In this document: piece by piece, positions 1 through 64,000 of the stretch
Layout of the letters: each line of letters starts with the position of its first letter
Numbering within the stretch: the first letter of the stretch is position 1
Virus record (IMG/VR): IMGVR_UViG_3300029106_000003
Span: 1,317 to 65,316 of that record
Length of the DNA stretch: 64,000 bases
Strand: one strand, 5' to 3'
Source: a virus
The notes under the pieces: generated by a model
Told to the model about the DNA's origin: nothing
Seen by the model: only the letters and a program-made list of their open reading frames with translations
Databases searched by the model: none
Translations under genes and position numbers: made by a program

Positions 1-68
1 CCGTATCGGGAAAGGTACTCCGTCATGCCAGAGGGGAAAATATCATAAATGTCTAATCGTTGGTTCAT
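1..68 (-). CDS. First 22 codons of a CDS running off the left edge; product unknown
   Basis: ATG at 68-66 (minus), frame open to position 1 (MNQRLDIYDIFPSGMTEYLSRYG...); too short to classify. Confidence 0.3.
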   Translation of the reverse strand, partial: MNQRLDIYDIFPSGMTEYLSRY

Positions 69-119
69 AACACTGCTTTTTTATGTTTTTGAAGAGAGAG
101 GGGATTTCTCCCCTCCCGA

Positions 120-434
120 TTAATAGAACTCGCCGTTGGCCCGTCTGCGTCTGCGTTCCCCCATTTCGTCATAGTACGAAGGAGGATAACCGGGAGCATA
201 ACGGTTGTTCATTCCACTGGAAGAACCTCCGCCATAATTCCCGCCGCCGTAACTGCCGCCATTATTGCCACGGAAGCCCATATCGCCGCCCTGCATTTCC
301 CGCATGGCAGCTTCATAGCCTTTCTTGTAGCCGTGCTCGCAACCTTCCTTGTAGGCCATTTCGAGCTCTCTACCGCCGCGTTCATTGAATCCTTCATATC
401 CACGGCCTTCTTCTAATATTGACCACATTCCCAT
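120..434 (-). CDS. Small Gly/Tyr-rich protein, unknown function
   Basis: ORF 120-467; ATG at 434 lies 1 nt after the stop of the upstream ORF (436); low-complexity GGSYGGGNYGGGSSSG tract. Confidence 0.5.
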   Translation of the reverse strand: MGMWSILEEGRGYEGFNERGGRELEMAYKEGCEHGYKKGYEAAMREMQGGDMGFRGNNGGSYGGGNYGGGSSSGMNNRYAPGYPPSYYDEMGERRRRRANGEFY

Positions 435-435
435 A

Positions 436-978
436 TTACTTTTTGTTTTTAGAAGTTTCAGAAACACTGAGCTGTTCCATCAGTTTCTTGTTCATGGCCA
501 TTAGGTCGGCCATGCTTCTGCTCATTTCGGACATCTGCCCTTTGAGGGTGGCAATCTCCTGCTCCTGCCTTTGCTTCTCCGCAAATTCGGGATTCAAAAT
601 TGTCAATATCTTGTCGCACCCGGCAATCACGTTCTCGTGGTAATTACGCCGGTTCAGTTCGTCCAAGCTCTTTTGCCGGATAGCCGACACTTCCGAGTTC
701 ATGGCCTCTCTGGAACAAGATATGACGATGTTTCCGTTTTGCCCGAAGTCAGCGATGTCCGCCCCTGCCGGCAAGTTCTGGAACGTCGTGTTCTGCCCGT
801 TCACGCAGACCACCACGTCCACCACCATTTCCATCTGTGGTATCTGCCCGATAGGTGTCGGCATGGGGTACTTGGGCTTCGCAGCCGAAACGCTGACGAC
901 GGAACCTATATCCACTAAGGGATTTTCGTCCTTATGAAGGATAAATAACTGGTTGTTTGCTCGAAGATTCTGAAACAT
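436..978 (-). CDS. Hypothetical protein with C-terminal coiled-coil
   Basis: ORF track, ATG start verified; heptad-like Q/E/K/M-rich C-terminus; no catalytic motif recognised. Confidence 0.6.
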   Translation of the reverse strand: MFQNLRANNQLFILHKDENPLVDIGSVVSVSAAKPKYPMPTPIGQIPQMEMVVDVVVCVNGQNTTFQNLPAGADIADFGQNGNIVISCSREAMNSEVSAIRQKSLDELNRRNYHENVIAGCDKILTILNPEFAEKQRQEQEIATLKGQMSEMSRSMADLMAMNKKLMEQLSVSETSKNKK

Positions 979-1029
979 AGTTTTTTTTGATTTAATGGGA
1001 CTGCCCGATAAAAGGCAGCCCCGTGTTAA

Positions 1030-1440
1030 TTATTTGCTTTTGGCAGCGACGTTGGTTGCCGCCGTCGCCGTAGTAGGTCTGTACCCACCGTTGACAAGGT
1101 ACACTTCGTTGGTGTACTTGTTGTAATGGATTTCATAGATCCCAGTACCGGCTATATTCTCTACCGTCACCGGCTCGTTGTTGTAAGCCAGCAGAGGTCT
1201 CGTGTCCCCATTCGTCCCGATGAGAATGGGAAGCGTTGCGGTCGTTCCGGCGGGTATCGCCTGACGGAGATTGATATAGAATCCTCCCACATAGTCCCTG
1301 TTACGGAACGCATGGTCGGGAAGTTCCAAAGTCACGTTCTCCGTGCCGACCGTCACCGCCACCGTTGGCAGCGTGTTGAAATTCGCCCTGCCCAACGTCG
1401 GGAACGGAAAGGGAAACCCTGTAAAAAAGTTAGGCCACAT
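1030..1440 (-). CDS. Hypothetical protein
   Basis: ORF 1030-1491; ATG at 1440 lies after the upstream stop (1464) and is preceded by AAGGAGG. Confidence 0.6.
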   Translation of the reverse strand: MWPNFFTGFPFPFPTLGRANFNTLPTVAVTVGTENVTLELPDHAFRNRDYVGGFYINLRQAIPAGTTATLPILIGTNGDTRPLLAYNNEPVTVENIAGTGIYEIHYNKYTNEVYLVNGGYRPTTATAATNVAAKSK

Positions 1441-1463
1441 ATATACCTCCTTTCTTACTGGAA

Positions 1464-2408
1464 TTAACCCCAGTAGTTGTTGCAACCGCATCCGTAACCG
1501 CTGCGCCCGTATGCGACATCGCCCGCATAAGCTCCATAAGCGGCAGCCCGGTACAAGTCCGTGTTTACAGCCTGAATGTTCGGATATACCACGGGAACGG
1601 TATTGGGCAATTTACACTTGATGCCGTCCACATCGCTTTGGAGAGCCTGCAAACCGGCAGCGAGGGGAGCAATCTGTTGCCCTACCGCATTGAGAATGGT
1701 CGCATTCTGGTTACGTTGGGAGATTTCAGCCGCCAAAGTAGCCTTCTCTGCCGTCAAAGCGGTGATCTTGTCCTGTAAAGCCTGAGTTTGGATAGAATCT
1801 AGCTTCGCCAAAATGGCACGAGTGTTCTCATTGCCGCTGTCCACGAGGGAATGGGTTTGTTCCGAGGTGGCGATACGGGTTTCATATCCCTGTCTCTCGA
1901 TTGCGTTTTGCGTCTTGCAGCAGCAATCTGCGATTTGAGTCGCCAGCGTACAATTACTCGATTGAATGCTGTTGATGATCTGTTGTGCGGACATGCCCAC
2001 TTGGTTGCCGACACCCTGAATCAAGCCCTGAATGTTGCACAAGGCGGATTGTAACTGTTGGGTAGAGCAGTTCAAGGACGAAGCGAGTTGGTTGATGGCA
2101 TTACCGTTCCCTTGAATGGCCGACATCAGGTATTCACGTCCTACATCGCCGTTCAACTCGGCAGGAAGCCCGCCCCGGTTGCCAAAACCTCCGAATCCGT
2201 TACCGCCCCAGCAGAACCACAGCAGGATAATCCAAATCCACCACATGCCTCCGCCCCAAGCGTCCTGATTGTTCCTTCCCTGATTGAGAAGGGCCAAGAG
2301 TCCGGGATCGACCCCTTTACCGCCCATCAGGTTGGGCAATAAAGCCATGATGTCGAACTTGCTTCCGCCACCATTGGGCTCTTGATTGAAAACATACGTT
2401 CTTTCCAT
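1464..2408 (-). CDS. Membrane-anchored Gly/Trp/Cys-rich coiled-coil protein, unknown function
   Basis: ORF 1464-2447, start taken at MERTYVF (ATG 2408); single Trp-rich TM (MWWIWIILLWFCW) flanked by Gly runs; Q/A-rich heptad region; CCC and GCGC motifs. Confidence 0.6.
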   Translation of the reverse strand: MERTYVFNQEPNGGGSKFDIMALLPNLMGGKGVDPGLLALLNQGRNNQDAWGGGMWWIWIILLWFCWGGNGFGGFGNRGGLPAELNGDVGREYLMSAIQGNGNAINQLASSLNCSTQQLQSALCNIQGLIQGVGNQVGMSAQQIINSIQSSNCTLATQIADCCCKTQNAIERQGYETRIATSEQTHSLVDSGNENTRAILAKLDSIQTQALQDKITALTAEKATLAAEISQRNQNATILNAVGQQIAPLAAGLQALQSDVDGIKCKLPNTVPVVYPNIQAVNTDLYRAAAYGAYAGDVAYGRSGYGCGCNNYWG

Positions 2409-2471
2409 ATAGATATAATTGATGGTTACGGCCAATATCGGCCGCATACAAACGTATGGCTATTGCCGTTG

Positions 2472-2771
2472 CTATCCTCTGATTTCGGTGGCTATCCTGT
2501 TGCTGACCCGTTGATTTGTCGTTGTCAGAATAAAACTTCCCGAACACCGCTGTTTCAGGCTGTTTTTCAATTTGTTCACTCCCTGTCGGGTCATGGAAAG
2601 ATAAGCGGCGGTGTTCTCCTCGGAGAAGCCGAGCGATACCAACGCACAGATGAGCAGGCAACGTGCGTCGACCGCATTTTTGTTCGCCCCGTTGATCAAT
2701 TCGCCGTAACACAGCTCACATTCCTCGCAAACGATTTGCAAGACGTGTTCAAAGATTTCATTAGTTTTCAT
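2472..2771 (-). CDS. Small HTH-type DNA-binding protein (DnaA C-terminal-like helix-turn-helix)
   Basis: 99 aa; pattern ...NAVDARCLLICALVSLGFSEENTAAYLSMTRQGVNKL... resembles the DnaA-C/regulatory HTH; first gene after terminator 2818-2880. Confidence 0.5.
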   Translation of the reverse strand: MKTNEIFEHVLQIVCEECELCYGELINGANKNAVDARCLLICALVSLGFSEENTAAYLSMTRQGVNKLKNSLKQRCSGSFILTTTNQRVSNRIATEIRG

Positions 2772-2817
2772 ATCTCTTGCCTTTTTAAATATTTGTTAAA
2801 TTATAGATTGTTGACAC

Positions 2818-2880
2818 AATAAAAAACATCACGTTTCTGTTTAAAGGCTGTGAAAGCCTCGTAACATTCCCCGTGATGTT
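2818..2880 (-). terminator. Intrinsic terminator closing the lysis cassette
   Basis: Minus strand: AACATCACG ... CGTGATGTT 9-bp outer stem enclosing the inner hairpin AGGCT-TTCAC-AGCCT, followed by TTTTTTATT. Confidence 0.5.
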
Positions 2881-2965
2881 GTCTCTTGTTAGTTTTGGAA
2901 GAGCAGCAAGAGATTGAGGCTTTCCTCTTTATACTCCGAAGCCCCGGAAGGAGTCGTAAATCAAA

Positions 2966-3355
2966 TTATATCAAGAAACCCAGTCCTTTCAATTTTGTTA
3001 TCCATTTCACGATGTAAGGGAAGAGCAGCAAGACAATGCCACCGAGAGCCCACCAGCACCATCGGGGAGTCTTGTACTTTACTACCTCGACGGGGTATGG
3101 TACTTGTATGCTTTCCGTCTTGGATATATACAGCGTATCGGTTCTGTCCTTGAACCTATATATGTACTTGTATTGGAACTCCCGTATCGTGTCTCCCGAT
3201 TTCTCGATGAAAACACTGTCCCGCATGTATATGGAATCGAGCTGCACACGATTCAGATACACCGTGTCGCTCTTTGTCGTTTCCACAGGAACATACACAT
3301 GTCTGGTACAACTCGTCGCAGCCAAAAACAACAATAGGAATACGATATGTCTCAT
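2966..3355 (-). CDS. Unimolecular-spanin-like lipoprotein (N-terminal lipobox plus C-terminal TM)
   Basis: Start MRHIVFLLLFLAATSC (signal peptide and Cys lipobox); C-terminal TM WCWWALGGIVLLLFPYIV; its ATG overlaps the endolysin stop as ATGA (3352-3355). Confidence 0.6.
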   Translation of the reverse strand: MRHIVFLLLFLAATSCTRHVYVPVETTKSDTVYLNRVQLDSIYMRDSVFIEKSGDTIREFQYKYIYRFKDRTDTLYISKTESIQVPYPVEVVKYKTPRWCWWALGGIVLLLFPYIVKWITKLKGLGFLI

Positions 3356-3750
3356 AGGCTCAGTATTTGTTTCCGGTTCTTCGATGTCGACACATAAGAC
3401 ACGTGCACCCAACTGTAATTGCTCTCGTCAATCAACTGGTCGAAGGGAAGGTTATCCCGAATCAACTCGAACAGCTTCTTGTTCTCCGTCTTGCTCCCTG
3501 CCGTTATATCCGCCGCCTCGCCCCTCATGTGCTGGCTCGTTTTCGCACCACCCACAGCGGCATTGAGTTTGGAACAACGATAGCCCGAATTGACGGTTAT
3601 CGCCTTCCCGTACATCTCCCGCAGTGGGTCTAAAACATGGGTGACAAGGTTCGACAACTGGGCCGACACTTCGGTCGTCGGGGTATTGTCTATACCCAGT
3701 TTATCGGCCGTTGAACTCTTTGTGAGTTCTTTCATCGTGAAGTATTTCAT
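3352..3750 (-). CDS. Endolysin, peptidase M15 (D-Ala-D-Ala carboxypeptidase / L-Ala-D-Glu peptidase family)
   Basis: Zn-ligand pattern SQHMRGEAAD ... SWVHVS typical of Peptidase_M15_3 phage lysins. Confidence 0.85.
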   Translation of the reverse strand: MKYFTMKELTKSSTADKLGIDNTPTTEVSAQLSNLVTHVLDPLREMYGKAITVNSGYRCSKLNAAVGGAKTSQHMRGEAADITAGSKTENKKLFELIRDNLPFDQLIDESNYSWVHVSYVSTSKNRKQILSL

Positions 3751-4031
3751 ATCTCGAAGATTAAGTTTTCCATGTTGTTAATTCTGTCCGGCTCAGATAC
3801 GAGCAAATCCTCTTCCGGAAATTTTTCTTGAAATTCTTTCCATAACAGATACTCCATTTCCATGTATTCTTCACTGCCTCTTCTTATGCTTTCAGGAGAG
3901 ACCTCCACGATATGGAAGTTGGTCTGTATGTCGTAGGCATACCTGATACTTATTCCCGGTATTTTCGAGGCAATCGATTGAATCGTCTCGATGACAAAAT
4001 CCTGTACATTCTTATTCATGTCTTTCTTCAT
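3747..4031 (-). CDS. Hypothetical protein
   Basis: ORF 3747-4070; ATG MKKDMNKN at 4031 lies just downstream of terminator 4042-4073; 4-nt overlap with the endolysin start. Confidence 0.5.
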   Translation of the reverse strand: MKKDMNKNVQDFVIETIQSIASKIPGISIRYAYDIQTNFHIVEVSPESIRRGSEEYMEMEYLLWKEFQEKFPEEDLLVSEPDRINNMENLIFEI

Positions 4032-4041
4032 TTTTGGCGAC

Positions 4042-4073
4042 AAAAAAAGCGGTGACTTTTTTAGAATCACCGC
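4042..4073 (-). terminator. Rho-independent terminator
   Basis: Minus strand GCGGTGA-loop-TCACCGC followed by TTTTTTTG. Confidence 0.65.
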
Positions 4074-4156
4074 TTGTAACGAATGTATGAGAGAGTAGCC
4101 TTAGGGTTAGGCTTATCCGTTATTGAAAATGGGACAAACGTAGGCCGAAGGCATTA

Positions 4157-4345
4157 TCAATCCTCTCTCCTCAATTCATCGAGCCATTGTACTGGGTTGA
4201 CATCTTTTAGACGAGGATAAGCCTTTTCGATTAAAGAATTTAAATAACTTTCATCGAATTTTGGAGAATAATCAGCCGGTATCGGAGGTTTAGAATCCGT
4301 ATCGGACGAGTTCTGGACATAGGGGAATGAACCTTTTGTATCCAT
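4157..4345 (-). CDS. Small hypothetical protein (third gene of the PanA cassette)
   Basis: ORF 4157-4540 overlaps the TM-protein gene in another frame; only the part from MDTKGSF (4345) is non-overlapping. Confidence 0.35.
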   Translation of the reverse strand: MDTKGSFPYVQNSSDTDSKPPIPADYSPKFDESYLNSLIEKAYPRLKDVNPVQWLDELRRED

Positions 4346-4356
4346 GTGAACAATGT

Positions 4357-4704
4357 TTATTTTTTTCGGTTCGGGAAAATACCCTTTAATACGATATTGG
4401 CTAAACCTAATACATTGATAGTTGTCGTAGCCAGTAGAGATATCAATATTTCCGGTCCCAATGAAAATAATCCGATCCCGCAAAATACAAGAATGGCAAT
4501 TACTATGAATAACCATATGGGGATAATCCACATGACCCATCTGGCCAAATGTTTACGAAATTGTGTATCTTGTGAATATCGCTCCCGTATTTGTTCGGAT
4601 AAATTCTTGTCGTCTATATCGCCCAAATTTGAGTCGGGAGAAATATGGACACCATTCTCACTACGTAAATCCAAGCCGCTAAAAGAATCTTTCTGTTTAG
4701 TCAT
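4357..4704 (-). CDS. Two-TM small membrane protein; candidate PanT-type toxin
   Basis: 115 aa, hydrophobic helices WVMWIIPIWLFIVIAILVFCGIGLF and ILISLLATTTINVLGLANIVL; ATGA overlap (4701-4704) with the upstream Panacea gene. Confidence 0.6.
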   Translation of the reverse strand: MTKQKDSFSGLDLRSENGVHISPDSNLGDIDDKNLSEQIRERYSQDTQFRKHLARWVMWIIPIWLFIVIAILVFCGIGLFSLGPEILISLLATTTINVLGLANIVLKGIFPNRKK

Positions 4705-5180
4705 GCTTTGGGAGAAATTAGTGTCTTAAAATACTCTTGGATATAACTATCCGGGATTCTATCCCCCCAGCTGAATGAAGGCTGCTTAACGGTCCTATCC
4801 CACGGAGAACCGGGCTTGTGAGACCATTCCGTCAGATAGGCGGCAGTTTTAGAACCATAGCTGCCAAAGACCAGTTTCATCAGAGATTCCATTTCGGAAT
4901 CACGGGCTATTTTTTCAAGGTTTTCATCAGAAAGGGAAATTTCTGAAAAATCCTTTTTTATCAATTTATTTCGAGTGGTCGGGAAAACCGGACCATACGG
5001 CCAAGCCTGAGGGTGCTCGTTTGTCAAGCGTTCGTTCTTTACGTAAAGATATACTCCATAAGCTATATACAACAACTTTTGAAGCTTAGTCATGTTAATG
5101 AAAAACTTATTCTGGTTAGCAAACGCAATGATATAGTTTGCAACCGTAACGCTATCGTATTTATAGGTATCGCTTATCAT
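4701..5180 (-). CDS. panA: Panacea (DUF4065, SocA-like) domain antitoxin
   Basis: VANYIIAFA...MTKLQKLLYIAYG...AWPYGPVFP matches the Panacea signature; start taken at MISDTYKYD (5180), alternative ATG at 5213. Confidence 0.75.
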   Translation of the reverse strand: MISDTYKYDSVTVANYIIAFANQNKFFINMTKLQKLLYIAYGVYLYVKNERLTNEHPQAWPYGPVFPTTRNKLIKKDFSEISLSDENLEKIARDSEMESLMKLVFGSYGSKTAAYLTEWSHKPGSPWDRTVKQPSFSWGDRIPDSYIQEYFKTLISPKA

Positions 5181-5313
5181 CTTGTTGCAAAGTAACAAAA
5201 AATATCGTAACATGCAACCAATTCTTATACTTTTTTACGATAAATCAAACGGTGATTCCAAGAAGTCAAAGAACGCTTTCCCGTCGCCGGGTTATAAAAA
5301 TTCATTTTTTTCG

Positions 5314-5583
5314 TCAGGCAATCCAAACTTCGATTTGAATCACCAGCCCGCCCAGTATGGTCGCCAGCAAGTCGGCATACGACCAAGCCCCCGGCTTCTT
5401 CCACTCGTCGGCAGCCTCCTTGATACAGCCCGCTATGGCAGAGAACAGCACACAATATTCCGCCGTCGCACCTATCACGATGGCGAAGAAAGAGGCGATG
5501 ACACCTCCTGCGATAAAATGCAGCAGCTTGTCGTGGGGAATAGACAATAACAACCCTTTGATTCTCTCCAAAATTTTCTTCAT
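5314..5583 (-). CDS. Small multi-TM membrane protein; holin candidate
   Basis: 89 aa with 2-3 hydrophobic helices, located in the lysis region; holin role is positional inference only. Confidence 0.45.
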   Translation of the reverse strand: MKKILERIKGLLLSIPHDKLLHFIAGGVIASFFAIVIGATAEYCVLFSAIAGCIKEAADEWKKPGAWSYADLLATILGGLVIQIEVWIA

Positions 5584-5584
5584 A

Positions 5585-6190
5585 TTATTCGTTATTTAAT
5601 CGGTGATAAAAATCGAGCTTGATACGGTCATAGACAGAAAATACATTGGTTTTAGCCCTGTCATCGTTCACCGTATGGGCATATATCTCGTTCTCGACAA
5701 CCTCTGCCACCCAGTCTATCCATTCAGGATTGGTATAACATGAAAGACGTTTACCCCGATAGGTAAAGTAGTCGAAACGGCTGTTCCTGTCCTCGTACTG
5801 GTTCGTGAGATTTCCGATAATTTTTTCATGCGTCCTATTCCTGTCGGATATATGGTTTTCCTTCCTAACTTGTTCGATAATTTCCAAAACCCGTCTGGCG
5901 GAAAGGTTGAAAAATTCACTCGTCATGTTCTTTATTCGAAGCTGCGTTTCCGGTCTAAGACCTTCCGATATGTCGGACAACATGTTATTCTGGTCGTTCG
6001 TTTTTTCGATAAGCTCTTTCAGGGATTCGCCGTAATCCTCCATACTCTTGGTGATAATCGATTTGAACCACTTGAAGCAGGCCACCATCATCATGGCCGA
6101 CAACACCAAGAAGAATGCTGCGGTCATCACCAAGAACCCCTGTTCGCTTATCCCTCTGGCTACCTCCGTAGCCTCGTTTATCCCTCCCAT
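5585..6190 (-). CDS. N-terminally membrane-anchored hypothetical protein
   Basis: TM FLVMTAAFFLVLSAMMMVACF near the N-terminus; 1-nt spacing to neighbouring genes. Confidence 0.6.
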   Translation of the reverse strand: MGGINEATEVARGISEQGFLVMTAAFFLVLSAMMMVACFKWFKSIITKSMEDYGESLKELIEKTNDQNNMLSDISEGLRPETQLRIKNMTSEFFNLSARRVLEIIEQVRKENHISDRNRTHEKIIGNLTNQYEDRNSRFDYFTYRGKRLSCYTNPEWIDWVAEVVENEIYAHTVNDDRAKTNVFSVYDRIKLDFYHRLNNE

Positions 6191-6191
6191 A

Positions 6192-6578
6192 TCAATGTTT
6201 CTGTTTTTCGATTAACAATCTAGCTTCTCCTTTGCAGGATTCCGCATAGGCGTTATAAGCCTCGAACTCCTCTGCTTTCGTATCTCTTTGCCGAAGTATC
6301 GCCAACTCCTCCGACAATGTATATTTCCGACGAATCAATCCGTTTACCGTTTCTCCGTAGTCTATTTGGGCAGGTGGTGTTCCCGTGTCGTCCTCCGTCG
6401 CTTCCGGTGCTTCCTCGTACTCATAGACTATCGCCCCGTTCCGGTAATACATCACGGGTATTTTTCCGGGTATCTCCTCGGGAGATGGGATAGAATCTAT
6501 TCGTATGAATCCTTCTATCAGGGTTTCGCCATAATAAATATTAGTGACTCTTTCGTCGTATATTTTAATTTGTATCAT
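6192..6578 (-). CDS. Hypothetical protein downstream of the tail fibre (possible fibre accessory protein)
   Basis: ORF track; overlaps the fibre gene by 14 nt; function is positional guess. Confidence 0.55.
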   Translation of the reverse strand: MIQIKIYDERVTNIYYGETLIEGFIRIDSIPSPEEIPGKIPVMYYRNGAIVYEYEEAPEATEDDTGTPPAQIDYGETVNGLIRRKYTLSEELAILRQRDTKAEEFEAYNAYAESCKGEARLLIEKQKH

Positions 6579-8142
6579 ATCTGCTTACGTCTTCAATTAT
6601 TAAAACATTACCTTTTGTGGTGCTATAAACAAAGTTTTTATAATTTGTTTGACGCCATATATTGTTTTGCGAAACTATATCTGCATCTACCCCTCTAAAA
6701 GTTGAATTTAATATTCCATAAGGGTATCTGAAAACATACTTTCCATTATGTGTAAATGCTACTGTTAATCTGTCATCTACATTTATACAATACCCATATT
6801 CCTGCACATTGCCTATATCCCCAAAATTATAACTTGTTGTATTATTTTTATTTGATATATTACTCATATGGCAAATCATATTGCCATTTGAAAAAACATA
6901 TAGTAAGTTTATATTTCCTCCCAAATTTGGAAATGTAAGTTTTTCAAAAGTTAAATCTTCAAGATTTACTTTATACCCATCTTTTGTAAAGGCTATACCA
7001 TCTGTTATTTTTATGTACTTATAATCATAGGCTTTATTTGTAACTAAATTCCCATCAGCATCATACACATATATATGTGGTTTATCATATCTATGAAAGT
7101 AATATACTTTATTATCATAAGCATATACAGCCCCATAATATTTAAGTCCTTCGGGGTTGTCAAGATATTTACCTTCACTTGTTTCTTCATCATACATATA
7201 GACAATATTTACAAACCAACAAATTGCAAAAAATATTTTATTGCCTATTTTACAAAGCACATTTCTCATTACACCAGACTCCACCCTGTTAGATGTATTA
7301 GAAATGTTTACAGTGTATATCTTTTTGAAATATAAATCTGTCTTTGTGAAATTATTTGTAGTTATAATATAATACCCAGTATCATCAAATCTATAAACCC
7401 CTGTAACACTTGATCCAAATTCTGACAAATCAATACATCTTTGAATTGATATTGTACCATCTTCTTGACCGCTAAAAGGCACAAACTCCCCATTCTTATA
7501 CACATAAGAGTGCAAAGTCTCGCCGTCAATGTATATTTTATTCGGGTTGGTCTCGCCACTTGCTTCAATAGCATCGTAGTTTTCATAGACCTCTGATGCC
7601 TTTCCTTCGAGAGCTGTCACACGACCATCTACATTTTGAGCCGCTTGTGTCGCTTTATCGGCTGCCTCATTAGCGAGAGTTGCCGAGTTGTTAGCTTCCG
7701 TTGCGGCATTCTCCGCATTTCCTGCCGCTGTGTTGGCGTTCGATGTGGCTGTGTTTGTATCGGAAATAAGCCCTTCGAGCGTAGTTTGCATTTGGGAAAA
7801 ACTCGTCTCTCTTAGAACTTCCGCTTCGGCTCTATCACTCTCTGCCGAGGCACGGCCGCTTTCAGCCGATTCCCGTTTCGCTTCTTCTGCCGTCAATCTG
7901 TCGCCGAGAGCCTCTATATCCGTGGCCGCCTTGTTTGCCTTTTCAGCCGCTTGATTGGCAACTGCCGCCGCCTCTGTCGCAGGGCGTTGAAGCTCGGCGA
8001 TTTGCTCCGGCGTAAAATCGTCGTAGGTAAAAGGGTCTCCCTTGTCACCTTTTTCACCGGGCAAGGCAACCATTTCCTCCACCACGGCGGCATCGGGCAC
8101 TACCACCTGCTCATGAACAATTATGCAATCACTATCTGCCAT
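6565..8142 (-). CDS. Tail fibre / receptor-binding protein (chimeric)
   Basis: N-terminus has the collagen-like GEKGDKGDP, then an Ala/Glu coiled-coil; C-terminal 330 aa are Tyr/Asn-rich; abrupt GC drop from ~58% to ~27% near 7560. Confidence 0.7.
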   Translation of the reverse strand: MADSDCIIVHEQVVVPDAAVVEEMVALPGEKGDKGDPFTYDDFTPEQIAELQRPATEAAAVANQAAEKANKAATDIEALGDRLTAEEAKRESAESGRASAESDRAEAEVLRETSFSQMQTTLEGLISDTNTATSNANTAAGNAENAATEANNSATLANEAADKATQAAQNVDGRVTALEGKASEVYENYDAIEASGETNPNKIYIDGETLHSYVYKNGEFVPFSGQEDGTISIQRCIDLSEFGSSVTGVYRFDDTGYYIITTNNFTKTDLYFKKIYTVNISNTSNRVESGVMRNVLCKIGNKIFFAICWFVNIVYMYDEETSEGKYLDNPEGLKYYGAVYAYDNKVYYFHRYDKPHIYVYDADGNLVTNKAYDYKYIKITDGIAFTKDGYKVNLEDLTFEKLTFPNLGGNINLLYVFSNGNMICHMSNISNKNNTTSYNFGDIGNVQEYGYCINVDDRLTVAFTHNGKYVFRYPYGILNSTFRGVDADIVSQNNIWRQTNYKNFVYSTTKGNVLIIEDVSRYDTN

Positions 8143-8143
8143 A

Positions 8144-8491
8144 TCACTTGATGATTATATTGGTTTTGTAAACATCTCCATAGTCCCATTTGCCGTCATC
8201 GAAATCGGCATCCTCTATCCAGTAATGCCTCTCGACCGTGAGCAAGCCATAGCGGAAAGTTCCGGAATTGAATATGCCGTACAGCACGCCGTCACGGAAC
8301 ACACAGTTCTTACGTGTCTTCCCGTCGTAGCTCACTTCGCAACAACAACCGGCCTCGTCCTTGTAGATGAACTTAAACTTCTTCGTCTCGGCATCGATCG
8401 GGCTCCCGTTCTTGTCCTCAAATCCAATGGTAAACTTAATATCCTCCCACGAGTATTTCTCTTCGTACTTTTTGTCACTCATCGCTGCCAT
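8144..8491 (-). CDS. Hypothetical structural-module protein
   Basis: ORF track; tight packing; no motif recognised. Confidence 0.6.
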   Translation of the reverse strand: MAAMSDKKYEEKYSWEDIKFTIGFEDKNGSPIDAETKKFKFIYKDEAGCCCEVSYDGKTRKNCVFRDGVLYGIFNSGTFRYGLLTVERHYWIEDADFDDGKWDYGDVYKTNIIIK

Positions 8492-8714
8492 CGGATAATG
8501 CGTTGAACATTTTTTCCACCAGAGCTTTCGTTTCCTCGACCGTGGAGGTCATGGAATAGACATTCATGTTAAAACTGCCTTGCCCGACAGTGACATGGCC
8601 TTTTTCCACACCGTTTTCCACAATTCGGTAATTGACCGCTTGCAGGGTTTCCACAGTCTCTTTTCCGTTGAACGAACGGCTGATGTTTTCGCTGATTTTT
8701 ACTAACTCAATCAT
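8475..8714 (-). CDS. Hypothetical structural-module protein
   Basis: ORF track; ATG verified; no motif recognised. Confidence 0.55.
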   Translation of the reverse strand: MIELVKISENISRSFNGKETVETLQAVNYRIVENGVEKGHVTVGQGSFNMNVYSMTSTVEETKALVEKMFNALSDGSDE

Positions 8715-8732
8715 AATGTTTTGTATTTATGG

Positions 8733-10004
8733 TTAACTGATAATCCCGCTGTCGGGAATGTCGAATGTCACGTTTTTGGATAGTGAGTCGAGTTGGACGC
8801 CGGCCTCGCCCGACGAGGAGACCCCATACACGGAACAGGTCAGGTAATAGGTATGGGCTCCCGGTGGAAGGTCCGGATGTATCGTCCCCAAAGGGATATT
8901 CAAAATGAGAATCCCTGCTCCCTTGTATTCGTAATCATATATCGCGAGGAATCCGGACCCCGAAATGCGGAAGGTGTATTTCTCACCCACCGGAGGATTT
9001 CCGTTCGGAAAACTGATACGCACCTGAAAGTAACTCGAAAGAAAAGTGAAATCCACGATTTTAATCGGGGTATATGTGCTGTTTATCTCGGCTGTCATGG
9101 CTATCGATGTGGGTATGGGGAAATAATCCGCCACGGTGATCTGTTTGTCGACCCCTGTCCAGTATTCGAACGACTTCTTATCGATAAGGAACAATGTCAC
9201 CTTCAAATTCGTCCCTATCGAATCCTCCCCCGGAAATGTGTCGCTCTGTCCGACAGGAAGTATCGGCGGAGTAGTACCGTCACTGAAAAACTTGACCTTG
9301 AAAGCGGAGTACCACACATTGCCCACCCGCAAGGTGGTTACGGTATTTGTCGAGGTATTTGTCAGCAATCGGGCAAAACTGCTTCCATTTCCATCGGTTG
9401 CCAAAATAGCCGGGTAATAATCGCCGATACTCTTGTCGGAGGCCAGCGACAGCCACGACTCGACGGGTACGCCGGTAGGATTCACCGAAGTGTCGTAATA
9501 GTTAATATCGACAAAAAGATACGGCACGTCCGCACTGATTTCGTCAATTTTACTTCCGGTAAGATTAGGTTCCGCATTGTGGTCGTAGCCGTCGAAATCG
9601 CTCAGGCGGCAAAAATCCGTCCCCGAGTGAGGATAGGCGACATAATCGAAAGAGGTATCATGGATAGCGACGATATTCGTGCCGTGCGGTATCGTAGCTT
9701 TCAAGCCATAGCGTATGCCTTGATTCTTATCCGTTTCGCTTCCTTCCCATTGATTGATGTATGTCGTGACCCCGCCGGATTGCTGAGGATAGTTGTCGGA
9801 TAGCGGTGCAGCCTGCGGATAGCGCACGGGTTTATGACGACTCCATTTGTTGATACGTCCCGGACGGCCACCCTGCAACAGGGGACGTTCGAGGGCAACG
9901 ATGTCGGCCACGTCCCATACCCCGTTTGCCGGGTATATTCCCAGCAGATTATACGGGTCGGTTATCGCTACCGGGGCTACGATCTTGTTTTTATCGATGG
10001 CCAT
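8733..10004 (-). CDS. Hypothetical tail-tip/fibre-associated protein
   Basis: 423 aa directly downstream of the Tal-like gene; beta-rich; no motif recognised. Confidence 0.6.
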   Translation of the reverse strand: MAIDKNKIVAPVAITDPYNLLGIYPANGVWDVADIVALERPLLQGGRPGRINKWSRHKPVRYPQAAPLSDNYPQQSGGVTTYINQWEGSETDKNQGIRYGLKATIPHGTNIVAIHDTSFDYVAYPHSGTDFCRLSDFDGYDHNAEPNLTGSKIDEISADVPYLFVDINYYDTSVNPTGVPVESWLSLASDKSIGDYYPAILATDGNGSSFARLLTNTSTNTVTTLRVGNVWYSAFKVKFFSDGTTPPILPVGQSDTFPGEDSIGTNLKVTLFLIDKKSFEYWTGVDKQITVADYFPIPTSIAMTAEINSTYTPIKIVDFTFLSSYFQVRISFPNGNPPVGEKYTFRISGSGFLAIYDYEYKGAGILILNIPLGTIHPDLPPGAHTYYLTCSVYGVSSSGEAGVQLDSLSKNVTFDIPDSGIIS

Positions 10005-10008
10005 AGGC

Positions 10009-13000
10009 TCACTTTCCTCCTTTCCCTTTTAATTCGGACAATTCTTTTTTCAATCGTTCTATATCTTCCATAAGGGCTTTAACCAGACGGGCGGTCTCCT
10101 GCGTTGCCCCGGCTATGGTGTTGATATAGTCGGGCGACAGGTAGTTCAGAGCCCCGTAACCGTCCCCCGTTTCGTAGGCCATCGATGGCAATACCTCTTT
10201 CACCTTTTGGTACAACAGCCCCGTATGGGCTTCCCCGTCCACACCGCCCTTGTTACGCTTCCGTGCTTTTTCGGTGTATCGGAAATCGCATACCCTGCCC
10301 ATCGCCAAGAGGCGGTCGGTATAACTTCGGGTATAGTCGAAATCTCGCTTCAAACGCATGTCCGAAGTCGTTAGAGCGGTGACCGAGCCTTGTGCCGAGA
10401 TATTGCCTTGCGACGATATATCCCCTCCGGCCGTGATGTTACCGTCCGATGTGATATACCCGTTCGATCTGAGATAGTTTGTGGCCAATATTCCGCCATT
10501 ATAGATAGTAACCCTCTTGCTACCGGTTTCCGCCACGACTCCTGAACAGTAAATTCTTTCAACCCCATTTATATCTCCGCTCATGGAAATGCTGCCTACA
10601 TCTGTCAGATTACCCGAAACGTCACCCGTACCGTCAAACGGATTTCCCCAAATCGTCCGGATATTTTTAAGCCTGTCGGCGGCGATGGAATCGTTATCCG
10701 TCAAGGCGACAGACGGGGTCACCACGGTCAGCTTGCTCACGCCGACTGCCGGCATGGGAGACAACGATATACTATCCACACAGTTCTCGCAAGTCCCGTT
10801 CAAAGCCCCGTATGTGTTATAGACGAATATGGAGCAGGTCTGGTAATCCGTCTTGGCCGAAACCCAAAAACACACGCGTCCCCCGTACAAGAACACCTTC
10901 ACGTCACCCAAATCGTCACCGAAATGCGTACCGGCCGTAGCCGTAAACTCGACATCGTTCGGGGCATAATTATACGCCTGTACGATCGTATTGATAATTC
11001 GTCGGCTATAATATCCATTTCCGATCAGATGCAACGTCAACATAGCCGCCTCGGCCTCTTCGACTTTCGTGCGAATCAACCACCCGTTTCCGGTGGCTGT
11101 CTCATACATGCCGCCCCTCTTATACAGGAAAGCCCCGTTGTCAAGTCCGTTCAACTTTTTCGCATTGTCCGATTCGACCGCACGTCCGACTGTCAGCCCC
11201 GTATATGTACCGCTCACGTTGTTTATCTCGGCCAGCGAATAGGTAGGCTTGTTCGGCTGCTGCACCCAATCGTACAGGGTTATGCCTTTGGTGACAACGA
11301 TATTACCACCCGTTTTGCTGATCGCCGTCACCACATTGCCTGTACCTATCGTAGATGCGCCGGCGTTGGCGAGTTTCCAAATCTCGTTGATGGTGTAGGC
11401 GTTGAAGGTATCGGTAAGGGTGGCGTTGTCGAATGCGCCGCCCAGATCGTCGAACCCATACACGAGCTTGATGAGCCCTCCTTCACCACCGCCACCCCCT
11501 TCCCCACGCCATACACCAAGAGCGGATATTCCACCCTGTGAATACACATTAAATTTCGAGTATATCGTATTTTCCAACTCTGTGTCGAATTTCCACATAT
11601 CGTTAATACGGGCAAATCCTTCCTGCATTTGTTTTACAGTCCGTTGATACGATTGTTGCAGGGAAGCCGTCATATCATTGATGGCAGAAATCAAGTCGAT
11701 ATTCTTATTGGCAGATGCAACCTCTTCTTTCAGTTCTTGCGTATTCCCTTTTATTAGGTTGTTCCCGATGGTAATAGTCTGTTCGAAAGGATAGTCGAGT
11801 TTGGTTGTAAGGCTTATAACACGAGTAACATATGAATATCCTGCGTTTATGTATTCGACTTTTCTTCCTATGGATAAATCAGGATTGTTTTCATCGAACA
11901 CCACAGGATTAGATGAAAACTGGTAGTTGTTTTGGTCGGAAGAAAGCCGTTCTATTTCTTCGTTCATAGCTGTTTCCAGCCGTATGTACGCCGAATCTGT
12001 ATATTCTTCCGGCATTTTGACGTTGAATAGGATAATATCGTCATTTTCCGACGGTATAAGTCCCGTAATAGCAGGGATAATATAGTTACCTTCTTCCTCT
12101 TTATATTTAATCTCGAAATCTCCTTTTTTGACTTCGAAGCTTATGCCATCATCACTCGTTATTGTTTTACTCTCATCATGGTATATAAGCTCAAATTCCA
12201 TACCTTGCAAAGCCCCCGATTGGAAATGTACCGAAGGTTCCTTATTTGGTATACGCATACCATTCGGATTTTTTTCTTCGTCATAAGGGGAATTGTCGAA
12301 GTTAAATTCCGGTATTTGAAAATACCATATCGCATATTGGTCGTATATAGGGTCTCCATTTTCATCTGTGCCTATCTGTATTTTATCATTCGTTTCCGAG
12401 TCTATACGCCACATAAGGCGGAATCTGACATCTGATATGGAGAGTTCCGATGAAGGGTATATATCATCGAACAGGAGGATTTTGCTAAATATCTCTCCCT
12501 GTTGAAGGTTTGGCCTTATATCTTTATATCCGTTCGGATATTTTTTAGGGTCAAGAGTCAGCCGTTTGTTGACCAAATTGTTGACATTAGCACCTTTGTA
12601 TTCCTGTACGATGTTTCGAGTTGACCCGAATGCGTAAAATCGGGTATAATACCCATCTTTTCCCTCCGTGACCGAAGGTGTATTGATGTTTTCACCAACT
12701 TCGAGAGAAACAACAGCTCCATGTTCGGATTTCGACAGATGAATAATCATGGAATCTTTCTCAACCCACCATTCTGTATCAAACGCAGATGCTATACTGT
12801 TCAAGGCAGACAATATGTCGATTGATTGGAAAGACAAAGAAGTGGAAGCGTTAAGAGAAGAATCTACGGCGTAAGTCCATGTATCTCCGGTTTCGTTCTC
12901 GATAGCCTTGCAAATAACACTCATGAAATTGGCCGGGTTATCGGTAAGAGACCAATCCGGCTCCCGATTCGTTATCTCGTTATTCTCATCGTAAGAATAC

Positions 13001-13302
13001 ATGAAAAAAGGCACTTTACCCCATGATATAAATTTCGAATGAAATTGTGGTTTGTATTGAAATTCGACCTCGTTCTTTTGTTTTGGATTATATGGCTCCA
13101 AAAGAGAATATTTCTCACCATCGAGTATAATATAAGCCCCTACCGGAATCTCTTCATTTTGGTCCGAGTTCCACGACAATTCTACATAATCGGATTTCAT
13201 CAATTCCTCTACATGAACACACTCTTCTGTTATAGGAACTGATAAAATAGTCTCTCCTTGTATGTTTTTAATGTCTATCATGATGGTTTCGTATATCTTC
13301 AT
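10009..13302 (-). CDS. Tail-tip (Tal-like) protein fused to a fibre with a C-terminal peptidase-S74 intramolecular chaperone domain
   Basis: N-terminus resembles the phage minor-structural/prophage tail endopeptidase N-region. Gly run (GGGGGEGG) mid-protein. C-terminus ...TSDMRLKRDF...GLLYQKVKEVLP...ALNYLS... is the S74 auto-cleaving chaperone pattern, followed by a coiled-coil. Confidence 0.75.
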   Translation of the reverse strand: MKIYETIMIDIKNIQGETILSVPITEECVHVEELMKSDYVELSWNSDQNEEIPVGAYIILDGEKYSLLEPYNPKQKNEVEFQYKPQFHSKFISWGKVPFFMYSYDENNEITNREPDWSLTDNPANFMSVICKAIENETGDTWTYAVDSSLNASTSLSFQSIDILSALNSIASAFDTEWWVEKDSMIIHLSKSEHGAVVSLEVGENINTPSVTEGKDGYYTRFYAFGSTRNIVQEYKGANVNNLVNKRLTLDPKKYPNGYKDIRPNLQQGEIFSKILLFDDIYPSSELSISDVRFRLMWRIDSETNDKIQIGTDENGDPIYDQYAIWYFQIPEFNFDNSPYDEEKNPNGMRIPNKEPSVHFQSGALQGMEFELIYHDESKTITSDDGISFEVKKGDFEIKYKEEEGNYIIPAITGLIPSENDDIILFNVKMPEEYTDSAYIRLETAMNEEIERLSSDQNNYQFSSNPVVFDENNPDLSIGRKVEYINAGYSYVTRVISLTTKLDYPFEQTITIGNNLIKGNTQELKEEVASANKNIDLISAINDMTASLQQSYQRTVKQMQEGFARINDMWKFDTELENTIYSKFNVYSQGGISALGVWRGEGGGGGEGGLIKLVYGFDDLGGAFDNATLTDTFNAYTINEIWKLANAGASTIGTGNVVTAISKTGGNIVVTKGITLYDWVQQPNKPTYSLAEINNVSGTYTGLTVGRAVESDNAKKLNGLDNGAFLYKRGGMYETATGNGWLIRTKVEEAEAAMLTLHLIGNGYYSRRIINTIVQAYNYAPNDVEFTATAGTHFGDDLGDVKVFLYGGRVCFWVSAKTDYQTCSIFVYNTYGALNGTCENCVDSISLSPMPAVGVSKLTVVTPSVALTDNDSIAADRLKNIRTIWGNPFDGTGDVSGNLTDVGSISMSGDINGVERIYCSGVVAETGSKRVTIYNGGILATNYLRSNGYITSDGNITAGGDISSQGNISAQGSVTALTTSDMRLKRDFDYTRSYTDRLLAMGRVCDFRYTEKARKRNKGGVDGEAHTGLLYQKVKEVLPSMAYETGDGYGALNYLSPDYINTIAGATQETARLVKALMEDIERLKKELSELKGKGGK

Positions 13303-13313
13303 ACGATTTCAGT

Positions 13314-13349
13314 CAAAGATAATAAAAGTGTATGAAAAACATGCACTTT
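13314..13349 (-). promoter_or_regulatory. Late-type promoter P1: 27-bp palindrome plus -7 box
   Basis: Minus strand AAAAGTGCATGTTTTTCATACACTTTT, 1 nt, then TATCTTTG; ATG of the Tal gene is 11 nt further. Confidence 0.55.
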
Positions 13350-13351
13350 TT

Positions 13352-13771
13352 TTATGAATTTCTATCTGCTGGATTATATTCGACAAGTTTTAGAGAAAAT
13401 CGTGCTATTCCTCTCATGAATTGCGTAAATTGATTGCATGAAATATAGATTGTTTTGTAAGTAATATTTGGTTGATACTTTGTTTTTATATTTATTATGC
13501 CTGTTGCCAATTCTTCACAAAAGCTGTTGTATCTTGAAAAGAATTCTTCTTCCGTTTTTGCCGTCAGGTTAAAAGTTAAAGTGATATTTCGTTCATCGAT
13601 TTTAGGATTAGAGGACAGGACTCGTTTGCCATGTTCTAATCGAGACTTGTTTTCGATGAACTCTTTTAAAGGTGACGGTGTCATTAAGGAGGAAAGAGAT
13701 GATGTATCCATACTTATACCCCAAGTTGTATAGCAGTCTTTCCCATTTATGTAAAACTCTCCCGATGCCAT
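13352..13771 (-). CDS. Distal tail protein (Dit)-like
   Basis: 139 aa, FYINGKDCYTTWGI... N-terminal pattern and position just upstream of Tal. Confidence 0.5.
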   Translation of the reverse strand: MASGEFYINGKDCYTTWGISMDTSSLSSLMTPSPLKEFIENKSRLEHGKRVLSSNPKIDERNITLTFNLTAKTEEEFFSRYNSFCEELATGIINIKTKYQPNITYKTIYISCNQFTQFMRGIARFSLKLVEYNPADRNS

Positions 13772-13772
13772 T

Positions 13773-14198
13773 TTATTTAAGTATAACTGAAGTTTTGTCT
13801 TTATTGATTTCTACAGGACAATTTCGTATGTTTATAAGTCTAATAACTGCGTAATTACGGGCAACTATTATAGCTCTGGCTCCATGCATGAGTATAACTT
13901 TGTGAACTCTAGTATTATCGTCAAATACTAGTTCCGCATTGGTATTGCCTATTAAAGCAATATTGGTATCATTACTTCTTTTTACATTTTTAGTGTCAAC
14001 AAACACGCAATAATTAGCAATATCATTACTCATCTCACGGAACGTTTCAATAGGAGGGAAGTTGTTCTTCTCACAAAACTCTATGCCTTGTGGTGTAAAG
14101 AACAACCATACTAGAGTTTTCCAGTCACTAACACCATAAGACTTATCGCAAGCTCCTTTTTGTAAAGCAGCCATCATTATTTCTTTTACTGTATTCAT
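13773..14198 (-). CDS. Hypothetical tail-module protein
   Basis: ORF track; between tape measure and Dit-like gene. Confidence 0.6.
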   Translation of the reverse strand: MNTVKEIMMAALQKGACDKSYGVSDWKTLVWLFFTPQGIEFCEKNNFPPIETFREMSNDIANYCVFVDTKNVKRSNDTNIALIGNTNAELVFDDNTRVHKVILMHGARAIIVARNYAVIRLINIRNCPVEINKDKTSVILK

Positions 14199-14200
14199 AT

Positions 14201-17200
14201 CTATAAATCTTTAGTATTCCTATTGACTTGTGCTATATCGGATTTTATATCAATTAATAATTTCGTATATTTTGCAATGTCTTCTAAGTAGCTATTCGTA
14301 ATCACATGTTGATTAAGAATGTTATTTAGTATAGAATTGCTATTAGTTGATACAGATAAAAGAGAATTTAGAGAGATTACGGCTGAAATCATTTGATTTT
14401 TGATTTCTTCACCAGAAAGCTGCAACGCTGTAAACCGGCCGTTTAATTCCGTTGCTGTATCTTGTGACATGGTTTCAAAACCTCCGGCTTTCGACTTTTG
14501 TTCGGTGGTAGAACTTTCTCCCATGAGACTATCAGCCCAACCGAATTGAGCATCTATTTCTTGTTGAAGCTGTTCAGCCATGTTGTTGATGTAATCTTGT
14601 TCCCATTGAGAAAGCACGTTGTCGGCATAAAATTGTTGCAACTTAGTGCGTATTTCCTCCATTTTATTTGAGGATTTAATTGCTGCCTTAATGCTCTCTG
14701 TTACCATTTGTTGCATCATCTGCTTTACAACATCTTTTGCAGATTTAGCCCTATTCTCGCCAGAAGCCCATGCATCTGCATAAGCTTCTGCAAAGTTGTC
14801 AATAGCACTTTTTAGGTCTTCACCAAATATGACATTGATAGCTTTTTCTTTGTTATCAGAAATGAGATTGTTTATTTCGTCAATTTGATTTTCCCATTCT
14901 TTTATTCTGTCGCTATCTGTATTCTTTTTATCTTGTTCTTCTTTAATTTGATTTTGAATAAGTACTTTTTGTTGTTCTAGCAATTTATTTTGGTCTTCAA
15001 TCAAGCTGGAAGCACTCTTTCCGTAAGCAGTTTCAATGGACTTGCCTAACTTTTCATACGAACGGTCAAGTGTATCTACCTGATCTTGTAATTTCTGAAT
15101 CCGTTTTTCATTTTTTGCGTCGTGGATTTTTGCGATAGAGGAAGCAAGAGAGGAGACAAGACCGATGGCAGCACCAGCAGCAGAACCTATCGGTCCAAAT
15201 ATAGCACCTGCCTCTGCTCCTTGCATAGCTGAATTGAGGCCGTCCATAGCCACATTGATACCTTCGGCAATGCCTGACAGTGTATCAGATCCGAAAGCCT
15301 CTCCGAGATTTGAAAATGTGTCGGAAAGGAATTTGGCCACACTTAATACCTCACTCAATCCACTTCTTATTTCTTCAAGTCCATCTTGCAATTTTTTTGT
15401 ATTTGAACCGGCATCGAATACTTTTTTAAGACCATTAGCTAGTTTGTTAAACCCCGTTTCAGATTGATCTGCGGAATTACGGACATTATCTATACCTTTT
15501 CTAATTCGTTCTAATTCTTCGGGAGATTTACGCAATGTGTCGAAGGTCTCTTTTGTCATACCAAATTCAAGACCTTTGTTTTCGTCCCATTCGCCTGATT
15601 GCAAGAATTGGAATGCCCGTTCAGCTTCATTAGCAATGAGACGCATATCTGCAACTGTGTGTTGACGCATATCGTCAAACAATTTACTTATGGCAGACGT
15701 AGATTTATTCGCCTCTATATCCAAATCAGATAGTGCCCTTTTTGTTTCTTCGTCAATAGACTTCTGTTCCCATTCGTTTTTGCCTACCTTACGAGATTCG
15801 CCTTGCTCAATAATAGCATTACGCTTTTCATAATAGTTCCCGTAAGCGGCAAGATAATCGTTCATTGCGTTAATTTCATCATCGAGAATTTCTTTGGTCT
15901 GTTTATTCTTATTCTTTTCATTTAACCTATTTGCGGTATCAATATTTTCCTGTTGTTCAGTTGTTAGTCCATTCTCATTAAGCTTGGAGGGTTCAATCTT
16001 AGCTACTTTGTTTAACTCGGCCAGCTCTTTCTCTTTCTTTTTAATTTCTTTTTTCTGTTCTTCATAATAGTAGTTAATTTGCTTCAATTTCTTATCTTTA
16101 CCTTCTTCCCAGAGGGAGATTTCTTTCTCTTGATTTTTTTTACGAAGCTCAAGAAGTTCATCAACAAGTTTCTGCTCGGCCTCTTTTTGCTCTTTTGCTT
16201 GCTTATCTTCAGCCGCTTTATCAGATTTGGTTTTAGGCAGCTTTGCACGGAGTGCGTCAATTCGTGATTGTAACGCATTGTATTCCTTGCTTCCGCTTAC
16301 AGTTTCTCCCTGCTCTTTCTCTAATTTTGAGATTTGTGTTTTGACTTCATTGATTACTCTCAAATCTTTCTCACGTTCAAGTATAGTGTCTTGAAGCGAC
16401 TTGATATAAGCCTCTTGTTGATCCACTGCTTCTTTTGTTCCGCTGCCGTCTGCAAGGGCCTTTTTTAATGATGCAAGTGAGGTTTCAGCCTTCTTGATTT
16501 CTTCTTCAAGTTGGGAGATGGATTTACCTTCTGTTGTAAAAATATTTTCAGTAGGTGAATCAAATGAGGGTTCGGGAATGAAATATTTGTTTCTGTATTC
16601 TTCTAAATTTTTATTTCTTATTTCAGCTTGTCGCCTTATTTCAAATAGAAGTGTATTTGCACTTTCTCCCCATCCAGTAGATACATCATTAAAAATCCTT
16701 TGAATTTCTGTCGGTATATCTCGACCGCTATCCAGCCAGTTTAACCAATTTCGGTAGACTTTTAATCCAGACTCATCTCCATATTTTTTTGTAAATGCAT
16801 CATATACTTTTGTTAAGTTTTTTTCTCTGACGCTATTGTATATATCTTCTTCTTGTTTGGCAAAATTGGTATAATTTTGTGCGGCCATAGATTTACGTAT
16901 GGCTTTTTCTAATTTTTCATATTGTCCAGCAAGAGACCCTGTTTTATCAATTTCTTCATCAATGCCAGAAAGATACTTTGAATAGCCATTTACTATTTTT
17001 TCTTTTATAGCATACCATTCGTCAGACCATTTTTTAGCCTCCGTAAGTTGCCTATTAAGTTCCCTTAATGTGGACATTTCATTTAATGCAGCCACTTCGG
17101 TTTTACCAAATTCATCGTTCAGCCTTTCCTGTGCCTTTTCTGCTTCTGTTTGATAAGTGACTAATTTATAAATACCTAAACCTAGTGCTGTTACTGCCGC

Positions 17201-18232
17201 TGCTACTGCGACATATGGGTTGGCAAGTAAAGTCTTGTTGAGTAGGGATTGAGCTTTTTGTGTAAGCACCAGCCAACTATAATGTATTGCCTCTTTAGCT
17301 GTCAATGCAGTAATACCAGCAGCTTGAAGGTTATGTAATGCAGTAATAGCCATAAGCGCAGTTCTGTATGCTCCGTATGTACCGACCAATTCAATTAGTA
17401 TTTTTCCTACTTTTTCATAGTTTTCTATCAAATAAGAGACGCTGGATAATGCATCATTGATAATACCTTCATTCGCTTTGCCGATCTCGTTCAACATCAT
17501 CGAGAAACTATCTCCTATGTTAGAAATCTGTCCGGTAATGGTTTTGCTTTGTTCTTGCATTAAGTTAAAGAACATACCACCCTCGTTGGTAAGGTTCTGT
17601 ATGACTTTCTGAACCTCTGGAAACCCTATCATACCAGCTTCTACCATTCCTTTGATTTCACTTTCAGCTACTCCAAATTCTTTGGCAAGTTCTTTTATCA
17701 TTGGAATACCTCGTCCAGTGAATTGGTTTAGGTCCTGTGTATAAAGTCGACCTTGTGTCATAGTTGTACCATAGAGATATACTAAGTCTCCCAAAGGTTG
17801 TGAAAGTCCGGCTGCAATGTTCCCTAATCGTATAAGAGTCTCGTTAACATCTTCAGCAGAAGTACCGTAAGCCAGTAATTGACGAGCTCCATTGGCAACA
17901 CCTTGTAGATCGAATGGAGTTTTGGCGGCTGTTTCTGTGAGCTGAGCCATAAGGACGTTTGCCTTTTCACTACTTCCAAGCATAGTGGTAAAGGCGACCT
18001 CTAATTGTTGAAATTCACCTCTTACTTGTATAATATTTTGGATAAGTTCTTTTGCTGTAAAGCCAGCCCCAAAAGCTGCAGCTGCTTTCGTCATTTTGTT
18101 GAACATATCTTCTATGCCCAATCCATTTTTTTCTATTTCCTTAGAAGTATTGGTTACTCCGGTTTCTACTTCTCGTAGTTTACGAAGAAAATTAGAATTG
18201 TCGCCTGTTATATCAAAATGAAGTCCGGCCAT
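14201..18232 (-). CDS. Tail tape measure protein
   Basis: 1343 aa; N-terminal TP901-type core (TPFDLQGVANGARQLLAYG...TQDLNQFTGRGIPM); long coiled-coil/Lys-Glu-rich middle; hydrophobic Gly/Ala segments. Confidence 0.9.
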   Translation of the reverse strand: MAGLHFDITGDNSNFLRKLREVETGVTNTSKEIEKNGLGIEDMFNKMTKAAAAFGAGFTAKELIQNIIQVRGEFQQLEVAFTTMLGSSEKANVLMAQLTETAAKTPFDLQGVANGARQLLAYGTSAEDVNETLIRLGNIAAGLSQPLGDLVYLYGTTMTQGRLYTQDLNQFTGRGIPMIKELAKEFGVAESEIKGMVEAGMIGFPEVQKVIQNLTNEGGMFFNLMQEQSKTITGQISNIGDSFSMMLNEIGKANEGIINDALSSVSYLIENYEKVGKILIELVGTYGAYRTALMAITALHNLQAAGITALTAKEAIHYSWLVLTQKAQSLLNKTLLANPYVAVAAAVTALGLGIYKLVTYQTEAEKAQERLNDEFGKTEVAALNEMSTLRELNRQLTEAKKWSDEWYAIKEKIVNGYSKYLSGIDEEIDKTGSLAGQYEKLEKAIRKSMAAQNYTNFAKQEEDIYNSVREKNLTKVYDAFTKKYGDESGLKVYRNWLNWLDSGRDIPTEIQRIFNDVSTGWGESANTLLFEIRRQAEIRNKNLEEYRNKYFIPEPSFDSPTENIFTTEGKSISQLEEEIKKAETSLASLKKALADGSGTKEAVDQQEAYIKSLQDTILEREKDLRVINEVKTQISKLEKEQGETVSGSKEYNALQSRIDALRAKLPKTKSDKAAEDKQAKEQKEAEQKLVDELLELRKKNQEKEISLWEEGKDKKLKQINYYYEEQKKEIKKKEKELAELNKVAKIEPSKLNENGLTTEQQENIDTANRLNEKNKNKQTKEILDDEINAMNDYLAAYGNYYEKRNAIIEQGESRKVGKNEWEQKSIDEETKRALSDLDIEANKSTSAISKLFDDMRQHTVADMRLIANEAERAFQFLQSGEWDENKGLEFGMTKETFDTLRKSPEELERIRKGIDNVRNSADQSETGFNKLANGLKKVFDAGSNTKKLQDGLEEIRSGLSEVLSVAKFLSDTFSNLGEAFGSDTLSGIAEGINVAMDGLNSAMQGAEAGAIFGPIGSAAGAAIGLVSSLASSIAKIHDAKNEKRIQKLQDQVDTLDRSYEKLGKSIETAYGKSASSLIEDQNKLLEQQKVLIQNQIKEEQDKKNTDSDRIKEWENQIDEINNLISDNKEKAINVIFGEDLKSAIDNFAEAYADAWASGENRAKSAKDVVKQMMQQMVTESIKAAIKSSNKMEEIRTKLQQFYADNVLSQWEQDYINNMAEQLQQEIDAQFGWADSLMGESSTTEQKSKAGGFETMSQDTATELNGRFTALQLSGEEIKNQMISAVISLNSLLSVSTNSNSILNNILNQHVITNSYLEDIAKYTKLLIDIKSDIAQVNRNTKDL

Positions 18233-18277
18233 GAGTCTTTTCGATTAAAAGGGGTAGATGTAACATCACATCATTTG

Positions 18278-18313
18278 CAAATATACAAAAGTGTATGAAA
18301 TTCATATACTTTT
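18278..18313 (-). promoter_or_regulatory. Late-type promoter P2 (tape-measure block)
   Basis: Minus strand AAAAGTATATGAATTTCATACACTTTT, 1 nt, then TATATTTG; about 45-nt leader to ATG 18232. Confidence 0.6.
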
Positions 18314-18422
18314 GATAAAATAGAATAGAGTTAATAAAGTTTAACTAATGTGTGAGTATAAATATTTTAATAAATGATTATTGTATTATACTTTTGACGA
18401 AACAATCTAAACAGCATAAGAT

Positions 18423-26813: not shown

Positions 26814-28325
26814 TCATAAAAAGTCTTTTAGTAATTCTTCGTCACTAATAAAATCATAGTCAAGTGGATAAAATGTATTAGCAAGTGCATCCATATAGTC
26901 AGGCGAACGTTTGATACGTTTCTTGATTTCTTCTTTCGGTTCAATTATAATCCGTCCATCGCTTTGGAACTTCCAGTGTGTCTCGGTTGCTTCCTCCATG
27001 AGTTTATCACAAGGGGGAATAGCCGCCCCAAAACCGTTCTTCGGATTAAGCCAATCACGTAAAGACCAATAGCAGTAAGCTCGCATATTGGCAAATTCAT
27101 ATTGTCCGGTAAGGTCATGCAAGCCTCTTGCACTCTCGGAATACTTGCAAGAATAAACATTCCTATATCCAAGTTCTTCCAGTCGAGAATATACTCCAGC
27201 TCCTTCACCTATTGTATCGATGTACGCTTTGGATTTTTTGTCAGAAAGATATATGATGTGCATTCCTGCGACATGCATGTGATCCGCTTTTCCAGCAGAT
27301 TGGTGAACTTCAAATTTAGGGACATAGTTTCCGTATCGAGGGCAAAGTACACTTTCATCTCGACCCATACCAGCAACATCAGAACCAATCTTACATGATT
27401 TAGACGGTGTAAAACCTTCTTCTTGTAAACGATTCCAATTATCATTTGCAAGCTCTATCCATTCATACGGAATAAGTACATCTTCGGAGACTTTTGGAAA
27501 CATACCAAGTACCTTGACACGAAAAAGGTCATTAGGTCGGTATAGACCACCTTCCCACTTAAAATCACCTTCTCCTTCATTAAAATCTGCCTTCTGAATG
27601 GGAGAACACCAATTTATCACTTTATCTTTTACCCATTCATAATCTACTTGACCGGGAATGACTAATTTCCTTTTGACTACATTCTCTGCATTGAGTGAGT
27701 TTAACCGGAATTTCGCAAATCGATTGGATTTCATGGCTCGTGCGGCATAACCCGTAGTTATGTTAGGATTAAACACGATGAGTAAACGGGAATTTCCCTG
27801 TAAGTTACCTTCAATAGCATTATATGTTGCTTCTGAAATACCCGATGCTTCAGTAACGACGAACATTGTATTCACAGCGTGGAACCCAGACCATGCTTCA
27901 GTATTGTCATCACCAGCCTTAAACCCCGTTAAAAACCATTCTTCATAATCAGTCTTTATACCCGAAGACAACAATCTTCCCGGAAGAAAAACTGCATTTC
28001 TGTACAAGCGTGAGATTTCCGGGATCATAATATTCTGTACCTGCCTTGCTGTTGGTGCAGTCATGGCAATTTTTGTATTCTTGGATAATTTGCCATCTTT
28101 CCAACGTGGAGTGAGGTACATAAAACACATAGCAGCACATGCTGCAACGAAGTCCTTACCACGAGCTGTACCTGATGCAACAGCTGTCATAGGATTGTGC
28201 TGGACAGAGGATATGATAGATTGCTGCTCGCTGTCTAAACGAACCTTCAAAACATCACGGCAAAACCTATTCCAGTCTTCTATCCATGACTTTAAGTAGC
28301 GTATGTCCTTGCGTACATGGCTCAT
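26814..28325 (-). CDS. terL: Terminase large subunit
   Basis: Walker A ASGTARGKD, Walker B-like MFVVTEASG, nuclease acidic motifs GSDVAGMGRDES / IDTIGEGAG / SPDYMDAL. Confidence 0.9.
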   Translation of the reverse strand: MSHVRKDIRYLKSWIEDWNRFCRDVLKVRLDSEQQSIISSVQHNPMTAVASGTARGKDFVAACAAMCFMYLTPRWKDGKLSKNTKIAMTAPTARQVQNIMIPEISRLYRNAVFLPGRLLSSGIKTDYEEWFLTGFKAGDDNTEAWSGFHAVNTMFVVTEASGISEATYNAIEGNLQGNSRLLIVFNPNITTGYAARAMKSNRFAKFRLNSLNAENVVKRKLVIPGQVDYEWVKDKVINWCSPIQKADFNEGEGDFKWEGGLYRPNDLFRVKVLGMFPKVSEDVLIPYEWIELANDNWNRLQEEGFTPSKSCKIGSDVAGMGRDESVLCPRYGNYVPKFEVHQSAGKADHMHVAGMHIIYLSDKKSKAYIDTIGEGAGVYSRLEELGYRNVYSCKYSESARGLHDLTGQYEFANMRAYCYWSLRDWLNPKNGFGAAIPPCDKLMEEATETHWKFQSDGRIIIEPKEEIKKRIKRSPDYMDALANTFYPLDYDFISDEELLKDFL

Positions 28326-28687
28326 TCCTCATCATCAGGCAATTCTTGCATCAGTTTCTCAAATGGATTGACAGTAACCTCCTGTTCCAGCCTCTCAACA
28401 TATCCTCTCTCTCGCATTTTGGTCTTACTAAGCCAAATGAGCATTGTGTTGTCTTGTTCTGTCAAAGCCTTTGAGAACATAACAGTTTCTAATTTATCTT
28501 TGAACGCTTCTTCTACTTCCTCCCATTGCTTCCTAAACTCTTCATCTTTCTCTTTCCACTTGTATGCAATGGAACGAGATATTCCGGCTGCCTCACACGC
28601 TTTCGTAACGTTAAGCAGTCTTGCATCAAGTGCATTCAGAAAAATCTCTTTCTTTTTCTTTACAGGAATCCTAAACTTCTGTCCCAT
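28322..28687 (-). CDS. terS: Terminase small subunit (HTH type)
   Basis: 121 aa; HTH ...VTKACEAAGISRSIAYKWKE...; ATGA overlap with terL. Confidence 0.65.
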   Translation of the reverse strand: MGQKFRIPVKKKKEIFLNALDARLLNVTKACEAAGISRSIAYKWKEKDEEFRKQWEEVEEAFKDKLETVMFSKALTEQDNTMLIWLSKTKMRERGYVERLEQEVTVNPFEKLMQELPDDEE

Positions 28688-29375
28688 CTTTATTTACCTC
28701 CAATACGTTATTTACTATTTCCAACATCTTACAAATGCTTAATGCCTGAGCCTTGATTTTATATTTCGCTTGGACTTTTGCACTGATTTCATTTAAATGG
28801 TGCATGGTTTCCATATCTACAAGAGTAAGATTTCCCAACTCTTTTTCCGAATAACACTCTAGCGTTTCCATGAGTTTGTCGAATGATGCTTTCTGCGTGT
28901 CTATGAACATCAGCGTTACAGGAACAATTTCGTTATTCGGCATTTCTACTGTGTAATTAATATCCTTTACACTTTCCAATACTTCGTTACTGATGTGTGC
29001 GTATTCTTTTAAGGCAACATCAGTTATTTCATCAAGTAGCTGTTTTAATACCTCCGCATCGTCTTGACCAACAATACTGTTGTGACTGAGTTGTGTCGCT
29101 AATAGCCAATCGTTGGAAGTGTTATTCTCATCAATATACATTACGTGAATAGAAGTAAGACCTGCCATCTTTGCTGCCTGTGTTCTATGATTACCACTGA
29201 CAACTGTATATGTACCATCATTATGCTTTACACAAAATGGAACAGATGAAAGCTGCCCATCTCTACGGATATTATTAACAAGTGCATTAAATGTGTCATT
29301 GCTCATAAAATGAGCATTCTTCTTGACAAATTTAATGTCAGAGAGTTGAACTTCCTCAATTTTAAATTTTTTCAT
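28671..29375 (-). CDS. ParB N-terminal (ParB/Srx nuclease-like) domain protein
   Basis: ...YTVVSGNHRTQAAKMAGL... ParB-box; ATG 29375 one nt after the upstream stop. Confidence 0.75.
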   Translation of the reverse strand: MKKFKIEEVQLSDIKFVKKNAHFMSNDTFNALVNNIRRDGQLSSVPFCVKHNDGTYTVVSGNHRTQAAKMAGLTSIHVMYIDENNTSNDWLLATQLSHNSIVGQDDAEVLKQLLDEITDVALKEYAHISNEVLESVKDINYTVEMPNNEIVPVTLMFIDTQKASFDKLMETLECYSEKELGNLTLVDMETMHHLNEISAKVQAKYKIKAQALSICKMLEIVNNVLEVNKDGTEV

Positions 29376-29376
29376 A

Positions 29377-31464
29377 TTACTCCTTTCTAGGTTCGTTACC
29401 ATATTTCTGTACAAATGCTTTTAAAATCTCATCTAAATTTCCACGAATACCTGAATCTTGAATATAGTGAAGTTTACCAACGCATCTTTCATGTAACTTG
29501 AATACTCCCCGATACTTCATACTTACGGGCTTATCAGTAAACACAGAAGTGGCAATTATACCACATTCATGCTTGTATCTTATATTCAATTCCTCTTTAA
29601 ATTCAGTTGAAAGCACACCTGTAATAAGTAATCTGCTTAGCTTTGGTATAGTATGGTCTATCACAAAATCTGACTTCATCCAAACTGCATCCATGCCGTA
29701 TTTGCTGACTTTTAAGAAATCAAACATACAAGCTCCAAATACGTAATTATCTAAGAACCATAAATAGCAGAATGGAGCCGAGCCTAATACTATACCTTTC
29801 TTCAAATATATCATACGTAGATAATCTATCTCTGACATAGAAGCACGCATAAAACGAAATTTGCTATTTTCAGAAATGGAATAATCATCTGGTAAACGTT
29901 TGTACTTTAATGGAGTAATAGCACGTTTATTAAAACTGCTATCACCAGTACTACTTACATTGGAATAAATATAAGTTCTCTGGTCTTTGAATACCTCTCT
30001 GCGTCCCATGAAACCATGTTGCGACAATGCCATGTAATTCACCTGCTCTTCATCTATCTCAGAATATTTTGTACGGATTCTTTCTTGCCAACCGAAATCA
30101 TTCAACAAGAAGCGTTGTAAAGCATTGCTTGTAGCTTTCATACCGGAATGAAACTCATTCTGATAAATCAAAATATCATTTTCATTGCAATTAAGTATAG
30201 CATCCGAAATATCAGCACAATACAGAACTTCAATGTTCTTTGATTTCAGATTATCAACGAGTTTCTGATAACGTTCTGTGTATTTCTTCTTGTAGTAATC
30301 TAAACGGGACACGAAGTCATCATATAGTGACTTATGGTAAATATCCTGTGAGTTCTTATGCTTTTTTATGGCATTGAAAAGATGAATAACAGCTACCATT
30401 TCGGAAGGATTGTCCGACTGTAAATCCATGAAACTATACTCGTCGTTGAAACGTAGCTCTTTTATCTCTCCCTTAATAGCTTTATACATAAGATAGATAA
30501 AATACTCTTTCGTATATACCTTTATCTCACGGTTAGTAAGCACTTGTTCTATATCCATGTAGTATGAGTTTACCACATGGGCGACATCAAATCTTGAAGC
30601 CTCTTTTTTGATGAAAGAAAGCATCCGGTTTGACTTCTTGAACATAGAGCCTACTACCGTAACATTATCCGAGTGTTCTGCCGCCCAAAGTAGCGGTTTA
30701 TGTCTTTGGGGAACTTTGGAATAGTCAATATGAAACACCTCAAGACACTTATCAATTGTGGAGAGTTGCTTATACTCTTCTATATTTTCATGCAGGTAGG
30801 CATACTCTACAAATGAATACATGAATTTGATTGTCTCCAATACTTTATCAAAGTTCCATGAACTGTTGAAGATTCTGAACTCTGCCGTGCCAATCTTGGC
30901 AATGGAACATAAATTGAGCCAATACCTGATATGTCCCCTGTCTGAACCATTGTTGAATACTTTTAGTAGGTTGTCGATATTATCAGCTTCTAGCACACGT
31001 TTCACCACATCATATGGAGGGCTTGGCACGAGGTATTTTGTTTCCCACCACTCGGCTATATCGAATATCCGCTTGATTGGATATGCTGTATAGTAGGAAA
31101 GGACAAACATACGCTTGATAACATTCAAATCCATATCTTTGATATACAGATGTGCGTCAAAGCCTTCATTCCACATGAGGTAACTTCCTGCATCTTTCAT
31201 TGTTTTGATGAAGCCTTTCAACTCCTGTAAGTCTTCCACACAATAATGGTATGGACGAGTGTTTATCTCGCCACCAAATTGACCGTGGTGTGTGACAGCC
31301 GAACCGTCCGAGTTATTCATCATGGTTAGCTTGTTGTCCGTCCATTTATAACCGACTGGAAGGGAAATGCATTGTTTGTCTCCATCGGCAAACTCCAATT
31401 CCATGCCAAACGTGCGGTTGGCAATGTAATCAATCCACGGCTTATCTATATTCATGTTCTGCAT
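29377..31464 (-). CDS. Large protein with an N-terminal amidoligase (Amidoligase_2, glutamine-synthetase-like) domain and ~450 aa of unknown function
   Basis: FGMELEF, GGEINTRP and GTAEFRIF motifs in the first ~230 aa; remainder unrecognised. Confidence 0.55.
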   Translation of the reverse strand: MQNMNIDKPWIDYIANRTFGMELEFADGDKQCISLPVGYKWTDNKLTMMNNSDGSAVTHHGQFGGEINTRPYHYCVEDLQELKGFIKTMKDAGSYLMWNEGFDAHLYIKDMDLNVIKRMFVLSYYTAYPIKRIFDIAEWWETKYLVPSPPYDVVKRVLEADNIDNLLKVFNNGSDRGHIRYWLNLCSIAKIGTAEFRIFNSSWNFDKVLETIKFMYSFVEYAYLHENIEEYKQLSTIDKCLEVFHIDYSKVPQRHKPLLWAAEHSDNVTVVGSMFKKSNRMLSFIKKEASRFDVAHVVNSYYMDIEQVLTNREIKVYTKEYFIYLMYKAIKGEIKELRFNDEYSFMDLQSDNPSEMVAVIHLFNAIKKHKNSQDIYHKSLYDDFVSRLDYYKKKYTERYQKLVDNLKSKNIEVLYCADISDAILNCNENDILIYQNEFHSGMKATSNALQRFLLNDFGWQERIRTKYSEIDEEQVNYMALSQHGFMGRREVFKDQRTYIYSNVSSTGDSSFNKRAITPLKYKRLPDDYSISENSKFRFMRASMSEIDYLRMIYLKKGIVLGSAPFCYLWFLDNYVFGACMFDFLKVSKYGMDAVWMKSDFVIDHTIPKLSRLLITGVLSTEFKEELNIRYKHECGIIATSVFTDKPVSMKYRGVFKLHERCVGKLHYIQDSGIRGNLDEILKAFVQKYGNEPRKE

Positions 31465-32308
31465 ACCTCAACTTAACTAAGGATTTATAATTGGGAATGA
31501 ATGTAACAATGTCTCCGATACAATAATCAGAACTGTCACCGTATACTTTCATTATCGTGTATTCGCTTGAGCTGTTAGAAAAGTCCAAATGGTTATCAAG
31601 GCAACGACATTCCCCCATATCAGCCATTGAATAACCGCAATCAAGTAGTATTTGATTCCGCTCAGGGTAAATGCCGATAACTTCTGTATGCAACTCGATA
31701 CCATTTAACCCTAACTTTTCATCATCGCTGTTATATGGGATTGTGCCAAATAGCATATATTCTCCAATGCGCACGTCGCTTATGAATTTAGGTAGATCTT
31801 CATTCTGTCCTAACCAAAAACTACCACCTAAACTGATAGATTCAATGTAACTATTCAGCTTAGACCATATTTCACACAATCGTTGCATATTCGGCCTGTT
31901 TCCATTTAGGCAACCGGAAGTAATCATACCATAAGCGTGAGAATTATCATCGCATTTACGAACCGTATTAGCAATCTGTCTTGCTTCAAATAGGCTTACT
32001 CCCTCTCTGTTGTCGAAAGCATTGATGGGAATATATATTTTTTTAATACCCTTATTTACTACACAATCCATTGCTTCATACGCAGTAACAGTTACTGTCC
32101 CTTTCTGATTATGAATTGCTTTTCCAATAGAGTAGCACACGCTATCTTCAAAGTGAAGCGAGAAAATGTCATTATCAACCCTATAATGGATATGTCTCCA
32201 AATATCCTCATAGAAGTCTTTGAACATGAGAGAGACAGGGACATTCACAAGCGTTTCCGCTTTCTTGATGTTCTTTATAACATTATCAGTATATATGATT
32301 ACTTTCAT
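31442..32308 (-). CDS. YhfX-like predicted amino-acid racemase (fold-type III PLP barrel)
   Basis: SLMFKDF (candidate PLP Lys), ITSGCLNG, SLGGSFW, RIGEYMLFGTIPY; start taken at the ATGA overlap (32308), alternative 32317. Confidence 0.55.
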   Translation of the reverse strand: MKVIIYTDNVIKNIKKAETLVNVPVSLMFKDFYEDIWRHIHYRVDNDIFSLHFEDSVCYSIGKAIHNQKGTVTVTAYEAMDCVVNKGIKKIYIPINAFDNREGVSLFEARQIANTVRKCDDNSHAYGMITSGCLNGNRPNMQRLCEIWSKLNSYIESISLGGSFWLGQNEDLPKFISDVRIGEYMLFGTIPYNSDDEKLGLNGIELHTEVIGIYPERNQILLDCGYSMADMGECRCLDNHLDFSNSSSEYTIMKVYGDSSDYCIGDIVTFIPNYKSLVKLRYAEHEYR

Positions 32309-33204
32309 AGCTCCCATTTTAAAATGATACGTTCAGCTCCTTTGTATTTCGTATCTCGTTTGAATGAGAACCCGACATTGGTGAAACTTTTTATGCTTGC
32401 TTCATTTTTAGGAGAGGTCATTGCAAATATCTCTTGTGCACCATTAGAAACCAATTTTGCGATATTCGCATTGAGAAGGAGGTACTGGAATCCATTTCCT
32501 CTGTAACCAGAACAGACAAAACATTTGTCGACGTATGCCGTACCGTATTCCGTAAAATAAGCAAGCGAGTAGGCTACAAGAGAACCGTCTAGCAATAAGC
32601 CATAACTGCAACCGGATTGCAAACATTTAGTTATATCCTGTGGTTCTGATGCAAAGCAGGTTTCAGGATTCGAGAGCATGGTTTGTTCCATTGCTTCAAT
32701 TTCAGAAATGTCAGACATGGACAGCGTTTTGATTTCCATCTTACACTCAATGCTTCCTATATCAGTGGGAAACAAAGGATCATATCTGTCTATCCATGCT
32801 TTAGATAGGAATACATCAATATCTGTTTGAGGTAGTAATTTTCTTCTGTAATTTTCAAAAATACCTAATACAAACTCTTTATGCTTAGTTAGTTGTTCAT
32901 TCTTCAAAGGGCACTTACCACTACGAAAAACAAAGCCTTTATTCACTGATTTTATCCACAATGGATAGGTACGACACATGATAGGTTTATAGCCGTTATC
33001 ACATGATTTGCAGTTTTTAGCGATACATTTTACCTTTTTACCGCCAAAATAATCATTATCTATAATTTGTAAATGGGATATTTCCTGTTCGTGTCCAGCA
33101 AATTCATGGGGTAGAATAACAATATGTCCGTCCGATCCGAACGAACAACATTTCCAACCGCAACCGGAGTTTTCGCATGCTCTTATTAGTCCTTTATCGT
33201 ACAT
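32305..33204 (-). CDS. YkgJ-type Cys-cluster domain fused to a GNAT acyltransferase
   Basis: CENSGCGWKCC and CIAKNCKSC...C clusters at the N-terminus; C-terminal GNAT motif A (CSGYRGNGFQYLLL). Confidence 0.6.
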   Translation of the reverse strand: MYDKGLIRACENSGCGWKCCSFGSDGHIVILPHEFAGHEQEISHLQIIDNDYFGGKKVKCIAKNCKSCDNGYKPIMCRTYPLWIKSVNKGFVFRSGKCPLKNEQLTKHKEFVLGIFENYRRKLLPQTDIDVFLSKAWIDRYDPLFPTDIGSIECKMEIKTLSMSDISEIEAMEQTMLSNPETCFASEPQDITKCLQSGCSYGLLLDGSLVAYSLAYFTEYGTAYVDKCFVCSGYRGNGFQYLLLNANIAKLVSNGAQEIFAMTSPKNEASIKSFTNVGFSFKRDTKYKGAERIILKWEL

Positions 33205-33238
33205 ATTCTTGGGTTGTATATAACTTCATATACATTTT

Positions 33239-33279
33239 GTGTTAAATCTGCCGAGCGTATTCCCGGCAGACTTAAACAC
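33239..33279 (-). promoter_or_regulatory. Long imperfect hairpin in the leader between the tRNAs and the enzyme cassette
   Basis: 7+4+3 bp stem (GTGTTAAATCTGCCG / CGGCAGACTTAAACAC) with a 10-nt loop, 35 nt upstream of ATG 33204. Confidence 0.4.
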
Positions 33280-33426
33280 AAATTCAATCATTCTTCAAGC
33301 TACTTACAAGAACACTTATGCAATTCTTCGGCTTCTTTCAGTCGTGTCAGATAGCAATTTCTATCACCCCGTAAACTGCACAAGCTTTAATGTTCTTGCT
33401 TTTGCTTATCGCTACTATAAGGGTTG

Positions 33427-33496
33427 AGCGGAAACAGGGAATCGAACCCCACTCTTTGGTTGGAATGCCAACGCTCTGCCGATGAGCTATTTCCGC
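33427..33496 (-). tRNA. tRNA-like gene with glycine identity set and an apparent 8-nt anticodon loop (CAUUCCAA)
   Basis: Acceptor GCGGAAA/TTTCCGC, D arm GCTC-ATCGGCA-GAGC, T arm TGGGG-TTCGATT-CCCTG, discriminator T. The anticodon arm pairs only as TTGG/CCAA around CATTCCAA. Confidence 0.6.
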
Positions 33497-33574
33497 AATA
33501 TGGGCAGCCTGCAAACCGTTTATCAGAATTTCCACTGCCCTTCCTTGTACTTCGGTCGTTATTTCTTATCTCTG

Positions 33575-33647
33575 AGGTTGAAGTGGGATTCAAACCCACG
33601 AATAACGGTTTTGCAGACCGTTGCGTTAATCACTTCGCCATTCAACC
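33575..33647 (-). tRNA. tRNA-Cys(GCA)
   Basis: Acceptor GGTTGAA/TTCAACC, anticodon arm ACGGT-CTGCAAA-ACCGT, T arm GTGGG-TTTGAAT-CCCAC, discriminator U73. Confidence 0.85.
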
Positions 33648-33727
33648 AAACCAATGCTGTCAAACCACCGCTTGCTTGGCAAATCTGACAGCATCCCATC
33701 AAACGCTATTGATGGTTGGCATTATTT

Positions 33728-34132
33728 TCAAAACAAACTCGCTTGTTCATAATTGGGCTCTTTCTTCTCAACAACTCCAAATTCTGTGATTTCAATACCA
33801 GTATTTTCTGTGATCCATTTTGCCAAAATATGGCGATGGCAGAAATCACCCGGTTTTTCGTAGCAACAAAGAGCAACGTCTTTTCCTCCGCTTAACATTT
33901 CAATTTGTTTCACGACTTGGTTCGCATCTTGGCTTGCCAATATTCTGTCGTAAAGTTTTAGGTATTCATCGTGGGAACAAGGTCCACTTACCATATAACG
34001 AGTCGGGCAAACATTCAGCATTTGTGGAATACCAGCTATAAATCTGGGTTTTCCGATTGCTACGCAAATCATATTAACTTCCGCCTCTTTCAGTTTTCGG
34101 ATATTACCGAAATACGATGTAAAAATCTTCAT
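33728..34132 (-). CDS. DUF488 family protein
   Basis: MKIFTSYFGN... and ...VALCCYEKPGDFCHRHILAKWI signature; ATG 34132. Confidence 0.7.
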   Translation of the reverse strand: MKIFTSYFGNIRKLKEAEVNMICVAIGKPRFIAGIPQMLNVCPTRYMVSGPCSHDEYLKLYDRILASQDANQVVKQIEMLSGGKDVALCCYEKPGDFCHRHILAKWITENTGIEITEFGVVEKKEPNYEQASLF

Positions 34133-34153
34133 TTTTTTGTTCTTTTTACGGTG

Positions 34154-34190
34154 TAAATATATAAAAAGTATATGAAATTCATGCACTTTT
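34154..34190 (-). promoter_or_regulatory. Late-type promoter P4 (DUF488-tRNA-enzyme cassette-terminase block)
   Basis: Minus strand AAAAGTGCATGAATTTCATATACTTTT, 2 nt, then TATATTTA. Confidence 0.55.
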
Positions 34191-34209
34191 AGTGCTAAAA
34201 TTGTCTAAA

Positions 34210-34461
34210 CTACCACGTTTTTATTATTTCTATGACTTTTTCATATTCTCCAGCGTGTAACAATGACGCTTCGGTATGGAAATTTATATCAGTTAATCGA
34301 TATTCTATAAGTAAACAGGTATATTCATCACCAATTTTGCGATGGTTTTGATGTTTCTTGGCAAGTGATTCCAATTCTTTGCAAGATAGACAGTAGTGAT
34401 TCTTGCGATTAAGATTCCGCATCTTATTAACATCTTCTTCTTTCAAATCTTCGTATGTCAT
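34210..34461 (-). CDS. Hypothetical early protein
   Basis: ORF track; ATG verified. Confidence 0.55.
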   Translation of the reverse strand: MTYEDLKEEDVNKMRNLNRKNHYCLSCKELESLAKKHQNHRKIGDEYTCLLIEYRLTDINFHTEASLLHAGEYEKVIEIIKTW

Positions 34462-34464
34462 GGC

Positions 34465-34614
34465 TTAATCCTCCTCAAATTCGTCTTCATATACAAAAAT
34501 ATGTTTACCACTTCCACAAATCTCGACTTCCCATTTATGTATGTTCGGCCAATATTCGATTAGAATTATGTTTCTATAGCCTTTATATGGCTCTTTCAAT
34601 GTTGCTGTTCTCAT
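34465..34614 (-). CDS. Small hypothetical protein (49 aa)
   Basis: Below the ORF-track cutoff; ATG 34614, stop 34465, 3 nt before the next ATG; MRTATLKEPYKGYRNIILIEYW... Confidence 0.4.
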   Translation of the reverse strand: MRTATLKEPYKGYRNIILIEYWPNIHKWEVEICGSGKHIFVYEDEFEED

Positions 34615-34698
34615 TGCTCATGATTTATGTGATTTGATACTCGTTTCTTTTAGCTTAGCGAAATAATCAATCCGATCTTTGTCTTCATATCGCAATCG

Positions 34699-34947
34699 CT
34701 AGGAACATCTTTCTATGCTGTCTCTCTGTTTTTTACTAAGCATATCTGCATGTTTAGCCCATTCGATTGAACCGGCAGGAAGAAACTCAAACTTAGGGAA
34801 AAATTTTGTTTCATATGAAAACCTCACTATTCTAGCATATTCCCTCAAATCGTTTGTTTCTGGGTCTGTGGAATTAGGGGTCTCTATTGATTCACATACA
34901 ATTACCATACAGGGCTGGTATAGAAACACAATTTTATTTGCTTTCAT
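34699..34947 (-). CDS. Hypothetical early protein
   Basis: ORF 34699-35043 trimmed to ATG 34947, downstream of the previous stop. Confidence 0.5.
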   Translation of the reverse strand: MKANKIVFLYQPCMVIVCESIETPNSTDPETNDLREYARIVRFSYETKFFPKFEFLPAGSIEWAKHADMLSKKQRDSIERCS

Positions 34948-34958
34948 TGCTTTTAATG

Positions 34959-35387
34959 CTAAAAATGTGGATCTATATAGTGATTTTGATAATGCAACAT
35001 AAGCAGAACTCCATCTTTGTAATGCTGCCCTTCTGCTACCCAATATCCATTCCTTCTTTTGGTGAACACTTTTGGTGCTCCTTCCAATTTTGGTAGGACT
35101 TCATATTCGCTGGCATAATAGTCTATACATTTGGTTTGATTGAAAGTAACTTCAATCTTGCATGGAGAAATAATTTTAGTAACTGTTGCCGCTCGTTTAT
35201 CCGAGTAATAGCAGACCGTACAGCCAAGTCCAACTTCGGGTACGAGATTTTTGATTGCGTCCAACTTCGCTTTTTCCTTTTGCTCTTGCCAATCTGAGAA
35301 TTTTATACCGCCGGGATATTTGCGACTTTCTATTTCGTGTAGAATAGCAAAACTCCCCTTGCTTGTTAATTTCTTTGATATTTCCAT
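34959..35387 (-). CDS. Hypothetical early protein
   Basis: ORF track. Confidence 0.6.
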   Translation of the reverse strand: MEISKKLTSKGSFAILHEIESRKYPGGIKFSDWQEQKEKAKLDAIKNLVPEVGLGCTVCYYSDKRAATVTKIISPCKIEVTFNQTKCIDYYASEYEVLPKLEGAPKVFTKRRNGYWVAEGQHYKDGVLLMLHYQNHYIDPHF

Positions 35388-35398
35388 TGCTCTGTATT

Positions 35399-35683
35399 TT
35401 ATCCGTTATACGTTGATGTTATTTCTTCTGCACGGAGTTCTTTTCTTAACTCACCGTTCCTATATATTCTCACGGCTACTATTCTAACTGTATCGGATAG
35501 GAAACGCCCGCAGTCATTAGCTAGCTTAACTTGTAATTGAATAGCTTTTGCTAAATTTTTAGTACGCTTTCTTATGGTTTTCTTGAATCCGAAAACATAA
35601 TCTTCGGTATCGATTTCGAACTGGTAGGTGTCAGAGTGTAGTATCTGACTCAATTCAGCTGTCATTTGTTGTATTCTATTCAT
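35399..35683 (-). CDS. Hypothetical early protein
   Basis: ORF track. Confidence 0.55.
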   Translation of the reverse strand: MNRIQQMTAELSQILHSDTYQFEIDTEDYVFGFKKTIRKRTKNLAKAIQLQVKLANDCGRFLSDTVRIVAVRIYRNGELRKELRAEEITSTYNG

Positions 35684-35773
35684 TGCTCTTATTGTTTAAG
35701 TGGTTATTTTGGATATATAAAGATACAAATAATATATTGAATATCAGTAGTTTGTGTTTAAAATATTGCTTAC

Positions 35774-35998
35774 TTAAACTTTGTTTAACTTTTTGTCTCT
35801 CAGCGACTTTTGGTCAAGTATCTGTGCAAACAAACCAGTTGCAAACACTATTTCACGTCCATACTTATCCTTGCATCGAATGTATATATCTGCATCTTTA
35901 CCAGACATATAAAGCTCATACAGATTATTGTATGGACGAATGCAATCACGGAACATTTCCGATGCTGTCTTTGGCTTACGATAACCACCTCTGCCCAT
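35774..35998 (-). CDS. Hypothetical early protein
   Basis: The track ORF begins with TTG at 36007; first ATG is at 35998. Confidence 0.5.
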   Translation of the reverse strand: MGRGGYRKPKTASEMFRDCIRPYNNLYELYMSGKDADIYIRCKDKYGREIVFATGLFAQILDQKSLRDKKLNKV

Positions 35999-36221
35999 AC
36001 TTTTCAAATAATAATGATTTACTTTTCTCTATCTCCTTGTCTGTGTCGATTCCGAGTTGTTGATAGAAAACAGAATTACCGGATAGGCATTCATGTGCTA
36101 TCTTCAATGTTCTACGTTCTTCTTTGGAGAAACCAACTCGAAAAGTAGAGAATATAGCTAATGCTTCTTTCAAATAGCCGGAGTGGAGTAGGGATATAGC
36201 TTTACTTGTTTTGGTTTCCAT
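35976..36221 (-). CDS. Hypothetical early protein
   Basis: ORF 35976-36251, ATG METKTSK at 36221. Confidence 0.5.
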   Translation of the reverse strand: METKTSKAISLLHSGYLKEALAIFSTFRVGFSKEERRTLKIAHECLSGNSVFYQQLGIDTDKEIEKSKSLLFEKYGQRWLS

Positions 36222-36378
36222 AAGGGTAAATTTCGATGTCTTCAAAATCATCGTCAGTAAGGGCGATTTCTTCTGTGTTTATCATTTCTTCTACTTTCTC
36301 ATGAGCGGAATCCATGTTTTCTGCTTCTACCACCACTACCTTCGAGTAGGTTTCGATTATTCTGAATTTGTATTTCAT
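36202..36378 (-). CDS. Small acidic hypothetical protein (58 aa)
   Basis: Below the track cutoff; ATGA overlap with the upstream stop at 36375-36378; MKYKFRIIETYSKVVVVEAENMDSAHEKVEEM... Confidence 0.4.
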   Translation of the reverse strand: MKYKFRIIETYSKVVVVEAENMDSAHEKVEEMINTEEIALTDDDFEDIEIYPYGNQNK

Positions 36379-36635
36379 TCTATATCCCCTTTATTTAGTT
36401 TTGAATTTTGCAATCCTGCATGATACCCATCAATCCATATCAACAATTCTGTGGGTTTCAGATACCCGCTTATCCTGTGACATGGAATGCCCCCTTCTAT
36501 TACTCTATCCCCAGTAAATGATTTGTCGTGTATTACGAACGCATAATACCCATAAGAGAATGACGAAGCGGTTAGATGCATTTGATTAGCATGACAGTAC
36601 TTTTCTAATTGTTTTAATGCTTCTTTTTGTGTCAT
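36375..36635 (-). CDS. Hypothetical early protein
   Basis: ORF track. Confidence 0.55.
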   Translation of the reverse strand: MTQKEALKQLEKYCHANQMHLTASSFSYGYYAFVIHDKSFTGDRVIEGGIPCHRISGYLKPTELLIWIDGYHAGLQNSKLNKGDIE

Positions 36636-36823
36636 AACTGATGATTTATAGATTTTCGTTGATTTTCTTTTCTGTCCGTTTAATGAATCGTTTAATCATA
36701 TCTTCTAACTCATTCCTTAAATCGTCCTTGTCAAGATATGAGCGGAAAGTTTTCGATTGTAAAATATAAATGATAGCATACGATTTTTATCCGTTAGATT
36801 TAACAATGATTATTCGTCACTTA

Positions 36824-37465
36824 TTACCCCCATAATTTTACTGCAAGATCATAATTCTTTTGAGCTTCATTTACTGCTTTTTTGGCATAAGTAAGAGTGT
36901 AGGAGTGTTCACGTGGATATTTGCCTGACTTTACACCTTCATGATATTCTTTGGCTTCTTCCAGCTTGTGCGCATAAAAGTCAATACTTTCCGGCATAGA
37001 TAGGTTGATGGTTGTAGCACGCTTGTCCCAGTATTCGGCTTCTCTTTCATGTTCTGTTGCTTTGTCGCTAAATTCAACGCTTTTACCCATGTTTCTCCAA
37101 GCATCCGCTATTGCTTTTCTGTGTCGTCTTTCGCTATGATGTCCTATTTTAATAGGTTCTCCAAGTGAAAGAAAATCTCTGTCCTTATTTGACTTTTCGA
37201 AATATTCATGACTTTTTTTATTTGCTGATACAGACCATTCACGTCTACGTTCGGCTCTACGTTTTGCCCATTCTTGTACGTTGAATCCGTCAGCCCTTAC
37301 GATGGAGTAATAATAGAATCCGTCACGCTCAAATATCAGATTAAAAACGATACTTTCATTCTCTTTTCCATACTTGGTTGTAACTAGAATTTCCTCACCT
37401 CTTTCGTGCTTTTCTTCGCACTTTGCCAAAAATACGTTTGGCGCAAACTTGTAATATGTGTTCAT
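36824..37465 (-). CDS. DUF3560 family protein
   Basis: GEPIKIGHHSERRHRK hallmark motif. Confidence 0.65.
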   Translation of the reverse strand: MNTYYKFAPNVFLAKCEEKHERGEEILVTTKYGKENESIVFNLIFERDGFYYYSIVRADGFNVQEWAKRRAERRREWSVSANKKSHEYFEKSNKDRDFLSLGEPIKIGHHSERRHRKAIADAWRNMGKSVEFSDKATEHEREAEYWDKRATTINLSMPESIDFYAHKLEEAKEYHEGVKSGKYPREHSYTLTYAKKAVNEAQKNYDLAVKLWG

Positions 37466-37477
37466 TGCTCTTATGTA

Positions 37478-37708
37478 TTAAATTGCTAACTTTAATTTTT
37501 CTATATCTCGAATAAGCCTATTAGCTCTCTGCCTTTCATTGCTTGCAAAGTCCTCATTACAGATACTTTCATAGAATGCTGCATTTTCTTCTGCCTCTTT
37601 TAACGAAATCTCTTTGCGTTCTATCAAAGACTTTATTGCATCAATATCATTGCTATTAATGACTTCTTCTAAAGCTGTCCTTTTTGTTAATTCGATTGTC
37701 GCTTTCAT
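37478..37708 (-). CDS. Small helical hypothetical protein
   Basis: First gene after repeat-promoter R2. Confidence 0.55.
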   Translation of the reverse strand: MKATIELTKRTALEEVINSNDIDAIKSLIERKEISLKEAEENAAFYESICNEDFASNERQRANRLIRDIEKLKLAI

Positions 37709-37716
37709 TGCTCTTT

Positions 37717-37838
37717 GTCTTTTAATTGTTAGTAATGTTGTTGTTTTAGTATTGTAAAGATACTCATTATCAGCGAGTTAACCAAATATTTACAGCGTTA
37801 TTTTGCTCATAATCAAGAGTTTAACTTTTGGTAACTTG
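37717..37838 (-). repeat. R2: promoter-leader repeat (copy 2 of 3)
   Basis: See R1; identical architecture, and the repeat extends into the first codons (MKAT). Confidence 0.8.
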
Positions 37839-37982
37839 AAATGAAATATGAATGAAATGGAGTATCACGGACAATAGGTTTAATCTATTGGTTTTTATTA
37901 AAGTGACCCGGCTTTTGTTTCCACAGTGATATAGCCGGGCCACCGCTCTTGTTGTTTTGGAAGAGCACGTGTATTTGGTGTA

Positions 37983-38270
37983 TTAATCTCCACAATAACG
38001 CCCGCTTTGGTTTCTGTAATACTCTATTATACCTCTTTCCATTGCTGAGTCGAATACAATCGATTCGGGCTTTTGTGCGGGTCCCGACTTTTTCATTAAC
38101 CGGCGAGCCTCTTTTTCTGCCTTGCGGGCTTCCGCTTTCATCTTAAACCATGCGTTCCTCAAACAAGCACTGAACGACTGGCAGAACTCACGGCCGAGAA
38201 CCGAGATAGAGCGTTTATACATTGACCATGCCATTTTGAAGAGTTGCGATTTGTTGATTTTCGTTTTCAT
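37983..38270 (-). CDS. First leftward gene of the switch; basic hypothetical protein
   Basis: 95 aa Lys/Arg-rich; its -7 box TATCTTTA (38294-38301) overlaps operator O1. Confidence 0.55.
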   Translation of the reverse strand: MKTKINKSQLFKMAWSMYKRSISVLGREFCQSFSACLRNAWFKMKAEARKAEKEARRLMKKSGPAQKPESIVFDSAMERGIIEYYRNQSGRYCGD

Positions 38271-38293
38271 ATCTTTGTTTTAGTTTTATGATA

Positions 38294-38382
38294 TAAAGAT
38301 ACAAGTTATATCTTGTATTTACAATAGTTTGAGCAAGATTTATCTTGTATTTAACTTTATTTATACAAGATATAGCTTGTAT
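38294..38382. promoter_or_regulatory. Divergent switch region with three 20-bp operators
   Basis: ATACAAG-N6-CTTGTAT at 38299-38318 and 38363-38382, and the degenerate copy gAGCAAG-N6-CTTGTAT at 38331-38350; centres are exactly 32 bp apart. Confidence 0.7.
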
Positions 38383-38428
38383 ATACTAATAAAAAAACGA
38401 CTTTTGTAACAGAAATAACTTTTAGGAT

Positions 38429-38692
38429 ATGAGAATAAGAGATATTATTGAGCAAAAAGGTATAACGACAAAAGAGTTAGCCGAAAGAATGGGAATTAGC
38501 CAAAGTGCATTGAACCAACATATATCAGGGAATCCTTCGATTAAAGTTCTTACTTCAATTGCTTCTAATTTAGGAGTTGATATATGGGAATTGTTTATAT
38601 CACCAGAAGAAGTACGCCCCAATAGCGATACTACTATATTGACGTGTCCTAAATGTGGAGCGAAGTTAAAGGTAATTGAGTCAAAAGATTAA
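38429..38692 (+). CDS. XRE-family HTH protein with a C-terminal zinc ribbon; candidate prophage repressor
   Basis: ITTKELAERMGISQSALNQHISG HTH; CPKCGAKL at the C-terminus; divergent from the early operon. Confidence 0.65.
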   Translation: MRIRDIIEQKGITTKELAERMGISQSALNQHISGNPSIKVLTSIASNLGVDIWELFISPEEVRPNSDTTILTCPKCGAKLKVIESKD

Positions 38693-38695
38693 GCC

Positions 38696-39457
38696 ATGAA
38701 CGAGGAAATAACAAAGCTATTACTTCAATGCGACACGTTGAAAGCCCGTTTGTTGGGGCTGCGCCCATTACCACCGGATGCCCTGCAAAAGATAGAGAAT
38801 GCGTTTGCCATTGAATACACCTATGAAAGCAACCGGATCGAGGGAAATACGCTCACACTGCAAGAAACGGAGTTAGTAGTGAACGAGGGGGTTACTATCG
38901 CCGGAAAGTCAATGCGGGAACACCTTGAAGCGATTAACCACGTTGAAGCGATAGACTACATAAAGGACTTTGCAAAGGGAGGTATGGAAATATCGGAGCG
39001 CACAATCAAGGAAATACACGCTATTGTGCTACATGGCATAGACAGAGAGAATGCCGGACGTTATCGGGGCGTGCCTGTTATGATTTCGGGAAGTACACAT
39101 GTCCCTCCACAGCCGTATTTGATACAACCACAAATGGAGGCTTTTATGACAAGGTTTTCCGGAATGGAGGAGCAGGGCATTCACCCGGTGCTCATTGCGG
39201 CTTATCTTCATGATGAGTTGGTACGAATACACCCGTTTATAGACGGGAACGGGCGCACATCTCGGCTTCTGATGAATCTATACTTACTCCGCAACGGTTA
39301 TACGCTGGTAAATCTCAAAGGCAGCAACGAGGACAAAATAAGCTATTACAAGGCACTGGAAGCCTCTCATACGGAGAACAATCCGGCAGAGTTCCAAAAG
39401 GTCGTTATACGGGCTGAAATAGAATCTTTAAGCCGGTATCTCTCAATTGTAGGATAG
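38696..39457 (+). CDS. Fic-domain protein (class II, with N-terminal inhibitory motif)
   Basis: HPFIDGNGRTSR active-site motif; SNRIEG matches the (S/T)xxxE(G/N) auto-inhibition motif. Confidence 0.85.
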   Translation: MNEEITKLLLQCDTLKARLLGLRPLPPDALQKIENAFAIEYTYESNRIEGNTLTLQETELVVNEGVTIAGKSMREHLEAINHVEAIDYIKDFAKGGMEISERTIKEIHAIVLHGIDRENAGRYRGVPVMISGSTHVPPQPYLIQPQMEAFMTRFSGMEEQGIHPVLIAAYLHDELVRIHPFIDGNGRTSRLLMNLYLLRNGYTLVNLKGSNEDKISYYKALEASHTENNPAEFQKVVIRAEIESLSRYLSIVG

Positions 39458-39562
39458 TATTGTCTGGATTTTAAAGATTATGAATGAAGCAATGATTTCA
39501 TTTGTAACTCGTTTAAGTTTATTTATTACCTGACACGACCTAAATTTAAAGTATAAGGAGAC

Positions 39563-39592
39563 AAAAAAAAGGAGGGCGTTTTGCGTCCTCCT
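39563..39592 (-). terminator. Rho-independent terminator after higA
   Basis: Minus strand AGGAGGACG-CAAAA-CGCCCTCCT followed by T8. Confidence 0.7.
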
Positions 39593-39616
39593 CGTTATGG
39601 ATCCTGCTTTATATAC

Positions 39617-39949
39617 TTACCACAAAGCAACCTTTCCGCCTATTCCCAAATCAAGGGTGGCCGTTGTAATTCCCAAAGCCTTAAAAACTTTGCTCATAGT
39701 AGGAAGTGTTATTATACACTTACCGCTTTCAAGTTTGGATATTTGCGACTTCTTTACACCTACTTTAGCCCCTAACTCTTCCTGTGTGAGGTTCTGTTTG
39801 AGCCTTTCTGCCTTGATAGCCTCTCCAATGTAATAAGCCTGCAAATCATCTTTGAGTTGAGCTTCCATAGCGTCCCTTTCGGGAGTGCCTTTTTCTCCCC
39901 AAACCTCATCTACTACCACGCTAAGTGGAGTTAAGTTCATCTTTGCCAT
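39617..39949 (-). CDS. higA: HigA-type XRE antitoxin
   Basis: C-terminal HTH LTQEELGAKVGVKKSQISKLESG; 2-nt spacing from the toxin gene. Confidence 0.75.
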   Translation of the reverse strand: MAKMNLTPLSVVVDEVWGEKGTPERDAMEAQLKDDLQAYYIGEAIKAERLKQNLTQEELGAKVGVKKSQISKLESGKCIITLPTMSKVFKALGITTATLDLGIGGKVALW

Positions 39950-39951
39950 AG

Positions 39952-40296
39952 CTATTTGTTTTTATCGTTGAAGTATTCTATTCTCAATTTCTCCGCCTTT
40001 TCTATCTCCTTTTTAGGCGTTTTCTGTGTCTTTTTCACTATCCCGTGAGTGGCTACTACCAAAGCCTCTATTTCCGTGTCCCAAAAAGCAAACAGGCGAT
40101 AACATACCCCGTTAAAGAGCGTCCGAAACTCCCATATATCGGAGTTCTCCAACTTCTTGAAGAGTTCCTTATCTATTTCCCCTCCCTCCACTTTAAGGAG
40201 ATTATAGGTTATTTTCTTTTGCGCCTTTTCTGGTAAGGAAGAAACAAACTCCCTTGCTGCGTCCATAAATGCTATTTTTATTCTTCGTCCGCTCAT
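39952..40296 (-). CDS. higB: HigB/Gp49-like RelE-superfamily toxin
   Basis: IWEFRTLFNGVCYRLFAFW...VVATHGIVKKTQKTPKKEIEKAE pattern; ATG 40296 (the TTG at 40320 overlaps the -7 box). Confidence 0.7.
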   Translation of the reverse strand: MSGRRIKIAFMDAAREFVSSLPEKAQKKITYNLLKVEGGEIDKELFKKLENSDIWEFRTLFNGVCYRLFAFWDTEIEALVVATHGIVKKTQKTPKKEIEKAEKLRIEYFNDKNK

Positions 40297-40317
40297 AAGG
40301 TTCAAATTATTACTCTG

Positions 40318-40355
40318 CAAAGATATACAAAAGTTTCCATAAAAGCAAACTTTTG
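40318..40355 (-). promoter_or_regulatory. higBA promoter with inverted-repeat operator
   Basis: Minus strand CAAAAGTTT-N10-AAACTTTTG, 2 nt, then TATCTTTG. Confidence 0.5.
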
Positions 40356-40486
40356 CGAGGATTTATTAGCTTGATAATTGGCTGACCCCTCCTACTTGTA
40401 AGCTCGGAGGGGAGATGTTCAGGAAATTGGGATCCGATATATTATAAACATCGGTATCTTTATATTAATGCTTAAAATATTACGTT

Positions 40487-40786
40487 TCATATCGCCTTAA
40501 AATCCAATCGGCCTAAATTGTCATTTATAGACTTAATGATACTTTCCTGTATCAAGGTTCCGCATTGGGTTGTTAGTTGTATAAAGTGATCTGTATCATT
40601 ATCTGATACAATTCCGTACTTGTTCTTCCAGTTGCAAAAAGAGTTCTCTATATCTCGCAATCCTGCCAACATGATTAATAACTCCCTTGTCTGTCCACTG
40701 ATGACTGCGTTACGCATGGTATCGACGCTACGATGTTCGATTACTTCTACTGTCTGCTCATCTTGTTTTAATTCGGTTGTTTCCAT
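40487..40786 (-). CDS. Hypothetical protein
   Basis: ORF track. Confidence 0.55.
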   Translation of the reverse strand: METTELKQDEQTVEVIEHRSVDTMRNAVISGQTRELLIMLAGLRDIENSFCNWKNKYGIVSDNDTDHFIQLTTQCGTLIQESIIKSINDNLGRLDFKAI

Positions 40787-40992
40787 ATAAAAAAAGTTTA
40801 TTGTTTAACGATGTTAGGAATAGCGGGAATCCTCCCGGACACGTCCGCTACCGGTGGGATAGCTTACTTTCACAAGCGGCTGCCCCGTCTATAATTTAAC
40901 AAACATATAAAAGCACCCTATTAGGGTAGGGTAACCCGGAGCGGATAAACCGCCCCTTTGGATTTATAATAACTTTATGGTTATAGCTGATA

Positions 40993-41805
40993 TTATGCCG
41001 AGAGTTTGGTATTGAACAATTCAATGACAAACTTTCTACCTGATTCGGTCCAATACATGTGCTCTCTTGATTTCTGTACTCCGTTATCCATATAAGGGTA
41101 GGGGACATGTTTGGTAAATCCTTTACTGCGGTATTTGGCCGTGAGGAAGTAAACAGAAGATTGTCTGTATTGAACTCCCCATTCACATAGTAGTTTGTTC
41201 AGCTTTATAGCCGATACACCTAAGAATGCTGCTATCATGTTTGTCGTCACAAGTCCTTCACTCGACATGATTTCATCGTAACATTTACCTTTGGGGGCGA
41301 GGACCTTTATAGTATCGTCCTTTATGGATATTTCCTCGTCTTTTCTCTCGATGATAATTTGTTTCTGGGCATTTTCAGTTTCGAGCTGTTTTAATCGTTC
41401 TTCTCTTTTGGCAAGAGTGGCTTGTGCAATGGTTAGTGCACGTGCCATGATTTCTTCTGGTGTGTCTTCTTGCTTGGTGGAGATGTAGCCGCCTGTCTTT
41501 CGGATTGACGGAAGGACTTCACTTGTTATCCATTTGCGAAATGATTTTGCTTCTTGCTTCCTACTATCAAGAATAACATCATACATTCCGTCTTCATTAA
41601 CGAATAACATTTGTTGTATGCCTCCTGTTGTTTCAAGGGGGTAAGTTGAAATTACCTCCTTACTAAGTCTCTGATTTACGCCTTTTGATGATAATCCAAG
41701 ACATCTGCATAAATCACCTAAGCAAAATTTAGGATCATCGCTTGTACCGGCAGTACGGATTTCACCGAATTTAGGTGAATTAAAAATTTGAATGTTAGAT
41801 TGCAT
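40993..41805 (-). CDS. Bro-N / phage antirepressor (Ant, KilAC-type C-terminus)
   Basis: N-terminus IQIFNSPKFGEIRT...FCLGDLCRCLGL...FRKWITSEVLPSIRKTGGY is the Bro-N pattern; C-terminal Ant-like domain. Confidence 0.75.
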   Translation of the reverse strand: MQSNIQIFNSPKFGEIRTAGTSDDPKFCLGDLCRCLGLSSKGVNQRLSKEVISTYPLETTGGIQQMLFVNEDGMYDVILDSRKQEAKSFRKWITSEVLPSIRKTGGYISTKQEDTPEEIMARALTIAQATLAKREERLKQLETENAQKQIIIERKDEEISIKDDTIKVLAPKGKCYDEIMSSEGLVTTNMIAAFLGVSAIKLNKLLCEWGVQYRQSSVYFLTAKYRSKGFTKHVPYPYMDNGVQKSREHMYWTESGRKFVIELFNTKLSA

Positions 41806-42253
41806 ATCTGTAAGCATTTAAAGATATGTTATAGGCAAACATAAAAAGCGGCTGCCATATACGCTGCTTACAGATAATGGGTTCCACTCCACAGAGCGAA
41901 ATATCTACGTATAGGCAACCGCCAATATATAAAAGTATAGGCATAAAAAAAGCCCAACTTTCTATTGAGCAAATTAACCGCTTGCCCTGCGAAATGGTTT
42001 ACCATTATCATGTAAGCATTACAAAAGTATTGAATTTTACGAGGTAATGCTAATTATTGGGCACAAAATTAGAGCATGGAATCTTGAAAGTATATGAATT
42101 TCATACATAATTCAACATTATTAACCTTTGAGGGCTATTATACGATTTCCTAAATCAGTGAATCGTAAGGCAGTATTAAAAGATACGAAAAGTAAGCACA
42201 TATGTAAATATTGGTAAGTATCTTGGTATCTATTGAAATTCATTTTATCTGAA

Positions 42254-43168
42254 TCATAATAGAGCTAATGCTTGTGTTACAATCGGTGTTAGTTGATTTG
42301 CTGCTATTCCCGTAGCAATACCTTGTATAGCGTTCAATGCCAATTTTAAGGTTTTCTTACCCCAAGATGGTTTATTACACTCTTCTTTTATCGTATCAAT
42401 TGCCATTTTTAGGTCTGAATTATCTATATCACTTGCTTTTTCTACAAGCTGAGAGATTACACTTTGTAGTTTTTCTTTTTGATCTTGGTCTGATATATAT
42501 AATGTAAGATCACTGTCTGAAATATTTCCTGTATTGACATTACCATCTCCTGTATTAGCTACTACTGAATTAATATAATAATTATTCATAATATTACTTA
42601 TCACTTTTTGTTCTTCAATTTTCGAAAAATCAATACCTGCATCAATTTTTTCGTCTAAATCTAGAAAAAATGATAACAGCTTTGACTTAAATTTATCAAC
42701 AATACACACCAATGAAGACACTGAGAACTCCTGCCATACTTTTTCTACATTCCCAGAAACATATTTGTTTACTTCGGTATATGCCATTGATGGAGAATTA
42801 ATAGATACATTGCCAGTTTTTTGGCTACTGCCTATATTTTCTATTTCGTTTAGTGAATGAACAATGCACACATGACTCATGCAATCATTTATGATAGCAT
42901 TATCAAAAATACCTTGAGGAATTATGATGTTTTGATACATTCCCACAAATGGTTGTGAAACATTGGCCTTTACAATAGCATTGAGAATTCTATAATCTGG
43001 AAGGTTTTCTGCATCTGGATATCCATTTTGTTCGTTTCTTATCCACATTTCAAAGTCATTATTACCCAATTTGGATGCGACTATCTGAGCTTTCAATAAT
43101 ATACCTTTAATCGGCTTATCATCGCCTAAGTCTTGAATGATTTTGTTTATTATCTCTTTCATAAGCAT
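42254..43168 (-). CDS. AbiTii-like abortive-infection domain protein
   Basis: N-terminus ...IKGILLKAQIVASKLGNNDFEMWIRNEQNGYPD...LPDYR matches the AbiTii signature; 1-nt overlap with the upstream gene. Confidence 0.6.
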   Translation of the reverse strand: MLMKEIINKIIQDLGDDKPIKGILLKAQIVASKLGNNDFEMWIRNEQNGYPDAENLPDYRILNAIVKANVSQPFVGMYQNIIIPQGIFDNAIINDCMSHVCIVHSLNEIENIGSSQKTGNVSINSPSMAYTEVNKYVSGNVEKVWQEFSVSSLVCIVDKFKSKLLSFFLDLDEKIDAGIDFSKIEEQKVISNIMNNYYINSVVANTGDGNVNTGNISDSDLTLYISDQDQKEKLQSVISQLVEKASDIDNSDLKMAIDTIKEECNKPSWGKKTLKLALNAIQGIATGIAANQLTPIVTQALALL

Positions 43169-44232
43169 TATTTCATTCGAAAAATATTCATAGGAATAAC
43201 CTTCGGTTTACAGACAAACCAATTAATAAAATCAGCCTTATTAATGCGCATCACACTCATTAAATCCTCATCGGTATATCCTAATTCGTTTCGATACAAA
43301 TTTAGTGTTTCTTCCCACATCGTAGGATGTTCTACAGGAAGAGGTATTGGTTCAATTCTACTATATCCTTTTTTGGAAAAGTATATTTGCAAATTACGAT
43401 ACTGCTGATATGTAATAGCGTCCAAGTCCCTAGCCCTTCTAACTAAAGCATGCATAGATACTCGCCATTTTCTTTTGAGTATACCTAATATTTGTACATT
43501 CAAATTTTGCAACATTGGAAAAATTTCCTCCTCTGGCATTAAAAATTCTGAAGCAAATTCATCCGCTTGACGTTCTGCATCATCAGAAGAACAAGGCGGA
43601 TTTTCTAAATGCATCACCAAATGTCCTAACTCATGAGCCATTGAGAAGCGAATTCTGTCATTAGGCATTTGATTGTTAATAAACATTACTTTCTTATCGG
43701 AATCTGTTATTGTTGTTAATCCATCTATTTTATCGGTTCCAAAATCAAAACGAATAATAATAACACCGTTATTTTCAAGCAATGTTGATAAATTGGGAAC
43801 TGCACCATTGAAAACTTTTAGTTTATATCGTATATTACGAGCAATTTCTTTAGCTGACAAATTTTCATTTGGGATATAATTACCTAAAGTGTATTCTGGC
43901 AATTCAACAGCAGACATTAATTCATCAATGATCGCTTTAAAAATCTTTACTTTGGCAACAAAAGAATCTATTATTTTATTTGTAACAGTAAGTTTCTTTC
44001 TATAATAGAGATGCCCTAGTGGAGAAATCCCTTCACTACGCATAAAAAATGTTTCGGGAAAATCGTAGTATTTACACAATTTTTCCATTATATCTCTTGG
44101 TAGCTCTTGAAGTCCGTGCTCGGCTTTCGATAAAGACGATTGAGATATTCCTACAGCCTCAGCAACTTCTTTTTGCGTTTTTTGCCTTAACAATCGAACT
44201 GTTTCAAGTAATGAGAAATTTATATTATTCAT
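43168..44232 (-). CDS. XRE HTH fused to an ImmA/IrrE (M78) zinc metallopeptidase
   Basis: HTH KTQKEVAEAVGISQSSLSKAEHG; HEXXH as MAHELGHLVMH. Confidence 0.8.
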   Translation of the reverse strand: MNNINFSLLETVRLLRQKTQKEVAEAVGISQSSLSKAEHGLQELPRDIMEKLCKYYDFPETFFMRSEGISPLGHLYYRKKLTVTNKIIDSFVAKVKIFKAIIDELMSAVELPEYTLGNYIPNENLSAKEIARNIRYKLKVFNGAVPNLSTLLENNGVIIIRFDFGTDKIDGLTTITDSDKKVMFINNQMPNDRIRFSMAHELGHLVMHLENPPCSSDDAERQADEFASEFLMPEEEIFPMLQNLNVQILGILKRKWRVSMHALVRRARDLDAITYQQYRNLQIYFSKKGYSRIEPIPLPVEHPTMWEETLNLYRNELGYTDEDLMSVMRINKADFINWFVCKPKVIPMNIFRMK

Positions 44233-44834
44233 ACAGCCTCTTTATTGTGGTTCGTTTTCTTAAATCTGGGTTTCTGTGCAACAATTTCTTTGTTTTCACT
44301 TTCTATTTCTACAACATCTACTATTTGTTGTGTCGGAATAGAATATTTCCATAAAGTGGTTTGTCCTTTAATATATTGCAGACTTAGCGTATTTATATTT
44401 TCCCTAAATGTATCTAATGTATATACTATGGAAATGACATGGCATCCTAATTCTTGATTTCGAATTTTATCCTCCTGCTTAGTCCTATTTCGAGTGCTAT
44501 CTGCCAATTTTATGATAAAAACATAACCTTGATATTCAAAAAATAATCGTTCATTTCCAGATATATTTGAAGTAAAAACAAAATGTTCTGAGGTCATCTG
44601 AGCAGAAAGTTCATTTTTTATTGCATTATATATATCTTCATGAAGACAATGAGATATTACGCTCATCGAGTTGAGCCCTTCGCGAAATTTTTCCTGTGTT
44701 TTACTTAAACCTGTTGTAACTCCAATTCTTAAACATTCTTCAAATTTATCGGTCAATACGGATGCTTTAAATTTATCCGAATTGAATTCATGTTCAGCAG
44801 GAAACACTGAGCATTGTATAATTTCTTTTGTCAT
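44229..44834 (-). CDS. Hypothetical protein, first gene of the three-gene operon
   Basis: 201 aa; ATGA overlap with the HTH-M78 gene; TATATTTG -7 box at 44862-44869. Confidence 0.6.
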   Translation of the reverse strand: MTKEIIQCSVFPAEHEFNSDKFKASVLTDKFEECLRIGVTTGLSKTQEKFREGLNSMSVISHCLHEDIYNAIKNELSAQMTSEHFVFTSNISGNERLFFEYQGYVFIIKLADSTRNRTKQEDKIRNQELGCHVISIVYTLDTFRENINTLSLQYIKGQTTLWKYSIPTQQIVDVVEIESENKEIVAQKPRFKKTNHNKEAV

Positions 44835-45232
44835 AAATTCATTTTTTACTATTCATGACAACAAATATATAAAAAATATTCCATTTTCCGACAACATTCT
44901 ATATTAAAATATTCTATCGATGAAAAAACATCTTGTTTTATAGACATATATGACACATCTATAGTAAAAAGGCTATGTAGATTGTGAGTGTACACCGATG
45001 TTTATGAAAACGCATGGTTGGAAATAGTCTAATTACTAAGAGAAATTCAGTTTTAAAAGAAATCCCCATATCTTCACAAATAATGAAGTGCCCCCAAAAA
45101 GTTGTAACAGAAAAGGTGAAAAGAAAGCGATGAAAAATTAATCTCACCGCTTTTTATATGCCTCAAAATAGACGTGTGTAAACAAATGCCAAATTAGAGT
45201 TGTACAAACATCAATTCTTTAAATCAAAGGAA

Positions 45233-45562
45233 TTATCCGTATTTTATCGAGCAAGCCACAAACAAGGCCATAGCGCCGAATATGGCACTTGCTACTGCGA
45301 TGATGGTAGTTATAATCCATTTCCAGTCTATGGGATTGCGCAAGTTAGGATTGGTGGCAAGATAAATTTTTCCATATTTCGTTATGCGGACATCTTCAAG
45401 TTCATGCCCCTCGTTCCATAGACCTTTGACAAGACCTAATCTTTCCAGCGAGTCTACGCACGAAATGAATATATGGTGCGGATAAGTGTTTGGGCAGACA
45501 ATCCCGCTGCTGATTAAACGCAACACTTGCTTCTCCTGTTTTGATAGCTTGATTTGCTTCAT
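45233..45562 (-). CDS. C-terminally membrane-anchored small protein
   Basis: C-terminal TM WIITTIIAVASAIFGAMALFVAC; wHTH-like N-terminus is a guess. Confidence 0.55.
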   Translation of the reverse strand: MKQIKLSKQEKQVLRLISSGIVCPNTYPHHIFISCVDSLERLGLVKGLWNEGHELEDVRITKYGKIYLATNPNLRNPIDWKWIITTIIAVASAIFGAMALFVACSIKYG

Positions 45563-45572
45563 GACCGTTTCT

Positions 45573-46010
45573 CTACAATGACAGCAAAAACTTATACGCT
45601 TTAAGATACTTGTTCAATCTCGGTAAGTCTTCCTCTATTATTTGAGGTAAACGGGTTACGTCCAAATTGTCCTCCAAGTCGTGCAGCTTTACTTGTCTTC
45701 CAATAGGATTCAATCTACACCGTTTTATGAAATCGTCATAGATCTCATCATCGTTACGAGTGACAGAAAGTATAGCATCCACAATATTATGAGGAAAGCC
45801 TTCCATTAGTAAATATTCAGCAGTAACTTCGGTATCTTCTATCGTGTCATGCAATAAAGCTACTATGCGCTCCTCATCTGTTTTGCATCGGTTTGCCACA
45901 CGGATAGGGTGGAAGATGTAGGCTGCTCCAGCTTTATCGGTTTGTCCGCTATGGGCTTTGACGGCGATTTGAAGGGCTTTTTCTAATAGTGAATTTTTAG
46001 TACATGTCAT
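45573..46010 (-). CDS. HD-domain small alarmone hydrolase (SpoT/Mesh1-type)
   Basis: HSGQTDKAGAAYIFHPIRVA and LLHDTIEDT motifs. Confidence 0.8.
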   Translation of the reverse strand: MTCTKNSLLEKALQIAVKAHSGQTDKAGAAYIFHPIRVANRCKTDEERIVALLHDTIEDTEVTAEYLLMEGFPHNIVDAILSVTRNDDEIYDDFIKRCRLNPIGRQVKLHDLEDNLDVTRLPQIIEEDLPRLNKYLKAYKFLLSL

Positions 46011-46227
46011 ATTCTGATTTGGGTATTTCTATACCTCCTAATATTATCTCGCAAACGGTTTCATTTGACTGTGATATTTCCTTTTCATTGCGTCTTCCTT
46101 TGTGCTTAATGAAAGCATTTGTCTTTCCATTTTCAAGAACAAGACGTATTGCAGATTCTTCAAAATCGTCTAAAATATAGACTTCTTCACCCGCTTGTAA
46201 TTTTTTTTGTAGGATATTTGGGTTCAT
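45997..46227 (-). CDS. Small hypothetical protein between the RSH fusion and the hydrolase (candidate cognate antitoxin)
   Basis: 76 aa; overlaps the HD gene by 14 nt. Confidence 0.55.
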   Translation of the reverse strand: MNPNILQKKLQAGEEVYILDDFEESAIRLVLENGKTNAFIKHKGRRNEKEISQSNETVCEIILGGIEIPKSEYDMY

Positions 46228-46251
46228 ATTTATATGTAAAGATAATTATTT

Positions 46252-47871
46252 TTATCGGAAATGACTATAATATTCAATAGATTTTTCTACTATTTTTAGT
46301 GCTTCATTACTTGATTTATCGAGTATGCGCCATTGCTCATAATATTTATGTCCGAGACCACCTTCCATTCCTGTCTCATTATGTATTTCTTCCCAACGTT
46401 TTTTCCCAAGAATACGTTTCGCATCTTCCGGCCTTTCTTTTGCAAAAATCATACGTTCCGTATTAACTTGTATTTCCGCAGTAAGACCATTTGTGGTTCT
46501 TATGTTTACGATGTTTCCACTATATACCATGAATGATTCTGGTTTTTGCCTTTTAAGGCGTAAGAAGCCTTCCGTTTTGTACAGTTCTTCTAACACATCT
46601 TCTATTCGGGACTTCGGAACGATTATGGTTGTTCTTACAGCACCTTTAATATCGTATGGAGTTATACCTTCTGTGATGACTTTTCTTGTGATAGAAGTTG
46701 TACTCTTGAAATTAATAGGCGTAACATAACCACCATTTTTTATTGCGATCCGTTCTGCTATGGACTGTACTTCATCTCCCACTGATGATGCTCGTTTTAC
46801 AATTTCCGAAATGGAACTTTCAACTGTTATTTTCTGATAAACGGATTTATTATCACGCAAAAAGTATGGTAAAGTATTACGTTTTTTTGCTGTGCTGATG
46901 CGCTCTTGATTATCTAATACCCACTTTTTGAAAGCGTCCGGTACGTCTTTAACTTCGTTCACGCTTGCTGTCGTGGCTTCATTCCGACCGTCCCATTCCC
47001 AAAATTCTTCTTCGGTTTTTAGAATGGGTATCTTGTAACACCGGCAAAGGGGATGCCAACCGGTCCATTGGAAGTCTTTCGGGTACTTCCCAGCTAGTAT
47101 ATCGCAAATGTCTTGGAAAGGCTTTCCGTTACAAGTATGATTGTTGCTCAACTTGATTTCATATCCCACCACGAAGTCCATCTGCTGCCAGCGTAGATTT
47201 TCCGCTTGGCGGTATGCCATATTGATTTCGGAAGCAGCCAAACGGATAGAACGATACTCGCAATCCATTGCCCGTGATGCTTTTCCGAACCTTTCCTTGT
47301 AATCTTTTTGTAGTTGCGGGAAATCGAGCAGATATTTGGAGATTTGCTTACTTAATGTAATTGCACTCGTACCTTTTTGAATGGCACATGATATAGCTTC
47401 TTCAAGTTCTTGCTTATACAGAGTCGATTGATTCCACAACTTATCTGATATGGTAAATCCTTTATCCTTACGTTGCTGAAACGCTTTCAATGCATCATTA
47501 TTGGGCTGGTATAGGATTTCGTATTTCTCCTTTCCTATGGTTGCGCCATAAGTTTGCAATACTTTGTTGGCAAGAAGATCTTGAACTTCGTTGCTGTTTT
47601 TCCATTCTTCAGAAGTTCCACTATATATTACAGATCCGATGTCCTCAACGAACCGTTCTTGTAAGTCTCTTATCCGTTTCCTTGTTTGGGGATAATCCGA
47701 CCACATAAACGTCCTATCACTATCAATGGTAAAATCGGTAATTCCGACTATTTTAGCCGCCTCTAAATTCAAATCCTCGTATATGGATTCCACAAGCATG
47801 ACGTACTTGGCGAGCCGTTTATTCAGCTCGCCGTACTTGCGTTTCTGATTTGGAGTTTTTGGCTTTGCCAT
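46252..47871 (-). CDS. Head morphogenesis protein (MuF / SPP1 gp7 family) with a C-terminal RelA/SpoT-like nucleotidyltransferase domain
   Basis: MuF core NHTCNGKPF...GWHPLCRCY (aa ~245-280); C-terminal FKSTTSITRKV, DIKGAVRTTIIV, VYSGNIVNI, TAEIQVNTERM (aa ~385-475). Confidence 0.75.
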   Translation of the reverse strand: MAKPKTPNQKRKYGELNKRLAKYVMLVESIYEDLNLEAAKIVGITDFTIDSDRTFMWSDYPQTRKRIRDLQERFVEDIGSVIYSGTSEEWKNSNEVQDLLANKVLQTYGATIGKEKYEILYQPNNDALKAFQQRKDKGFTISDKLWNQSTLYKQELEEAISCAIQKGTSAITLSKQISKYLLDFPQLQKDYKERFGKASRAMDCEYRSIRLAASEINMAYRQAENLRWQQMDFVVGYEIKLSNNHTCNGKPFQDICDILAGKYPKDFQWTGWHPLCRCYKIPILKTEEEFWEWDGRNEATTASVNEVKDVPDAFKKWVLDNQERISTAKKRNTLPYFLRDNKSVYQKITVESSISEIVKRASSVGDEVQSIAERIAIKNGGYVTPINFKSTTSITRKVITEGITPYDIKGAVRTTIIVPKSRIEDVLEELYKTEGFLRLKRQKPESFMVYSGNIVNIRTTNGLTAEIQVNTERMIFAKERPEDAKRILGKKRWEEIHNETGMEGGLGHKYYEQWRILDKSSNEALKIVEKSIEYYSHFR

Positions 47872-47877
47872 TGCGTA

Positions 47878-48240
47878 TTATTTATTTTCAACCCTGTCAG
47901 GTGCTGGCATTTCCAATAAACGAATAGCTTTAATTGTTTCTTTACCCTCTAGTATTGCTTTACATAAGCGGTGGTATCCATCGGCGATTTGTCCTACATC
48001 ATCAAGAATAATAGGATATTCAAGAGAACATTGATTCACTCGTTTGCACTGAAATATAAAACTATGAAGTTGATTACACTCAAACGGCTCTGCTGTCAAG
48101 TCAATATTCCATAAGGGCATATCAAGTATAGGGTATTCTTTTACTTTTGCAAAGTCATAGAGTGTTTGAGCTTTCCAGATCTTGTCTCCACGATGATATT
48201 CACTTTCGCTAAAAGTTATGTTATCTATAGGAACCTGCAT
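47878..48240 (-). CDS. Small ParB/Srx-like domain protein
   Basis: ...ILDDVGQIADGYHRLCKAIL... DGxHR motif. Confidence 0.55.
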   Translation of the reverse strand: MQVPIDNITFSESEYHRGDKIWKAQTLYDFAKVKEYPILDMPLWNIDLTAEPFECNQLHSFIFQCKRVNQCSLEYPIILDDVGQIADGYHRLCKAILEGKETIKAIRLLEMPAPDRVENK

Positions 48241-48241
48241 A

Positions 48242-48589
48242 TTATTCTTTTTTTATATATACTTTGATTTCACCGGTAACATGGAGTTCATCACCAACTT
48301 TTTCAACGGAGTATTCTATTAGCCCCCTCTGGTTGATTGAGCTTACAATTGATTGGAGAACTTCATCCTTTACTTCTTTGATGAACATTTCATCTGATTT
48401 TCGATTAGACCAACCTTCATCAAGTTTCTTCTTTTTTCGGTAATCCTTGATTTCTTTTTTAGTTCGGGCAAGGCAGATACCAAGCTTCTTTGCTTCGTAG
48501 TTATCAACTCGTTCAATACTACTCAATCTTTCTTGTGGATTGATTTTTTCTGCTAATCTAATAAGCCAGTTTGATATTTTTGTCTTCAT
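48242..48589 (-). CDS. Hypothetical protein
   Basis: ORF track. Confidence 0.55.
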   Translation of the reverse strand: MKTKISNWLIRLAEKINPQERLSSIERVDNYEAKKLGICLARTKKEIKDYRKKKKLDEGWSNRKSDEMFIKEVKDEVLQSIVSSINQRGLIEYSVEKVGDELHVTGEIKVYIKKE

Positions 48590-48607
48590 GATTTTAAGTT
48601 TTAAGCC

Positions 48608-48635
48608 AGCAGCGTAAACATCTGCTTACGCTGCT
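48608..48635. terminator. Perfect 10-bp hairpin (terminator or RNA-stability element)
   Basis: AGCAGCGTAA-8 nt-TTACGCTGCT; a T tract follows only on the plus strand. Confidence 0.35.
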
Positions 48636-48664
48636 TTAACCTTTTTTACAGCTTGGCAGATAGG

Positions 48665-49165
48665 CTATTGTACAATTTCCCAGTCTTCTGCAAACACATC
48701 ACTGATGGATGGTACCCACGAATCAGCACGTCCCGTATTTTCGTTATAGATAAGGCATTGGCTTGTATAGTCAATAAAACCTTTTCCTTTCAGAATAAGG
48801 TCTTTTGCTGATTGAGGAAGCGATTGCATCTTGGGAATGGTATCGCTTTCAATATGTGCAGGCACTTGCTTGAATACCGTCAGGCCTTTGCCGTTCCAGC
48901 CGTTTCTACGGATAGCCCCACCTTGCTTCAAAACTTCGATAGCATCACCGAAACACATAGGAGTTTCTTTCTTGACTTCTCGATATGATTCTTCAAACAA
49001 TTCTTTGGGGGACCAACTTTCATAGCCATATTCAGCACGAGTGTGATATCCAAGCTTGCAAGATTCATGCTCTCCTATTTCACTTTTTACCAAACCTTTA
49101 CGGCAAGCTTCGCCTAATGTCATAGGTTCTGCTTCAATCTGTTTTGTGCTAATGTACTTTTTCAT
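48665..49165 (-). CDS. DUF2829 (Tad2-like) domain protein with a ~65-aa N-terminal extension
   Basis: FGDAIEVLKQGGAIRRNGWNGKGLTVF ... SWVPSISDVFAEDWEIV is the DUF2829 signature. Confidence 0.7.
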   Translation of the reverse strand: MKKYISTKQIEAEPMTLGEACRKGLVKSEIGEHESCKLGYHTRAEYGYESWSPKELFEESYREVKKETPMCFGDAIEVLKQGGAIRRNGWNGKGLTVFKQVPAHIESDTIPKMQSLPQSAKDLILKGKGFIDYTSQCLIYNENTGRADSWVPSISDVFAEDWEIVQ

Positions 49166-49186
49166 GATAGTATATTTATTTACAAA

Positions 49187-49477
49187 TTAAACATCTTCCT
49201 CTTCATAAGCCATCTTTGCACTCATGACACCAACCGAACTTAGCATCCTGATAGAAAGCCCCTTTTGTACGTCAAGCTCAAAAATCATATTGTCATTGAA
49301 TTGAGCGGCAGGGTATTGATACAATAGCGCATAATCCATTCCTTCCAGCTTTGCGTATATACTAAGTGTGCCACTCTTCTCTCTGTCTATCTGCATTACA
49401 CATTTTCCAACAGAAGTAAACTCACAGGAATAGCCCTGTTTTTCTTTACTAAATTCTAGTACATCAGTTTTTGCCAT
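49187..49477 (-). CDS. Hypothetical protein
   Basis: ORF track. Confidence 0.55.
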   Translation of the reverse strand: MAKTDVLEFSKEKQGYSCEFTSVGKCVMQIDREKSGTLSIYAKLEGMDYALLYQYPAAQFNDNMIFELDVQKGLSIRMLSSVGVMSAKMAYEEEDV

Positions 49478-49497
49478 AATATTTATATTTTAGATTA

Positions 49498-50898
49498 TTA
49501 TTCCGGTTCTTCGAATATATTGCTTATCCTGCTTCTGGAAGCATCTGCATCTTCTTTTTGGATTTGGGCAAGAGTTTCTTGTGGATCAGTAGAGATACCT
49601 AAGTTCTTGATGGCCTCTAATTGGCTGACAACTGCTTTTCCACCACTTGCTGTAACCCATTTTTCTATTTCTGACTTTTCATCATTTTGGATAAACGGAG
49701 TTATGATGTGCTCAACCTCAACATTATCTACTTCATTTTTCCAAGAAACATTCATCATTTTTAGAAAGGCTTTGATTACGCTACATTCACGTTCAAATGC
49801 TTCTATCCATGCACCACTTTCATCTCCAACCTTTAAATGAGCGTCAGTAAGTAAAGTCTGCCTTGCATCAAATCCGATATTGCCAAGAGACTTCATGTTT
49901 TCGAAGGAAATATCCGGCATTTGTGATTGTGACCAGAACAACTCAACAAGGGTATCGACATGATATTTTAATGCCTCGATAGATTGTGCCCATGAAACAT
50001 AGGACACGTCCCCGTTTTGTTCTACTCGGTAAACTCTACGGCTTTCTCCTTTATCTTCTCCTCCTTTTATGCCACCTGCTATTTTTAGGATAGGAGCGGA
50101 GTTATATGCTATGACATCGCTATTGCGTGAGAGGGTATATTCGATTTCTTTTCTGATATAGGAAAGACCGTGATAAATGGGAACAGGACGATAAACGTAT
50201 ACTCCAGGTATTTTCAGAATAACGACCGGTTCTGATTTTACTAATTCCCAGCCGTTTCCCTGTTGTTTCCATTTATAATGAATGTTTGCCGTGTATGTCT
50301 CGAAATAGGTAACTTCTTCATTTTTGGCCTTTTTTGTGTATTCAAAAGACATTGCGATCATATCGCCAAGCTCATCAAGTAGAGGGTATAAGCTAACACC
50401 GTCCATTGGTGAGTAGGTTTTGCATTTTAGCTTATATTTACTTTTAAAGCCGTATAGAGTGTTGGGATTCTCAACTGTGTACCAAATGGTGAACACTTCG
50501 CATGAAGCAAAGTAAGCATTGCCTCGCTTAATATTCTCACTGTCAATACGGGCATACTTATATATCGCTTCAATCGCTTTCGCAATACTTTGGCGGGTTT
50601 CATTGTCTTCTATATTGTGATATACACGTTTAACCGGGATAGCGAACATGAATTCAGTCATTCGCTTGGTGAGGAGTTTTTCAAGTCCGATGTAGATACG
50701 GGAAGCTTTTTCTGTATCTCCATTAGAGCGGATCTTATCTTTACGGGTAACTGTGTCAGATACTATATCATGTTCTGTTGGTTCGTAGTCTTTGAGAAGT
50801 TTATCCCATGAGGGGACTGTTACAGACTTTTCTTTCAAATCGTTGATTATGTTATCAACGGGCCGCGTACTGTCTAAGATAGAGGTGATTTCGTCCAT
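49498..50898 (-). CDS. Portal protein (SPP1 gp6-like)
   Basis: 466 aa; size, acidic C-terminus and sequence pattern typical of Gp6-type portals; MuF gene nearby. Confidence 0.75.
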   Translation of the reverse strand: MDEITSILDSTRPVDNIINDLKEKSVTVPSWDKLLKDYEPTEHDIVSDTVTRKDKIRSNGDTEKASRIYIGLEKLLTKRMTEFMFAIPVKRVYHNIEDNETRQSIAKAIEAIYKYARIDSENIKRGNAYFASCEVFTIWYTVENPNTLYGFKSKYKLKCKTYSPMDGVSLYPLLDELGDMIAMSFEYTKKAKNEEVTYFETYTANIHYKWKQQGNGWELVKSEPVVILKIPGVYVYRPVPIYHGLSYIRKEIEYTLSRNSDVIAYNSAPILKIAGGIKGGEDKGESRRVYRVEQNGDVSYVSWAQSIEALKYHVDTLVELFWSQSQMPDISFENMKSLGNIGFDARQTLLTDAHLKVGDESGAWIEAFERECSVIKAFLKMMNVSWKNEVDNVEVEHIITPFIQNDEKSEIEKWVTASGGKAVVSQLEAIKNLGISTDPQETLAQIQKEDADASRSRISNIFEEPE

Positions 50899-50937
50899 TT
50901 GAGTAGAATATTACTTAATATTCGTTTTTACTTGGTG

Positions 50938-50974
50938 CAAATATAATAAAAGTCGCGTAATTTATATCACTTTT
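50938..50974 (-). promoter_or_regulatory. Late-type promoter P5 (portal block)
   Basis: Minus strand AAAAGTGATATAAATTACGCGACTTTT (outer arms conserved, core diverged), 2 nt, then TATATTTG. Confidence 0.5.
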
Positions 50975-50976
50975 AT

Positions 50977-51249
50977 TTATAAATATCCAACTAATTTGAT
51001 AGCTTCATGCATGTAATAAGGGAAATTAATGACAGCAATCTCACCAGAATATCCACAACGCCATAATTCAGCCTGCCAATCTTGTATATCATCACGTTCA
51101 TCAATATTGTACTTCTTCATTAAATCTCTCATGATAGCGCAATCCTCATATCTTTCCGTAACTTTAGCAGAAGAATAAAGATTGAGTAAGACGTATTCTC
51201 CATAAAGGAGGAGTACTTTTTCAAATATATCAAGTCGATCTTGTGTCAT
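50977..51249 (-). CDS. Hypothetical protein
   Basis: ORF track. Confidence 0.55.
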   Translation of the reverse strand: MTQDRLDIFEKVLLLYGEYVLLNLYSSAKVTERYEDCAIMRDLMKKYNIDERDDIQDWQAELWRCGYSGEIAVINFPYYMHEAIKLVGYL

Positions 51250-51257
51250 ATCTATTT

Positions 51258-51575
51258 TTAAAAGTCACACATTATAGTATATTTAGTTTGCAAAATCTTT
51301 AGAACCTTCTCTGTTACATGAATTATATTTTCATTATACCTTCTTACGTTTCTACCATATCCCTGTATGTCTTTGTTTATCTCCTGGCGAAGTGTAGTAC
51401 TTTTAGGCAAACTGATTTCATAGAAATTGCCATCAATTGAAGTTATCAACATATCAGCTTGCTTCTTTTGACAATCAAGTTCTGTTTCTTTGTATTCACC
51501 TTTGGGAATGAAATTAGGATTGGGTACTAAGTAGCCTTCTGCTACTACATTTCCATTTATATCATATACTTTCAT
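51258..51575 (-). CDS. Hypothetical protein
   Basis: ORF track. Confidence 0.55.
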   Translation of the reverse strand: MKVYDINGNVVAEGYLVPNPNFIPKGEYKETELDCQKKQADMLITSIDGNFYEISLPKSTTLRQEINKDIQGYGRNVRRYNENIIHVTEKVLKILQTKYTIMCDF

Positions 51576-51862
51576 AATCGTGTTTTCATGACATTATCAG
51601 TAATTTTGTTCCCTGTACTATCAAATACTTCTATGGTTGGTCTACCTCCGTTATCAATAGGAGAAATAGCCTCTGATGTTTCATATAAAGTTTCTCCGTC
51701 TGTAACCATTATCTGCTTGTCATCTTCAAAACAAAGTACATCTTCACCTTCCCATGATTTTATTATTTCTAACGCTTCTTTATAACTTTCTGCTTCGATA
51801 GAAAACTGAGTACGCTCCCAACATGTTACTTTGCGGTCCTGATAAAAATCAAATGTTTTCAT
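51572..51862 (-). CDS. Hypothetical protein
   Basis: First gene after repeat-promoter R3. Confidence 0.55.
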   Translation of the reverse strand: MKTFDFYQDRKVTCWERTQFSIEAESYKEALEIIKSWEGEDVLCFEDDKQIMVTDGETLYETSEAISPIDNGGRPTIEVFDSTGNKITDNVMKTRL

Positions 51863-51884
51863 TGCTATACTATTTTAGTAAATA

Positions 51885-51990
51885 ATATTGGTTTCTTTTA
51901 GTATTGTAAAGATACTCATTATCAGTGAGTTAACCAAATATTTACAACCTTATTTTGTTCATAATCAGGAGTTTAACTTTTGGGAACTTT
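51885..51990 (-). repeat. R3: promoter-leader repeat (copy 3 of 3, most diverged)
   Basis: Shares ttttagtattgtaaagatactcattatcag.gagttaaccaaatatttaca...agtttaacttttgg with R1 and R2. Confidence 0.75.
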
Positions 51991-52182
51991 ACAATTTCCG
52001 TTTATATCCTGCTTTGTCCCATTATAAAATCTCATCATGTTTATTCTTGTATTAATTTTTTGCTTAATATTTTTCTTTTTGAGTTGTTCACCCCACTGAT
52101 AGGCTTCCTCAATGACACTCTTGCAATGTTTCTTCTCCCAATTCTCGCAGAAAGGATATGACTTGTATATACTCTCAATCAT
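51973..52182 (-). CDS. Small hypothetical protein
   Basis: ORF track. Confidence 0.45.
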   Translation of the reverse strand: MIESIYKSYPFCENWEKKHCKSVIEEAYQWGEQLKKKNIKQKINTRINMMRFYNGTKQDINGNCKVPKS

Positions 52183-52217
52183 GTTTCAAATAATTTTTTA
52201 TAACTCATATTTTACTC

Positions 52218-52652
52218 CTAATTTTCATCAAATATGCTTTCGATTTTTTTGTTCACCCTGTCACATGTATCTCCAAAGGAAATGGCAAAAGATTCGTCGC
52301 CTACACGGTCTATGATGGATCGCAGGTCACGGGCGATGTGGTTGAACGCCCGCAGTTCTTCCAGCATAGGGAGGGTAACAGTGCCGTCATATTTTTTCAG
52401 TAGCGAAAGTAAATCGACAGCGGAGGATTCTGCAATGTCCGCCAACACTGGGATTTTTCTCAGGAGGCGATTACATTTATCTTTGTCCTCTTTGCTCATG
52501 GTGTCGGTGATTGTTTTTGCCGTGACTTGCTCACGGGTTTGTAGTAGCCGGTCGTATTGCCTTCGTAAGTTGTCAAACAGAGCGAAGTCACCCCTTCTCA
52601 GAGCCTTCTCCATCTTCCGGCTGTACTCCTCTTTCAATATTTCAATGTCCAT
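52218..52652 (-). CDS. Hypothetical helical protein
   Basis: ORF track. Confidence 0.6.
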   Translation of the reverse strand: MDIEILKEEYSRKMEKALRRGDFALFDNLRRQYDRLLQTREQVTAKTITDTMSKEDKDKCNRLLRKIPVLADIAESSAVDLLSLLKKYDGTVTLPMLEELRAFNHIARDLRSIIDRVGDESFAISFGDTCDRVNKKIESIFDEN

Positions 52653-52881
52653 GATTATTCCAAAGTTTAACTAATTGTTTTTCTGTATATGGTTCTTTTA
52701 CACCCATATTTGCATTCACATACCATATTCCTATGGAATCAACAAGTATGAACTCATTTATCTTTATCTGGTATATCTCACTATCGGGGTGTGCTTCTTT
52801 TACAGCAATTAATGTATCTCCATTTGTATAGCAGCTTGTTAGTATAAGCGATACTAATAAAAGCAATAAAAATTTCTTCAT
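52642..52881 (-). CDS. Small lipoprotein
   Basis: MKKFLLLLLVSLILTSC lipobox; ATG 52881 follows the upstream stop at 52884. Confidence 0.6.
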   Translation of the reverse strand: MKKFLLLLLVSLILTSCYTNGDTLIAVKEAHPDSEIYQIKINEFILVDSIGIWYVNANMGVKEPYTEKQLVKLWNNHGH

Positions 52882-52883
52882 AG

Positions 52884-53621
52884 TTACTCCTCCCACTCGA
52901 TTTTAATGGTTGTAATATAGCCATATTCTATACTTCTATTTTTCAAGGCATCTTCCTTAGTTAAATAAGCACAACAAACTGTATCCTCGAAATCTTTATA
53001 GATATTAATCCACCCCTCTTTCTTTTCGGGGAGCATCATGAGGTCTCTTTCAGTTCCAACATTACATTTTCCATCTTTGTTGTAATAGAATATAGCTTCA
53101 CATCCTTTATCTTCCAATAATGCTATAATTGGATAATTACCTTTGTTAATAGTATCAAAGCAAATAATCCTTGCCTTTCTACCATCACGAGTACATACAG
53201 GTTTACCGGCTTTGGCTGCTTCGAAGTCAAAGGGTTTTAGATTCAATTTCTTTTCTTCCATATTTTCTAATTTTAATTCGGTTTCTACTAAAAATGAGTC
53301 TTTATCACAGGAGTCAAAATTACATGCTTGCTCTTTAAACAAACAGTGCACACATGAGTATCCATCAATAGACCTCAATCTTTGAAGTACTTTACCCTCA
53401 TAAACAAAAGGCTCTCCGACCTTTTCAAGTTTCTTGAAGATTACAGATTTACCATCTTTTCTATTGCTTGATAAACATTCTCCTCTTATCTTAAATGCAT
53501 CAATACAATGAATATTATTCTGGACAGTTAAATTACAATTCTCACATCCAAAAGATTTTGTATGAATACACTGATACCATTCTCCGTTGTACTCAAATAT
53601 TTCTCCTACTTTTCTTTCCAT
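52884..53621 (-). CDS. Cys-rich hypothetical protein
   Basis: 245 aa with several CxxC-like pairs (CENCN, CVHC). Confidence 0.6.
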   Translation of the reverse strand: MERKVGEIFEYNGEWYQCIHTKSFGCENCNLTVQNNIHCIDAFKIRGECLSSNRKDGKSVIFKKLEKVGEPFVYEGKVLQRLRSIDGYSCVHCLFKEQACNFDSCDKDSFLVETELKLENMEEKKLNLKPFDFEAAKAGKPVCTRDGRKARIICFDTINKGNYPIIALLEDKGCEAIFYYNKDGKCNVGTERDLMMLPEKKEGWINIYKDFEDTVCCAYLTKEDALKNRSIEYGYITTIKIEWEE

Positions 53622-53944
53622 ATCTTACTGTATTTTAATCGTTCAAATTCTATTATCTCCTTATCCCATAGTTGGGCCACGAAATGTTCTAACTGGCAGC
53701 CCTTGGATTTTTCCCAACCGGGGCAAAGGCATATCGCATCGCATTCCATTAGTGCCTTTATATCGTTTCCCAGAAGTTCATGATAGGGTTTGTCCAAATC
53801 GGGGTTTACATCGAAGTCTATCGGTGTGACGACACGGTAACCTTCCCCTTCGAGGACTCCCGAAACGTATAGTATTTCACTTTCCACTTCATCGAAGTCC
53901 CTGCCGGTGATGGGTAGGGAGATGTAGATTTTCTTTTTATTCAT
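53606..53944 (-). CDS. DUF4406 (nucleoside 2-deoxyribosyltransferase-like) protein
   Basis: KIYISLPITG ... DAICLCPGWEKSKGCQLEHFVA pattern; ATG 53944. Confidence 0.65.
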   Translation of the reverse strand: MNKKKIYISLPITGRDFDEVESEILYVSGVLEGEGYRVVTPIDFDVNPDLDKPYHELLGNDIKALMECDAICLCPGWEKSKGCQLEHFVAQLWDKEIIEFERLKYSKIWKEK

Positions 53945-53966
53945 TTTCAATGATTGCTTTATAATA

Positions 53967-54293
53967 TTATCTGTTATCTCCATTTCCGCCAATCACACCC
54001 CTTTGTTTCCGGGAAGCTAATTTGGTATAGTTCATTTCTCCGATTTTTTCAAGCGTATATCCTAAGTCATGTGAGAGGGTAGCGATATACCAAAGCACAT
54101 CGCCGAGTTCCTTTGCCAATTCGCATTTTATGCTTTCTGAGAAATCTCCGTTGTGGTCTCGTAGTACCTTTTTTACTTTATCCGATACTTCGCCGGCTTC
54201 TCCAGTCAGTCCGAGTGTCGGGTAAATTATGTTATATTCTCTCCGGTATTGAGCTGTTTCAAGTGCCTTTTTCTGATATTCATTCAGTGTCAT
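53967..54293 (-). CDS. MazG-like nucleotide pyrophosphohydrolase
   Basis: LTGEAGEVSDKVKK and ELGDVLWYIATL motifs. Confidence 0.8.
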   Translation of the reverse strand: MTLNEYQKKALETAQYRREYNIIYPTLGLTGEAGEVSDKVKKVLRDHNGDFSESIKCELAKELGDVLWYIATLSHDLGYTLEKIGEMNYTKLASRKQRGVIGGNGDNR

Positions 54294-54425
54294 TTTTATT
54301 CTCCTTTTTAGTTATAATATTGATTATCTCATTATGTTTGGTATTAAATCTTTGATGTATGCCCTGCGAACTATATTTACATCACGTAAAAAGAGGAAAA
54401 GACCTTGTTCGTCCGTAATCATATT

Positions 54426-54962
54426 TCATTTTAAATCGAATATCTTGCTTGAATCCCTAATAGAATCAATAGACATCTTGGCACTCATTTGCCCCATAAA
54501 TTCAGCGAAATCCATCGCCCGATCCCAACTAGACCATCTATGAGTAATCTCTACTAGTTCAAAAGCATTTAGTAATACCAATTTTTCGTTTTTCTCTCTC
54601 AGGTCATTTACAGCATTTCTTACTCTGTGATAAAGCTTGCAATTATATCTTTTTGCGTTATACGGTTCCGCACCTTCTCTTGGTTCAATACTACGATATT
54701 TAACCGAAAACGAAGGAAGTTTATCTTCGCACATTGCATTATATACATCACTCTCTACCGGGCCATATGGCATAGCATAGAAATTATCGAATATATCCAA
54801 AAGGTCATCGCCTCCATCTTTCTTAGGAGCAGCAGCCAAAAACAGCAGCTTCATGGCTGTAAGTTTAGGAAACGGTTTGCCCTTAATCGTTTCATGATTA
54901 TCCCGCCACTCCTCAAAAAGATGGAGCATATAATCAAATGCCTCTATTTTATCTACTTCCAT
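54426..54962 (-). CDS. Second Panacea (DUF4065)-like domain protein
   Basis: KLTAMKLLFLAAAP...FYAMPYGPVESDVY. Confidence 0.6.
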   Translation of the reverse strand: MEVDKIEAFDYMLHLFEEWRDNHETIKGKPFPKLTAMKLLFLAAAPKKDGGDDLLDIFDNFYAMPYGPVESDVYNAMCEDKLPSFSVKYRSIEPREGAEPYNAKRYNCKLYHRVRNAVNDLREKNEKLVLLNAFELVEITHRWSSWDRAMDFAEFMGQMSAKMSIDSIRDSSKIFDLK

Positions 54963-54966
54963 AATT

Positions 54967-55608
54967 TCACTTTACCAGTTCGAAATCATACACAAATACA
55001 TAGGGGTTGTTCTCCCATGTGCCTTTACCGCTTATCTTGTCGATTAAGTATGAATAAGCCCCTTGTGGCGTGCAAAAAGGATCTTTTTTTAATGTCGGAA
55101 TATAATATGCGTCCATAAAATGGGTATCTTCACTGCCGACTTTGCCTTTTATTATTCCCTCTTTCAAACAATCTTCATCTGAAATATCTTGTAACCGTTC
55201 AGCACGTACATTAGTTATGCGGATTTGGTGTGGCATTAGCTCTGGCTTCACATACATTTTATTTGTCCAGCCTGCACCGTTTGGGAATAAATTAGGATTG
55301 CACTCATCATTGTAAAAGGAATTGTAGCTTTGAGCTATGGCTATGATTTCACCTACTTTATACGGGAGTCGGAATATGCTACCACCTTCCAGCTTTGCTC
55401 CATAACCACAGAACTCACAATAAACACTACCATCTTCGTTGACAACCAAACTCATGGGTTTGTCCTTCCAATATGCTGATTTATACCAACAATGTACCGT
55501 AGAACAGTCCTCCGGTTGTGGATTCATTATCCGCCTTGTCTGAGTTTTTATACCTTCAAGTACGGCTTGTGTGAGTCCGTTTTTATCATTGAACATTATT
55601 TTCTTCAT
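54967..55608 (-). CDS. ASCH-like domain protein
   Basis: N-terminus AVLEGIKTQTRRI is typical of ASCH/PUA-like proteins. Confidence 0.55.
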   Translation of the reverse strand: MKKIMFNDKNGLTQAVLEGIKTQTRRIMNPQPEDCSTVHCWYKSAYWKDKPMSLVVNEDGSVYCEFCGYGAKLEGGSIFRLPYKVGEIIAIAQSYNSFYNDECNPNLFPNGAGWTNKMYVKPELMPHQIRITNVRAERLQDISDEDCLKEGIIKGKVGSEDTHFMDAYYIPTLKKDPFCTPQGAYSYLIDKISGKGTWENNPYVFVYDFELVK

Positions 55609-55625
55609 ATTTCAATCGCCATTAA

Positions 55626-55763
55626 TTAAATCCAAATTATAAATACATAATCGCTATTAACTGTACGATTTATATCATTAGTCTCATAAAGCGAAGCTAC
55701 TTTAATAAGTTTTGACTTATCTTCCACTTTTTCAAGTTCGTCAATCAATTCTTGTACTGTCAT
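55626..55763 (-). CDS. Small hypothetical protein (45 aa)
   Basis: Below the track cutoff; MTVQELIDELEKVEDKSKLIKVASL... Confidence 0.35.
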   Translation of the reverse strand: MTVQELIDELEKVEDKSKLIKVASLYETNDINRTVNSDYVFIIWI

Positions 55764-55791
55764 ATTCTTTTCTTTTTAAGTCTTTCAACCT

Positions 55792-56325
55792 CTATTCCTC
55801 CTTTATAATTTCTTTCATGAAACAAATCCAGTGTGTATTAGATCGTTTGCCGGATATATGCCCGAATATTGGTTTTTCAGGTGTGAGTTTGAGAACTTCC
55901 GACACTTTGATGTCGGTCTCGTTCCATTTGAAAATCAAAAATCCTCCGGGTTTCAGGACTCTAAAACATTCTTTAAATCCCTTTGCCAGCATATCACGCC
56001 AATCTGAATACAGAGCTCCATATTTAATTTGTTGGTAGCCTGTTGGCGATGCTTTTTCGTTCAAACTTCCGTACATATCTGCCATCTTTGACTTTCCAGC
56101 ATTCCTTAATAAGTGAGGCGGATCGAAAACTACCATCGAAAAAGATTTATCCTCATAGGGCATATTTGTAAAGTCGGCTTGTATGTCGGGATTTACTTCA
56201 AATAATCTACCATCGCATAAATGAGTAGATACCTTTCGAATGTCTTGAAAAAGAACTCTTTCGTCATGTTTGTCGAAGTAGAACATCTTTCCCCCACAAC
56301 AGGCATCTAATATCGTTTTTCTCAT
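55792..56325 (-). CDS. Small amino-methyltransferase (N6-adenine or N4-cytosine DNA MTase class)
   Basis: Motif I ILDACCGG and motif IV VVFDPPHL. Confidence 0.75.
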   Translation of the reverse strand: MRKTILDACCGGKMFYFDKHDERVLFQDIRKVSTHLCDGRLFEVNPDIQADFTNMPYEDKSFSMVVFDPPHLLRNAGKSKMADMYGSLNEKASPTGYQQIKYGALYSDWRDMLAKGFKECFRVLKPGGFLIFKWNETDIKVSEVLKLTPEKPIFGHISGKRSNTHWICFMKEIIKEE

Positions 56326-56654
56326 TGCTCTCCTCCTTTCTTCAATTCAGCAATGAGGGCATCGGCACATTCTATTGCATATTGCGCTTGTGCCATTGTA
56401 TTTTTGAATCCTGTTGTGTCATTGTTATGTTGTTCAGCAGAAGTCATCATATCTTTGGCTATCTCATACCTGCGTTGCTCCCAATCAATGTTCTTGTGTT
56501 TTTCTTCTTTAATAAATTCAAGCTCTGATTGCACGTATGTACACCAACTACGCTTGTTATCAACATATTGACGCTCCACTCCTCTTTTGGTGATAATATT
56601 TTCTATCCGTGATACCTCTATGACTTCGCCAGTCGATTTAATTTTTGCTTTCAT
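56322..56654 (-). CDS. Hypothetical protein
   Basis: ORF track; ATGA overlap with the next gene. Confidence 0.55.
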   Translation of the reverse strand: MKAKIKSTGEVIEVSRIENIITKRGVERQYVDNKRSWCTYVQSELEFIKEEKHKNIDWEQRRYEIAKDMMTSAEQHNNDTTGFKNTMAQAQYAIECADALIAELKKGGEQ

Positions 56655-56685
56655 TGTTCTCCTCCTTTCATAAGTCCGGTTTCTC

Positions 56686-56907
56686 TCATATCCGTATACT
56701 TTTTACTCTTATTTCCATTAACTCTAATAATGCCTTTCTCAAATCTCTATCCATGCCTACGCCGGAAACATTTTCGAAATAACATTGCCATACTTTCTTA
56801 TGGCTGTCGAAAATGATTAACAGGTCGTGTAACCCGATTGTCGGCTTATGAGACAGTATCTCCGATACGATGTCTTCTAGGGGTTCTGTTGGTGATTCTT
56901 TTTTCAT
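56686..56907 (-). CDS. Hypothetical protein
   Basis: ORF track. Confidence 0.5.
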   Translation of the reverse strand: MKKESPTEPLEDIVSEILSHKPTIGLHDLLIIFDSHKKVWQCYFENVSGVGMDRDLRKALLELMEIRVKSIRI

Positions 56908-56975
56908 AACTTATTGTTGAAATAGTCTTACCCGTAGCCTAATTACTGTATGATCTACATCTAACAACCCTATCC

Positions 56976-57278
56976 TCATAAGTCACTGAGATTAAAAGTT
57001 TTTATTTCCTCCTCGGTGAACCAATATTTGACTTTGAGAGGCCTTATGCTGTAAAGCATTTCGTCGTAGCTATTCCTATTGTATATCTCGTCTAATCGGC
57101 TATATAGTTGCTTAGCTCTGTCTATGTCTTCATAGATAACTCGCTGAACTTCTTCATGAGAACAGTTGATAATATGCATCGAGAAAACATATACTTGGTT
57201 ATTCCTTATGTCAAGATAAATAAATATTACAAGCGTCATAAAAAGAATGGCTAATCCCGCTATCAATGTTATTTCCAT
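56976..57278 (-). CDS. N-terminally membrane-anchored small protein
   Basis: TM ITLIAGLAILFMTLVIFIYL. Confidence 0.55.
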   Translation of the reverse strand: MEITLIAGLAILFMTLVIFIYLDIRNNQVYVFSMHIINCSHEEVQRVIYEDIDRAKQLYSRLDEIYNRNSYDEMLYSIRPLKVKYWFTEEEIKTFNLSDL

Positions 57279-57299
57279 GTCATTTCTCCTTTCTTAATT

Positions 57300-57944
57300 T
57301 TACTTCAAATCATTCATTTCATATCCCATGTTAAACAGCCATTTGAGCTCTTCCCATTCCTCGAACGTGAGGCTGGTGGTTCTGATTCGTTCCCATTCCC
57401 GTTCCTTTCCCTCATGCCTTTTCTTGTCCTCATAGAACCGCAATAGTTTCTCTCTGTCGGCTCTGAATTCTCGAAGAGACCTTGTTATCACCATAGGGTC
57501 GAAAACTCCGTAGAACGTCCCGTAAAGCCCTTGCTTGAACCGCTGGAAGAATACCATGAACTCGGTGAGCTTGAAATCGCCATAGCCGGAGATGATGATA
57601 CGGGCTATCTCCTCGTATTCCTTTTCCGTCATTCCGTCCTTGCGGACTCCCGAAAATTCGGCGAGGTCGAGAAGCTGTATTTCCAGCCACGACTCGGCGA
57701 TGTGACTGCCGAACGTCCTCGACACACGGGCTATGCTCGGAGCCTTGCCGATAAAGCAGCGTTCGAGGCTCTGGCAATAGCGGCCTTGATTGTCGGGGCT
57801 AAAAAGGCAGAGCATATTCTCCCCCGTCTTGTAGGTTGCCAGTATCTCCCGTTGCCAGCTTGGTGGCGATGGCTTCTGCAAACTCTGCATATCGCTCCTG
57901 TTTGGTCTTGGAATTAGGTTTTTGATGGATTCCGGATTGCTCAT
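57300..57944 (-). CDS. Hypothetical replication-module protein (start uncertain)
   Basis: Overlaps the upstream ORF by 146 nt in a GC-rich stretch; alternative ATGs at 57890 and 57815. Confidence 0.5.
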   Translation of the reverse strand: MSNPESIKNLIPRPNRSDMQSLQKPSPPSWQREILATYKTGENMLCLFSPDNQGRYCQSLERCFIGKAPSIARVSRTFGSHIAESWLEIQLLDLAEFSGVRKDGMTEKEYEEIARIIISGYGDFKLTEFMVFFQRFKQGLYGTFYGVFDPMVITRSLREFRADREKLLRFYEDKKRHEGKEREWERIRTTSLTFEEWEELKWLFNMGYEMNDLK

Positions 57945-58596
57945 CTCGTGCTCGTTTTAGTTCGATTATTAACCAGCGGGCAAAGTGTTGTTGTGCATCG
58001 CTGACGCTTTTTCTTGCAATACCCTCGTTTTGAAGTTTACGGATATATGCCTCGATATATAACATCGATTCGTTCTCGTCGATGTGGTTGTTCATCGATA
58101 GCGTTTCTATCCACGTTTGATTTGAGAGTAGTTCTTCACGCAGTTCTGTCAGTGGCTTGTCAACGTCTTTGCCAAAATCATCTTCTTTTTCTTTGCTTCT
58201 CGATAGAGAAGTTTCTTTTAAATCATTATCATTTTCATTATCATTATCATTATCATTTAAGCCCCCACTGGCTCGTTTGGCTCCCACTGGGTTATTTGGG
58301 GTCGAGTGGCTCGTTTGGCTCCCACTGGACTTTGATTTAACCGTTTCAGAGTTTTTGTCATTACCTCCTTTACGCCCGTTGTTCCGGTTTCTCTCGACAA
58401 TGCCCTGATATTTGAGTTCATCTATCTCGAATTGATTCTTGAAAAACTCAAATGCCATTTCAATGTCCTCCTCTACCGTAACCTCCTCGCCAAGTTGATA
58501 TTTGAATATTGCTCGAAACAGCCTGCCCAGTTGTTTGTCCGATAATTTCGATATGGGTTTATAAAATGATTTATAAATCAAAAAGCTGTCTTTCAT
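57799..58596 (-). CDS. DUF6291-like N-terminal domain protein; candidate replication organiser
   Basis: FLIYKSFYKPISKLSDKQLGRLFRAIFKYQLGEE; central low-complexity region containing the DNA repeats. Confidence 0.55.
   Translation of the reverse strand: MKDSFLIYKSFYKPISKLSDKQLGRLFRAIFKYQLGEEVTVEEDIEMAFEFFKNQFEIDELKYQGIVERNRNNGRKGGNDKNSETVKSKSSGSQTSHSTPNNPVGAKRASGGLNDNDNDNENDNDLKETSLSRSKEKEDDFGKDVDKPLTELREELLSNQTWIETLSMNNHIDENESMLYIEAYIRKLQNEGIARKSVSDAQQHFARWLIIELKRARDEQSGIHQKPNSKTKQERYAEFAEAIATKLATGDTGNLQDGGEYALPF
58222..58257. repeat. Hexanucleotide tandem repeat (ATCATT x6, one TTCATT variant)
   Basis: Encodes NDNDNDNENDND within the gene above. Confidence 0.85.
58269..58328. repeat. Two identical 22-bp direct repeats, 38-bp period (iteron-like)
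   Basis: TGGCTCGTTTGGCTCCCACTGG at 58269-58290 and 58307-58328; CCCACTGG occurs 3 times; the repeats are translated in two different frames. Confidence 0.8.
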
Positions 58597-58802
58597 TTAT
58601 TCTCAATATTGATAGTGAATGCCCCCCCGTTCAGGGTCTTGTGCTTGTCAATCTCACCGGTTTTGCATAGCTCGTTTATCTCGGATTTGAGTGACCGGAT
58701 AACCACCGACTGTATTTCGGTAAAGCTCGCTATGGAGGGCTCCTTGTTATTCTTTTTCTTTTCCTCGATAATGGAGGATATAACTTGCTTGGCTATAATC
58801 AT
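58593..58802 (-). CDS. Small hypothetical protein
   Basis: ORF track. Confidence 0.5.
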   Translation of the reverse strand: MIIAKQVISSIIEEKKKNNKEPSIASFTEIQSVVIRSLKSEINELCKTGEIDKHKTLNGGAFTINIENK

Positions 58803-58829
58803 GGCTATTCTTGTTTTAACAATTCTGGG

Positions 58830-59519
58830 TTATGAGAATACAGCCGGCAGGTACTTGTGCCGGTAAACGTTTTTCAGATAGGTTATCATTTGGTCGTAGC
58901 TCTTGATAAAGCCCTCGTTGATAAGGTCGGCGACTTTTCTTTCCAGCTCGTACAATTCCCGCTGTTTCTTTTCTTCGCCGTATTGGTTGCGGATATTCCT
59001 TTCATGCTCGTTGAACACAATCCAGTTCAACGCTTCGCCTACTTTCTGCATGGCTTGGGGCATGAAGTCTTTCCGAACGATCTTTGAAACAGCCGAGCCT
59101 AGTTTGTTGTAGGCATCGCCGGCTTCGTTGCGGTACTTTATCATTTCGTCATAGACGAATTTCAACACCTTAACTTTAAACGACGGGTTAATCCACATTG
59201 CAAAATCGATGAACAGTAAGGGCGACATCCAAACAGCTCCTGCCTCTTTGCTCCCGTCTTTGTTGGTTCTCGATTTATTTATTATAAGTATTTGATTTAT
59301 AGGTTTTTCGGAATTCCGAATTTGATCGTCGTCATTTATAAGAGCTTTTATAAACTCTTTTGTCTTACTGTTTTCGAGATAGTGGTTAACATTTTTCTTG
59401 TGGTTGTTGCCTTCGTTCCACTGTTTCAACAATTCGGATGCACAGAAAAATCCGTCTTTGGTACGTTGGGTCACATCTATGTTACCCATTCGCCTTTTCA
59501 TCAGTTGGTTCGTTTTCAT
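58830..59519 (-). CDS. KilA-N domain DNA-binding protein
   Basis: ...GAVWMSPLLFIDFAMWINPSFKVKVLKFV... KilA-N pattern. Confidence 0.7.
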   Translation of the reverse strand: MKTNQLMKRRMGNIDVTQRTKDGFFCASELLKQWNEGNNHKKNVNHYLENSKTKEFIKALINDDDQIRNSEKPINQILIINKSRTNKDGSKEAGAVWMSPLLFIDFAMWINPSFKVKVLKFVYDEMIKYRNEAGDAYNKLGSAVSKIVRKDFMPQAMQKVGEALNWIVFNEHERNIRNQYGEEKKQRELYELERKVADLINEGFIKSYDQMITYLKNVYRHKYLPAVFS

Positions 59520-59962
59520 AGCGTATTTTTATTTATTGATTTTTGATTGGATAAATTGCAAATACGAAATCCGTGTAGATTTTCGTTTTCTATGCACCAG
59601 CATAACATCTCGTAGGCGGCATCGATAATATCTTCATGTTCGGCAGTGACATAAATGTCTTTATAACAAACCTGTACAAGTAAATCGAATGTGCATTTTA
59701 TCATTAAAGGGCTTGCATACTCATCAATCATTTGTCTGGGCAACAAATCCAAAATATCCTGCAAAGTGAATGTGGGTGCGGTTTCTGCCTCCATATTGTC
59801 AAATTTGTTTGGGACAATACCAAAAGCTAAACTCCAACAATTTTCCACCTCTTTCCCGTCAATTTTGGTAACTTTAACCCAACATGCACTTGCATAGTTT
59901 GTATTTAATCCAAGTTCTTGCAAGTGCTTCATCTGCTCTATTGATAATACTTGTTCGCTCAT
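59516..59962 (-). CDS. Hypothetical protein
   Basis: ORF 59516-60028 trimmed to ATG 59962, after the upstream stop. Confidence 0.55.
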   Translation of the reverse strand: MSEQVLSIEQMKHLQELGLNTNYASACWVKVTKIDGKEVENCWSLAFGIVPNKFDNMEAETAPTFTLQDILDLLPRQMIDEYASPLMIKCTFDLLVQVCYKDIYVTAEHEDIIDAAYEMLCWCIENENLHGFRICNLSNQKSINKNTL

Positions 59963-59973
59963 AATACTAAAAT

Positions 59974-60222
59974 TTACATACCACAAGAAGGTGAATTTAT
60001 GATGTTTTCGTTGTGGCAATATGTGCACATAGATGTCATTGGCGAATAAACTCTACCGCATTTAGGGCATATCCAGCCCTGCATACCGACAAATGTCTGA
60101 GCTTTTTCGAGTCTTGTCATCTCAATAGCTTTTAAGGCATCATCTTCTGAAACTCTACGGTATATATGCCCGCCTGCGCAATCTTCTACGCTTACCGATT
60201 TTATAAATTCTTCTGCTGTCAT
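59974..60222 (-). CDS. Small zinc-ribbon protein
   Basis: CPKCG...CTYCH. Confidence 0.55.
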   Translation of the reverse strand: MTAEEFIKSVSVEDCAGGHIYRRVSEDDALKAIEMTRLEKAQTFVGMQGWICPKCGRVYSPMTSMCTYCHNENIINSPSCGM

Positions 60223-60223
60223 A

Positions 60224-60787
60224 TCATTTGTTTATTTTAGATTCAACGACTTTGTATTTAATGGGCAATCCGGAGCAGGTGATGGCGAGCAGGGCAGAGT
60301 CCCTTTCTTCTTGGTTGCTGCGGGGGCTGTTAAACTCTATCCCGCTCATCTGGCACAACCGCTTCAATTCTTCATGGGTGATCTTGCCGTCTTTCCCTTG
60401 CCAGCACTTGCGCAATGGGGATTGCTCCATGACTTGTATTCCGTAATGCCTCAGCATTTCGACTATCTTGCGACCGGTCTCTTGGTTACGACCTACATGC
60501 TCGCCTTTCTTGGCTGCGCTCGCCCGTGTGTCTTTCGGTGACAAATGCCAGTTGGATTTGTTTTTCCAACCTGCCTCGACATATACCGCCACTCGTTCAT
60601 CGTTTTTATTGCAGTGCTCATGAAGTTTTTTTATGCCCTCTACCAACAAGGGGAATGGGCAAACACTCATCTCCATTTTCATTTTCCTTGTGTCCAATAC
60701 GGAGTAGCCGCTACGCTCCACGTCGGGGTCTATCCCTATCAATACATCGTATTTGAGTTTTCTGTTGTATGTGGCCTGTTCTTCCAT
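60224..60787 (-). CDS. RuvC-like Holliday-junction resolvase
   Basis: LIGIDPDVERSGYSVLD and ...NQEERDSALLA acidic catalytic motifs; ATG 60787. Confidence 0.65.
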   Translation of the reverse strand: MEEQATYNRKLKYDVLIGIDPDVERSGYSVLDTRKMKMEMSVCPFPLLVEGIKKLHEHCNKNDERVAVYVEAGWKNKSNWHLSPKDTRASAAKKGEHVGRNQETGRKIVEMLRHYGIQVMEQSPLRKCWQGKDGKITHEELKRLCQMSGIEFNSPRSNQEERDSALLAITCSGLPIKYKVVESKINK

Positions 60788-60804
60788 TATATTTTGTCTT
60801 TTTA

Positions 60805-61893
60805 TCAGAAAAGTTTCTTTTGTATAGATTCGCATGATTTGTCCGTGAACAGTTTTCGGAATATGTGGAAAAGGACATCTACGACGATACTGTTACCTGC
60901 CATCACATATTGCCTGCTGTCGCTTATTCCCGCATTTTGAATCTTGTTTATATCCGATTCGCTGACACCCATTAACCGGAAACATTCTCTCGGTGTCAGC
61001 CTTCTTATCTTTTCCAGACACAGAAAGTTATTTTCCTGCCACGAGTTGCTTGTTATCGCAGGGCATATCGTGTATGTCCCTCCTTTGTTGAATCCTCTGC
61101 TGCGTTGTATTATCTCGGGTTCCGAATATTCCCCCACGATTATCGAATTGTCGGTCGGACTTAATGCTCCGTTAGCTCTCAGACAATTGGCTGTGCCATC
61201 ACTTGTTTTAGGCAACCATAAAAAGCCTGTTCCTTTTTTTACGTGAGCGATGTTGTGTCTTATGAAACCTTTTATCATTTTCTCGCTCAAAAAATACTTT
61301 TCGTCCACGTCGCATTCGAGAATGTCCCTCAATCTCTTTTCAATGGGTAAGGGTTCCGGGAAATAATACGATTCCGAGTCTCGTATCGAAATCATGAATA
61401 CTCTTTCCCTGTTATGGGGAATGCCGTAGTCTTTCGCATTCAGAACCTTCGTATGGTTCGTGTACCCTAATTGGGAAAGGTATTGTTCCCATGCCGATAA
61501 AAAACACTTGTATTTCCTTCCGGTAAGGGACTTTACATTTTCCATGAGCAGGTATTTCGGCATCTTGGTCTCTATCGCTTTCTCGCATTCCCATAACAGG
61601 CTGCTGCGTGTCCCGCTGCCTTTCTCCAATCCCGCCTGCTTTCCGGCCGTTGAAATGTCCGTGCAGGGGAAAGAATATGTGAACAGGTCGAAGTCGGGAA
61701 CTTTTGCCCAGTCTATATGGCATATATCCCCGAAGTTCCTGTCTCGGTATTGAGGATATACGGCATTATGGGCTTGTATGGCGTACTTGTCGATTTCCGA
61801 CCAGCCGACCAGATCGTAACCGATTCCGAGCCGGTCGAGTGCCATGCACTGGCTGTCATATCCGCTGAATGCTGTAAAGACTTTTAATTGCAT
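60805..61893 (-). CDS. DNA (cytosine-5) methyltransferase
   Basis: Motif I FSGYDSQ, motif IV FPCTDIS, motif VI LMENVKSL, HNRERVF, C-terminal GNSI; ATG 61893. Confidence 0.9.
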   Translation of the reverse strand: MQLKVFTAFSGYDSQCMALDRLGIGYDLVGWSEIDKYAIQAHNAVYPQYRDRNFGDICHIDWAKVPDFDLFTYSFPCTDISTAGKQAGLEKGSGTRSSLLWECEKAIETKMPKYLLMENVKSLTGRKYKCFLSAWEQYLSQLGYTNHTKVLNAKDYGIPHNRERVFMISIRDSESYYFPEPLPIEKRLRDILECDVDEKYFLSEKMIKGFIRHNIAHVKKGTGFLWLPKTSDGTANCLRANGALSPTDNSIIVGEYSEPEIIQRSRGFNKGGTYTICPAITSNSWQENNFLCLEKIRRLTPRECFRLMGVSESDINKIQNAGISDSRQYVMAGNSIVVDVLFHIFRKLFTDKSCESIQKKLF

Positions 61894-61908
61894 ATCTTTC
61901 TCTTTTTG

Positions 61909-62138
61909 TTCGGCAGGCGGGACTCGAACCCGCATGATAGGAGTTTTCCTAAGACTTTCACTTAGTAGTTTTAATTTGTGAGGTTGCGCTCACCGTGCGA
62001 TACTTTCGTATGCCTAAACTCGGAGGAGAATTGTCAAGCGGTAATTTTTATTTTACGGCTACGCCTCTACAAGCTGTGCCATTGCCAACCTATCTATAAG
62101 AGCTACACTTTATCGTATACCAATTCCGACACTGCCGA
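61909..62138 (-). ncRNA. Structured RNA with a tRNA-like domain (acceptor, class-II-like D arm, T arm) split by ~135 nt
   Basis: 5' TCGGCAG-TG-TCGG-AATTGGTAT-ACGA ... GATAGG [135 nt with hairpins] CCTATC-AT-GCGGG-TTCGAGT-CCCGC-CTGCCGA-A 3'. Confidence 0.45.
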
Positions 62139-62243
62139 TACCACCTAAAACACTTATGGCTTATTTCTCCCCGCAGTTCCTTCCTCCGTATGGTGCTCGA
62201 CCACGTACCCGGTTCTGCTTGCGGGAATGTCTCACATTATGTC

Positions 62244-63074
62244 TTATTTTATGAATTTATTCATGTCGAATATCATTGAACCACCACCGGTAACTGTCGG
62301 TAGATTCCCGTTCCACTTCTCTATCATATTCTGCTGTATTATCAGAGTGGATAAGGAGGCTGATATTTTTCGGTTATATTCAGCCTCGGCATCTCCTTTT
62401 ATTTTCAATGCGTCTGCCTGTCCTTTCGCTTCGGCAACCTTTTTCTTTGCCGCTGCTTCTACTGCTTTTACTTCATTTTCTATTTTCAAAGCATCTTGTA
62501 CAGCCTTGTTTTTGGCATCTATGGCGGCAACCAAACTCGGTGGATATTGTAAGCCGGATGTCATTTGTTCGAGCTGGAAATTCTCTGCGAGCAACTCTTT
62601 GGACAGTCTGTCTTCTATGGCCTTCTCAAACTCTTCCCGTTTGCTGACCAGCTCGTCGGTAGTATAGGCATTTAACTGTATTCGAAATGCATTCTTTACA
62701 TAGTTATATAGGGTCGTATTGATTATGTCGTCTAAATTGTCTTTTCTATATTTCACGAATACTTGTGCGGCTTTTCCGTCTACTATCTTCAAGGAAATGG
62801 TCGGATCGACAGAAAATGATGAACCGTCTTTGGCATTGATAGTGAACGGTTCATAATCTACCGTCTGGACAAATGTAGGATATTCATAAACAGCTGTGGT
62901 TATCGGATTATACCAAACTGCACCGGTAACCAATGCTACATTGTCAACGCCTTTGGAATCTCCATAAAGATTGACTTTAATGCCTTCGTATCCGGCATCT
63001 ACTCGCTCGTAACAAGAGGTCATCGCCATTGATGTGAAAACGGCTATCAAGCCGATAATGAACTTACTTTTCAT
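62244..63074 (-). CDS. SPFH/band-7 (prohibitin-like) lipoprotein
   Basis: Signal and lipobox FTSMAMTSC; SPFH core followed by an Ala/Lys/Glu coiled-coil. Confidence 0.75.
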   Translation of the reverse strand: MKSKFIIGLIAVFTSMAMTSCYERVDAGYEGIKVNLYGDSKGVDNVALVTGAVWYNPITTAVYEYPTFVQTVDYEPFTINAKDGSSFSVDPTISLKIVDGKAAQVFVKYRKDNLDDIINTTLYNYVKNAFRIQLNAYTTDELVSKREEFEKAIEDRLSKELLAENFQLEQMTSGLQYPPSLVAAIDAKNKAVQDALKIENEVKAVEAAAKKKVAEAKGQADALKIKGDAEAEYNRKISASLSTLIIQQNMIEKWNGNLPTVTGGGSMIFDMNKFIK

Positions 63075-63258
63075 GTTTCTTTTTTAATTTGATTGATGTT
63101 AAACAATTGGTCTTTATTGAAATGGATAGTATGAAGCAAAAGAGGATACAACCTAATATGTTTTCTACTGTGCTAGGAGTAGAAATCATTGTCAATGACG
63201 CTGTGATACCGGCCATGAATAGTATGAACCAAATAAATATAGTTATGATCGTTCTCAT
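63064..63258 (-). CDS. Two-TM small membrane protein (NfeD-like partner position)
   Basis: IITIFIWFILFMAGITASL and ILGCILFCFILSISI helices; overlaps the SPFH gene start. Confidence 0.55.
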   Translation of the reverse strand: MRTIITIFIWFILFMAGITASLTMISTPSTVENILGCILFCFILSISIKTNCLTSIKLKKKHEK

Positions 63259-63656
63259 TATATCAGGTCCATGATTTTTGTTTTCACAATTCCGTCCAAC
63301 CGCATATCGTTAAGGCCTTGTCTCATGTGTTCTTGCATAAGGCGGTTGGCTTCGGTGATGTCTTTGGCGCAAACGAGGTTGTAGTACTTCGTTTCCTTTT
63401 CATTGCCGTTGTCATCGATGAATATGTCTATCAACGTGGCTTTGTAGAAGGGCTTGCCTTCTTCCTTCTCGTTTACTATCTCGACGACATTAGAGCGGGT
63501 GATAGAGATTACATCGCAATTTCCGTTGTATTGTTCCAGTCCTTTGGCTTCGGCCTCGGCAAATAATCCTACATCGGTGATGAAGTGTTCGACGACTTCT
63601 TTCATCTCTCCTTTGCTGTTCTCTTTTTCTACTTTCAGTTTGATTTCGTAAAACAT
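63258..63656 (-). CDS. DUF4494 family protein
   Basis: MFYEIKLKVEKENSKGEMKEVVEHFITDVGLFAEAEAKG... matches my recollection of the DUF4494 pattern. Confidence 0.6.
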   Translation of the reverse strand: MFYEIKLKVEKENSKGEMKEVVEHFITDVGLFAEAEAKGLEQYNGNCDVISITRSNVVEIVNEKEEGKPFYKATLIDIFIDDNGNEKETKYYNLVCAKDITEANRLMQEHMRQGLNDMRLDGIVKTKIMDLI

Positions 63657-63668
63657 CGCTTTTATTTT

Positions 63669-64000
63669 TTATCGGTTAAAAACTTCTTTGAACTTCTCGT
63701 CGAGGGCATTCAATATTCTCATTCGCTCAGCCGCTCTACCTTGATTATCAGTAGTGTAAATTCTCATTAACAATTGCTCTCGTGAGCCACAAAAACAGCC
63801 ACATGTATAAAATGGAGCAACATTGGGATAGTTGTGTTTATACCAGATATGAGTAGTACCTTGTACTGACACATAGGTATCTTTTACCGTAAATTGAAGT
63901 TCTTCCGCTTCGTAATCGGGCTTGTTGGGATTTCTTGCCGCATTACTGCGGACAACACAGTCGCTATCCTTTGCCAGTTCTGTGAGCACATCGGCGGGGG
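63669..64000 (-). CDS. 3' part of a CDS entering from the right edge; HEAT/LRV-like repeat at the visible N-terminus
   Basis: The track start at 63989 is GTG and the frame stays open to 64000 (...PADVLTELAKDSDCVVRSNAARNPN...). Confidence 0.55.
   Translation of the reverse strand, partial: PADVLTELAKDSDCVVRSNAARNPNKPDYEAEELQFTVKDTYVSVQGTTHIWYKHNYPNVAPFYTCGCFCGSREQLLMRIYTTDNQGRAAERMRILNALDEKFKEVFNR

Follow-up and report, generated by a model that had tools for sequence, protein, structure and literature searches.

The window analyzed here is a 64,000-nt stretch of a viral genome (IMG/VR record IMGVR_UViG_3300029106_000003, positions 1,317 to 65,316). In its lysis region, a gene for a Panacea-domain protein (panA) and a gene for a 115-aa membrane protein (candidate panT) were found between a holin candidate and an endolysin/spanin pair, as a previous reading made from the sequence alone (the sequence-only reading) had described; all of these genes are on the minus strand (Table 1). 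The spanin-like protein had no family match in Pfam or PHROG. No holin family matched the 89-aa protein, which is therefore still only a holin candidate. The carrier is a temperate Bacteroidales siphovirus of the gut, integrated as a prophage: the exact membrane protein was found on contigs of 0.2 to >1 Mb that also carried bacterial genes, with an integrase approximately 8 kb away, in agreement with the prophage status supposed previously. Similarity of the phage to known records was confined to short matches with 83–96% identity (an unannotated 5-kb record and Bacteroides phages).

Table 1 Features of the lysis region and of the inserted cassette (positions in the window)
Feature	Position	Strand	Description
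201-aa protein	5585-6190	-	Precedes holin candidate; N-terminal TM helix; phrog_19698
Holin candidate, 89 aa	5314-5583	-	2-3 hydrophobic segments; stop codon 5316-5314
Left copy of 9-bp direct repeat AAAAATGAA	5301-5309	-	Just past holin-candidate stop; left cassette edge
Left arm	5247-5300	-	Common to all cargo-bearing variants; missing at empty sites
Promoter-like Bacteroidetes -7 box TTACTTTG	5188-5195	-	One mismatch to TAnnTTTG; 7 nt upstream of ATG 5180
panA	4701-5213 (longest ORF, 170 aa); likely 4701-5180 (159 aa)	-	Panacea (DUF4065/SocA-like) domain; no N-terminal extra domain
Candidate panT, 115 aa	4357-4704	-	Two TM helices; ATGA overlap with panA
orf62	4157-4345	-	Chimeric remnant, probably non-functional; codons 24-62 = 4273-4157
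Right arm	4015-4092	-	Common to all cargo variants; holds terminator and right repeat
Intrinsic terminator	Stem 4075-4047, T-run to about 4041	-	11-bp stem and T-run
Right copy of AAAAATGAA repeat	4027-4035	-	Within right arm
orf94	3747-4031	-	Separate small gene; ATGA translational coupling to endolysin
Endolysin	3352-3750	-	Pfam Peptidase_M15_3, E = 2.2e-24; PHROG 'endolysin', 1e-40
Spanin-like protein	2966-3355	-	Overlaps endolysin; lipoprotein-type N-terminus and C-terminal TM helix

The identification of the first gene as Panacea was upheld: ORF 4701-5213 matched Pfam SocA_Panacea (PF13274) well over the threshold (E = 9.8e-14, 52.7 bits, cut-off 25.7), and it also matched phrog_1281 (7.6e-31). 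The NCBIfam model SocA_antitoxin (NF047745) aligned to residues 19–164 with 88.8 bits, under its 190-bit equivalog cut-off. The true start of panA is probably the ATG at 5180, giving 159 aa, because the family alignments begin there and the promoter-like box lies just upstream. PADLOC returned nothing for PanA, and sequence searches of PanA and of the TM family against solved structures gave chance-level matches only.

The stop codon of panA (4703-4701) and the start codon of the 115-aa ORF (4704-4702) share the 4-nt overlap ATGA (4701-4704). This overlap and the two TM helices of the product, both noted previously, were borne out by the sequence, by hydropathy (hydrophobic helices at residues 57–75 and 86–104) and by an AlphaFold2 model, in which the protein was a helical hairpin (residues 35–76 and 84–109) with moderate overall confidence (pLDDT 68.7) and values of 82–90 over the helices. 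Residues 1–34 were disordered and acidic, and the first 52 residues included 8 basic and 10 acidic ones. In residues 35–76, an amphipathic helix that is basic and conserved (family motif EQxxxRYxQDTxxRxxL) continued into TM1; a short loop followed, and TM2 (84–109) showed the motif LLATTTxNVLGLAxIVLKG in the family alignment. The predicted topology was N-in/C-in. The family comprised 2,519 clusters (about 2,500 at 50% identity), and no Pfam or NCBIfam model matched it above threshold; its conservation pattern was strong, and the 115-aa product is therefore a real protein. Searches with this protein against curated families yielded only weak matches, to DUF2975 (7e-4, below cut-off) and to phrog_13343 (unknown function), PADLOC yielded only a weak match to CARF_TM (0.0036), and Foldseek against viral structures yielded nothing at E ≤ 0.001. 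A public record labels the protein 'Sporulation protein YhaL'; this label is spurious.

A possible third gene of 62 aa had also been proposed. The ORF is present, but as a functional gene it did not stand: other phages carry a 269-aa gene in this slot, and the last 39 codons of the ORF (24–62) are the 3′ end of that gene (92% amino-acid identity). In one of these phages (L099), the 269-aa protein ends in ...DYSPKFDENYLNSLIEKAYPRLKDVDPVQWLDELRRED, and positions 4273 to 4015 of the window were 94% identical to that locus at the DNA level. Neither Pfam nor PHROG contained a family matching orf62, and a variant PanAT cassette (L033/L112) did not include it. Thus, as judged from these comparisons, orf62 is a recombination scar and probably not a functional gene, and a three-gene system was rejected because the ORF is chimeric and dispensable. 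Membership of orf94 in the unit was likewise rejected because orf94 varies independently: it was found in 13 of the 30 PanAT-bearing sister loci and at 8 loci with no other cargo, and the middle gene of a HEPN/SecB trio was a copy of it (64–65% identity).

The cassette was 1.27 kb long, with common arms and the 9-bp repeat on both sides. Empty sites (L042) contained a single copy of the repeat (...GACGAAAAAAATGAAGAATGGATATG), whereas in the window the cassette was flanked by two copies, one on either side. Alignments of the window from 5600 to 5247/5234 extended with 96–98% identity into loci carrying NYN, HEPN/SecB, M78/DUF4411 and 269-aa cargo; those to empty and orf94-only loci ended at 5301. 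The intrinsic terminator claimed previously is present on the minus strand (4075-4047) and was the sole minus-strand terminator-like site in 2800-6400. No terminator was found between the holin candidate and panA and, therefore, the pair is probably also transcribed together with the late lysis genes. Exact TAnnTTTG motifs were absent upstream of panA in the window and showed no overall enrichment in the window scan; among homologous pairs elsewhere, they occurred ≤60 nt upstream of panA in 9/21 cases (0.036 expected per window, P about 2e-8). We infer that the box TTACTTTG may function as a promoter. Because it has one mismatch and no exact motif lies upstream, expression in the lysogen is taken as an assumption. 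A sigma-70 promoter scan was uninformative for Bacteroidetes.

The slot was hypervariable, and its contents differed among 76 sister contigs. PanAT was the most frequent (30 contigs), followed by HEPN/x/SecB (11), empty slots (10), orf94 only (8), NYN (6), M78 (IrrE) with DUF4411 (5), the 269-aa gene with or without PIN (4) and arms only (2). The PanA/TM pair was thus missing from 46 of 76 close relatives that had the same holin candidate, endolysin and spanin. In 10 of these 46, the holin candidate and the endolysin were 24–46 nt apart (24 nt in cargo-free sister phages). Within the lineage, the pair moved as one cassette, which was 99.5–100% identical in 27 of the 30 PanAT loci, and identity of the flanking 201-aa gene fell to ≤83%. 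Presence or absence of the pair and swapping of cargo at exactly the same junction confirmed the proposal that the unit is accessory. Because sister phages carry other TA-like cargo or nothing at this position, we read the cassette as an ordinary accessory module that does not belong to the lysis machinery.

Phage morons, in the HK97/lambda paradigm, consist of a promoter, a gene and a terminator inserted between conserved genes. The cassette is a discrete insertion between otherwise adjacent genes and has its own terminator. It resembles these morons, and prophage defence hotspots, in its presence/absence polymorphism among collinear phages, its terminator, its putative promoter and its TA/defence-type cargo. 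Unlike in HK97/lambda morons, the slot here has conserved arms common to at least five unrelated cargos and a flanking 9-bp repeat. With these arms and the repeat, the slot is a defined exchange site in the lysis operon and not a one-off insertion.

The pairing of the two genes was found far beyond the sister phages. Relatives of the TM protein (25–56% identity) were encoded directly downstream of a Panacea gene at 22 of 24 scorable unrelated loci, none of them near lysis genes. Four unrelated phage contexts contained TM homologues with 50–56% identity in this position (beside capsid and portal genes, before the tape measure gene, in a replication module, and beside the portal gene and a Gp49/HTH pair). 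Panacea was directly upstream of the TM homologue at loci L115-L122 and in viral contig L035. At genome loci, further upstream proteins carried a Panacea domain in 17 of 18 cases (Bacteroidota, a Lachnospiraceae MAG, Thermodesulfobacteriota, Alpha- and Gammaproteobacteria). The genes of homologous pairs overlapped by 11–29 nt or were a few nt apart, their flanking genes were wholly different between contexts, and two representatives (P0146 and P0193) were natural PanA::TM fusions. In Deianiraea, the same TM domain followed an ImmA/Peptidase_M78 gene, a Rosmer-like arrangement. These comparisons showed that a Panacea gene with the 115-aa TM protein is a unit conserved across phyla and genomic contexts.

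We consider it likely that this temperate Bacteroidales siphovirus carries, as a moron, a two-gene TA-like cassette of the PanAT type. The earlier proposal of a PanAT module holds in one part, in that slot variation and pair conservation support an accessory moron in which a Panacea gene is matched with a small cognate membrane protein; its other part, toxicity of the TM protein and neutralization by PanA, is putative. The in-silico criteria for PanAT (Kurata et al. 2022) are a Panacea/DUF4065 partner, genes ≤100 nt apart and no conserved operon of more than three genes, and the pair agreed with them in Panacea domain, gene distance, conservation of the upstream pairing and operon length. Its antitoxin-first order is the commoner PanAT arrangement (PMC8832971).

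Membrane PanATs have been described from E. coli STEC O31 (T3, WP_000019185.1), Bartonella apis (T12, WP_077993242.1) and Helicobacter sp. (T4) (Kurata et al. 2022, PMC8832971). As in these systems, a Panacea-only antitoxin ('noNTD') comes first and overlaps or abuts a small toxin gene, and the pair is mobile and conserved across phyla. The membrane-depolarizing PanTs of clusters T3 and T12 have a charged N-terminus and C-terminal TM helices (PMC8832971), an architecture shared by the TM protein when compared by description, not sequence, and members of T3 include Parabacteroides, Porphyromonas and Butyricimonas (PMC8832971). Placement of the TM protein in T3/T12 is plausible. Cluster T1, which has Bacteroides and Prevotella entries, was rejected because Dataset S1 gives it as an mRNase type. 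Profile searches with the TM family returned no E. coli members among the matches listed, tblastn of TM proteins against phage and plasmid collections returned nothing, and the E. coli PanA loci that were reached (in plasmids and E. coli genomes) had non-TM partners. A literature search by accession, made for placement in the clusters of Kurata et al., returned only the source paper. The Bartonella apis PanT is probably the control 'B. choladocola PanT D11' of the NetFlax paper. Unlike the three validated membrane PanATs, which were scored 'NotPhage', the pair in the window is an exchangeable cassette in a prophage lysis region.

The Panacea fold family is also that of SocAB of Caulobacter crescentus, a type VI TA system that includes the founding Panacea protein. 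Membership in SocAB was rejected (88.8 vs. 190 bits, and a two-TM partner). The partner is a membrane protein and not the SocB replication inhibitor, and neutralization by proteolytic adaptation is not implied for the panA/TM pair. RosmerTA systems combine an ImmA/IrrE-protease antitoxin with diverse toxins, and RmrT D5 of Gordonia phage Kita is membrane-depolarizing and anti-phage (PMC10440598). The pair in the window resembles RosmerTA as a phage-borne TA-like pair with a C-terminally membrane-anchored partner, and some sister phages carry an M78 and DUF4411 pair in this slot instead, although the antitoxin in the window is Panacea and not ImmA.

Under the PanAT reading, the cassette would be transcribed in the lysogen from its own promoter-like box, and the terminator would insulate the endolysin and spanin genes from this transcription. 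The TM protein would insert as a helical hairpin (N-in/C-in) into the inner membrane and could oligomerize via the polar, invariant TM2 (TTT-N), thereby depolarizing or permeabilizing the membrane. PanA would bind the conserved basic helix beside TM1 on the cytoplasmic side and hold the toxin inactive, as in validated PanA-PanT pairs. Loss or inactivation of PanA, possibly triggered by superinfection with another phage or by loss of the prophage, would free the toxin, and the outcome may be abortive infection or prophage stabilization.

A conserved two-gene unit need not be a TA system: the TM protein might be, for instance, a non-toxic membrane protein for superinfection exclusion or signalling, which PanA might serve as chaperone, adaptor or sensor. 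From pair conservation and the fusions, a functional link is proven but toxicity is not; the architecture nevertheless agrees with the published PanAT criteria, and the TM domain is found elsewhere with an ImmA-type antitoxin, as is usual for swappable toxic effectors. Three of the four tested membrane PanT pairs considered here were toxic, depolarizing and neutralized, whereas several predicted PanTs, including one membrane PanT from C. difficile, were non-toxic in E. coli (Kurata et al., PMC8832971). About half of DUF4065 proteins lie outside TA-like loci (PMC8832971), and Panacea has been proposed to be a sensor rather than a neutralizing surface (Ernits et al., PMC10440598). Every other cargo in the slot, in turn, was TA-like. 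We regard a unit that is not a TA system as unlikely.

The sequence-only reading had raised the possibility that the TM protein was co-opted into lysis timing as a holin, antiholin or holin partner; PanA would then be its cytoplasmic regulator. Class II S21-type pinholins are small two-TM, N-in/C-in membrane proteins, and the TM protein, with its charged C-terminus, shares the class II topology and is encoded beside lysis genes. Its location between holin candidate and endolysin with no terminator upstream, so that late transcripts should include the pair, is also compatible with such a role, as are the few annotated holins that the fold search returned below significance (E about 4). These points were outweighed by the absence of the pair from 46 of 76 relatives with the same lysis genes, including the 10 in which those genes are 24–46 nt apart, and by the soluble NYN, HEPN/SecB, M78/DUF4411 and PIN cargo that the same slot accepts. 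Unlike holins and antiholins, the TM protein matched no lysis family in Pfam or PHROG, was not conserved with lysis genes and had homologues elsewhere in other genomes: at nine further loci examined in phages or prophages, homologous pairs were not next to lysis genes, and the TM protein occurred with a Panacea gene in genomes of Rickettsiales, Dyella and others. A part in lysis timing is therefore very improbable.

That the cassette is a decaying, non-functional relic of past recombination is scarcely credible: the adjoining orf62 is demonstrably a gene fragment and deletion derivatives exist at the slot (L048, arms only; L083, orf94 deletion), but both ORFs were intact in 35/35 viral loci containing the TM gene, 32 of 33 full-length TM genes were 99–100% identical at the amino-acid level, the exact protein was recorded in 1,457 blocks of public assemblies (contigs up to >1 Mb), both frames were open in the 87%-identical variant cassette (L112), and family-wide invariant residues were kept.

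A more far-reaching version of the PanAT reading, which we put forward only tentatively and consider doubtful as a whole, is that the slot, in this widespread gut prophage lineage, is a dedicated defence/TA exchange site with a shared insulating terminator, and that its placement may itself be functional. A terminator between the holin candidate and the slot is lacking; toxins encoded by the cargo would therefore also be produced late in the phage's own lytic cycle, and a PanA-controlled membrane toxin could then act with the resident holin. AbiZ of Lactococcus, an Abi protein of the membrane, accelerates the holin clock, and by this parallel a membrane toxin could in principle synergize with a holin. 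If true, the combination could result in faster killing, or in AbiZ-like premature lysis when another phage attacks the lysogen. In addition, the TM protein would represent a large family (about 2,500 clusters, no Pfam match) with Panacea or ImmA partners, sometimes fused to Panacea.

The TM family has no name yet, and its partner and its architecture show strong conservation; a name and a model could be assigned to it, and we suggest the annotation 'Panacea-domain antitoxin / putative membrane PanT toxin / gene remnant' for the locus. Given the number of assembly blocks with the exact membrane protein, panA/TM ranks as one of the more frequent TA-like modules in Bacteroidales prophages of the human gut, whose TA and defence biology has hardly been studied. 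Isogenic-like prophages in which the slot is empty or filled with at least five TA-like cargos represent a natural experiment. Thus, the function of the cargo in defence, in addiction or in its effect on lysis is testable from natural variation in the slot.

The minus strand carried every gene of positions 1-18,000 of the window. The Panacea assignment of panA was solid at the profile level (E = 9.8e-14, 52.7 bits; Pfam cut-off 25.7 bits), and the 115-aa protein encoded next (the TM protein) showed two hydrophobic helices. In the AlphaFold2 model of the latter, residues 1-34 were disordered and were followed by a helical hairpin (H35-76 and H84-109; helix pLDDT 82-90). The features described by the sequence-only reading were therefore confirmed: a Panacea ORF, an overlapping two-TM ORF, a terminator and lysis-gene neighbors. 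The PanA of the window is not a SocA equivalog, nor the module a SocAB equivalog (88.8 bits with the SocA equivalog model, short of the 190-bit cut-off).

Features of the lysis region and other accessory loci of the window.
Feature	Position	Strand	Remark
201-aa protein	5585-6190	-	N-terminal TM helix; phrog_19698
89-aa hydrophobic protein (holin candidate)	5314-5583	-	call of the sequence-only reading
9-bp direct repeat, two copies	5301-5309, 4027-4035	-	AAAAATGAA
Cassette	5300-4036
Left arm	5300-5247
Panacea-domain ORF (panA)	4701-5213	-	Pfam
115-aa ORF (TM protein)	4357-4704	-	ATGA overlap with panA
62-aa ORF (orf62)	4157-4345	-
Right arm	4092-4015		contains the terminator
Intrinsic terminator	4075-4047	-
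94-aa ORF (orf94)	3747-4031	-
Endolysin	3352-3750	-	Peptidase_M15_3
Spanin-like protein	2966-3355	-	overlaps endolysin; lipoprotein-type N-terminus, C-terminal TM helix
HSDR_N-domain (restriction-enzyme N-terminus-like) protein, then 164-aa ORF	18423-20074	+	between tail genes and tRNA-Gly
tRNA-Gly	20805-20876
695-aa protein, Amidoligase_2 and phage GNAT-like domains	29377-31464	-	unusual enzyme fusion; structural or early region
tRNA-like gene	33426-33496	-	undetermined two-base anticodon (ARAGORN); adjoins tRNA-Cys
tRNA-Cys	33574-33647
Fic/DOC-family protein	38696-39457	+

Public assemblies list the exact 115-aa protein in 1,457 blocks, on contigs of 230-378 kb and of more than 1 Mb. Approximately 8 kb past the lysis genes, these contigs carry bacterial genes (YceG, DnaB) or an integrase together with bacterial genes; the element is an integrated prophage. 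Genes for a tape measure and an SPP1-type portal are also present in the window. The two plus-strand loci (HSDR_N and Fic/DOC) are candidate defense or toxin morons.

A sequence search returned 46 relatives of the TM protein (100-130 aa, without Pfam domain or name), and when 1.84 billion cluster representatives were searched with a profile, the family numbered 2,519 members at E <= 1e-3, of which 590 reached E <= 1e-10, with the signature RYxQDTxxRxxLxxWV–TM1–loop–LLATTTxNVLGLAxIVLKGxF. In four phage or prophage neighborhoods unrelated to one another (capsid/portal; upstream of a tape measure; a replication/recombination module; beside a portal and a Gp49/HTH pair), a Panacea gene was directly followed by a homolog with 50-56% identity, and in one viral contig (L035) the same gene order was found in the early-gene region. 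When one genome per species was scanned, we observed 22 TM loci, in Bacteroidota, a Lachnospiraceae MAG, Thermodesulfobacteriota, Alphaproteobacteria (Micavibrio, Rickettsiales, Deianiraea) and Dyella. The protein upstream was Panacea in 17 of the 18 tested and ImmA/Peptidase_M78 in the remaining one (Deianiraea). In Candidatus Deianiraea vastatrix (L142, 2324-3183), the ImmA/Peptidase_M78 gene that replaces Panacea directly precedes the same TM toxin-like domain, a Rosmer-like partner swap. Natural single-chain PanA::TM fusions occurred as well (P0146, 263 aa; P0193, 258 aa, the latter on three contigs), and P0175 (204 aa) joins the same TM domain to another N-terminal domain.

Seventy-nine viral contigs were retrieved via the adjoining 201-aa gene, and the local proteins were mapped on all of them; being picked by this neighbor, the sample was independent of slot cargo. 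In the 76 contigs with both holin candidate and endolysin, the intervening DNA sorted into discrete classes: the PanA–TM pair (30 contigs); HEPN, orf94-like and SecB-like proteins (11); an empty slot of 24-46 nt (10); orf94 only (8); an NYN-domain protein (6); an IrrE/Peptidase_M78 protein with DUF4411 (PIN-like) (5); a 269-aa protein (4; 2 with and 2 without PIN); and cassette arms only (2). Both arms were common to every cargo-bearing variant and missing from empty sites, and the 9-bp repeat that brackets the cassette was present there as a single copy (L042). PanA–TM DNA was 99.5-100% identical in 27 of the 30 loci, beside a 201-aa gene down to 83-85% or below detection and an endolysin down to 91%; therefore, either the cassette moves between diverged phages or it is constrained far more strongly than its flanks. 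One contig (L048) had the arms and a promoter box without a cargo gene, and in another (L083) orf94 was deleted between two ACATG repeats. As these junctions (L042, L048, L083) show, the slot evolves through microhomology-mediated insertion and deletion. A homing-endonuclease-like gene (HNH_3/HTH, 263 aa) lay between endolysin and spanin-like gene in L146 and L152; this junction is a second variable point of the lysis region in some sister prophages, and such insertions account for the endolysin–spanin gaps in L003, L011 and L043.

The third ORF proposed earlier, orf62, was present, but it is best read as a recombination scar and not as a real gene: the 3′ end of the 269-aa slot gene supplies the last 39 codons (identity to L099: 92% for amino acids, 94% for DNA), and orf62 was missing from an 87%-identical cassette variant (L033/L112). 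The presence of orf94, which is translationally coupled to the endolysin by ATGA, varied independently of cargo. A copy with 64-65% identity and an approximately 40-aa C-terminal extension is the middle gene of the HEPN trio (e.g., L039/L107/L079), which resembles a toxin–antitoxin–chaperone (TAC) module; thus, orf94 of the window may be an orphan antitoxin-like gene retained beside the endolysin.

In 9 of 21 pairs, panA was preceded within 60 nt by an exact Bacteroidetes -7 box (TAnnTTTG; expected 0.036 per upstream window, P ~2e-8). The equivalent of this box here, TTACTTTG, has one mismatch and lies 7 nt before ATG 5180, which suggests a PanA of 159 aa and an autonomous promoter. The terminator scan of the locus found none between holin candidate and panA, and the pair is therefore probably also made late in infection. 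Such late transcription, like the topology of the TM protein, is compatible with the holin-like, integral lysis-timing role raised before; however, we consider this role very improbable. The pair was absent from 46 of the 76 sister phages, soluble nuclease-type cargo fills the same slot in others, homologous pairs elsewhere do not adjoin lysis genes, and the TM protein matched no holin family (Pfam, PHROG, fold search). An incidental influence on lysis is conceivable, either through the putative toxin or through the terminator now upstream of the endolysin.

By in-silico criteria, the module is a PanAT locus with a putative membrane toxin, and it would act as one. Conserved pairing and swappable slot cargo supported the PanAT-type moron; co-option into lysis found no support. 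Membership of the TM protein in the validated PanT clusters T3/T12 is considered somewhat likely because T3 has members from Parabacteroides, Porphyromonas and Butyricimonas and its architecture is described in the same terms (PMC8832971). Among the clusters inspected, Bacteroidales entries also occurred in T1, which is of mRNase type (PMC8832971).

The locus is a conserved, mobile two-gene unit of a prophage, with its own terminator, that encodes a cytoplasmic Panacea protein and a two-TM protein (predicted N-in/C-in). The toxins that PanA proteins bind and neutralize are very diverse. Membrane PanTs from three sources (E. coli STEC O31, B. apis, Helicobacter) halt all macromolecular synthesis and depolarize or permeabilize the membrane (PMC8832971), and a membrane toxin that a phage carries together with an ImmA antitoxin protects against phages (PMC10440598). 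In the lysogen, the cassette would express both proteins, and PanA would hold the candidate toxin via its conserved basic juxtamembrane helix. Upon loss or inactivation of PanA, the toxin would use its polar, invariant TM2 to oligomerize, and the membrane potential would collapse, resulting in abortive infection or post-segregational killing. The right-arm terminator plausibly stops moron transcription from entering the endolysin and spanin genes.

Prophage morons that consist of a toxin–antitoxin module are well known, and so are variable hotspots. The novelty is of a descriptive kind: a PanAT member that is very prevalent in gut prophages, a large putative toxin family that no Pfam or NCBIfam model matches above threshold, and a well-defined slot for cargo exchange within the lysis region.

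Follow-up and report, generated by a model that had tools for sequence, protein, structure and literature searches.

The late operons of the phage analysed here are preceded by a conserved 27-bp AT-rich dyad that lies immediately upstream of a Bacteroidota-type −7 box, and each such site can be read as a composite late-promoter cassette. The window, by which we mean the whole 64,000-nucleotide stretch of DNA that was analysed, comes from an uncultured Bacteroidota-type siphovirus; its minus strand carries nearly all of its genes, and the five named dyads are read on that strand. Each cassette would consist of the dyad (A4GT-core-ACT4) and a −7 box 1-3 nt downstream, to which about one-third of distinct cases would add a third part, a hairpin with a GA(A/U)GNN hexaloop at the expected 5′ end of the transcript. 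In the reading that we tentatively prefer, and hold to be possible, the dyad is a site of positive late control: it would be the operator of a dimeric DNA-binding protein specific to the phage type, its promoter-distal half-site would lie where region 4 of the sigma factor normally reads the −33 element, and the bound protein, an activator, would stand in for the −33 contact and switch on the packaging, head and tail operons. The features of the window are given below, where type A denotes the dyads with the core of this phage, RYATGAAWTTCATRY.

13324..13350, minus strand: type A dyad of site 1 (AAAAGTGCATGTTTTTCATACACTTTT), ahead of the Tal/fibre gene 10009-13302, whose true start is probably at 13281
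13314..13321, minus strand: −7 box TATCTTTG, 2 nt past dyad 1
13289..13306, minus strand: 5′ leader hairpin TCGTAT-GAAGAT-ATACGA of site 1
18287..18313, minus strand: type A dyad of site 2, ahead of the tape measure gene 14201-18232
18278..18285, minus strand: −7 box TATATTTG, 1 nt past dyad 2
18257..18272, minus strand: 5′ leader hairpin GATGT-GATGTT-ACATC of site 2, with a compensatory variant CCGTG..CACGG in L167
18307-18314, plus strand: divergent full −7 box TACTTTTG, made of the left arm of dyad 2 plus flank and facing gene 18423-19583
25669..25695, minus strand: type A dyad of site 3 with one arm mismatch, ahead of the head genes 24802-25512 and the major capsid gene 23048-24358
25658..25665, minus strand: −7 box TATATTTG, 3 nt past dyad 3
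25634..25651, minus strand: 5′ leader hairpin GCGTAT-GAAGAT-GTACGC of site 3
25530..25566, minus strand: intrinsic-terminator-like hairpin with T-run at the end of the 145-nt head leader, ~18 nt ahead of the start codon
34164..34190, minus strand: type A dyad of site 4, ahead of DUF488 (33728-34132), two tRNAs, GNAT/amidoligase genes, the ParB-like gene and TerL
34154..34161, minus strand: −7 box variant TATATTTA, 2 nt past dyad 4
50948..50974, minus strand: site 5, with the arms kept and a non-palindromic core GATATAAATTACGCG, ahead of the portal gene 49498-50898
50938..50945, minus strand: −7 box TATATTTG, 2 nt past site 5
42086..42110, minus strand: degenerate type A dyad (the orphan), 14 nt upstream of the −7-like TAATTTTG (42064-42071)

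The arms AAAAGT-N15-ACTTTT, with at most one mismatch, had six matches in the window, where 0.44 would be expected, and none of 100 shuffles gave six matches. The full 27-mer consensus (AAAAGTRYATGAAWTTCATRYACTTTT, at most three mismatches) was matched four times against 0.00 expected. The original prediction, in which this palindrome abuts a −7 box on the minus strand at five sites, proved to be real, with coordinates accurate to within 1 nt. The gaps from dyad to box at sites 1-5 are 2, 1, 3, 2 and 2 nt on the minus strand, and the boxes read, in the same order, TATCTTTG, TATATTTG, TATATTTG, TATATTTA and TATATTTG; the Bacteroidota −7 consensus TAnnTTTG is exact at four of the five, site 4 having the variant. 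Because TAnnTTT[GA] occurs with a frequency of only 0.00125 per position, five adjacencies at five sites are not the work of chance, which would give them with a probability of ~3e-12. Leaders of 21-145 nt follow the boxes, and all five named sites stand ahead of packaging or structural genes. Profile matches to the genes after the dyads comprise a tail fibre-like 1097-aa protein, tape measure, major capsid, TerL, portal, DUF488 and Bro-N/ANT, while two tRNAs follow DUF488 in the site 4 block; these protein family checks agree with the downstream genes named beforehand (Tal/fibre, tape measure, head, DUF488-to-terminase, portal). The degenerate orphan copy that had been listed is also a real member of the family, with four mismatches, and the portal site does have a diverged core and intact outer arms, GATATAAATTACGCG not being self-complementary. 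The sixth arm match, at 55705-55731, has no −7 box after it, lies (by eye) inside a possible short minus-strand ORF, and is most likely due to chance.

A motif scan of related phages, which had been proposed together with the original prediction, found the exact degenerate 27-mer in 91 IMG/VR stretches, most of them from close relatives of the window phage. Each of the 15 distinct type A sites collected without requiring a box had TAnnTTT[GA] within 17 nt (the background is 2% for 0-5 nt), and no dyad among these 15 lacked a promoter box, as one at an operon end would. The exact 27-mer had no match in GTDB genomes, and a prophage origin was rejected on this ground. Megablast with 22 kb of the window returned no near-identical phage record, and the nearest isolates by capsid are Cellulophaga phages, with 33% identity. 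What flanks the 27-mer varies, with five or more unrelated sequences on its left at the head site, and it is carried in different surroundings by a separate phage group (L004, L027, L061 and L091; tape measure 32-45% identical), and likewise by L011, in surroundings unlike those of the window. In L011 the dyad lies beside a uracil-DNA glycosylase gene and an apparent tRNA-like sequence (inferred from ORF translation), possibly at a junction with host DNA. When only the arms and the box were specified and the core could be any sequence, more than 113 viral stretches were retrieved; many of them belong to relatives of the window phage, with portal identities from 30 to 99%. The arms and the spacing are kept at orthologous gene positions in relatives down to ~33% protein identity, which are the first head gene (down to 33% identity), the portal, the fibre gene and the Bro-N gene.

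The core is specific to the lineage and usually self-complementary, and one phage type has one core across its four or five sites. The type B core, GGCRY-W5-RYGYC, is found at all sites of a well-sampled group, ahead of portal, head, DUF488, Tal and Bro-N genes. The portal site of the window has a third, non-palindromic core, which is identical in contigs that are otherwise type B, and the portal block g64-g73 is 73-99% identical to contigs with type B dyads elsewhere; these identities and the shared foreign core indicate that the portal module was exchanged together with its promoter. Across all phages N15 is the commonest arm spacing, and palindromic N10, N13, N14, N16 and N20 families also occur; given these families, one universal arm spacing was rejected and the spacing is regarded as clade-specific. 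Other dyad families set against −7-like boxes were seen in L394, L395, L408, L421, L450 and L460, and in L316, L327, L328, L361 and L364. One of these IMG/VR families reads AAAAGTTTGG-N3-5-CCAAACTTTT and is followed by TATCTTTG or TATATTTG; in another, AAAGTGGCGC-N5-GCGCCACTTT precedes TAnnnTTGC and is accompanied on the opposite side by a second dyad, ACTATCA-N-TGATAGT.

The spacing between dyad and box falls into two classes. Among 31 distinct type A sites the gap was 1-4 nt in 25, 13-16 nt in six and 5-12 nt in none, and the shift between the classes corresponds to one 13-bp half-site. In both classes the centre of a half-site is located 20-23 nt upstream of the box, which is the usual place of the −33 TTTG; it is the distal half at gaps of 1-4 nt and the proximal half at gaps of 13-16 nt. 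The palindrome had been said to occupy the −33 space, and this half-site centred on the −33 slot in both spacing classes bears the statement out. The 27-bp footprint spans about −14 to −42, and the dyad is centred ~16 bp before the box begins. It had also been pointed out that the five sites have no canonical −33 TTTG. Indeed, TTTG 19-21 nt upstream of the box was found at none of the five, but this is nothing special to them, since about five of about six other predicted promoters of the window also do without it (one has TTTG, by eye); the strict TTTG plus box pattern gave two matches in the window, which is the chance level.

The composition of the dyads was used to compare a terminator with a protein-binding site. 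The predicted RNA hairpins have energies of −5.4 to −10.2 kcal/mol, A:U arms included, and fewer than three G-C pairs; the terminator scan does not call the dyads, and does call GC-rich hairpins such as 26736-26713. Site 5, with its non-self-complementary core, cannot fold. At dyad positions 7/21 the combinations are G-C 6, A.C 6, G.T 6 and A-T 3, which is near independence, and positions 8/20 are likewise without covariation. The mismatches in the dyads (G.U 41, A.C 38) have no strand bias, and therefore neither strand is favoured. The arms are A/T tracts, as in bidirectional terminators, and the generic dyad pattern also matches ordinary terminators when run on bacterial genomes, while in other phages it picks up dyads that differ in length. 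An intrinsic bidirectional terminator does not fit the sites, since the stems are GC-poor, the genes upstream of site 2 are only divergent, which leaves it without a co-directional upstream transcript, and site 5 is unpaired. Because covariation is absent, A.C is as frequent as G.U, the hairpins are weak and GC-rich terminators occur elsewhere in the window, a sequence-specific dimeric DNA-binding factor would explain the dyad better than a plain terminator; a secondary insulating role of the dyad may exist beside it. The earlier proposal of a dimeric regulator that replaces the −33 contact thus stood as far as the site is concerned, which is coupled to promoters, conserved, better explained by a dimeric factor and placed with a half-site on −33, but it gained no protein of a known regulator family among the ~85 of 97 proteins scanned.

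The search for the regulator was based on PHROG and Pfam scans, which covered about 85 of the 97 called proteins of the window. No sigma factor, Q, Lpa, RinA, ArpU-like or other known late activator was found among these ~85 of 97 proteins with PHROGs or Pfam; the cognate activator may belong to a new family. The HTH protein g53 (38429-38692, plus strand) has 87 aa with a zinc ribbon, its gene faces that of a basic 95-aa protein (37983-38270, minus strand), and ATACAAG-N6-CTTGTAT occurs three times between the two (38299-38318, 38334-38350 and 38363-38382). The divergent pair and the three operators form a lambda-like three-operator switch. As a binder of the dyad g53 was rejected, because its own three operators are unrelated to the 27-mer. 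A Fic/Doc-like gene comes after g53. The g55 HTH, which pairs with a HigB-like toxin (HigB/HigA-like pair, 39952-40296 and 39617-39949), was set aside as a binder, having its own dyad AAAAGTTT-N10-AAACTTTT at 40329-40354. The promoter of this pair (40318-40354), in which the dyad lies 3 nt ahead of TATCTTTG, is the only canonical TTTG-N20 promoter on the gene strand. A third HTH is fused to an M78 peptidase and lies beside AbiTii in a module that relatives lack; this module, 42171-45030, comprises AbiTii (42254-43168), the HTH-M78 peptidase (43168-44232) and a 201-aa ORF; L093 and L097 lack it, although the surrounding sequence is 98% identical in them.

Other candidates were sought among genes that accompany the dyads. 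In the window, L011 and L061, three different genome contexts, type A dyads are accompanied by the module g52-g57. Within it, g57 (40487-40786), with 93-100% conservation where type A dyads occur, is a predicted acidic three-helix bundle with no significant PDB match (best E = 0.7) and was not retained, nor was g52, for which the model was of low confidence (pTM 0.32) and no PDB sequence match was obtained. The genes g72/g73, upstream of the portal site, had no family match and are absent from L133. Bro-N/Ant was rejected as the determinant of the core type, its identity not following the core (61% to a type B phage, 38% to another type A phage). The immunity-like module g51-g62 is absent at the syntenic place in type B relatives, and a sample of type B early genes, from L464, yielded a single weak match in the early region of the window and no type B regulator, so that either region, the g51-g62 module or the window early region, could encode the type A factor.

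The leaders were also examined. A 5-6 bp stem with a GA(A/U)GNN hexaloop, beginning 5-9 nt past the box, was found in 31 of 97 distinct dyad promoters, as compared with 42 of 3776 other boxes. The loops include GAAGAU, GAUGUU and GAAGUA, the stems have compensatory changes, and the predicted transcripts, including those of window sites 1-3, would carry the hairpin at their 5′ end; in type B portal leaders a GA(A/U)GNN hairpin is instead located ~10 nt ahead of the start codon. This hairpin may stabilise the mRNA, bind a protein or act as a signal in translation. The head leader (25513-25657, minus strand, 145 nt) contains a strong hairpin followed by T8 at 25530-25566, which recurs with changed stem sequences in aligned type A and type B relatives and in L101. 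Terminators occur in type B portal leaders as well. None was found in the leaders of the other four window sites, and a crude scan gave no enrichment of leader terminators (4 of 74 dyad promoters vs 63 of 1500 controls). Rfam returned only tRNAs for the window, with no match for the head leader, the orphan region or the small-RNA region of L027.

The wide-gap dyads (13-16 nt) sit in immunity-like regions ahead of short non-coding RNA units. In L027 such a unit is ~80 nt long and has a terminator (1706-1790, z = −5.6), and L011 has a comparable unit at about 1205-1290. The orphan dyad of the window is followed by ~220 nt of structured non-coding sequence (41844-42063, minus strand, z = −4.2) and then by the Ant promoter, and this sequence may be a small RNA controlling the anti-repressor. 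No other promoter of L027 has a type A dyad, and one other hairpin-associated promoter there follows an ordinary GC-rich terminator. Because the wide-gap sites precede short non-coding RNA units and L027 is without other type A promoters, the 27-mer is not a mark of late genes in every phage that carries it. The suggestion that the five sites define the late regulon was thus too simple: the portal site has an imported core, and both the orphan and the relative group place the dyad upstream of promoters of non-coding RNAs.

These data were weighed between several readings. We infer that a protein binds the dyad, that it is encoded by the phage and that it activates, and late genes of tailed phages are as a rule under positive control. 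On the other side, the tape-measure promoter of L167 keeps its −7 box and leader hairpin where the dyad is gone, so the core promoter may work unaided; also weighing against positive control is the portal site, which presumably works with a foreign, non-palindromic core. A somewhat unlikely reading makes the dyad the operator of a repressor that would occlude the −33 region and spacer of intrinsically strong late promoters relying on the −7 box only; it would possibly be tied to the immunity-like module and, at 13-16 nt, govern small-RNA promoters. The persistence of box and hairpin in L167 is consistent with this reading, as are the consensus −7 boxes and the footprint, which covers the −33 slot in both spacing classes and, at about −14 to −42, has the classic position of a repressor. 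So are the association of type A dyads with g52-g57 in the window, L011 and L061, the lack of the module at the syntenic place in type B, and the content of the window, which has a three-operator switch, toxin-antitoxin genes and Ant, with no integrase found. However, type B relatives bear dyads at the same positions without the immunity-like module at the syntenic place, the HTH of the switch has different operators (ATACAAG-N6-CTTGTAT, three times), and no candidate repressor could be linked to the dyad; the general prevalence of positive late control in tailed phages also speaks against repression. An antiterminator resembling lambda Q, loaded on the DNA at the dyad, had been proposed as well; polymerase modified there would read through the head-leader terminator and later stops. 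In lambda, the Q / PR′-tR′ system joins a DNA element inside the promoter to a short terminated leader ahead of the late genes, and the head site of the window, but only this site, resembles it in both respects. The recurrence of the 25530-25566 terminator in types A and B and in L101, the terminator in type B portal leaders and the conserved hairpin at the predicted 5′ end of the transcript agree with this idea. In contrast to lambda, four of the five sites are without a leader terminator and there is no pause-inducing repeat, that is, no −7-like pause element in the initially transcribed regions (by eye). The scanned proteins included no Q homologue, the crude scan gave no terminator enrichment, and read-through in L027 and L011 would go antisense into convergent genes. 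That proposal gains some support from the promoter-proximal terminator, which only the head leader has, and we hold the idea to be quite improbable.

A reading that needs no dedicated protein compares the cassettes with the PeSL (promoter-early stem-loop) cassettes of T4-like phages, which are conserved composite promoter-terminator elements mediating exchange (PMC2839356, PMC4122927). The hairpin would insulate transcription units, its T-tract entering the −7 box, and the copies would be homogenised by recombination or gene conversion while lineages drift with compensatory changes. PeSLs and the window cassettes are alike in having a stem-loop straight upstream of a promoter, in many near-identical copies per genome, and in lying at the borders of variable modules as crossover points between unrelated DNA, here the junction inside a dyad in L192 (25698/42087). 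Many different cores adjoin −7 boxes in relatives, promoters 41836-41843 and 40900-40907 of the window also adjoin a GC-rich hairpin with a T-run, the same pattern retrieves ordinary bacterial terminators, and the order of modules differs between types, with the compared blocks beginning at dyads. However, PeSLs are early sigma-70 promoters of myoviruses and are read as terminators, whereas the window cassettes precede late operons of a siphovirus, and the window dyad, with its half-site on the −33 slot, has an AT-rich weak stem of fewer than three G-C pairs and a type-specific core without covariation in which A.C mismatches are common. Site 2 has no co-directional transcript to stop, site 5 is unable to fold, the dyad would be redundant in L027 and L011, where it comes after one or two strong terminators, and the type A set holds no dyad away from a promoter box. 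We hold the PeSL-like reading to be unlikely. Very improbable is the reading in which a plasmid-type prophage would use the dyads as dispersed centromere- or KorB-like sites for its ParB-like protein (28671-29402), nearby promoters being affected secondarily. The presence of a ParB-N-like protein and of toxin-antitoxin and Doc/Fic genes, the lack of a detected integrase in 64 kb and the lack of GTDB matches to the exact 27-mer are compatible with it. However, this protein is 91-92% identical in type B phages despite their different core, its ParB_N match is under the Pfam cut-off (25.7 vs 26.3 bits), no ParA was found, and centromeres would not be expected to keep a strict 1-4 nt gap to the −7 box.

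Whichever factor acts there, the dyads are also places of recombination. In L192 (99% nucleotide identity) window position 25698 is joined to 42087 with the junction inside the dyad; the flank of the orphan site is fused to the head promoter, and the orphan is the crossover partner of site 3. The type B order is DUF488...TerL, g73, g72, dyad, Bro-N, portal...g64, dyad, head genes, while in the window the terminase block has been relocated, with the accessory region on one side of it and the head block on the other. In this respect the PeSL cassettes of T4-like phages are the nearest published parallel. The blocks start at dyads in the compared type A and type B regions, and the dyad cassettes probably serve, passively, as homology patches for module exchange. 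Another join, of window positions 13813 and 20623 across the imperfect direct repeat GTCTTTATTNATTTCTA, was seen in L192 (1448-1463) and L122 (3872-3887); it drops the tape measure and the plus-strand cassette, and reflects either a real deletion or an error of assembly.

Several further observations concern the window. A two-gene cassette on the plus strand (18423-20074), which encodes a protein with an HSDR_N nuclease-type domain and a 164-aa ORF, lies between the tail gene and the tape measure, and the divergent box TACTTTTG (18307-18314) is placed 108 nt ahead of it. There are three tRNA genes (33426-33496, 33574-33647 and 20805-20876), and for one tRNA the anticodon was left unassigned by ARAGORN, with an Rfam tRNA score of 47 bits nonetheless. 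Because the tRNA-Gly overlaps the 5′ end of ORF 20071-20841, this ORF probably begins further in. None of the scanned proteins of the window proved to be an integrase, although the window has a ParB-like gene, two toxin-antitoxin-like pairs and a switch of the repressor type.

The preferred reading, an activator bound at the dyad in place of the −33 contact, has counterparts in known systems. The T4 MotA box (about −30), the PhoB pho box and the lambda CII site are bound by activators that replace the −35 contact. Like the window dyad, these sites occupy the −35/−33 position of a promoter with a good downstream element, whereas they are direct repeats or single boxes of known proteins and the window site is a perfect dyad of a putative one. 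The late promoters of phage P1 reportedly contain a 9-bp inverted repeat centred near −22, in work said to be that of Lehnherr and colleagues from 1991/92. They are similar to those of the window in forming a late family with a good −10-type element, no −35 and a conserved inverted repeat directly upstream of the box, and in our data, too, the dyad stands at a fixed spacing (1-3 nt at the five sites, 1-4 nt in 25 type A sites) before several late operons. The activator of P1 late promoters is Lpa, the general role of which is described (PMC8198154). The window differs from P1 in that no Lpa homologue was found, the dyad has 27 bp, the promoters follow the Bacteroidota −7/−33 grammar, and the sign of control is a prediction. 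No literature on late-promoter dyads of Bacteroides phages or on late control in Bacteroidota siphoviruses was found. A more far-reaching view, to which we give a low probability, is that the dyad, the −7 box and the GAAG-loop hairpin make up a new late-expression system of Bacteroidota siphoviruses, in which a swappable factor at the −33 slot would work together with an RNA hairpin-binding partner in antitermination or mRNA protection, and the cassettes would be portable joints, the regulatory identity moving with the modules.

These data describe a clade of metagenome-derived phages with one common, easily recognised late-promoter grammar, by which late operons could be predicted in uncultured phages. 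The 27-bp element could be used as a bait for fishing out the regulator, and the cassettes could be built into switchable promoters of phage origin for Bacteroides. Regulation is linked with module exchange by the type-specific cores and the crossover within the dyad, which suggest how structural, packaging and accessory blocks reshuffle in these phages.

What the first reader, a model, noticed from the sequence alone, without database searches (positions are those of the whole stretch)
29377..33204. Translationally coupled GNAT / PLP-barrel / amidoligase cassette directly upstream of ParB-TerS-TerL
Seen in sequence: three overlapping genes.
- A YkgJ-type Cys-cluster domain fused to a GNAT (CENSGCGWKCC; GYRGNGFQ).
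- A YhfX-like fold-type III PLP barrel (SLMFKDF, SLGGSFW, RIGEYMLFGTIPY).
- A 695-aa protein whose first ~230 aa carry Amidoligase_2 motifs (FGMELEF, GGEINTRP, GTAEFRIF), followed by ~450 uncharacterised residues.
- The junctions are an ATGA at 32305-32308, a 14-23 nt overlap at 31442-31464, and 1-nt spacing at 29375/29377.
- The cassette runs straight into a ParB-nuclease-like gene and the terminase. It is transcribed from late-type promoter P4 together with DUF488 and two tRNAs.

Established knowledge: phage amidoligases, GNAT-fold enzymes (for example Mom) and PLP enzymes take part in amino-acid-type hypermodification of DNA bases or in peptide tagging. ParB-like proteins often accompany phage DNA-modification genes.

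Inference: this is a late-expressed pathway that activates an amino acid (possibly racemised) and ligates it to DNA just before packaging, to a virion protein, or to a small molecule. The gene combination and the long unknown C-terminal region look undescribed to me.
Basis: partly seen in the sequence, partly recalled or inferred. Interest (0 to 1): 0.8.

Follow-up and report, generated by a model that had tools for sequence, protein, structure and literature searches.

The report
Phage tRNA-Gly-linked DNA-modification-like gene cassette
A gut Bacteroidales prophage carries an elaborated version of a widespread, uncharacterised phage gene module, sited just before the DNA-packaging genes, whose core enzyme resembles both Dam and the phage Mu Mom enzyme and which is often linked to its own unusual glycine tRNA, so it probably attaches glycine-based adducts to phage DNA.

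Summary
The three overlapping minus-strand genes exist as described, and every quoted motif is present.

- The "~450 uncharacterised residues" of the 695-aa protein are two recognisable domains. One is a degenerate Dam-like Rossmann domain. The other is a GNAT-like domain (Pfam PF22559) whose best structural match among GNATs is phage Mu Mom.
- The N-terminal domain is a glutamine-synthetase-fold amidoligase.
- The 291-aa protein is a fold-type III PLP enzyme.
- "YkgJ-type" is not confirmed.

**Synteny**
- The order DUF488 | [Cys]-GNAT | PLP | tri-domain protein | ParB | TerS | TerL is kept wherever the flank is present in 86 related loci, down to 30% identity.
- The cassette elaborates a much larger family (1384 clusters at 50% identity). 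Its core is DUF488 – tRNA-Gly – (Dam-like + GNAT-like) – ParB – terminase.
- 54 of 58 tRNA genes beside family members are tRNA-Gly. They keep the elements known from E. coli to specify glycine charging, but their anticodon loops are often degenerate.
- The window's own copy has a 6-nt anticodon loop.

**Interpretation**
Mom glycylates DNA adenine using Gly-tRNA(Gly). The best reading is therefore a late, tRNA(Gly)-dependent DNA base hypermodification, further tailored here by the amidoligase, PLP enzyme and acetyltransferase. Nothing is shown biochemically.

The parts
33728..34132 (-). DUF488-N3a protein (134 aa from the ATG at 34132). Conserved first gene of the module; biochemical role unknown.
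   Evidence: PF22751 at 38.1 bits against a cut-off of 27, and phrog_2450 E 9e-36. It lies upstream of the family gene in the window clade. It is also upstream in 53 of 64 diverse two-domain loci that have enough flank, confirmed by Pfam in L123 and L095.
33574..33647 (-). tRNA-Cys(GCA), apparently canonical. A variable passenger: replaced by tRNA-Phe or tRNA-Ser, or absent, in relatives.
   Evidence: ARAGORN; Rfam tRNA 66 bits; isotype counts across related loci.
33426..33496 (-). Non-canonical tRNA-Gly(UCC)-like gene. It keeps G1-C2-G3, discriminator U73 and C35-C36, but has a 6-nt anticodon loop AUUCCA (plus a C31/A39 mismatch in this copy). Proposed glycyl donor.
   Evidence: ARAGORN calls it tRNA-?(Glu|Gly) with a 2-base anticodon. 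Rfam tRNA 47.4 bits, with one deletion in the anticodon arm. The same 6-nt-loop gene occurs in the window and 66 of 87 related loci, with U31-G39 and C31-G39 variants.
32305..33204 (-). 299-aa protein. N-terminal Cys-rich domain (about aa 1-140; 8 invariant Cys, unclassified metal-binding domain) fused to a canonical acyl-CoA GNAT (about aa 175-299; YRGNGFQ motif A). Proposed tailoring acetyltransferase.
   Evidence: PF00583 E 2e-7, matched by 24 of 26 family members. Invariant Cys residues come from alignment A3. The Cys domain is fused, a separate ORF (L004/L005), or absent (L006 and the 71%-identity clade). In P0250 a GNAT is fused directly to the large protein.
31442..32308 (-). 288-aa fold-type III PLP-dependent enzyme, a shortened alanine-racemase / D-Ser-dehydratase / D-Thr-aldolase-like barrel. 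Putative PLP lysine in SLMFKDF. Proposed tailoring or precursor-supply enzyme.
   Evidence: AF2 pLDDT 92.8, pTM 0.89. Foldseek against PDB gives 3wqg, 4pb3, 3anu, 4v15 and 1xfc at E 1e-13 to 1e-11, TM 0.72-0.77. Invariant residues are K33, D102/R104/E105/G106, T133/G135/C136, G164/G165/S166, R183-E186 and Y253. NCBIfam ornithine racemase E 8e-9, far below its cut-off. PF14031 scores 21.7 against a cut-off of 22.
30700..31464 (-). Tri-domain protein, domain 1 (about aa 1-255): glutamine-synthetase-fold carboxylate-amine ligase (Amidoligase_2), with the active-site residue pattern conserved.
29935..30627 (-). Tri-domain protein, domain 2 (about aa 280-510): Dam-like Rossmann domain. It has lost the glycine-rich motif I and acidic motif II, and carries Y434-Q435-N-E437-F at the DPPY position. 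Proposed DNA and base-binding module, not a methyltransferase.
29380..29907 (-). Tri-domain protein, domain 3 (about aa 520-695): GNAT-phage-like domain. It has no canonical CoA pyrophosphate loop and no alpha-4 helix. Family signature motifs are SDF, KLSKL and VSMKYRG. Proposed aminoacyl (glycyl) transferase.
28671..29375 (-). ParB/Srx-like protein (234 aa), the invariable downstream partner. Proposed loader or activator of the DNA-modifying enzyme.
   Evidence: PF02195 at 25.6 bits against a cut-off of 26.3. phrog_7405 E 9e-55, plus several ParB-like PHROGs. TIGR00180 E 3e-8. A ParB-like gene is next downstream in 79 of 80 diverse two-domain loci and in Gordonia phage Sting.
26814..28687 (-). 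Terminase small subunit (28687-28322) and large subunit (28325-26814). The module ends directly at these genes.
   Evidence: phrog_4044 E 1e-12 and phrog_2 E 2e-26. The same position upstream of unrelated Terminase_6-type TerL genes is seen in L002, L123 and L095.

Best explanation
The cassette is the elaborated form of a widespread late phage module: DUF488, often a tRNA-Gly, a Dam-like + Mom-like-GNAT enzyme, and ParB, placed immediately upstream of the terminase. It most likely hypermodifies phage DNA after replication and before or during packaging.

**Proposed mechanism (inferred, not shown)**
1. The degenerate Dam-like domain binds DNA and holds a flipped base, most plausibly adenine.
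2. The GNAT-like domain transfers glycine from Gly-tRNA(Gly) onto the base's exocyclic amine, as phage Mu Mom does. The donor is either the host tRNA or the phage's own non-decoding tRNA-Gly.
3. The ParB-like protein loads or activates the enzyme on DNA.
4. In the window's clade, the fused glutamine-synthetase-fold amidoligase uses ATP to form a further amide bond on the glycyl adduct, for example by acylating its free amine with an amino-acid carboxylate.
5. The fold-type III PLP enzyme either supplies the partner (a D-amino acid or an amine) or reworks the DNA-bound aminoacyl group through its free alpha-amine.
6. The canonical GNAT caps the remaining amine with an acyl-CoA.

**What is shown:** folds, motifs, gene order, domain fusions and the tRNA-Gly linkage.
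**What is inferred:** the substrate (DNA adenine), the donor (Gly-tRNA), and the order and chemistry of the tailoring steps.
For: 2. **No canonical CoA site.** The GNAT-like domain has no glycine-containing beta4-alpha3 loop and no alpha-4 helix. This fits a non-CoA acyl donor.
3. **tRNA-Gly linkage.**
   - In 80 diverse viral loci of the family, 37 of 40 nearby tRNA genes are tRNA-Gly, with anticodons UCC, CCC, ACC and GCC. Most lie 30-360 nt upstream on the same strand.
   - In 80 bacterial-genome loci, 17 of 18 are tRNA-Gly, and the 18th is Gly-like with an 8-nt loop.
   - In Mycobacterium phage Megabear, a tRNA-Gly overlaps the start of the family gene gp70.
   - The window and 66 of 87 close relatives carry a tRNA-Gly(UCC) with a 6-nt anticodon loop.
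4. **tRNA features.** Of 33 unique sequences, 32 begin GCG. All Gly-typed genes carry C35-C36, and the 3' ends read ...CGC-U. Only 28 have U33, 20 have a purine at position 37, and 21 have GG in the D loop. Charging elements are kept while decoding constraints are relaxed.
5. **Precedents.**
   - Mom transfers glycine from Gly-tRNA(Gly) to N6-adenine of dsDNA (PMC13219725).
   - CmoY, an ATP-dependent amide ligase, acts on a modified DNA base, and ParB-domain proteins co-occur with that pathway (PMC12783734).
   - PLP decarboxylases and an acetyltransferase act on DNA-bound amino acids (PMC8989533).
   - A ParB-like protein is required by phage thymine dioxygenases (PMC13229309).
6. **Context.** A ParB-like gene is next downstream in 79 of 80 loci, and DUF488 is upstream in 53 of 64. 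The terminase follows in very different phages.
7. **Fusions.** P0331 joins Dam-like + GNAT-like to a restriction-endonuclease-fold domain, as reported for Mom in jumbo phages. P0250 joins the acetyltransferase GNAT to the tri-domain protein, tying the add-on genes to the core.
8. **Intact active sites.** The amidoligase and PLP active-site residues are invariant.
Against: - There is no biochemical or sequencing evidence of any DNA modification.
- In the window's clade the Dam-like domain has lost motifs I, II and IV, so base flipping is an assumption.
- A tRNA-Gly gene was found in only 36 of the 80 viral family loci, and in 29 of the 69 with at least 500 nt of upstream flank. It is absent from the most distant tri-domain relatives L002, L004 and L006. 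It is therefore dispensable.
- A linked tRNA could equally be the substrate rather than the donor.
- The role of DUF488 is unexplained.
- The proposed tailoring chemistry is a plausible scheme only. Mom's product rearranges to a terminal amide, which offers no handle for an amidoligase.
Confidence: 0.45

Rival explanations
1. The system is a tRNA-dependent protein or peptide aminoacyl-transferase. The GNAT-like domain transfers glycine from Gly-tRNA(Gly) to a protein amine, as FemX or L/F-transferase do, and the amidoligase extends the tag as PafA does. The target would be a virion, terminase or host protein. The Dam-like domain would be only a scaffold.
For: - FemX-type and L/F-type transferases are GNAT-fold enzymes that use aminoacyl-tRNA (reviewed in PMC13219725).
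- The module sits among late packaging genes.
- To my knowledge, phage Amidoligase_2 proteins were originally predicted to make peptide modifications (Iyer et al. 2009; the paper is not held).
Against: - The fusion to a Dam-like domain is conserved across more than a thousand clusters.
- The ParB partner is obligatory.
- One relative carries a restriction-endonuclease-fold fusion.
- The best GNAT match is Mom.
- All of these point to nucleic acid. No candidate acceptor protein is conserved in the neighbourhood other than ParB and the terminase.
Confidence: 0.15
2. tRNA-Gly is the substrate, not the donor. The module would modify, protect, replace or inactivate tRNA-Gly or Gly-tRNA(Gly). It could be a counter-defence against tRNA-targeting toxins or a way to reprogram translation late in infection. 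The Dam-like domain would act as an RNA-adenine-binding module.
For: - tRNA-Gly is tightly linked to the family gene.
- GNAT toxins such as TacT acetylate Gly-tRNA(Gly) (PMC13219725).
- Phage tRNAs are known to compensate for host tRNA depletion (general knowledge).
Against: - Many linked tRNAs have defective anticodon loops: no U33, a pyrimidine at position 37, or 6-nt or 8-nt loops. This argues against a role as replacement decoders.
- ParB adjacency, the terminase position and the restriction-endonuclease-fold fusion are not explained.
- About half of the loci have no tRNA gene.
Confidence: 0.15
3. The cassette makes a small molecule. The product would be an amino-acid or nucleotide conjugate, built by the PLP enzyme, amidoligase and GNATs. 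It would serve as a precursor, a signal mimic or an anti-defence metabolite, and DNA would not be touched.
For: - All four enzyme classes are typical of small-molecule pathways: racemase or aldolase-type PLP enzyme, glutamine-synthetase-like ligase, acyl-CoA GNAT, and a Cys-rich metal domain.
- The Dam-like pocket could bind an adenosine-containing ligand.
- The window carries several anti-defence genes, for example a Tad2-like gene.
Against: - The core of the family lacks the PLP, amidoligase and acetyltransferase genes. It consists only of DUF488, tRNA-Gly, Dam-like/GNAT-like and ParB.
- The constant position at the terminase and the nuclease fusion are hard to reconcile with metabolite synthesis.
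Confidence: 0.1
4. The large protein is simply a divergent DNA adenine methyltransferase, as its actinophage homologues are annotated. The neighbouring genes would be unrelated moron or housekeeping genes.
For: - Gordonia phage homologues are annotated 'DNA methyltransferase'.
- The fold is Dam-like.
- The two-domain family keeps motif I-like and motif II-like elements, GCSGNFTxE and SNDVS.
Against: - The window's clade lacks the glycine-rich loop and the motif II acid, and has YQNEF instead of DPPY.
- Even the two-domain family has F/Y in place of the catalytic D/N, giving FPPTY.
- The GNAT-like domain is the most conserved part of the protein.
- The gene order is conserved down to 30% identity, and a GNAT-amidoligase fusion exists.
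Confidence: 0.05

Closest known systems
Phage Mu Mom, a GNAT-fold, Gly-tRNA(Gly)-dependent N6-adenine DNA hypermodification enzyme (PMC13219725; PDB 8bv8)
   Same: - Both have a GNAT fold without a canonical CoA site.
- Both are late phage genes.
- Glycine and tRNA-Gly are implicated here by gene linkage.
- Restriction-endonuclease-fold fusions occur in relatives, as reported for Mom in jumbo phages.
   Different: - There is no detectable sequence homology.
- The domain here is fused to a Dam-like domain, whereas Mom carries an HTH-like insertion. The window's clade adds an amidoligase as well.
- The module always has ParB-like and usually DUF488 partners.
- It often encodes its own non-canonical tRNA-Gly, whereas Mu uses host tRNA.
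- The product is unknown.
CmoA/CmoX/CmoY 5-carboxymethylcytosine-glycine pathway of Synechococcus phage S-B43 (PMC12783734)
   Same: - A methyltransferase-fold enzyme installs a handle on a DNA base.
- An ATP-dependent amide ligase then builds an amide bond on it.
- ParB-domain genes co-occur.
   Different: - The ligase there is an asparagine-synthetase homologue (AMP-forming). Here it is a glutamine-synthetase-fold Amidoligase_2.
- The handle there is a carboxymethyl group from Cx-SAM placed on cytosine C5.
- No CmoA homologue and no intact SAM site is present here.
Thymidine hypermodification clusters of phages M6, ViI and PaMx11 (5-hmdU kinase, amino-acid:DNA transferase, PLP decarboxylase, radical SAM enzyme, acetyltransferase; PMC8989533)
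   Same: - The logic is the same: an amino acid is installed on a DNA base and then tailored by a PLP enzyme and an acetyltransferase.
- Amidoligase genes are noted in metagenomic variants.
   Different: - No 5-hmdU kinase or aGPT-Pplase-type transferase lies in the cassette.
- No dUMP hydroxymethylase was seen among the roughly 38 window ORFs scanned.
- The PLP enzyme here is fold-type III, not the tryptophan-synthase-beta-like enzymes of M6 and ViI.
- The installing enzyme is GNAT-like and probably tRNA-dependent.
Pfam PF22555/PF22556 + PF22559 two-domain phage proteins (for example Mycobacterium phage Megabear gp70, Gordonia phage Sting gp28; PHROG 7858)
   Same: - They are true homologues of residues about 265-695 of the window protein.
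- They share the GNAT signature VSMKYRG.
- They have the same ParB, DUF488 and terminase context.
   Different: - They lack the amidoligase domain and the upstream PLP and GNAT genes.
- They retain motif I-like and motif II-like elements and FPPTY.
- None is functionally characterised. They are annotated 'hypothetical' or 'DNA methyltransferase'.
Non-proteinogenic tRNA-Gly used by the FemXAB GNAT-fold transferases in Staphylococcus (recalled from general knowledge, not tested here)
   Same: Dedicated tRNA-Gly species serve as glycyl donors for a GNAT-fold transferase. They show altered D-loop or T-loop features and reduced fitness for translation.
   Different: - The acceptor there is a peptidoglycan precursor.
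- The tRNAs there are chromosomal and keep normal anticodon loops.
- Here the deviations are mainly in the anticodon loop, and the acceptor is proposed to be DNA.

Membership tests
Mom-type tRNA-dependent DNA adenine glycyltransferase | GNAT fold | tested here: met
Mom-type tRNA-dependent DNA adenine glycyltransferase | Sequence-level homology to Mom, and equivalents of the essential residues R111, S124, D149 and R151 | tested here: not met
   hhalign of a 77-sequence domain alignment against Mu Mom gives probability 0.3% and E 0.19. The family's own invariant residues (D599, S610, S648, K650, R652) cannot be mapped reliably onto Mom.
Mom-type tRNA-dependent DNA adenine glycyltransferase | Uses Gly-tRNA(Gly) as donor and dsDNA adenine as acceptor | not testable with these tools
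   Support is indirect only. 54 of 58 tRNA genes beside family members are tRNA-Gly. DNA is suggested by the Dam-like domain, the ParB partner and the restriction-endonuclease-fold fusion.
Dam-type N6-adenine DNA methyltransferase | Rossmann methyltransferase fold with a target-recognition region | tested here: met
Dam-type N6-adenine DNA methyltransferase | SAM-binding motif I (FxGxG) and catalytic motif IV (D/N/S-P-P-Y/F/W) | tested here: not met
   The window clade has VVNSYYMDIE at motif I and IYQNEF at motif IV. The wider family has GCSGNFTxE and FPPTY, in which F/Y replaces the catalytic D/N.
Amidoligase_2 / glutamine-synthetase-fold carboxylate-amine ligases | Profile match above the curated cut-off, and the glutamine-synthetase/GCL fold | tested here: met
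Amidoligase_2 / glutamine-synthetase-fold carboxylate-amine ligases | Conserved acidic metal ligands and basic phosphate ligands | tested here: met
   E22, E24, E66, N68, R70, H105, R180, E195 and R197 are invariant in 28 sequences down to 29% identity. Their assignment to metal or phosphate binding is inferred from the fold.
Fold-type III PLP-dependent enzymes (alanine racemase / D-Ser dehydratase / D-Thr aldolase / YhfX-Orr group) | TIM-barrel plus beta-domain fold | tested here: met
   pLDDT 92.8. Foldseek E 1e-13 to 1e-11, TM 0.72-0.77. A weak profile hit to 3anu. NCBIfam Orr E 8e-9, below its cut-off.
Fold-type III PLP-dependent enzymes (alanine racemase / D-Ser dehydratase / D-Thr aldolase / YhfX-Orr group) | Schiff-base lysine after beta-1 and a glycine-rich phosphate loop | tested here: met
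   K33 is invariant (numbering from the ATG at 32317) and follows strand 28-32. G164-G165-S166 and R183 are invariant. The zinc ligands H/C of the D-Ser dehydratases were not identified, and the reaction type is undetermined.
GNAT acyl-CoA N-acyltransferases (the small GNAT of the 299-aa protein) | Acetyltransf_1 profile above cut-off, and a motif A CoA-binding loop | tested here: met
   PF00583 scores 31.7 bits against a cut-off of 20.7, and 24 of 26 homologues match. R235 and G236 are nearly invariant within Y-R-G-N-G-F-Q.
YkgJ / CxxCxxCC (PF03692) metal-binding domain | Profile or profile-sequence similarity to the family | tested here: not met
   None of 26 members gives a Pfam hit at E<=1. 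hhalign against E. coli YkgJ gives probability 0.1%. Only a motif-level resemblance remains: CGxxCC and YKPxxCRxYP.
ParB/Srx N-terminal domain proteins | ParB_N profile and the GxxR-type box | tested here: inconclusive
   PF02195 scores 25.6 bits, just under the 26.3 cut-off. phrog_7405 scores E 9e-55, about ten ParB-like PHROGs also match, and TIGR00180 scores E 3e-8. The sequence SGNHRTQAA is present. NTP binding was not tested.
Thymidine hypermodification clusters (5-HMUDK + aGPT-Pplase/AADT) | P-loop 5-hmdU DNA kinase and a HhH-type amino-acid:DNA transferase in the cluster | tested here: not met
   No such families were found among the eight genes from 34461 to 26814, nor among the other roughly 30 window ORFs scanned. 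The scan of the window was not exhaustive.

The most novel reading that the evidence does not exclude
A very widespread phage system, found in Actinomycetota, Bacillota, Bacteroidota, Planctomycetota, Chloroflexota and other lineages, uses dedicated phage-encoded tRNA-Gly molecules. These tRNAs are still chargeable but have been released from decoding. They would act as glycyl donors for a Dam-like/GNAT-like enzyme, ParB-assisted, that aminoacylates DNA immediately before packaging.

In common human-gut Bacteroidales prophages, the glycyl adduct would be extended into a short capped peptide-like chain on the base. The chain would be built from glycine, an ATP-ligated and possibly D- or PLP-reworked amino acid, and an N-acyl cap. 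This would be a new class of DNA hypermodification and the first virus-encoded non-translational tRNA used for DNA chemistry.
Probability: 0.3. Interest if true: 0.9.

Novelty: new variant of a known kind. Interest (0 to 1): 0.8.

Why it matters
- **A second tRNA-dependent DNA-modifying lineage.** Only one such enzyme, Mom, is characterised so far (2026). If the reading is right, this family would be a second and much larger lineage: 1384 clusters at 50% identity, hundreds of viral contigs and many prophages.
- **A role for odd phage tRNAs.** It would explain why many phages carry a lone, peculiar tRNA-Gly next to their terminase genes.
- **Roles for two unexplained partners.** It would give working roles to DUF488 and to phage ParB-like proteins.
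- **A new DNA adduct in common gut phages.** It predicts a peptide-like DNA adduct in very common human-gut Bacteroidales prophages; the exact 695-aa protein is on 158 contigs, and its 90%-identity cluster has 687 members. This bears on restriction evasion, on sequencing artefacts in gut viromes, and on enzyme tools for site-specific DNA aminoacylation.
- **Directly testable.** Co-expression followed by nucleoside LC-MS would test the hypothesis.

Tried and rejected
**Searches that found nothing useful**
- Megablast of the 7.7-kb region against 50,697 phage records gave no match. tblastn of the 695-aa protein found only five Gordonia phages, matching the C-terminal part.
- Sequence-profile searches of the PDB found nothing for the 695-aa family and nothing meaningful for DUF488. 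The PLP family gave only marginal hits. Fold searches were needed.
- PADLOC gave no meaningful hits for the cassette. DUF488 weakly matched candidate-system models. NCBIfam added only a sub-threshold ornithine racemase hit.
- Literature searches for PF22559, PF22555, PF22556, DUF488-N3a and for DUF488 function found no relevant paper. The Iyer 2009 and 2013 papers are not held.

**Hypotheses tested and not supported**
- YkgJ-type assignment of the Cys domain failed both HMM and hhalign tests.
- Membership of the Mom family by sequence was rejected.
- A thymidine-hypermodification-type cluster was rejected: no kinase and no aGPT-Pplase.
- The "polyvalent protein" idea of Iyer 2017 was considered. 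It was set aside because the protein sits in a conserved operon, and no portal/MuF fusions or peptidase domains were detected in it.
- tRNA genes as a constant part of the tri-domain clade was rejected. ARAGORN and Rfam find none in L002, L004, L006, L086 or L088.
- The tRNA as a prophage attachment site was considered. It was rejected because the genes are complete, on the same strand, next to the terminase, and always Gly with varying anticodons.

**Not informative**
- The sigma-70 promoter and terminator scan gave counts close to the shuffled expectation, and the consensus is the wrong type for Bacteroidota. No copy of the window's 110-nt repeat lies upstream of the cassette.

Full report
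**1. Observation**

- The minus strand carries three tightly packed ORFs: 33204-32305 (299 aa), 32317-31442 (291 aa; 288 aa from the ATG at 32308) and 31464-29377 (695 aa).
- The junctions are as stated.
  - The methionine at 32308 is invariant in 32 homologues, which start there. Genes 1 and 2 therefore overlap as ATGA.
  - Genes 2 and 3 overlap by 14 or 23 nt, depending on the start codon.
  - The ParB-like ORF starts one base after the stop of gene 3.
- Downstream lie a ParB_N protein, TerS and TerL. Upstream lie two tRNA genes and a DUF488-N3a protein.
- No close relative exists among 50,697 deposited phage genomes.
- The exact proteins occur on hundreds of metagenomic and genomic contigs, including Barnesiella intestinihominis and Bacteroides ovatus records and gut Caudoviricetes assemblies. 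Those records name them amidoligase family protein, PLP-dependent enzyme / predicted amino acid racemase, GNAT family N-acetyltransferase and ParB family protein.

**2. What the three proteins are**

*The 299-aa protein*
- It has a canonical GNAT at its C-terminus: PF00583, 31.7 bits against a cut-off of 20.7, with 24 of 26 homologues matching.
- Its N-terminal domain carries eight invariant cysteines.
- That domain gives no Pfam hit in any of 26 members. It shows no profile similarity to E. coli YkgJ (probability 0.1%). "YkgJ-type" remains a motif-level resemblance.

*The 291-aa protein*
- It gives a confident model (pLDDT 92.8).
- The model matches fold-type III PLP enzymes: D-threo-3-hydroxyaspartate dehydratase, D-serine dehydratase, D-threonine aldolase and alanine racemases (E 1e-13 to 1e-11, TM 0.72-0.77).
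- A lysine after strand 1 (K33) and a GGS loop are invariant.
The reaction type is open.

*The 695-aa protein*
- It models well (pLDDT 87.4) and has three domains.
- **Residues 1 to about 255** are a glutamine-synthetase-fold carboxylate-amine ligase.
  - PF12224 scores above its cut-off.
  - The Glu/His/Arg set is invariant.
- **Residues about 520-695** are Pfam PF22559 "GNAT-phage-like" (E 1.5e-24).
  - This domain has no glycine-containing beta4-alpha3 loop.
  - It has no helix between strands 5 and 6, so it lacks a canonical CoA site.
- The "~450 uncharacterised residues" are therefore two recognisable domains of unknown function.

**3. Conserved linkage**

- Three relatives at 30%, 45% and 67% identity were looked up. 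A further 80 viral contigs were fetched.
- Across the 86 loci, the order DUF488 | [Cys domain] GNAT | PLP | tri-domain | ParB | TerS | TerL is identical wherever the flank exists.
- The Cys domain is fused (as here), a separate ORF (L004/L005) or absent (L006 and the 71%-identity clade). It is an accessory.
- In the 30% relatives the PLP homologue is retained, and a 126-aa protein without a detectable family replaces the GNAT.
- In P0250 an acetyltransferase GNAT is fused to the N-terminus of the tri-domain protein. This is Rosetta-stone evidence that the small GNAT and the large protein act together.

**4. The cassette is a derived form of a much larger module**

- An exhaustive profile search found 1384 clusters (50% identity) at E<=1e-3.
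- About 20-25 of the best 150 are tri-domain proteins.
- Most of the rest are proteins of about 430-460 aa that match only profile positions about 265-675, that is, the Dam-like plus GNAT-like part.
- Prototypes are Mycobacterium phage Megabear gp70 (PF22555 E 5e-85 and PF22559 E 2e-57) and Gordonia phage Sting gp28, which is annotated "DNA methyltransferase" and followed by a ParB-like gene.
- This two-domain family conserves GCSGNFTxE, SNDVS, FPPTYxGGYE, SDF, RLSKL and TTAFTxKPVSMKYRG.
- The window's clade keeps the GNAT signature intact. It has lost the motif I-like and II-like elements, changed FPPTY to YQxEF, and gained the amidoligase.
- In 80 diverse viral loci of the two-domain family:
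  - a ParB-like gene is next downstream in 79 of 80;
  - DUF488 lies within 1.5 kb upstream in 53 of 64 loci with enough flank;
  - in two loci checked with Pfam the order is DUF488-N3a, tRNA-Gly, the enzyme, ParB_N, an HTH/TerS-like protein, a Terminase_6-type TerL and the portal. That terminase family differs from the window's.
- Family members occur in prophages of Streptomyces, Bacillus-group bacteria, Planctomycetota, Dehalococcoidia, Vicinamibacterales, Bacteroidales and others.
- Other architectures include Dam-like + GNAT-like + a restriction-endonuclease-fold domain (P0331), and a Dam-like domain interrupted by an HNH domain (P0356).

**5. The tRNA-Gly link**

- The second tRNA of the window (33426-33496) is called tRNA-?(Glu|Gly) with a two-base anticodon.
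- Rfam aligns it to the tRNA model with one deletion in the anticodon arm (47.4 bits).
- It has G1-C2-G3, discriminator U, and U34-C35-C36. In relatives it has a 5-bp anticodon stem closing a 6-nt loop AUUCCA.
- The same gene is present in the window and 66 of 87 related loci, with U31-G39 and C31-G39 variants. The neighbouring tRNA varies among Cys, Phe and Ser.
- It is absent from the most divergent tri-domain loci.
- In Megabear a tRNA-Gly(UCC) overlaps the start of gp70.
- In the 80 diverse viral loci, ARAGORN finds 40 tRNA genes.
  - 37 are tRNA-Gly: UCC 16, CCC 11, ACC 9, GCC 1.
  - Nearly all lie 30-360 nt upstream on the same strand.
  - 29 of the 69 loci with at least 500 nt of upstream flank have one within 500 nt.
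- In an independent set of 80 bacterial-genome loci, 17 of 18 tRNA genes are tRNA-Gly. The 18th has an 8-nt loop containing CACC.
- Among the 33 unique tRNA-Gly sequences (from the viral-contig loci and Megabear):
  - 32 begin GCG, all carry C35-C36, and their 3' ends read ...CGC-U, many followed by an encoded CCA;
  - only 28 have U33, only 20 a purine at position 37, and only 21 a GG in the D loop.
- G1:C72, C2:G71, G3:C70, U73, C35 and C36 are the glycine identity elements established for E. coli GlyRS (general knowledge). U33 and a purine at 37 are near-universal in decoding tRNAs.
- The pattern indicates tRNAs selected for charging with glycine but relaxed for decoding.

**6. Mechanism**

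- Mom transfers glycine from Gly-tRNA(Gly) to N6 of adenine in dsDNA, after which the adduct rearranges (PMC13219725).
- A Dam-like domain fused to a Mom-like GNAT without a CoA site, genetically linked to tRNA-Gly, is most simply read as a second, independent lineage of tRNA(Gly)-dependent DNA base glycyltransferases.
- ParB-like proteins have precedents as partners of phage DNA-modifying enzymes. One is an obligatory activator of thymine dioxygenases (PMC13229309). ParB-domain genes also co-occur with CmoX (PMC12783734). An archaeal ParB-fold protein fused to DUF488-HTH binds CTP (PMC12704722).
- For the window's additions there are also precedents.
  - An ATP-dependent amide ligase acts on a modified base in DNA (CmoY).
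  - PLP enzymes and an acetyltransferase act on DNA-bound amino acids (PMC8989533).
- I therefore propose these steps:
  1. glycylation of a base by the Dam-like/GNAT-like core;
  2. ATP-dependent amide formation by the fused amidoligase, on the glycyl amine or on a derived carboxylate;
  3. supply or on-DNA reworking of an amino-acid moiety by the fold-type III PLP enzyme;
  4. N-acylation by the small GNAT.
- The closest structures of the PLP enzyme include aldolases that interconvert glycine and beta-hydroxy amino acids.
- All of this is inference. The shown facts are folds, motifs, synteny, fusions and the tRNA association.

**7. Rivals**

- The donor-tRNA idea could equally serve protein glycylation, as with FemX, L/F-transferase and PafA.
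- The tRNA might be the substrate rather than the donor, as with TacT-type chemistry or anticodon-nuclease counter-defence.
- The add-on enzymes might make a small molecule.
- The protein might be a divergent methyltransferase.
- Several observations weigh against these rivals:
  - the conserved Dam-like fusion;
  - the constant ParB partner and terminase position;
  - the restriction-endonuclease-fold fusion;
  - the degenerate anticodon loops, which argue against replacement decoders;
  - the missing methyltransferase motifs.
- None of the rivals is excluded.

**8. Comparison with known systems, and novelty**

- By sequence the core is not a member of the Mom family and not a functional Dam (motifs not met).
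- It is a member of Pfam PF22559/PF22555-type phage proteins and of PHROGs 7858 and 2443, for which I found no functional study.
- The cassette is not a thymidine-hypermodification cluster.
- I rate it a new variant of a known kind: phage DNA hypermodification clusters, with a Mom-like tRNA-dependent installing step. The claim stays open until an adduct is detected.

**9. Transcription claim**

- All genes from 34461 to 26814 are on one strand with minimal spacing, which is compatible with co-transcription.
- "Late promoter P4" is not verifiable.
  - The sigma-70 scan is uninformative for Bacteroidota.
  - The ~110-nt repeat at 26587-26694, 37705-37838 and 51883-51989 has no copy upstream of the cassette.
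  - A single TAnnTTTG box lies at 34494-34501.
  - A hairpin at 33247-33270 separates the tRNAs from the first cassette gene.

Noticed in passing
window 20805-20876 (-): A second unusual tRNA-Gly(UCC) with C33 instead of the universal U33 (loop ACUCCAU). It keeps the GCG...CGC-U acceptor end. It lies among tail genes, next to a plus-strand ORF with a type I restriction HSDR_N-like domain (18423-19583). This phage therefore carries two non-canonical tRNA-Gly genes.
   Followed up: partly
window 26587-26694, 37705-37838, 51883-51989 (- strand): Three copies, about 90-95% identical, of a ~110-nt element. Each ends just upstream of the ATG of a small minus-strand ORF. No copy lies upstream of the cassette.
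   Followed up: partly
window 49498-50898 (-) and 25920-26357 (-): The SPP1-type portal gene is about 21 kb upstream of the terminase rather than directly after it. TerL is followed by a terminator-like hairpin (26713-26736), a 62-aa ORF and a RadC-like JAB protein. Across 38.3-22.9 kb the arrangement is native, because it is collinear with several IMG/VR contigs.
   Followed up: partly
window 38696-44232 and 48665-49165: A cluster of accessory, defence and anti-defence genes. It comprises a Fic protein (+ strand), two small adjacent minus-strand ORFs at 39617-40320 that I did not scan (possibly a toxin-antitoxin pair), a BRO-N/KilAC antirepressor, AbiTii, an ImmA/IrrE-HTH regulator and a Tad2-like (anti-Thoeris) protein.
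   Followed up: no
window 60805-61935 (-) and 55792-56325 (-): A C5 cytosine DNA methyltransferase (PF00145, E 2e-60) and a small SAM-methyltransferase-like ORF with a weak N6_N4_Mtase hit. The element also carries conventional DNA methylases.
   Followed up: no
window 33247-33270 (-): A perfect 7-bp hairpin, TCTGCCG-N10-CGGCAGA, followed by TTTAACAC. It lies between the tRNA genes and the first cassette gene. It may be a processing or attenuation site.
   Followed up: no
L216 2858-2932; L118, L122, L136, L145, L151 (tRNA genes upstream of family genes): Linked tRNA-Gly genes with extreme anticodon-loop deviations. One has an 8-nt loop with CACC. Others have C, G or A at position 33. Nine have ACC anticodons, which to my knowledge are not normally used by bacteria.
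   Followed up: partly
P0331, P0356, P0250 (family members found by the representative search): Informative fusions. P0331 is Dam-like + GNAT-like + a restriction-endonuclease-fold domain (MTES_1575/DUF559). P0356 is a Dam-like domain split by an HNH endonuclease insertion. P0250 is an acetyltransferase GNAT + amidoligase + GNAT-phage-like protein that matches the tri-domain profile over positions 4-675.
   Followed up: partly
phrog_2443 and PMC11318856: Firmicutes prophage 'amidoligase enzyme' proteins of PHROG 2443 share the C-terminal GNAT-phage-like region. In Clostridium clostridioforme prophages they are reported two ORFs away from a gamma-glutamyl cyclotransferase. This hints that the amidoligase may form gamma-glutamyl-type amides.
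   Followed up: no

Follow-up and report, generated by a model that had tools for sequence, protein, structure and literature searches.

We analyzed a stretch of 64,000 nucleotides of viral DNA (the window) in which three tandem palindromes of 20 bp are located between two divergent genes, a leftward gene encoding a 95-aa protein and a rightward gene encoding an 87-aa XRE-HTH protein. The palindromes share the core CAAG-N6-CTTG and start at positions 38299, 38331 and 38363 (32 and 32 bp from start to start), together spanning about 84 bp. The outer two, O1 (ATACAAGTTATATCTTGTAT; 38299-38318) and O3 (ATACAAGATATAGCTTGTAT; 38363-38382), match ATACAAG-N6-CTTGTAT perfectly, and they are the only two perfect matches in the 64 kb. 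The central one, O2 (GAGCAAGATTTATCTTGTAT; 38331-38350), reads GAGCAAG-N6-CTTGTAT and is weaker, with an intact CAAG/CTTG core and a degenerate outer left part. These observations confirm the sequence-only reading of this DNA, which had described three 20-bp operators at 32-bp spacing, with a weaker middle copy, between divergent genes. The array is beyond chance: the number of matches with three or fewer mismatches in the window was reached by none of 100 dinucleotide shuffles, and the core alone occurs four times in the window (0.77 expected), three of these in the array and in register. The 32-bp distance between centres corresponds to about 109 Å, a long way for dimers of an 87-aa protein to touch directly; the weak O2 and the three-turn phasing would fit a cooperative filling of the array.

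The rightward gene (38429-38692, plus strand) encodes a predicted XRE-family repressor, with an HTH domain in residues 1-56, a flexible linker and a C-terminal beta-hairpin with a CxxC knuckle. Its sole domain match is Pfam HTH_3 (4.5e-10; 39.9 bits versus a cut-off of 23), and it falls in PHROG repressor families. The AlphaFold2 model (pLDDT 87.5) has five helices in residues 3-55, the DNA-binding fold of the XRE/Cro-C1 family, and its Foldseek neighbours include the 434 and P22 repressors, SinR, CapH and C-proteins. The protein has neither a cleavage domain (S24) nor a large oligomerisation domain, its tail consisting only of the single-CxxC hairpin. This tail had been described as a CPKCG zinc ribbon, which calls for a correction: one CxxC is present (C73 and C76), but the protein has no other Cys, the model shows one beta-hairpin knuckle, i.e. 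half a zinc ribbon, and family members keep one CP[KHNY]CG rather than the four ligands and two knuckles of a complete ribbon. A zinc site would require two chains. A search with this protein across genome contigs gave only distant relatives among the matches listed.

A class II Fic gene (38696-39457, plus strand) starts 3 nt past the HTH stop codon, and the two genes are therefore probably co-transcribed; the order of an 87-aa XRE HTH gene and Fic is that given by the sequence-only reading. The Fic protein (Pfam Fic, 1.2e-22; PADLOC SoFic, 2.1e-32) carries HPFIDGNGR and, in its own N-terminus, the SxxxEG inhibitory motif (ESNRIEGN). Since it has this motif, it should need no antitoxin. The arrangement differs from FicT/FicA, as the HTH protein lacks the motif. 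PADLOC also gave weak matches to capH and PDC regulators. In related loci, the place of Fic is taken by a YbjQ_1 protein, lipoproteins or proteins without assignment, independently of the HTH type, and the comparison indicates that the cargo is interchangeable and defence-like. The possibility that the HTH protein is a FicA-type antitoxin was ruled out by the motif inside Fic and by these unrelated cargo swaps.

We compared about 200 related loci. One slot in their shared phage backbone, between flanks of about 95-100% identity, is occupied by any of nine HTH types (T1-T9), to which eight different operator motifs correspond; each type comes with its own repeated intergenic palindrome, except that T3 and T8 share one. 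For T8, an initial operator GTTA-N4-TAAC was rejected on re-inspection, which gave TTAG-N6-CTAA, common to T3. When the motifs were counted in every region, the only off-diagonal matches were the motif shared by T3 and T8 and one T5 match in a T7 region, the diagonal of this matrix being partly so by construction, since the T3-T9 motifs had been chosen by visual inspection of the very regions used later for counting. Groups B and C, like types T4, T7 and T9, also have their weakest site in the centre. In pairwise alignment with one relative (L050), identity breaks exactly at 38301/38302 and is back near 38590, and these limits define an allelic “immunity” cassette (38302-38590) comprising the operators, the predicted rightward promoter PR and the HTH domain (about residues 1-54), apparently swapped as one block. 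In group C (T2), 38302 to about 38590 is replaced, including HTH residues 1 to about 54, while the 95-aa gene, the C-terminal tail and Fic remain 95-100% identical. The T2 palindrome, ATAATGT-N3-ACATTAT, occurs three times at 33/32-bp spacing, with no other match in 10 kb. Groups B and D have the recognition helix LNQHISGNPS in common, in proteins that are only 54-60% identical overall, and keep three copies of CAAG-N6-CTTG at 32/32 or 31/32 bp. Within type 1, 24 core positions are invariant across 11 distinct intergenic sequences (70 loci), and nine of the 13 variable columns fall in outer or spacer positions of the operators. We regard this comparison as strong evidence for binding of the HTH protein to O1-O3. 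One part of the claim that this protein is the maintenance repressor acting on O1-O3 is thereby upheld, as it very probably binds sites that co-vary with its HTH domain; the other part, its role as the main lysogeny switch, is contradicted by the prophage context described below.

Promoters were predicted with the pattern TTTG-N19-21-TAnnTTTG, a sigma-70 scan having been dropped as inapplicable to Bacteroidetes. The leftward promoter, PL, would have its -7 box at 38294-38301 on the minus strand (TATCTTTA; Bacteroidetes consensus TAnnTTTG) and a likely -33 element, ATTG (38325 to 38322), separated from it by a 20-nt spacer. O1 lies within this spacer, at about -11 to -30, and shares 3 nt with the -7 box (38301 to 38294), as had been noticed from the sequence. 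All types as well as groups B and D have this box, as TATCTTTA, TATCTTTG, TACATTTG or TACCTTTG, and the first operator adjoins it in every allelic type. On the other side, the favoured PR has a putative -7 box at 38399-38406 on the plus strand (GACTTTTG), 22 nt 5’ of the HTH ATG, and a putative -33 element, CTTG (38376-38379), 19 nt 5’ of the -7 box and inside O3, of which it is the right-half CTTG. This type-1 box is an imperfect TAnnTTTG; every other allelic type, as well as groups B and D, has a perfect one at the equivalent place, 20-29 nt before the HTH start. A less favoured candidate for rightward transcription (38328-38359, plus strand) consists of TTTG (38328-38331), 20 nt and TAACTTTA (38352-38359), and would place O2 in the spacer and O3 at the start site. 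Its TAACTTTA block is kept in groups A and B; group B lacks the -33, and group D has a poor box. Given the imperfect type-1 box and this second candidate, the sign of autoregulation is uncertain. In all types, TAnnTTT(G/A) boxes bracket the array at fixed distances from both start codons.

The 95-aa gene (37983-38270, minus strand) is the first and perhaps the only gene of the predicted PL, and a conserved partner of the HTH cassette: an HTH gene is its neighbour in 54/54 loci that were recovered via the 95-aa gene with upstream DNA kept, and group B has a distant homologue at the same position. The protein gave no Pfam match, no HTH match and no detectable antirepressor homology; it forms a narrow family within PHROGs of unknown function. 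Across the nine types it is 69-100% identical despite the changed operator specificity, and a role as a Cro-like operator binder was rejected because it does not co-vary with the operators. A role as essential late activator of three repeated promoters was weakened by two relatives without the gene (L176 and L164). Directly 3’ of the gene, a stable hairpin of 12 bp (37903-37944, minus strand; z = -3.8 for the 156-nt region) with a poor U-tract could act in termination or in RNA stability. Further downstream, one of three copies of a promoter-plus-leader element of about 135 bp (37696-37838, minus strand; TTTG-N20-TATCTTTA) heads an operon that runs from a 76-aa gene and DUF3560 to ParB and terminase. 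Given the hairpin and this separate promoter 0.5 kb downstream, the control exerted by PL may reach no further than the 95-aa gene. Relative L164 has no 95-aa gene, and there a T9 operator array directly joins the leader of the DUF3560 operon.

The sequence-only reading had left the mode of lysogeny open. The flanks of the window now show chromosomal integration at tRNA genes: a relative of 96-99% identity has a tyrosine integrase about 2.7 kb past the left end, and the att sites, at tRNAs, are situated a short way beyond the window. An Rfam scan returned tRNAs only. The element is a prophage of about 73 kb, its host probably a Barnesiella (Bacteroidales). A contig 100% identical to window positions 58707-63998 runs on into a gene for a 252-aa protein with HTH and Peptidase_S24 domains (CI/LexA-like), divergent from an 83-aa gene and located at the prophage end adjoining host DNA, about 4 kb past the right end of the window and about 30 kb from the cassette at 38.3 kb. 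The cassette itself is missing in the close relative L176 and occupies another genomic position in group B, which indicates that it is accessory and portable. Since L176 does without it, no function gated by the cassette can be essential, and this dispensability sits uneasily with immunity-like allelic diversification.

A Bro-N/KilAC gene (40993-41817) had been proposed to encode the antagonist of the HTH protein. This is not supported, as the two genes are found apart (L091 and L173 versus L176), and a window-wide motif search found no operator upstream of the Bro-N/KilAC gene. A candidate palindrome from the CI intergenic region, AACTATA-N7-TATAGTT, gave chance-level matches in the window, including upstream of this gene, and for this reason we draw no link from CI to it either.

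Taken together, we favor, with a probability of about 0.62, that the locus is a portable, many-allele XRE-repressor/operator cassette acting as a secondary, local switch in an integrated prophage. HTH dimers would occupy the three palindromes, which are three helical turns apart, and given this spacing would lie on one face of the DNA. Occupancy of O1, in the spacer and at the -7 edge of PL, would turn the 95-aa gene off and also block any read-through into the operon for DUF3560, DNA modification, ParB and terminase. O3, aided by the weak O2, would mask the -33 element of PR, and the repressor-cargo transcript would be autoregulated. This transcript, presumably expressed in lysogeny, would also yield defence-type cargo from the prophage, here the SoFic-like Fic. 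The primary switch would be the CI(S24)/Cro-type module about 30 kb away, outside the window.

A possible but rather unlikely alternative is a second immunity system like immI of P22, in which the HTH protein, in the place of Mnt, keeps the leftward 95-aa gene silent, whose product would be an antirepressor or a factor for lytic commitment. Loss of the HTH protein would then lead to indirect induction, and the prophage would make its host immune to superinfection by same-type phages. The locus is a second regulatory node apart from CI/Cro, specificity alleles as diverse as these are typically seen in immunity determinants, the position of O1 suits tight repression of PL, and the 95-aa gene goes together with the conserved C-tail, both being different in group B. 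This must be weighed against a 95-aa protein without detectable antirepressor homology, HTH proteins in the place of ribbon-helix-helix proteins, a relative lacking the whole module (L176) and another with the array but no 95-aa gene (L164).

Similarly doubtful is the view of the cassette as an autoregulated defence “moron”, in which the HTH protein only controls the downstream cargo, in the manner of C-proteins, CapH or antitoxins, and the overlap with PL is incidental. The 3-nt gap between the HTH gene and an interchangeable cargo that includes a SoFic-like gene, the presence of C-proteins and CapH among the structural neighbours, the weak PADLOC matches mentioned above and the accessory, portable nature of the cassette are all consistent with this. 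It does not, however, explain why a leftward -7 box adjoins the first operator throughout nine types and groups B and D, or why an array directly heads the DUF3560 operon in L164; three sites over about 84 bp exceed the needs of autoregulation, a self-inhibitory Fic needs no antitoxin, and lipoproteins are among the cargos.

More speculatively, the locus could be a bistable module complete in itself and built to a new design, combining zinc-bridged dimers, a 95-aa antagonist and a portable second immunity system, which we consider improbable. By analogy with the Rad50 hook, the single CxxC knuckles of separate chains would share a zinc and bridge dimers on operators that are exactly three turns apart, giving cooperativity. 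The 95-aa partner would antagonise the repressor via its conserved C-tail, since it is with this tail, and not with the binding specificity, that the partner travels. The module would gate the anti-defence, DNA-modification and packaging operon, and would decide the silencing of co-resident or incoming relatives in polylysogenic gut Bacteroidales.

The lambda-like lysis-lysogeny switch proposed by the sequence-only reading, with the 87-aa HTH protein as lysogeny-maintenance repressor of a CI/Cro pair, is very unlikely. The locus does have three tandem palindromic operators overlapping two divergent predicted promoters, specificity alleles swapped between conserved flanks as in lambdoid imm regions, and co-transcription with a defence gene, reminiscent of cI with rexAB. 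However, a complete HTH and S24 repressor with a divergent small gene is present at the canonical prophage end, the 87-aa protein lacks a cleavage domain, its 95-aa partner is no HTH protein and shows no co-variation with the operators, and the cassette is missing in L176 and elsewhere in group B. In addition, it is complete CI-like repressors that predict DNA-damage induction in Bacteroidales prophages, as reported in the preprint of Avellaneda-Franco et al. 2026 (10.64898/2026.06.25.734096). Finally, the repeats are regularly phased and the phage encodes a ParB_N protein (28671-29414), yet it is barely conceivable that they serve as a centromere (parS), as iterons or as an origin, with a ParB-like or replication protein binding them instead of the HTH protein, as they change with the adjacent HTH domain, the block boundaries hugging both, overlap promoter elements on both sides and have no further copies elsewhere in the window or flanks, and the element is integrated in the chromosome.

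Compared with known systems, the secondary switch that we favor has features of several. Three operators between divergent cI and cro/mor genes occur in Lactobacillus phage A2 and in lactococcal r1t/TP901-1, and the operator centres of lambda are about 23-24 bp apart. With these phages and with the immC regions of lambda, 434 and P22, the locus shares an XRE/Cro-C1 HTH repressor, palindromes between back-to-back promoters, a weaker central site and the exchange of repressor and operators as a block (heteroimmunity). In contrast, its repressor has 87 aa and no S24 or large oligomerisation domain, its divergent gene is not an HTH Cro, its operator centres are 32 bp (three turns) apart, and it coexists, as a dispensable and portable cassette, with a separate CI-S24/Cro-type module. 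The immI regions of P22 (mnt-arc-ant) and P1 are likewise second regions, surrounded by late or accessory genes at a distance from the main repressor; their divergent promoters share operators and their alleles vary between related phages, and here too the regulatory region is separate from the CI-S24 module about 30 kb away. Unlike in P22, the regulators are HTH and not ribbon-helix-helix proteins, the leftward product is only a putative antirepressor, and the nearby Bro-N/KilAC gene has no such operator upstream and is separable from the cassette. Like restriction-modification C-proteins and CapH, the 87-aa protein is a small stand-alone XRE HTH protein whose gene immediately precedes a potentially toxic or defence gene, probably in one transcript, and its putative binding sites are palindromes in its own predicted promoter; the gene order and the 3-nt gap fit. 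C-proteins, however, have a two-site C-box in place of three phased sites and a divergent promoter, and both differ from this locus with its many specificity alleles in one slot, its CxxC tail and no adjoining partner protease.

Bacteroidales prophages were sorted only by carriage of a complete CI in the work of Avellaneda-Franco et al. (10.64898/2026.06.25.734096). The prophage described here resembles theirs in host order, in being an integrated gut prophage and in having a complete CI, outside the window. The 38.3-kb protein differs from such a CI in being an “N-terminal-domain-only” regulator with its own operator array, and no description of a role for a regulator of this kind beside a complete CI was found in the text consulted, nor were there gene-level rows for Fic, antirepressor or HTH in the supplement. 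Our literature search turned up no study that had dissected the regulatory circuit of a Bacteroidales prophage down to its operators. Against this background, the locus offers a clear second point of control whose predicted promoters and operators can be tested, and a conserved scaffold with at least eight natural repressor/operator pairs that appear to be orthogonal. Such pairs could explain cross-immunity and cross-talk among the polylysogens that are common in the gut, and could supply parts for Bacteroidales genetics. The locus also exemplifies defence cargo (SoFic-like and others) riding on a prophage regulator transcript. If the cassette were only an autoregulated moron, the finding would be an ordinary one.

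Searches for relatives among GenBank phages gave no match by megablast of 36-42 kb and 10-34 kb, and at most 30% identity for the terminase protein. Of two phages considered from the literature, Pomma was set aside as a relative, being a transposable phage, and LoVEphage is no more than a candidate, similar to this prophage in size and lifestyle.

On comparison with related viral loci, the cassette near 38.3 kb is a second, exchangeable unit of candidate repressor and operators, which is present alongside a CI(S24)-type module, bears defence cargo and would gate a predicted leftward promoter. The three operators of the sequence-only reading were borne out in sequence, position and spacing when 38294-38692 was re-read: O1 (38299-38318) and O3 (38363-38382) are perfect copies of ATACAAG-N6-CTTGTAT, O2 (38331-38350; GAGCAAG-N6-CTTGTAT) is a weaker copy, and the start-to-start distances are 32 and 32 bp. 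O1 and O3 are the only perfect matches in the 64 kb, and the number of near matches was reached by none of 100 dinucleotide-preserving shuffles. For the 8-nt core, CAAG-N6-CTTG, 0.77 occurrences would be expected in the window; we counted four, of which three belong to this array and keep its register. Since 32 bp corresponds to three helical turns, dimers at O1-O3 would all face one side of the DNA; this phasing, together with a central site that is consistently the weakest, suggests cooperative filling. The array is flanked by a minus-strand ORF of 95 aa (37983-38270) and, as first read, by a plus-strand gene for an 87-aa XRE/HTH_3 protein (38429-38692), followed by Fic (38696-39457), which starts three bases past the HTH stop codon.

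Scanning viral contigs for the HTH protein, we recovered 71 loci. Where the protein is near-identical (group A), all three sites are retained. Group B proteins are ~57% identical and have a CxxC tail; in group D the identity, ~55%, is confined to the HTH, and the different C-terminal domain has no Cys. Common to groups B and D are the recognition helix LNQHISGNPS and three copies of CAAG-N6-CTTG, spaced 32/32 or 31/32 bp. In group C the C-terminal tail is nearly that of group A, but the N-terminal domain is another one (…DVNTRNIVNG…). Here, DNA identity is lost at 38301/38302, the junction of -7 box and operator, and returns near 38590 (~codon 54), while the flanks (the 95-aa gene on one side, the tail and Fic on the other) are still 95-100% identical. 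The replaced segment has its own palindrome, ATAATGT-N3-ACATTAT, in three copies spaced 33/32 bp, the sole three matches in the 10-kb locus.

The 95-aa gene, used as query, identified 55 loci; in all 54 that kept upstream DNA, the gene found there encodes an HTH protein ending in the conserved tail. Nine N-terminal HTH domains (T1-T9; T2 is group C) occupy this one slot, each with its own repeated palindrome: CAAG-N6-CTTG, AATGT-N3-ACATT, TTAG-N6-CTAA, TCTG-N6-CAGA, GTATA-N8-TATAC, TAAAG-N7-CTTTA, AAAG-N6-CTTT and TGTAA-N10-TTACA, eight motifs for nine types because T3 and T8 have one in common. Across types, the outermost operators are usually 64-67 bp apart. Off the diagonal of the motif-by-region matrix we found the shared T3/T8 motif, one T5 match in the T7 region and nothing else, the diagonal being partly by construction since the T3-T9 motifs were picked by eye in those regions. 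Among 70 type-1 loci there are 11 distinct intergenic sequences, with 24 core positions invariant and 9 of the 13 variable columns in outer or spacer positions of the operators. The natural swaps give good support to the proposed binding of the HTH protein to O1-O3: the adjacent HTH domain would recognise these candidate operators and their allelic counterparts.

Operator type is not tracked by two other candidate binders: the 95-aa protein shows no such correspondence, and the same variant (variant 2) of the nearby HigA-like toxin-antitoxin genes accompanies both type-1 (L011) and type-2 (L050) operators. Several loci have altered arrays. In two type-2 loci (L051 and L118), a 65-bp deletion takes out exactly O1 and O2, two operator periods, and leaves O3 alone; L051 also has its Bro/ANT gene broken into two ORFs, and these may be decaying or regulatory-mutant prophages. 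In group B, L025 and L026 have unrelated DNA in place of the O1-O2 part and encode a second HTH protein 1 kb upstream, a 93-aa paralogue with 42% identity. In L046 a segment of ~115 aa, which by eye looks like a GIY-YIG homing endonuclease, replaces the operator region and reads in frame into the HTH ORF.

In the AlphaFold2 model of the 87-aa protein (pLDDT 87.5), a flexible linker connects a five-helix HTH (residues 3-55) to a single beta-hairpin, whose turn contains C73 and C76. Structural neighbours, matching the HTH domain only, are the 434 and P22 repressors, SinR, CapH and R-M C-proteins. The C-terminal zinc ribbon proposed earlier does not hold: C73 and C76, on a single CxxC hairpin, are the only cysteines, and across the family the tail keeps a single CP[KHNY]CG or is replaced by a non-Cys alpha/beta domain. 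A zinc site on this tail would require two chains, and could possibly serve dimerisation or bridging between dimers.

Bacteroidetes promoters reportedly have TTTG at -33 and TAnnTTTG at -7. The predicted leftward promoter, PL, has its -7 box TATCTTTA at 38301->38294 (minus strand), 23 nt from the ATG of the 95-aa gene, with ATTG 20 nt upstream of the box; O1 lies at about -11 to -30. Rightwards, a perfect TAnnTTTG box is found 20-29 nt ahead of the HTH ATG in every non-type-1 HTH type and in groups B and D. At the equivalent type-1 position, the predicted PR has the box GACTTTTG (38399-38406) and a -33 CTTG (38376-38379) inside the right half of O3. A second rightward candidate consists of TTTG at 38328, 20 nt, and TAACTTTA at 38352, with O2 in the spacer and O3 at the start site. 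With either PR candidate, bound repressor should block PL at O1 and autoregulate PR, most likely negatively; class II-like activation from about -40 is a possible alternative.

Beyond the 95-aa gene we found a stable hairpin (37944-37903) and then a ~135-bp element that occurs three times in the window, the copies being 85-94% identical and all on the minus strand (37838->37696, 26694->26551 and 51989->51857). All three combine a conserved block on the upstream side with a consensus Bacteroidetes promoter (TTTG-N20-TATCTTTA), a leader of ~45 nt and an ATG, and they head the portal operon, the DUF3560-to-terminase operon (76-aa gene, DUF3560, PcfM, tRNAs, GNAT-amidoligase, ParB, terminase) and the head-tail operon. 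The copies are probably co-regulated (late?) promoters sharing a factor-binding site. Given the hairpin and this promoter copy, PL may drive the 95-aa gene alone. The 95-aa protein belongs to a narrow family with no known domain, a distant homologue occupying the same position in group B. In L164, which lacks the 95-aa gene, a T9 operator array and -7 box are fused straight to the common leader of the DUF3560 operon, from which it appears that the array can gate this operon directly.

The gene after the HTH gene varies irrespective of HTH type: Fic (PADLOC SoFic, 2e-32), a YbjQ_1-domain protein, lipoproteins or an uncharacterised 228-aa protein. Its predicted place on the regulator transcript, as for rexAB with cI, suggests expression from the prophage. 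The HTH protein was ruled out as a FicA antitoxin, since Fic carries its own SxxxEG inhibitory motif. The cassette is accessory and portable: a 67.7-kb viral contig (L176) with a 100% identical DUF3560 protein lacks window 37480-41395, and in the group-B lineage a homologous trio lies in the early region, ~15 kb from a DUF3560 operon that retains its promoter copy. The allelic diversification would be best explained by a possible immI-like role, in which the unit would silence a lytic-commitment or antirepressor factor and confer type-specific immunity; the deflationary alternative is a plain autoregulated defence moron. The Bro-N/KilAC gene (40993-41817), often near the cassette in groups A and B, had been proposed as the antagonist of the HTH protein. 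This pairing is unsupported, because each gene occurs without the other (HTH alone in L091 and L173, Bro-N/KilAC alone in L176) and our search of the window found no operator upstream of Bro-N/KilAC.

The window is almost entirely one phage with minus-strand transcription, including portal, MuF-like, large terminase, major head, tape measure and fibre genes. No GenBank phage record resembled it; the exact HTH protein was found on metagenome contigs of at least 250 kb, and NCBI labels a 98%-identical protein cluster Barnesiella intestinihominis. The mode of lysogeny, earlier left open with an episomal option, can be read from relatives. L102, which matches window 1-14330 at 96-99% identity, extends past the left end to a gene for a 415-aa tyrosine integrase by tRNA-Pro and on into host genes. 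L096, which matches 58707-63998 at 100%, extends on the right past early genes as far as a 252-aa HTH + Peptidase_S24 repressor divergent from an 83-aa gene (L096 4896-6004; window-equivalent about 67650-68760), beyond which lie a 3' tRNA fragment and host genes. The flanks, which the earlier reading suggested searching, and the long metagenome contigs with the exact HTH protein show a chromosomally integrated prophage, not an episome. The 98-bp intergenic region of the divergent pair contains the palindrome AACTATA-N7-TATAGTT and a perfect TATATTTG box. By this continuation, a classical CI-type module exists ~4 kb past the right end of the window and is likely the primary lysis-lysogeny switch; a lambda-like maintenance role for the exchangeable cassette, as first proposed, is not supported given this separate module. 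Relatives use different tRNA genes (integrase next to tRNA-Pro at L102 15127-16623; tRNA-Ser at the junction of L100/L101, with no adjacent integrase; a 3' fragment resembling tRNA-Gly(CCC) at ~4460-4510 of L096, the window's lineage), so integration modules are mosaic too.

At 39617-44834, with the cassette on one side and the MuF gene on the other, defence-type genes form an island: a Gp49/HigB-like + HigA-like pair, a 99-aa uncharacterised gene, Bro-N/KilAC, AbiTii, an HTH-M78 fusion (PADLOC RmrA, 6e-56) and a 201-aa uncharacterised gene; near-identical relatives have SocA_Panacea genes, inverted TA or whole-island deletions. The MuF-like head protein (46252-47871) has 539 aa here and 554-893 aa in L085/L092/L094, with an ADP-ribosyltransferase toxin domain (PHROG Bxa ADP-ribosyl transferase, Pfam ADPrib_exo_Tox), and looks like a polymorphic, virion-delivered toxin. 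At 28671-33204, Amidoligase_2 + GNAT-phage-like, GNAT and ParB_N genes, which we take to resemble phage DNA-hypermodification genes, are replaced in L087/L089/L091 by DAM-like-phage, ATP-grasp/D-Ala-D-Ala ligase or octopine-DH-like genes. Two plus-strand genes at 18423-20074, one for a 386-aa protein with an HSDR_N nuclease-like domain (type I restriction) and one for an uncharacterised 164-aa protein, separate the tape-measure gene from the minus-strand genes upstream; they have the window's minimum GC (0.336) and reversed GC skew, and are probably another moron. A tRNA at 33426-33496 (ARAGORN, anticodon undetermined, 'tc'; Rfam tRNA, 47 bits) adjoins tRNA-Cys, and a third tRNA, Gly-TCC (20805-20876), is overlapped by the 5' end of a probably spurious 270-aa ORF with a GTG start codon. 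Finally, GC is 0.47-0.51 at 1-4000 and 8000-12000 (lysis and uncharacterised genes, 423-aa and 1097-aa fibre-like genes) against about 0.37 elsewhere in the window, which suggests that the genome's host-recognition end came from another source.
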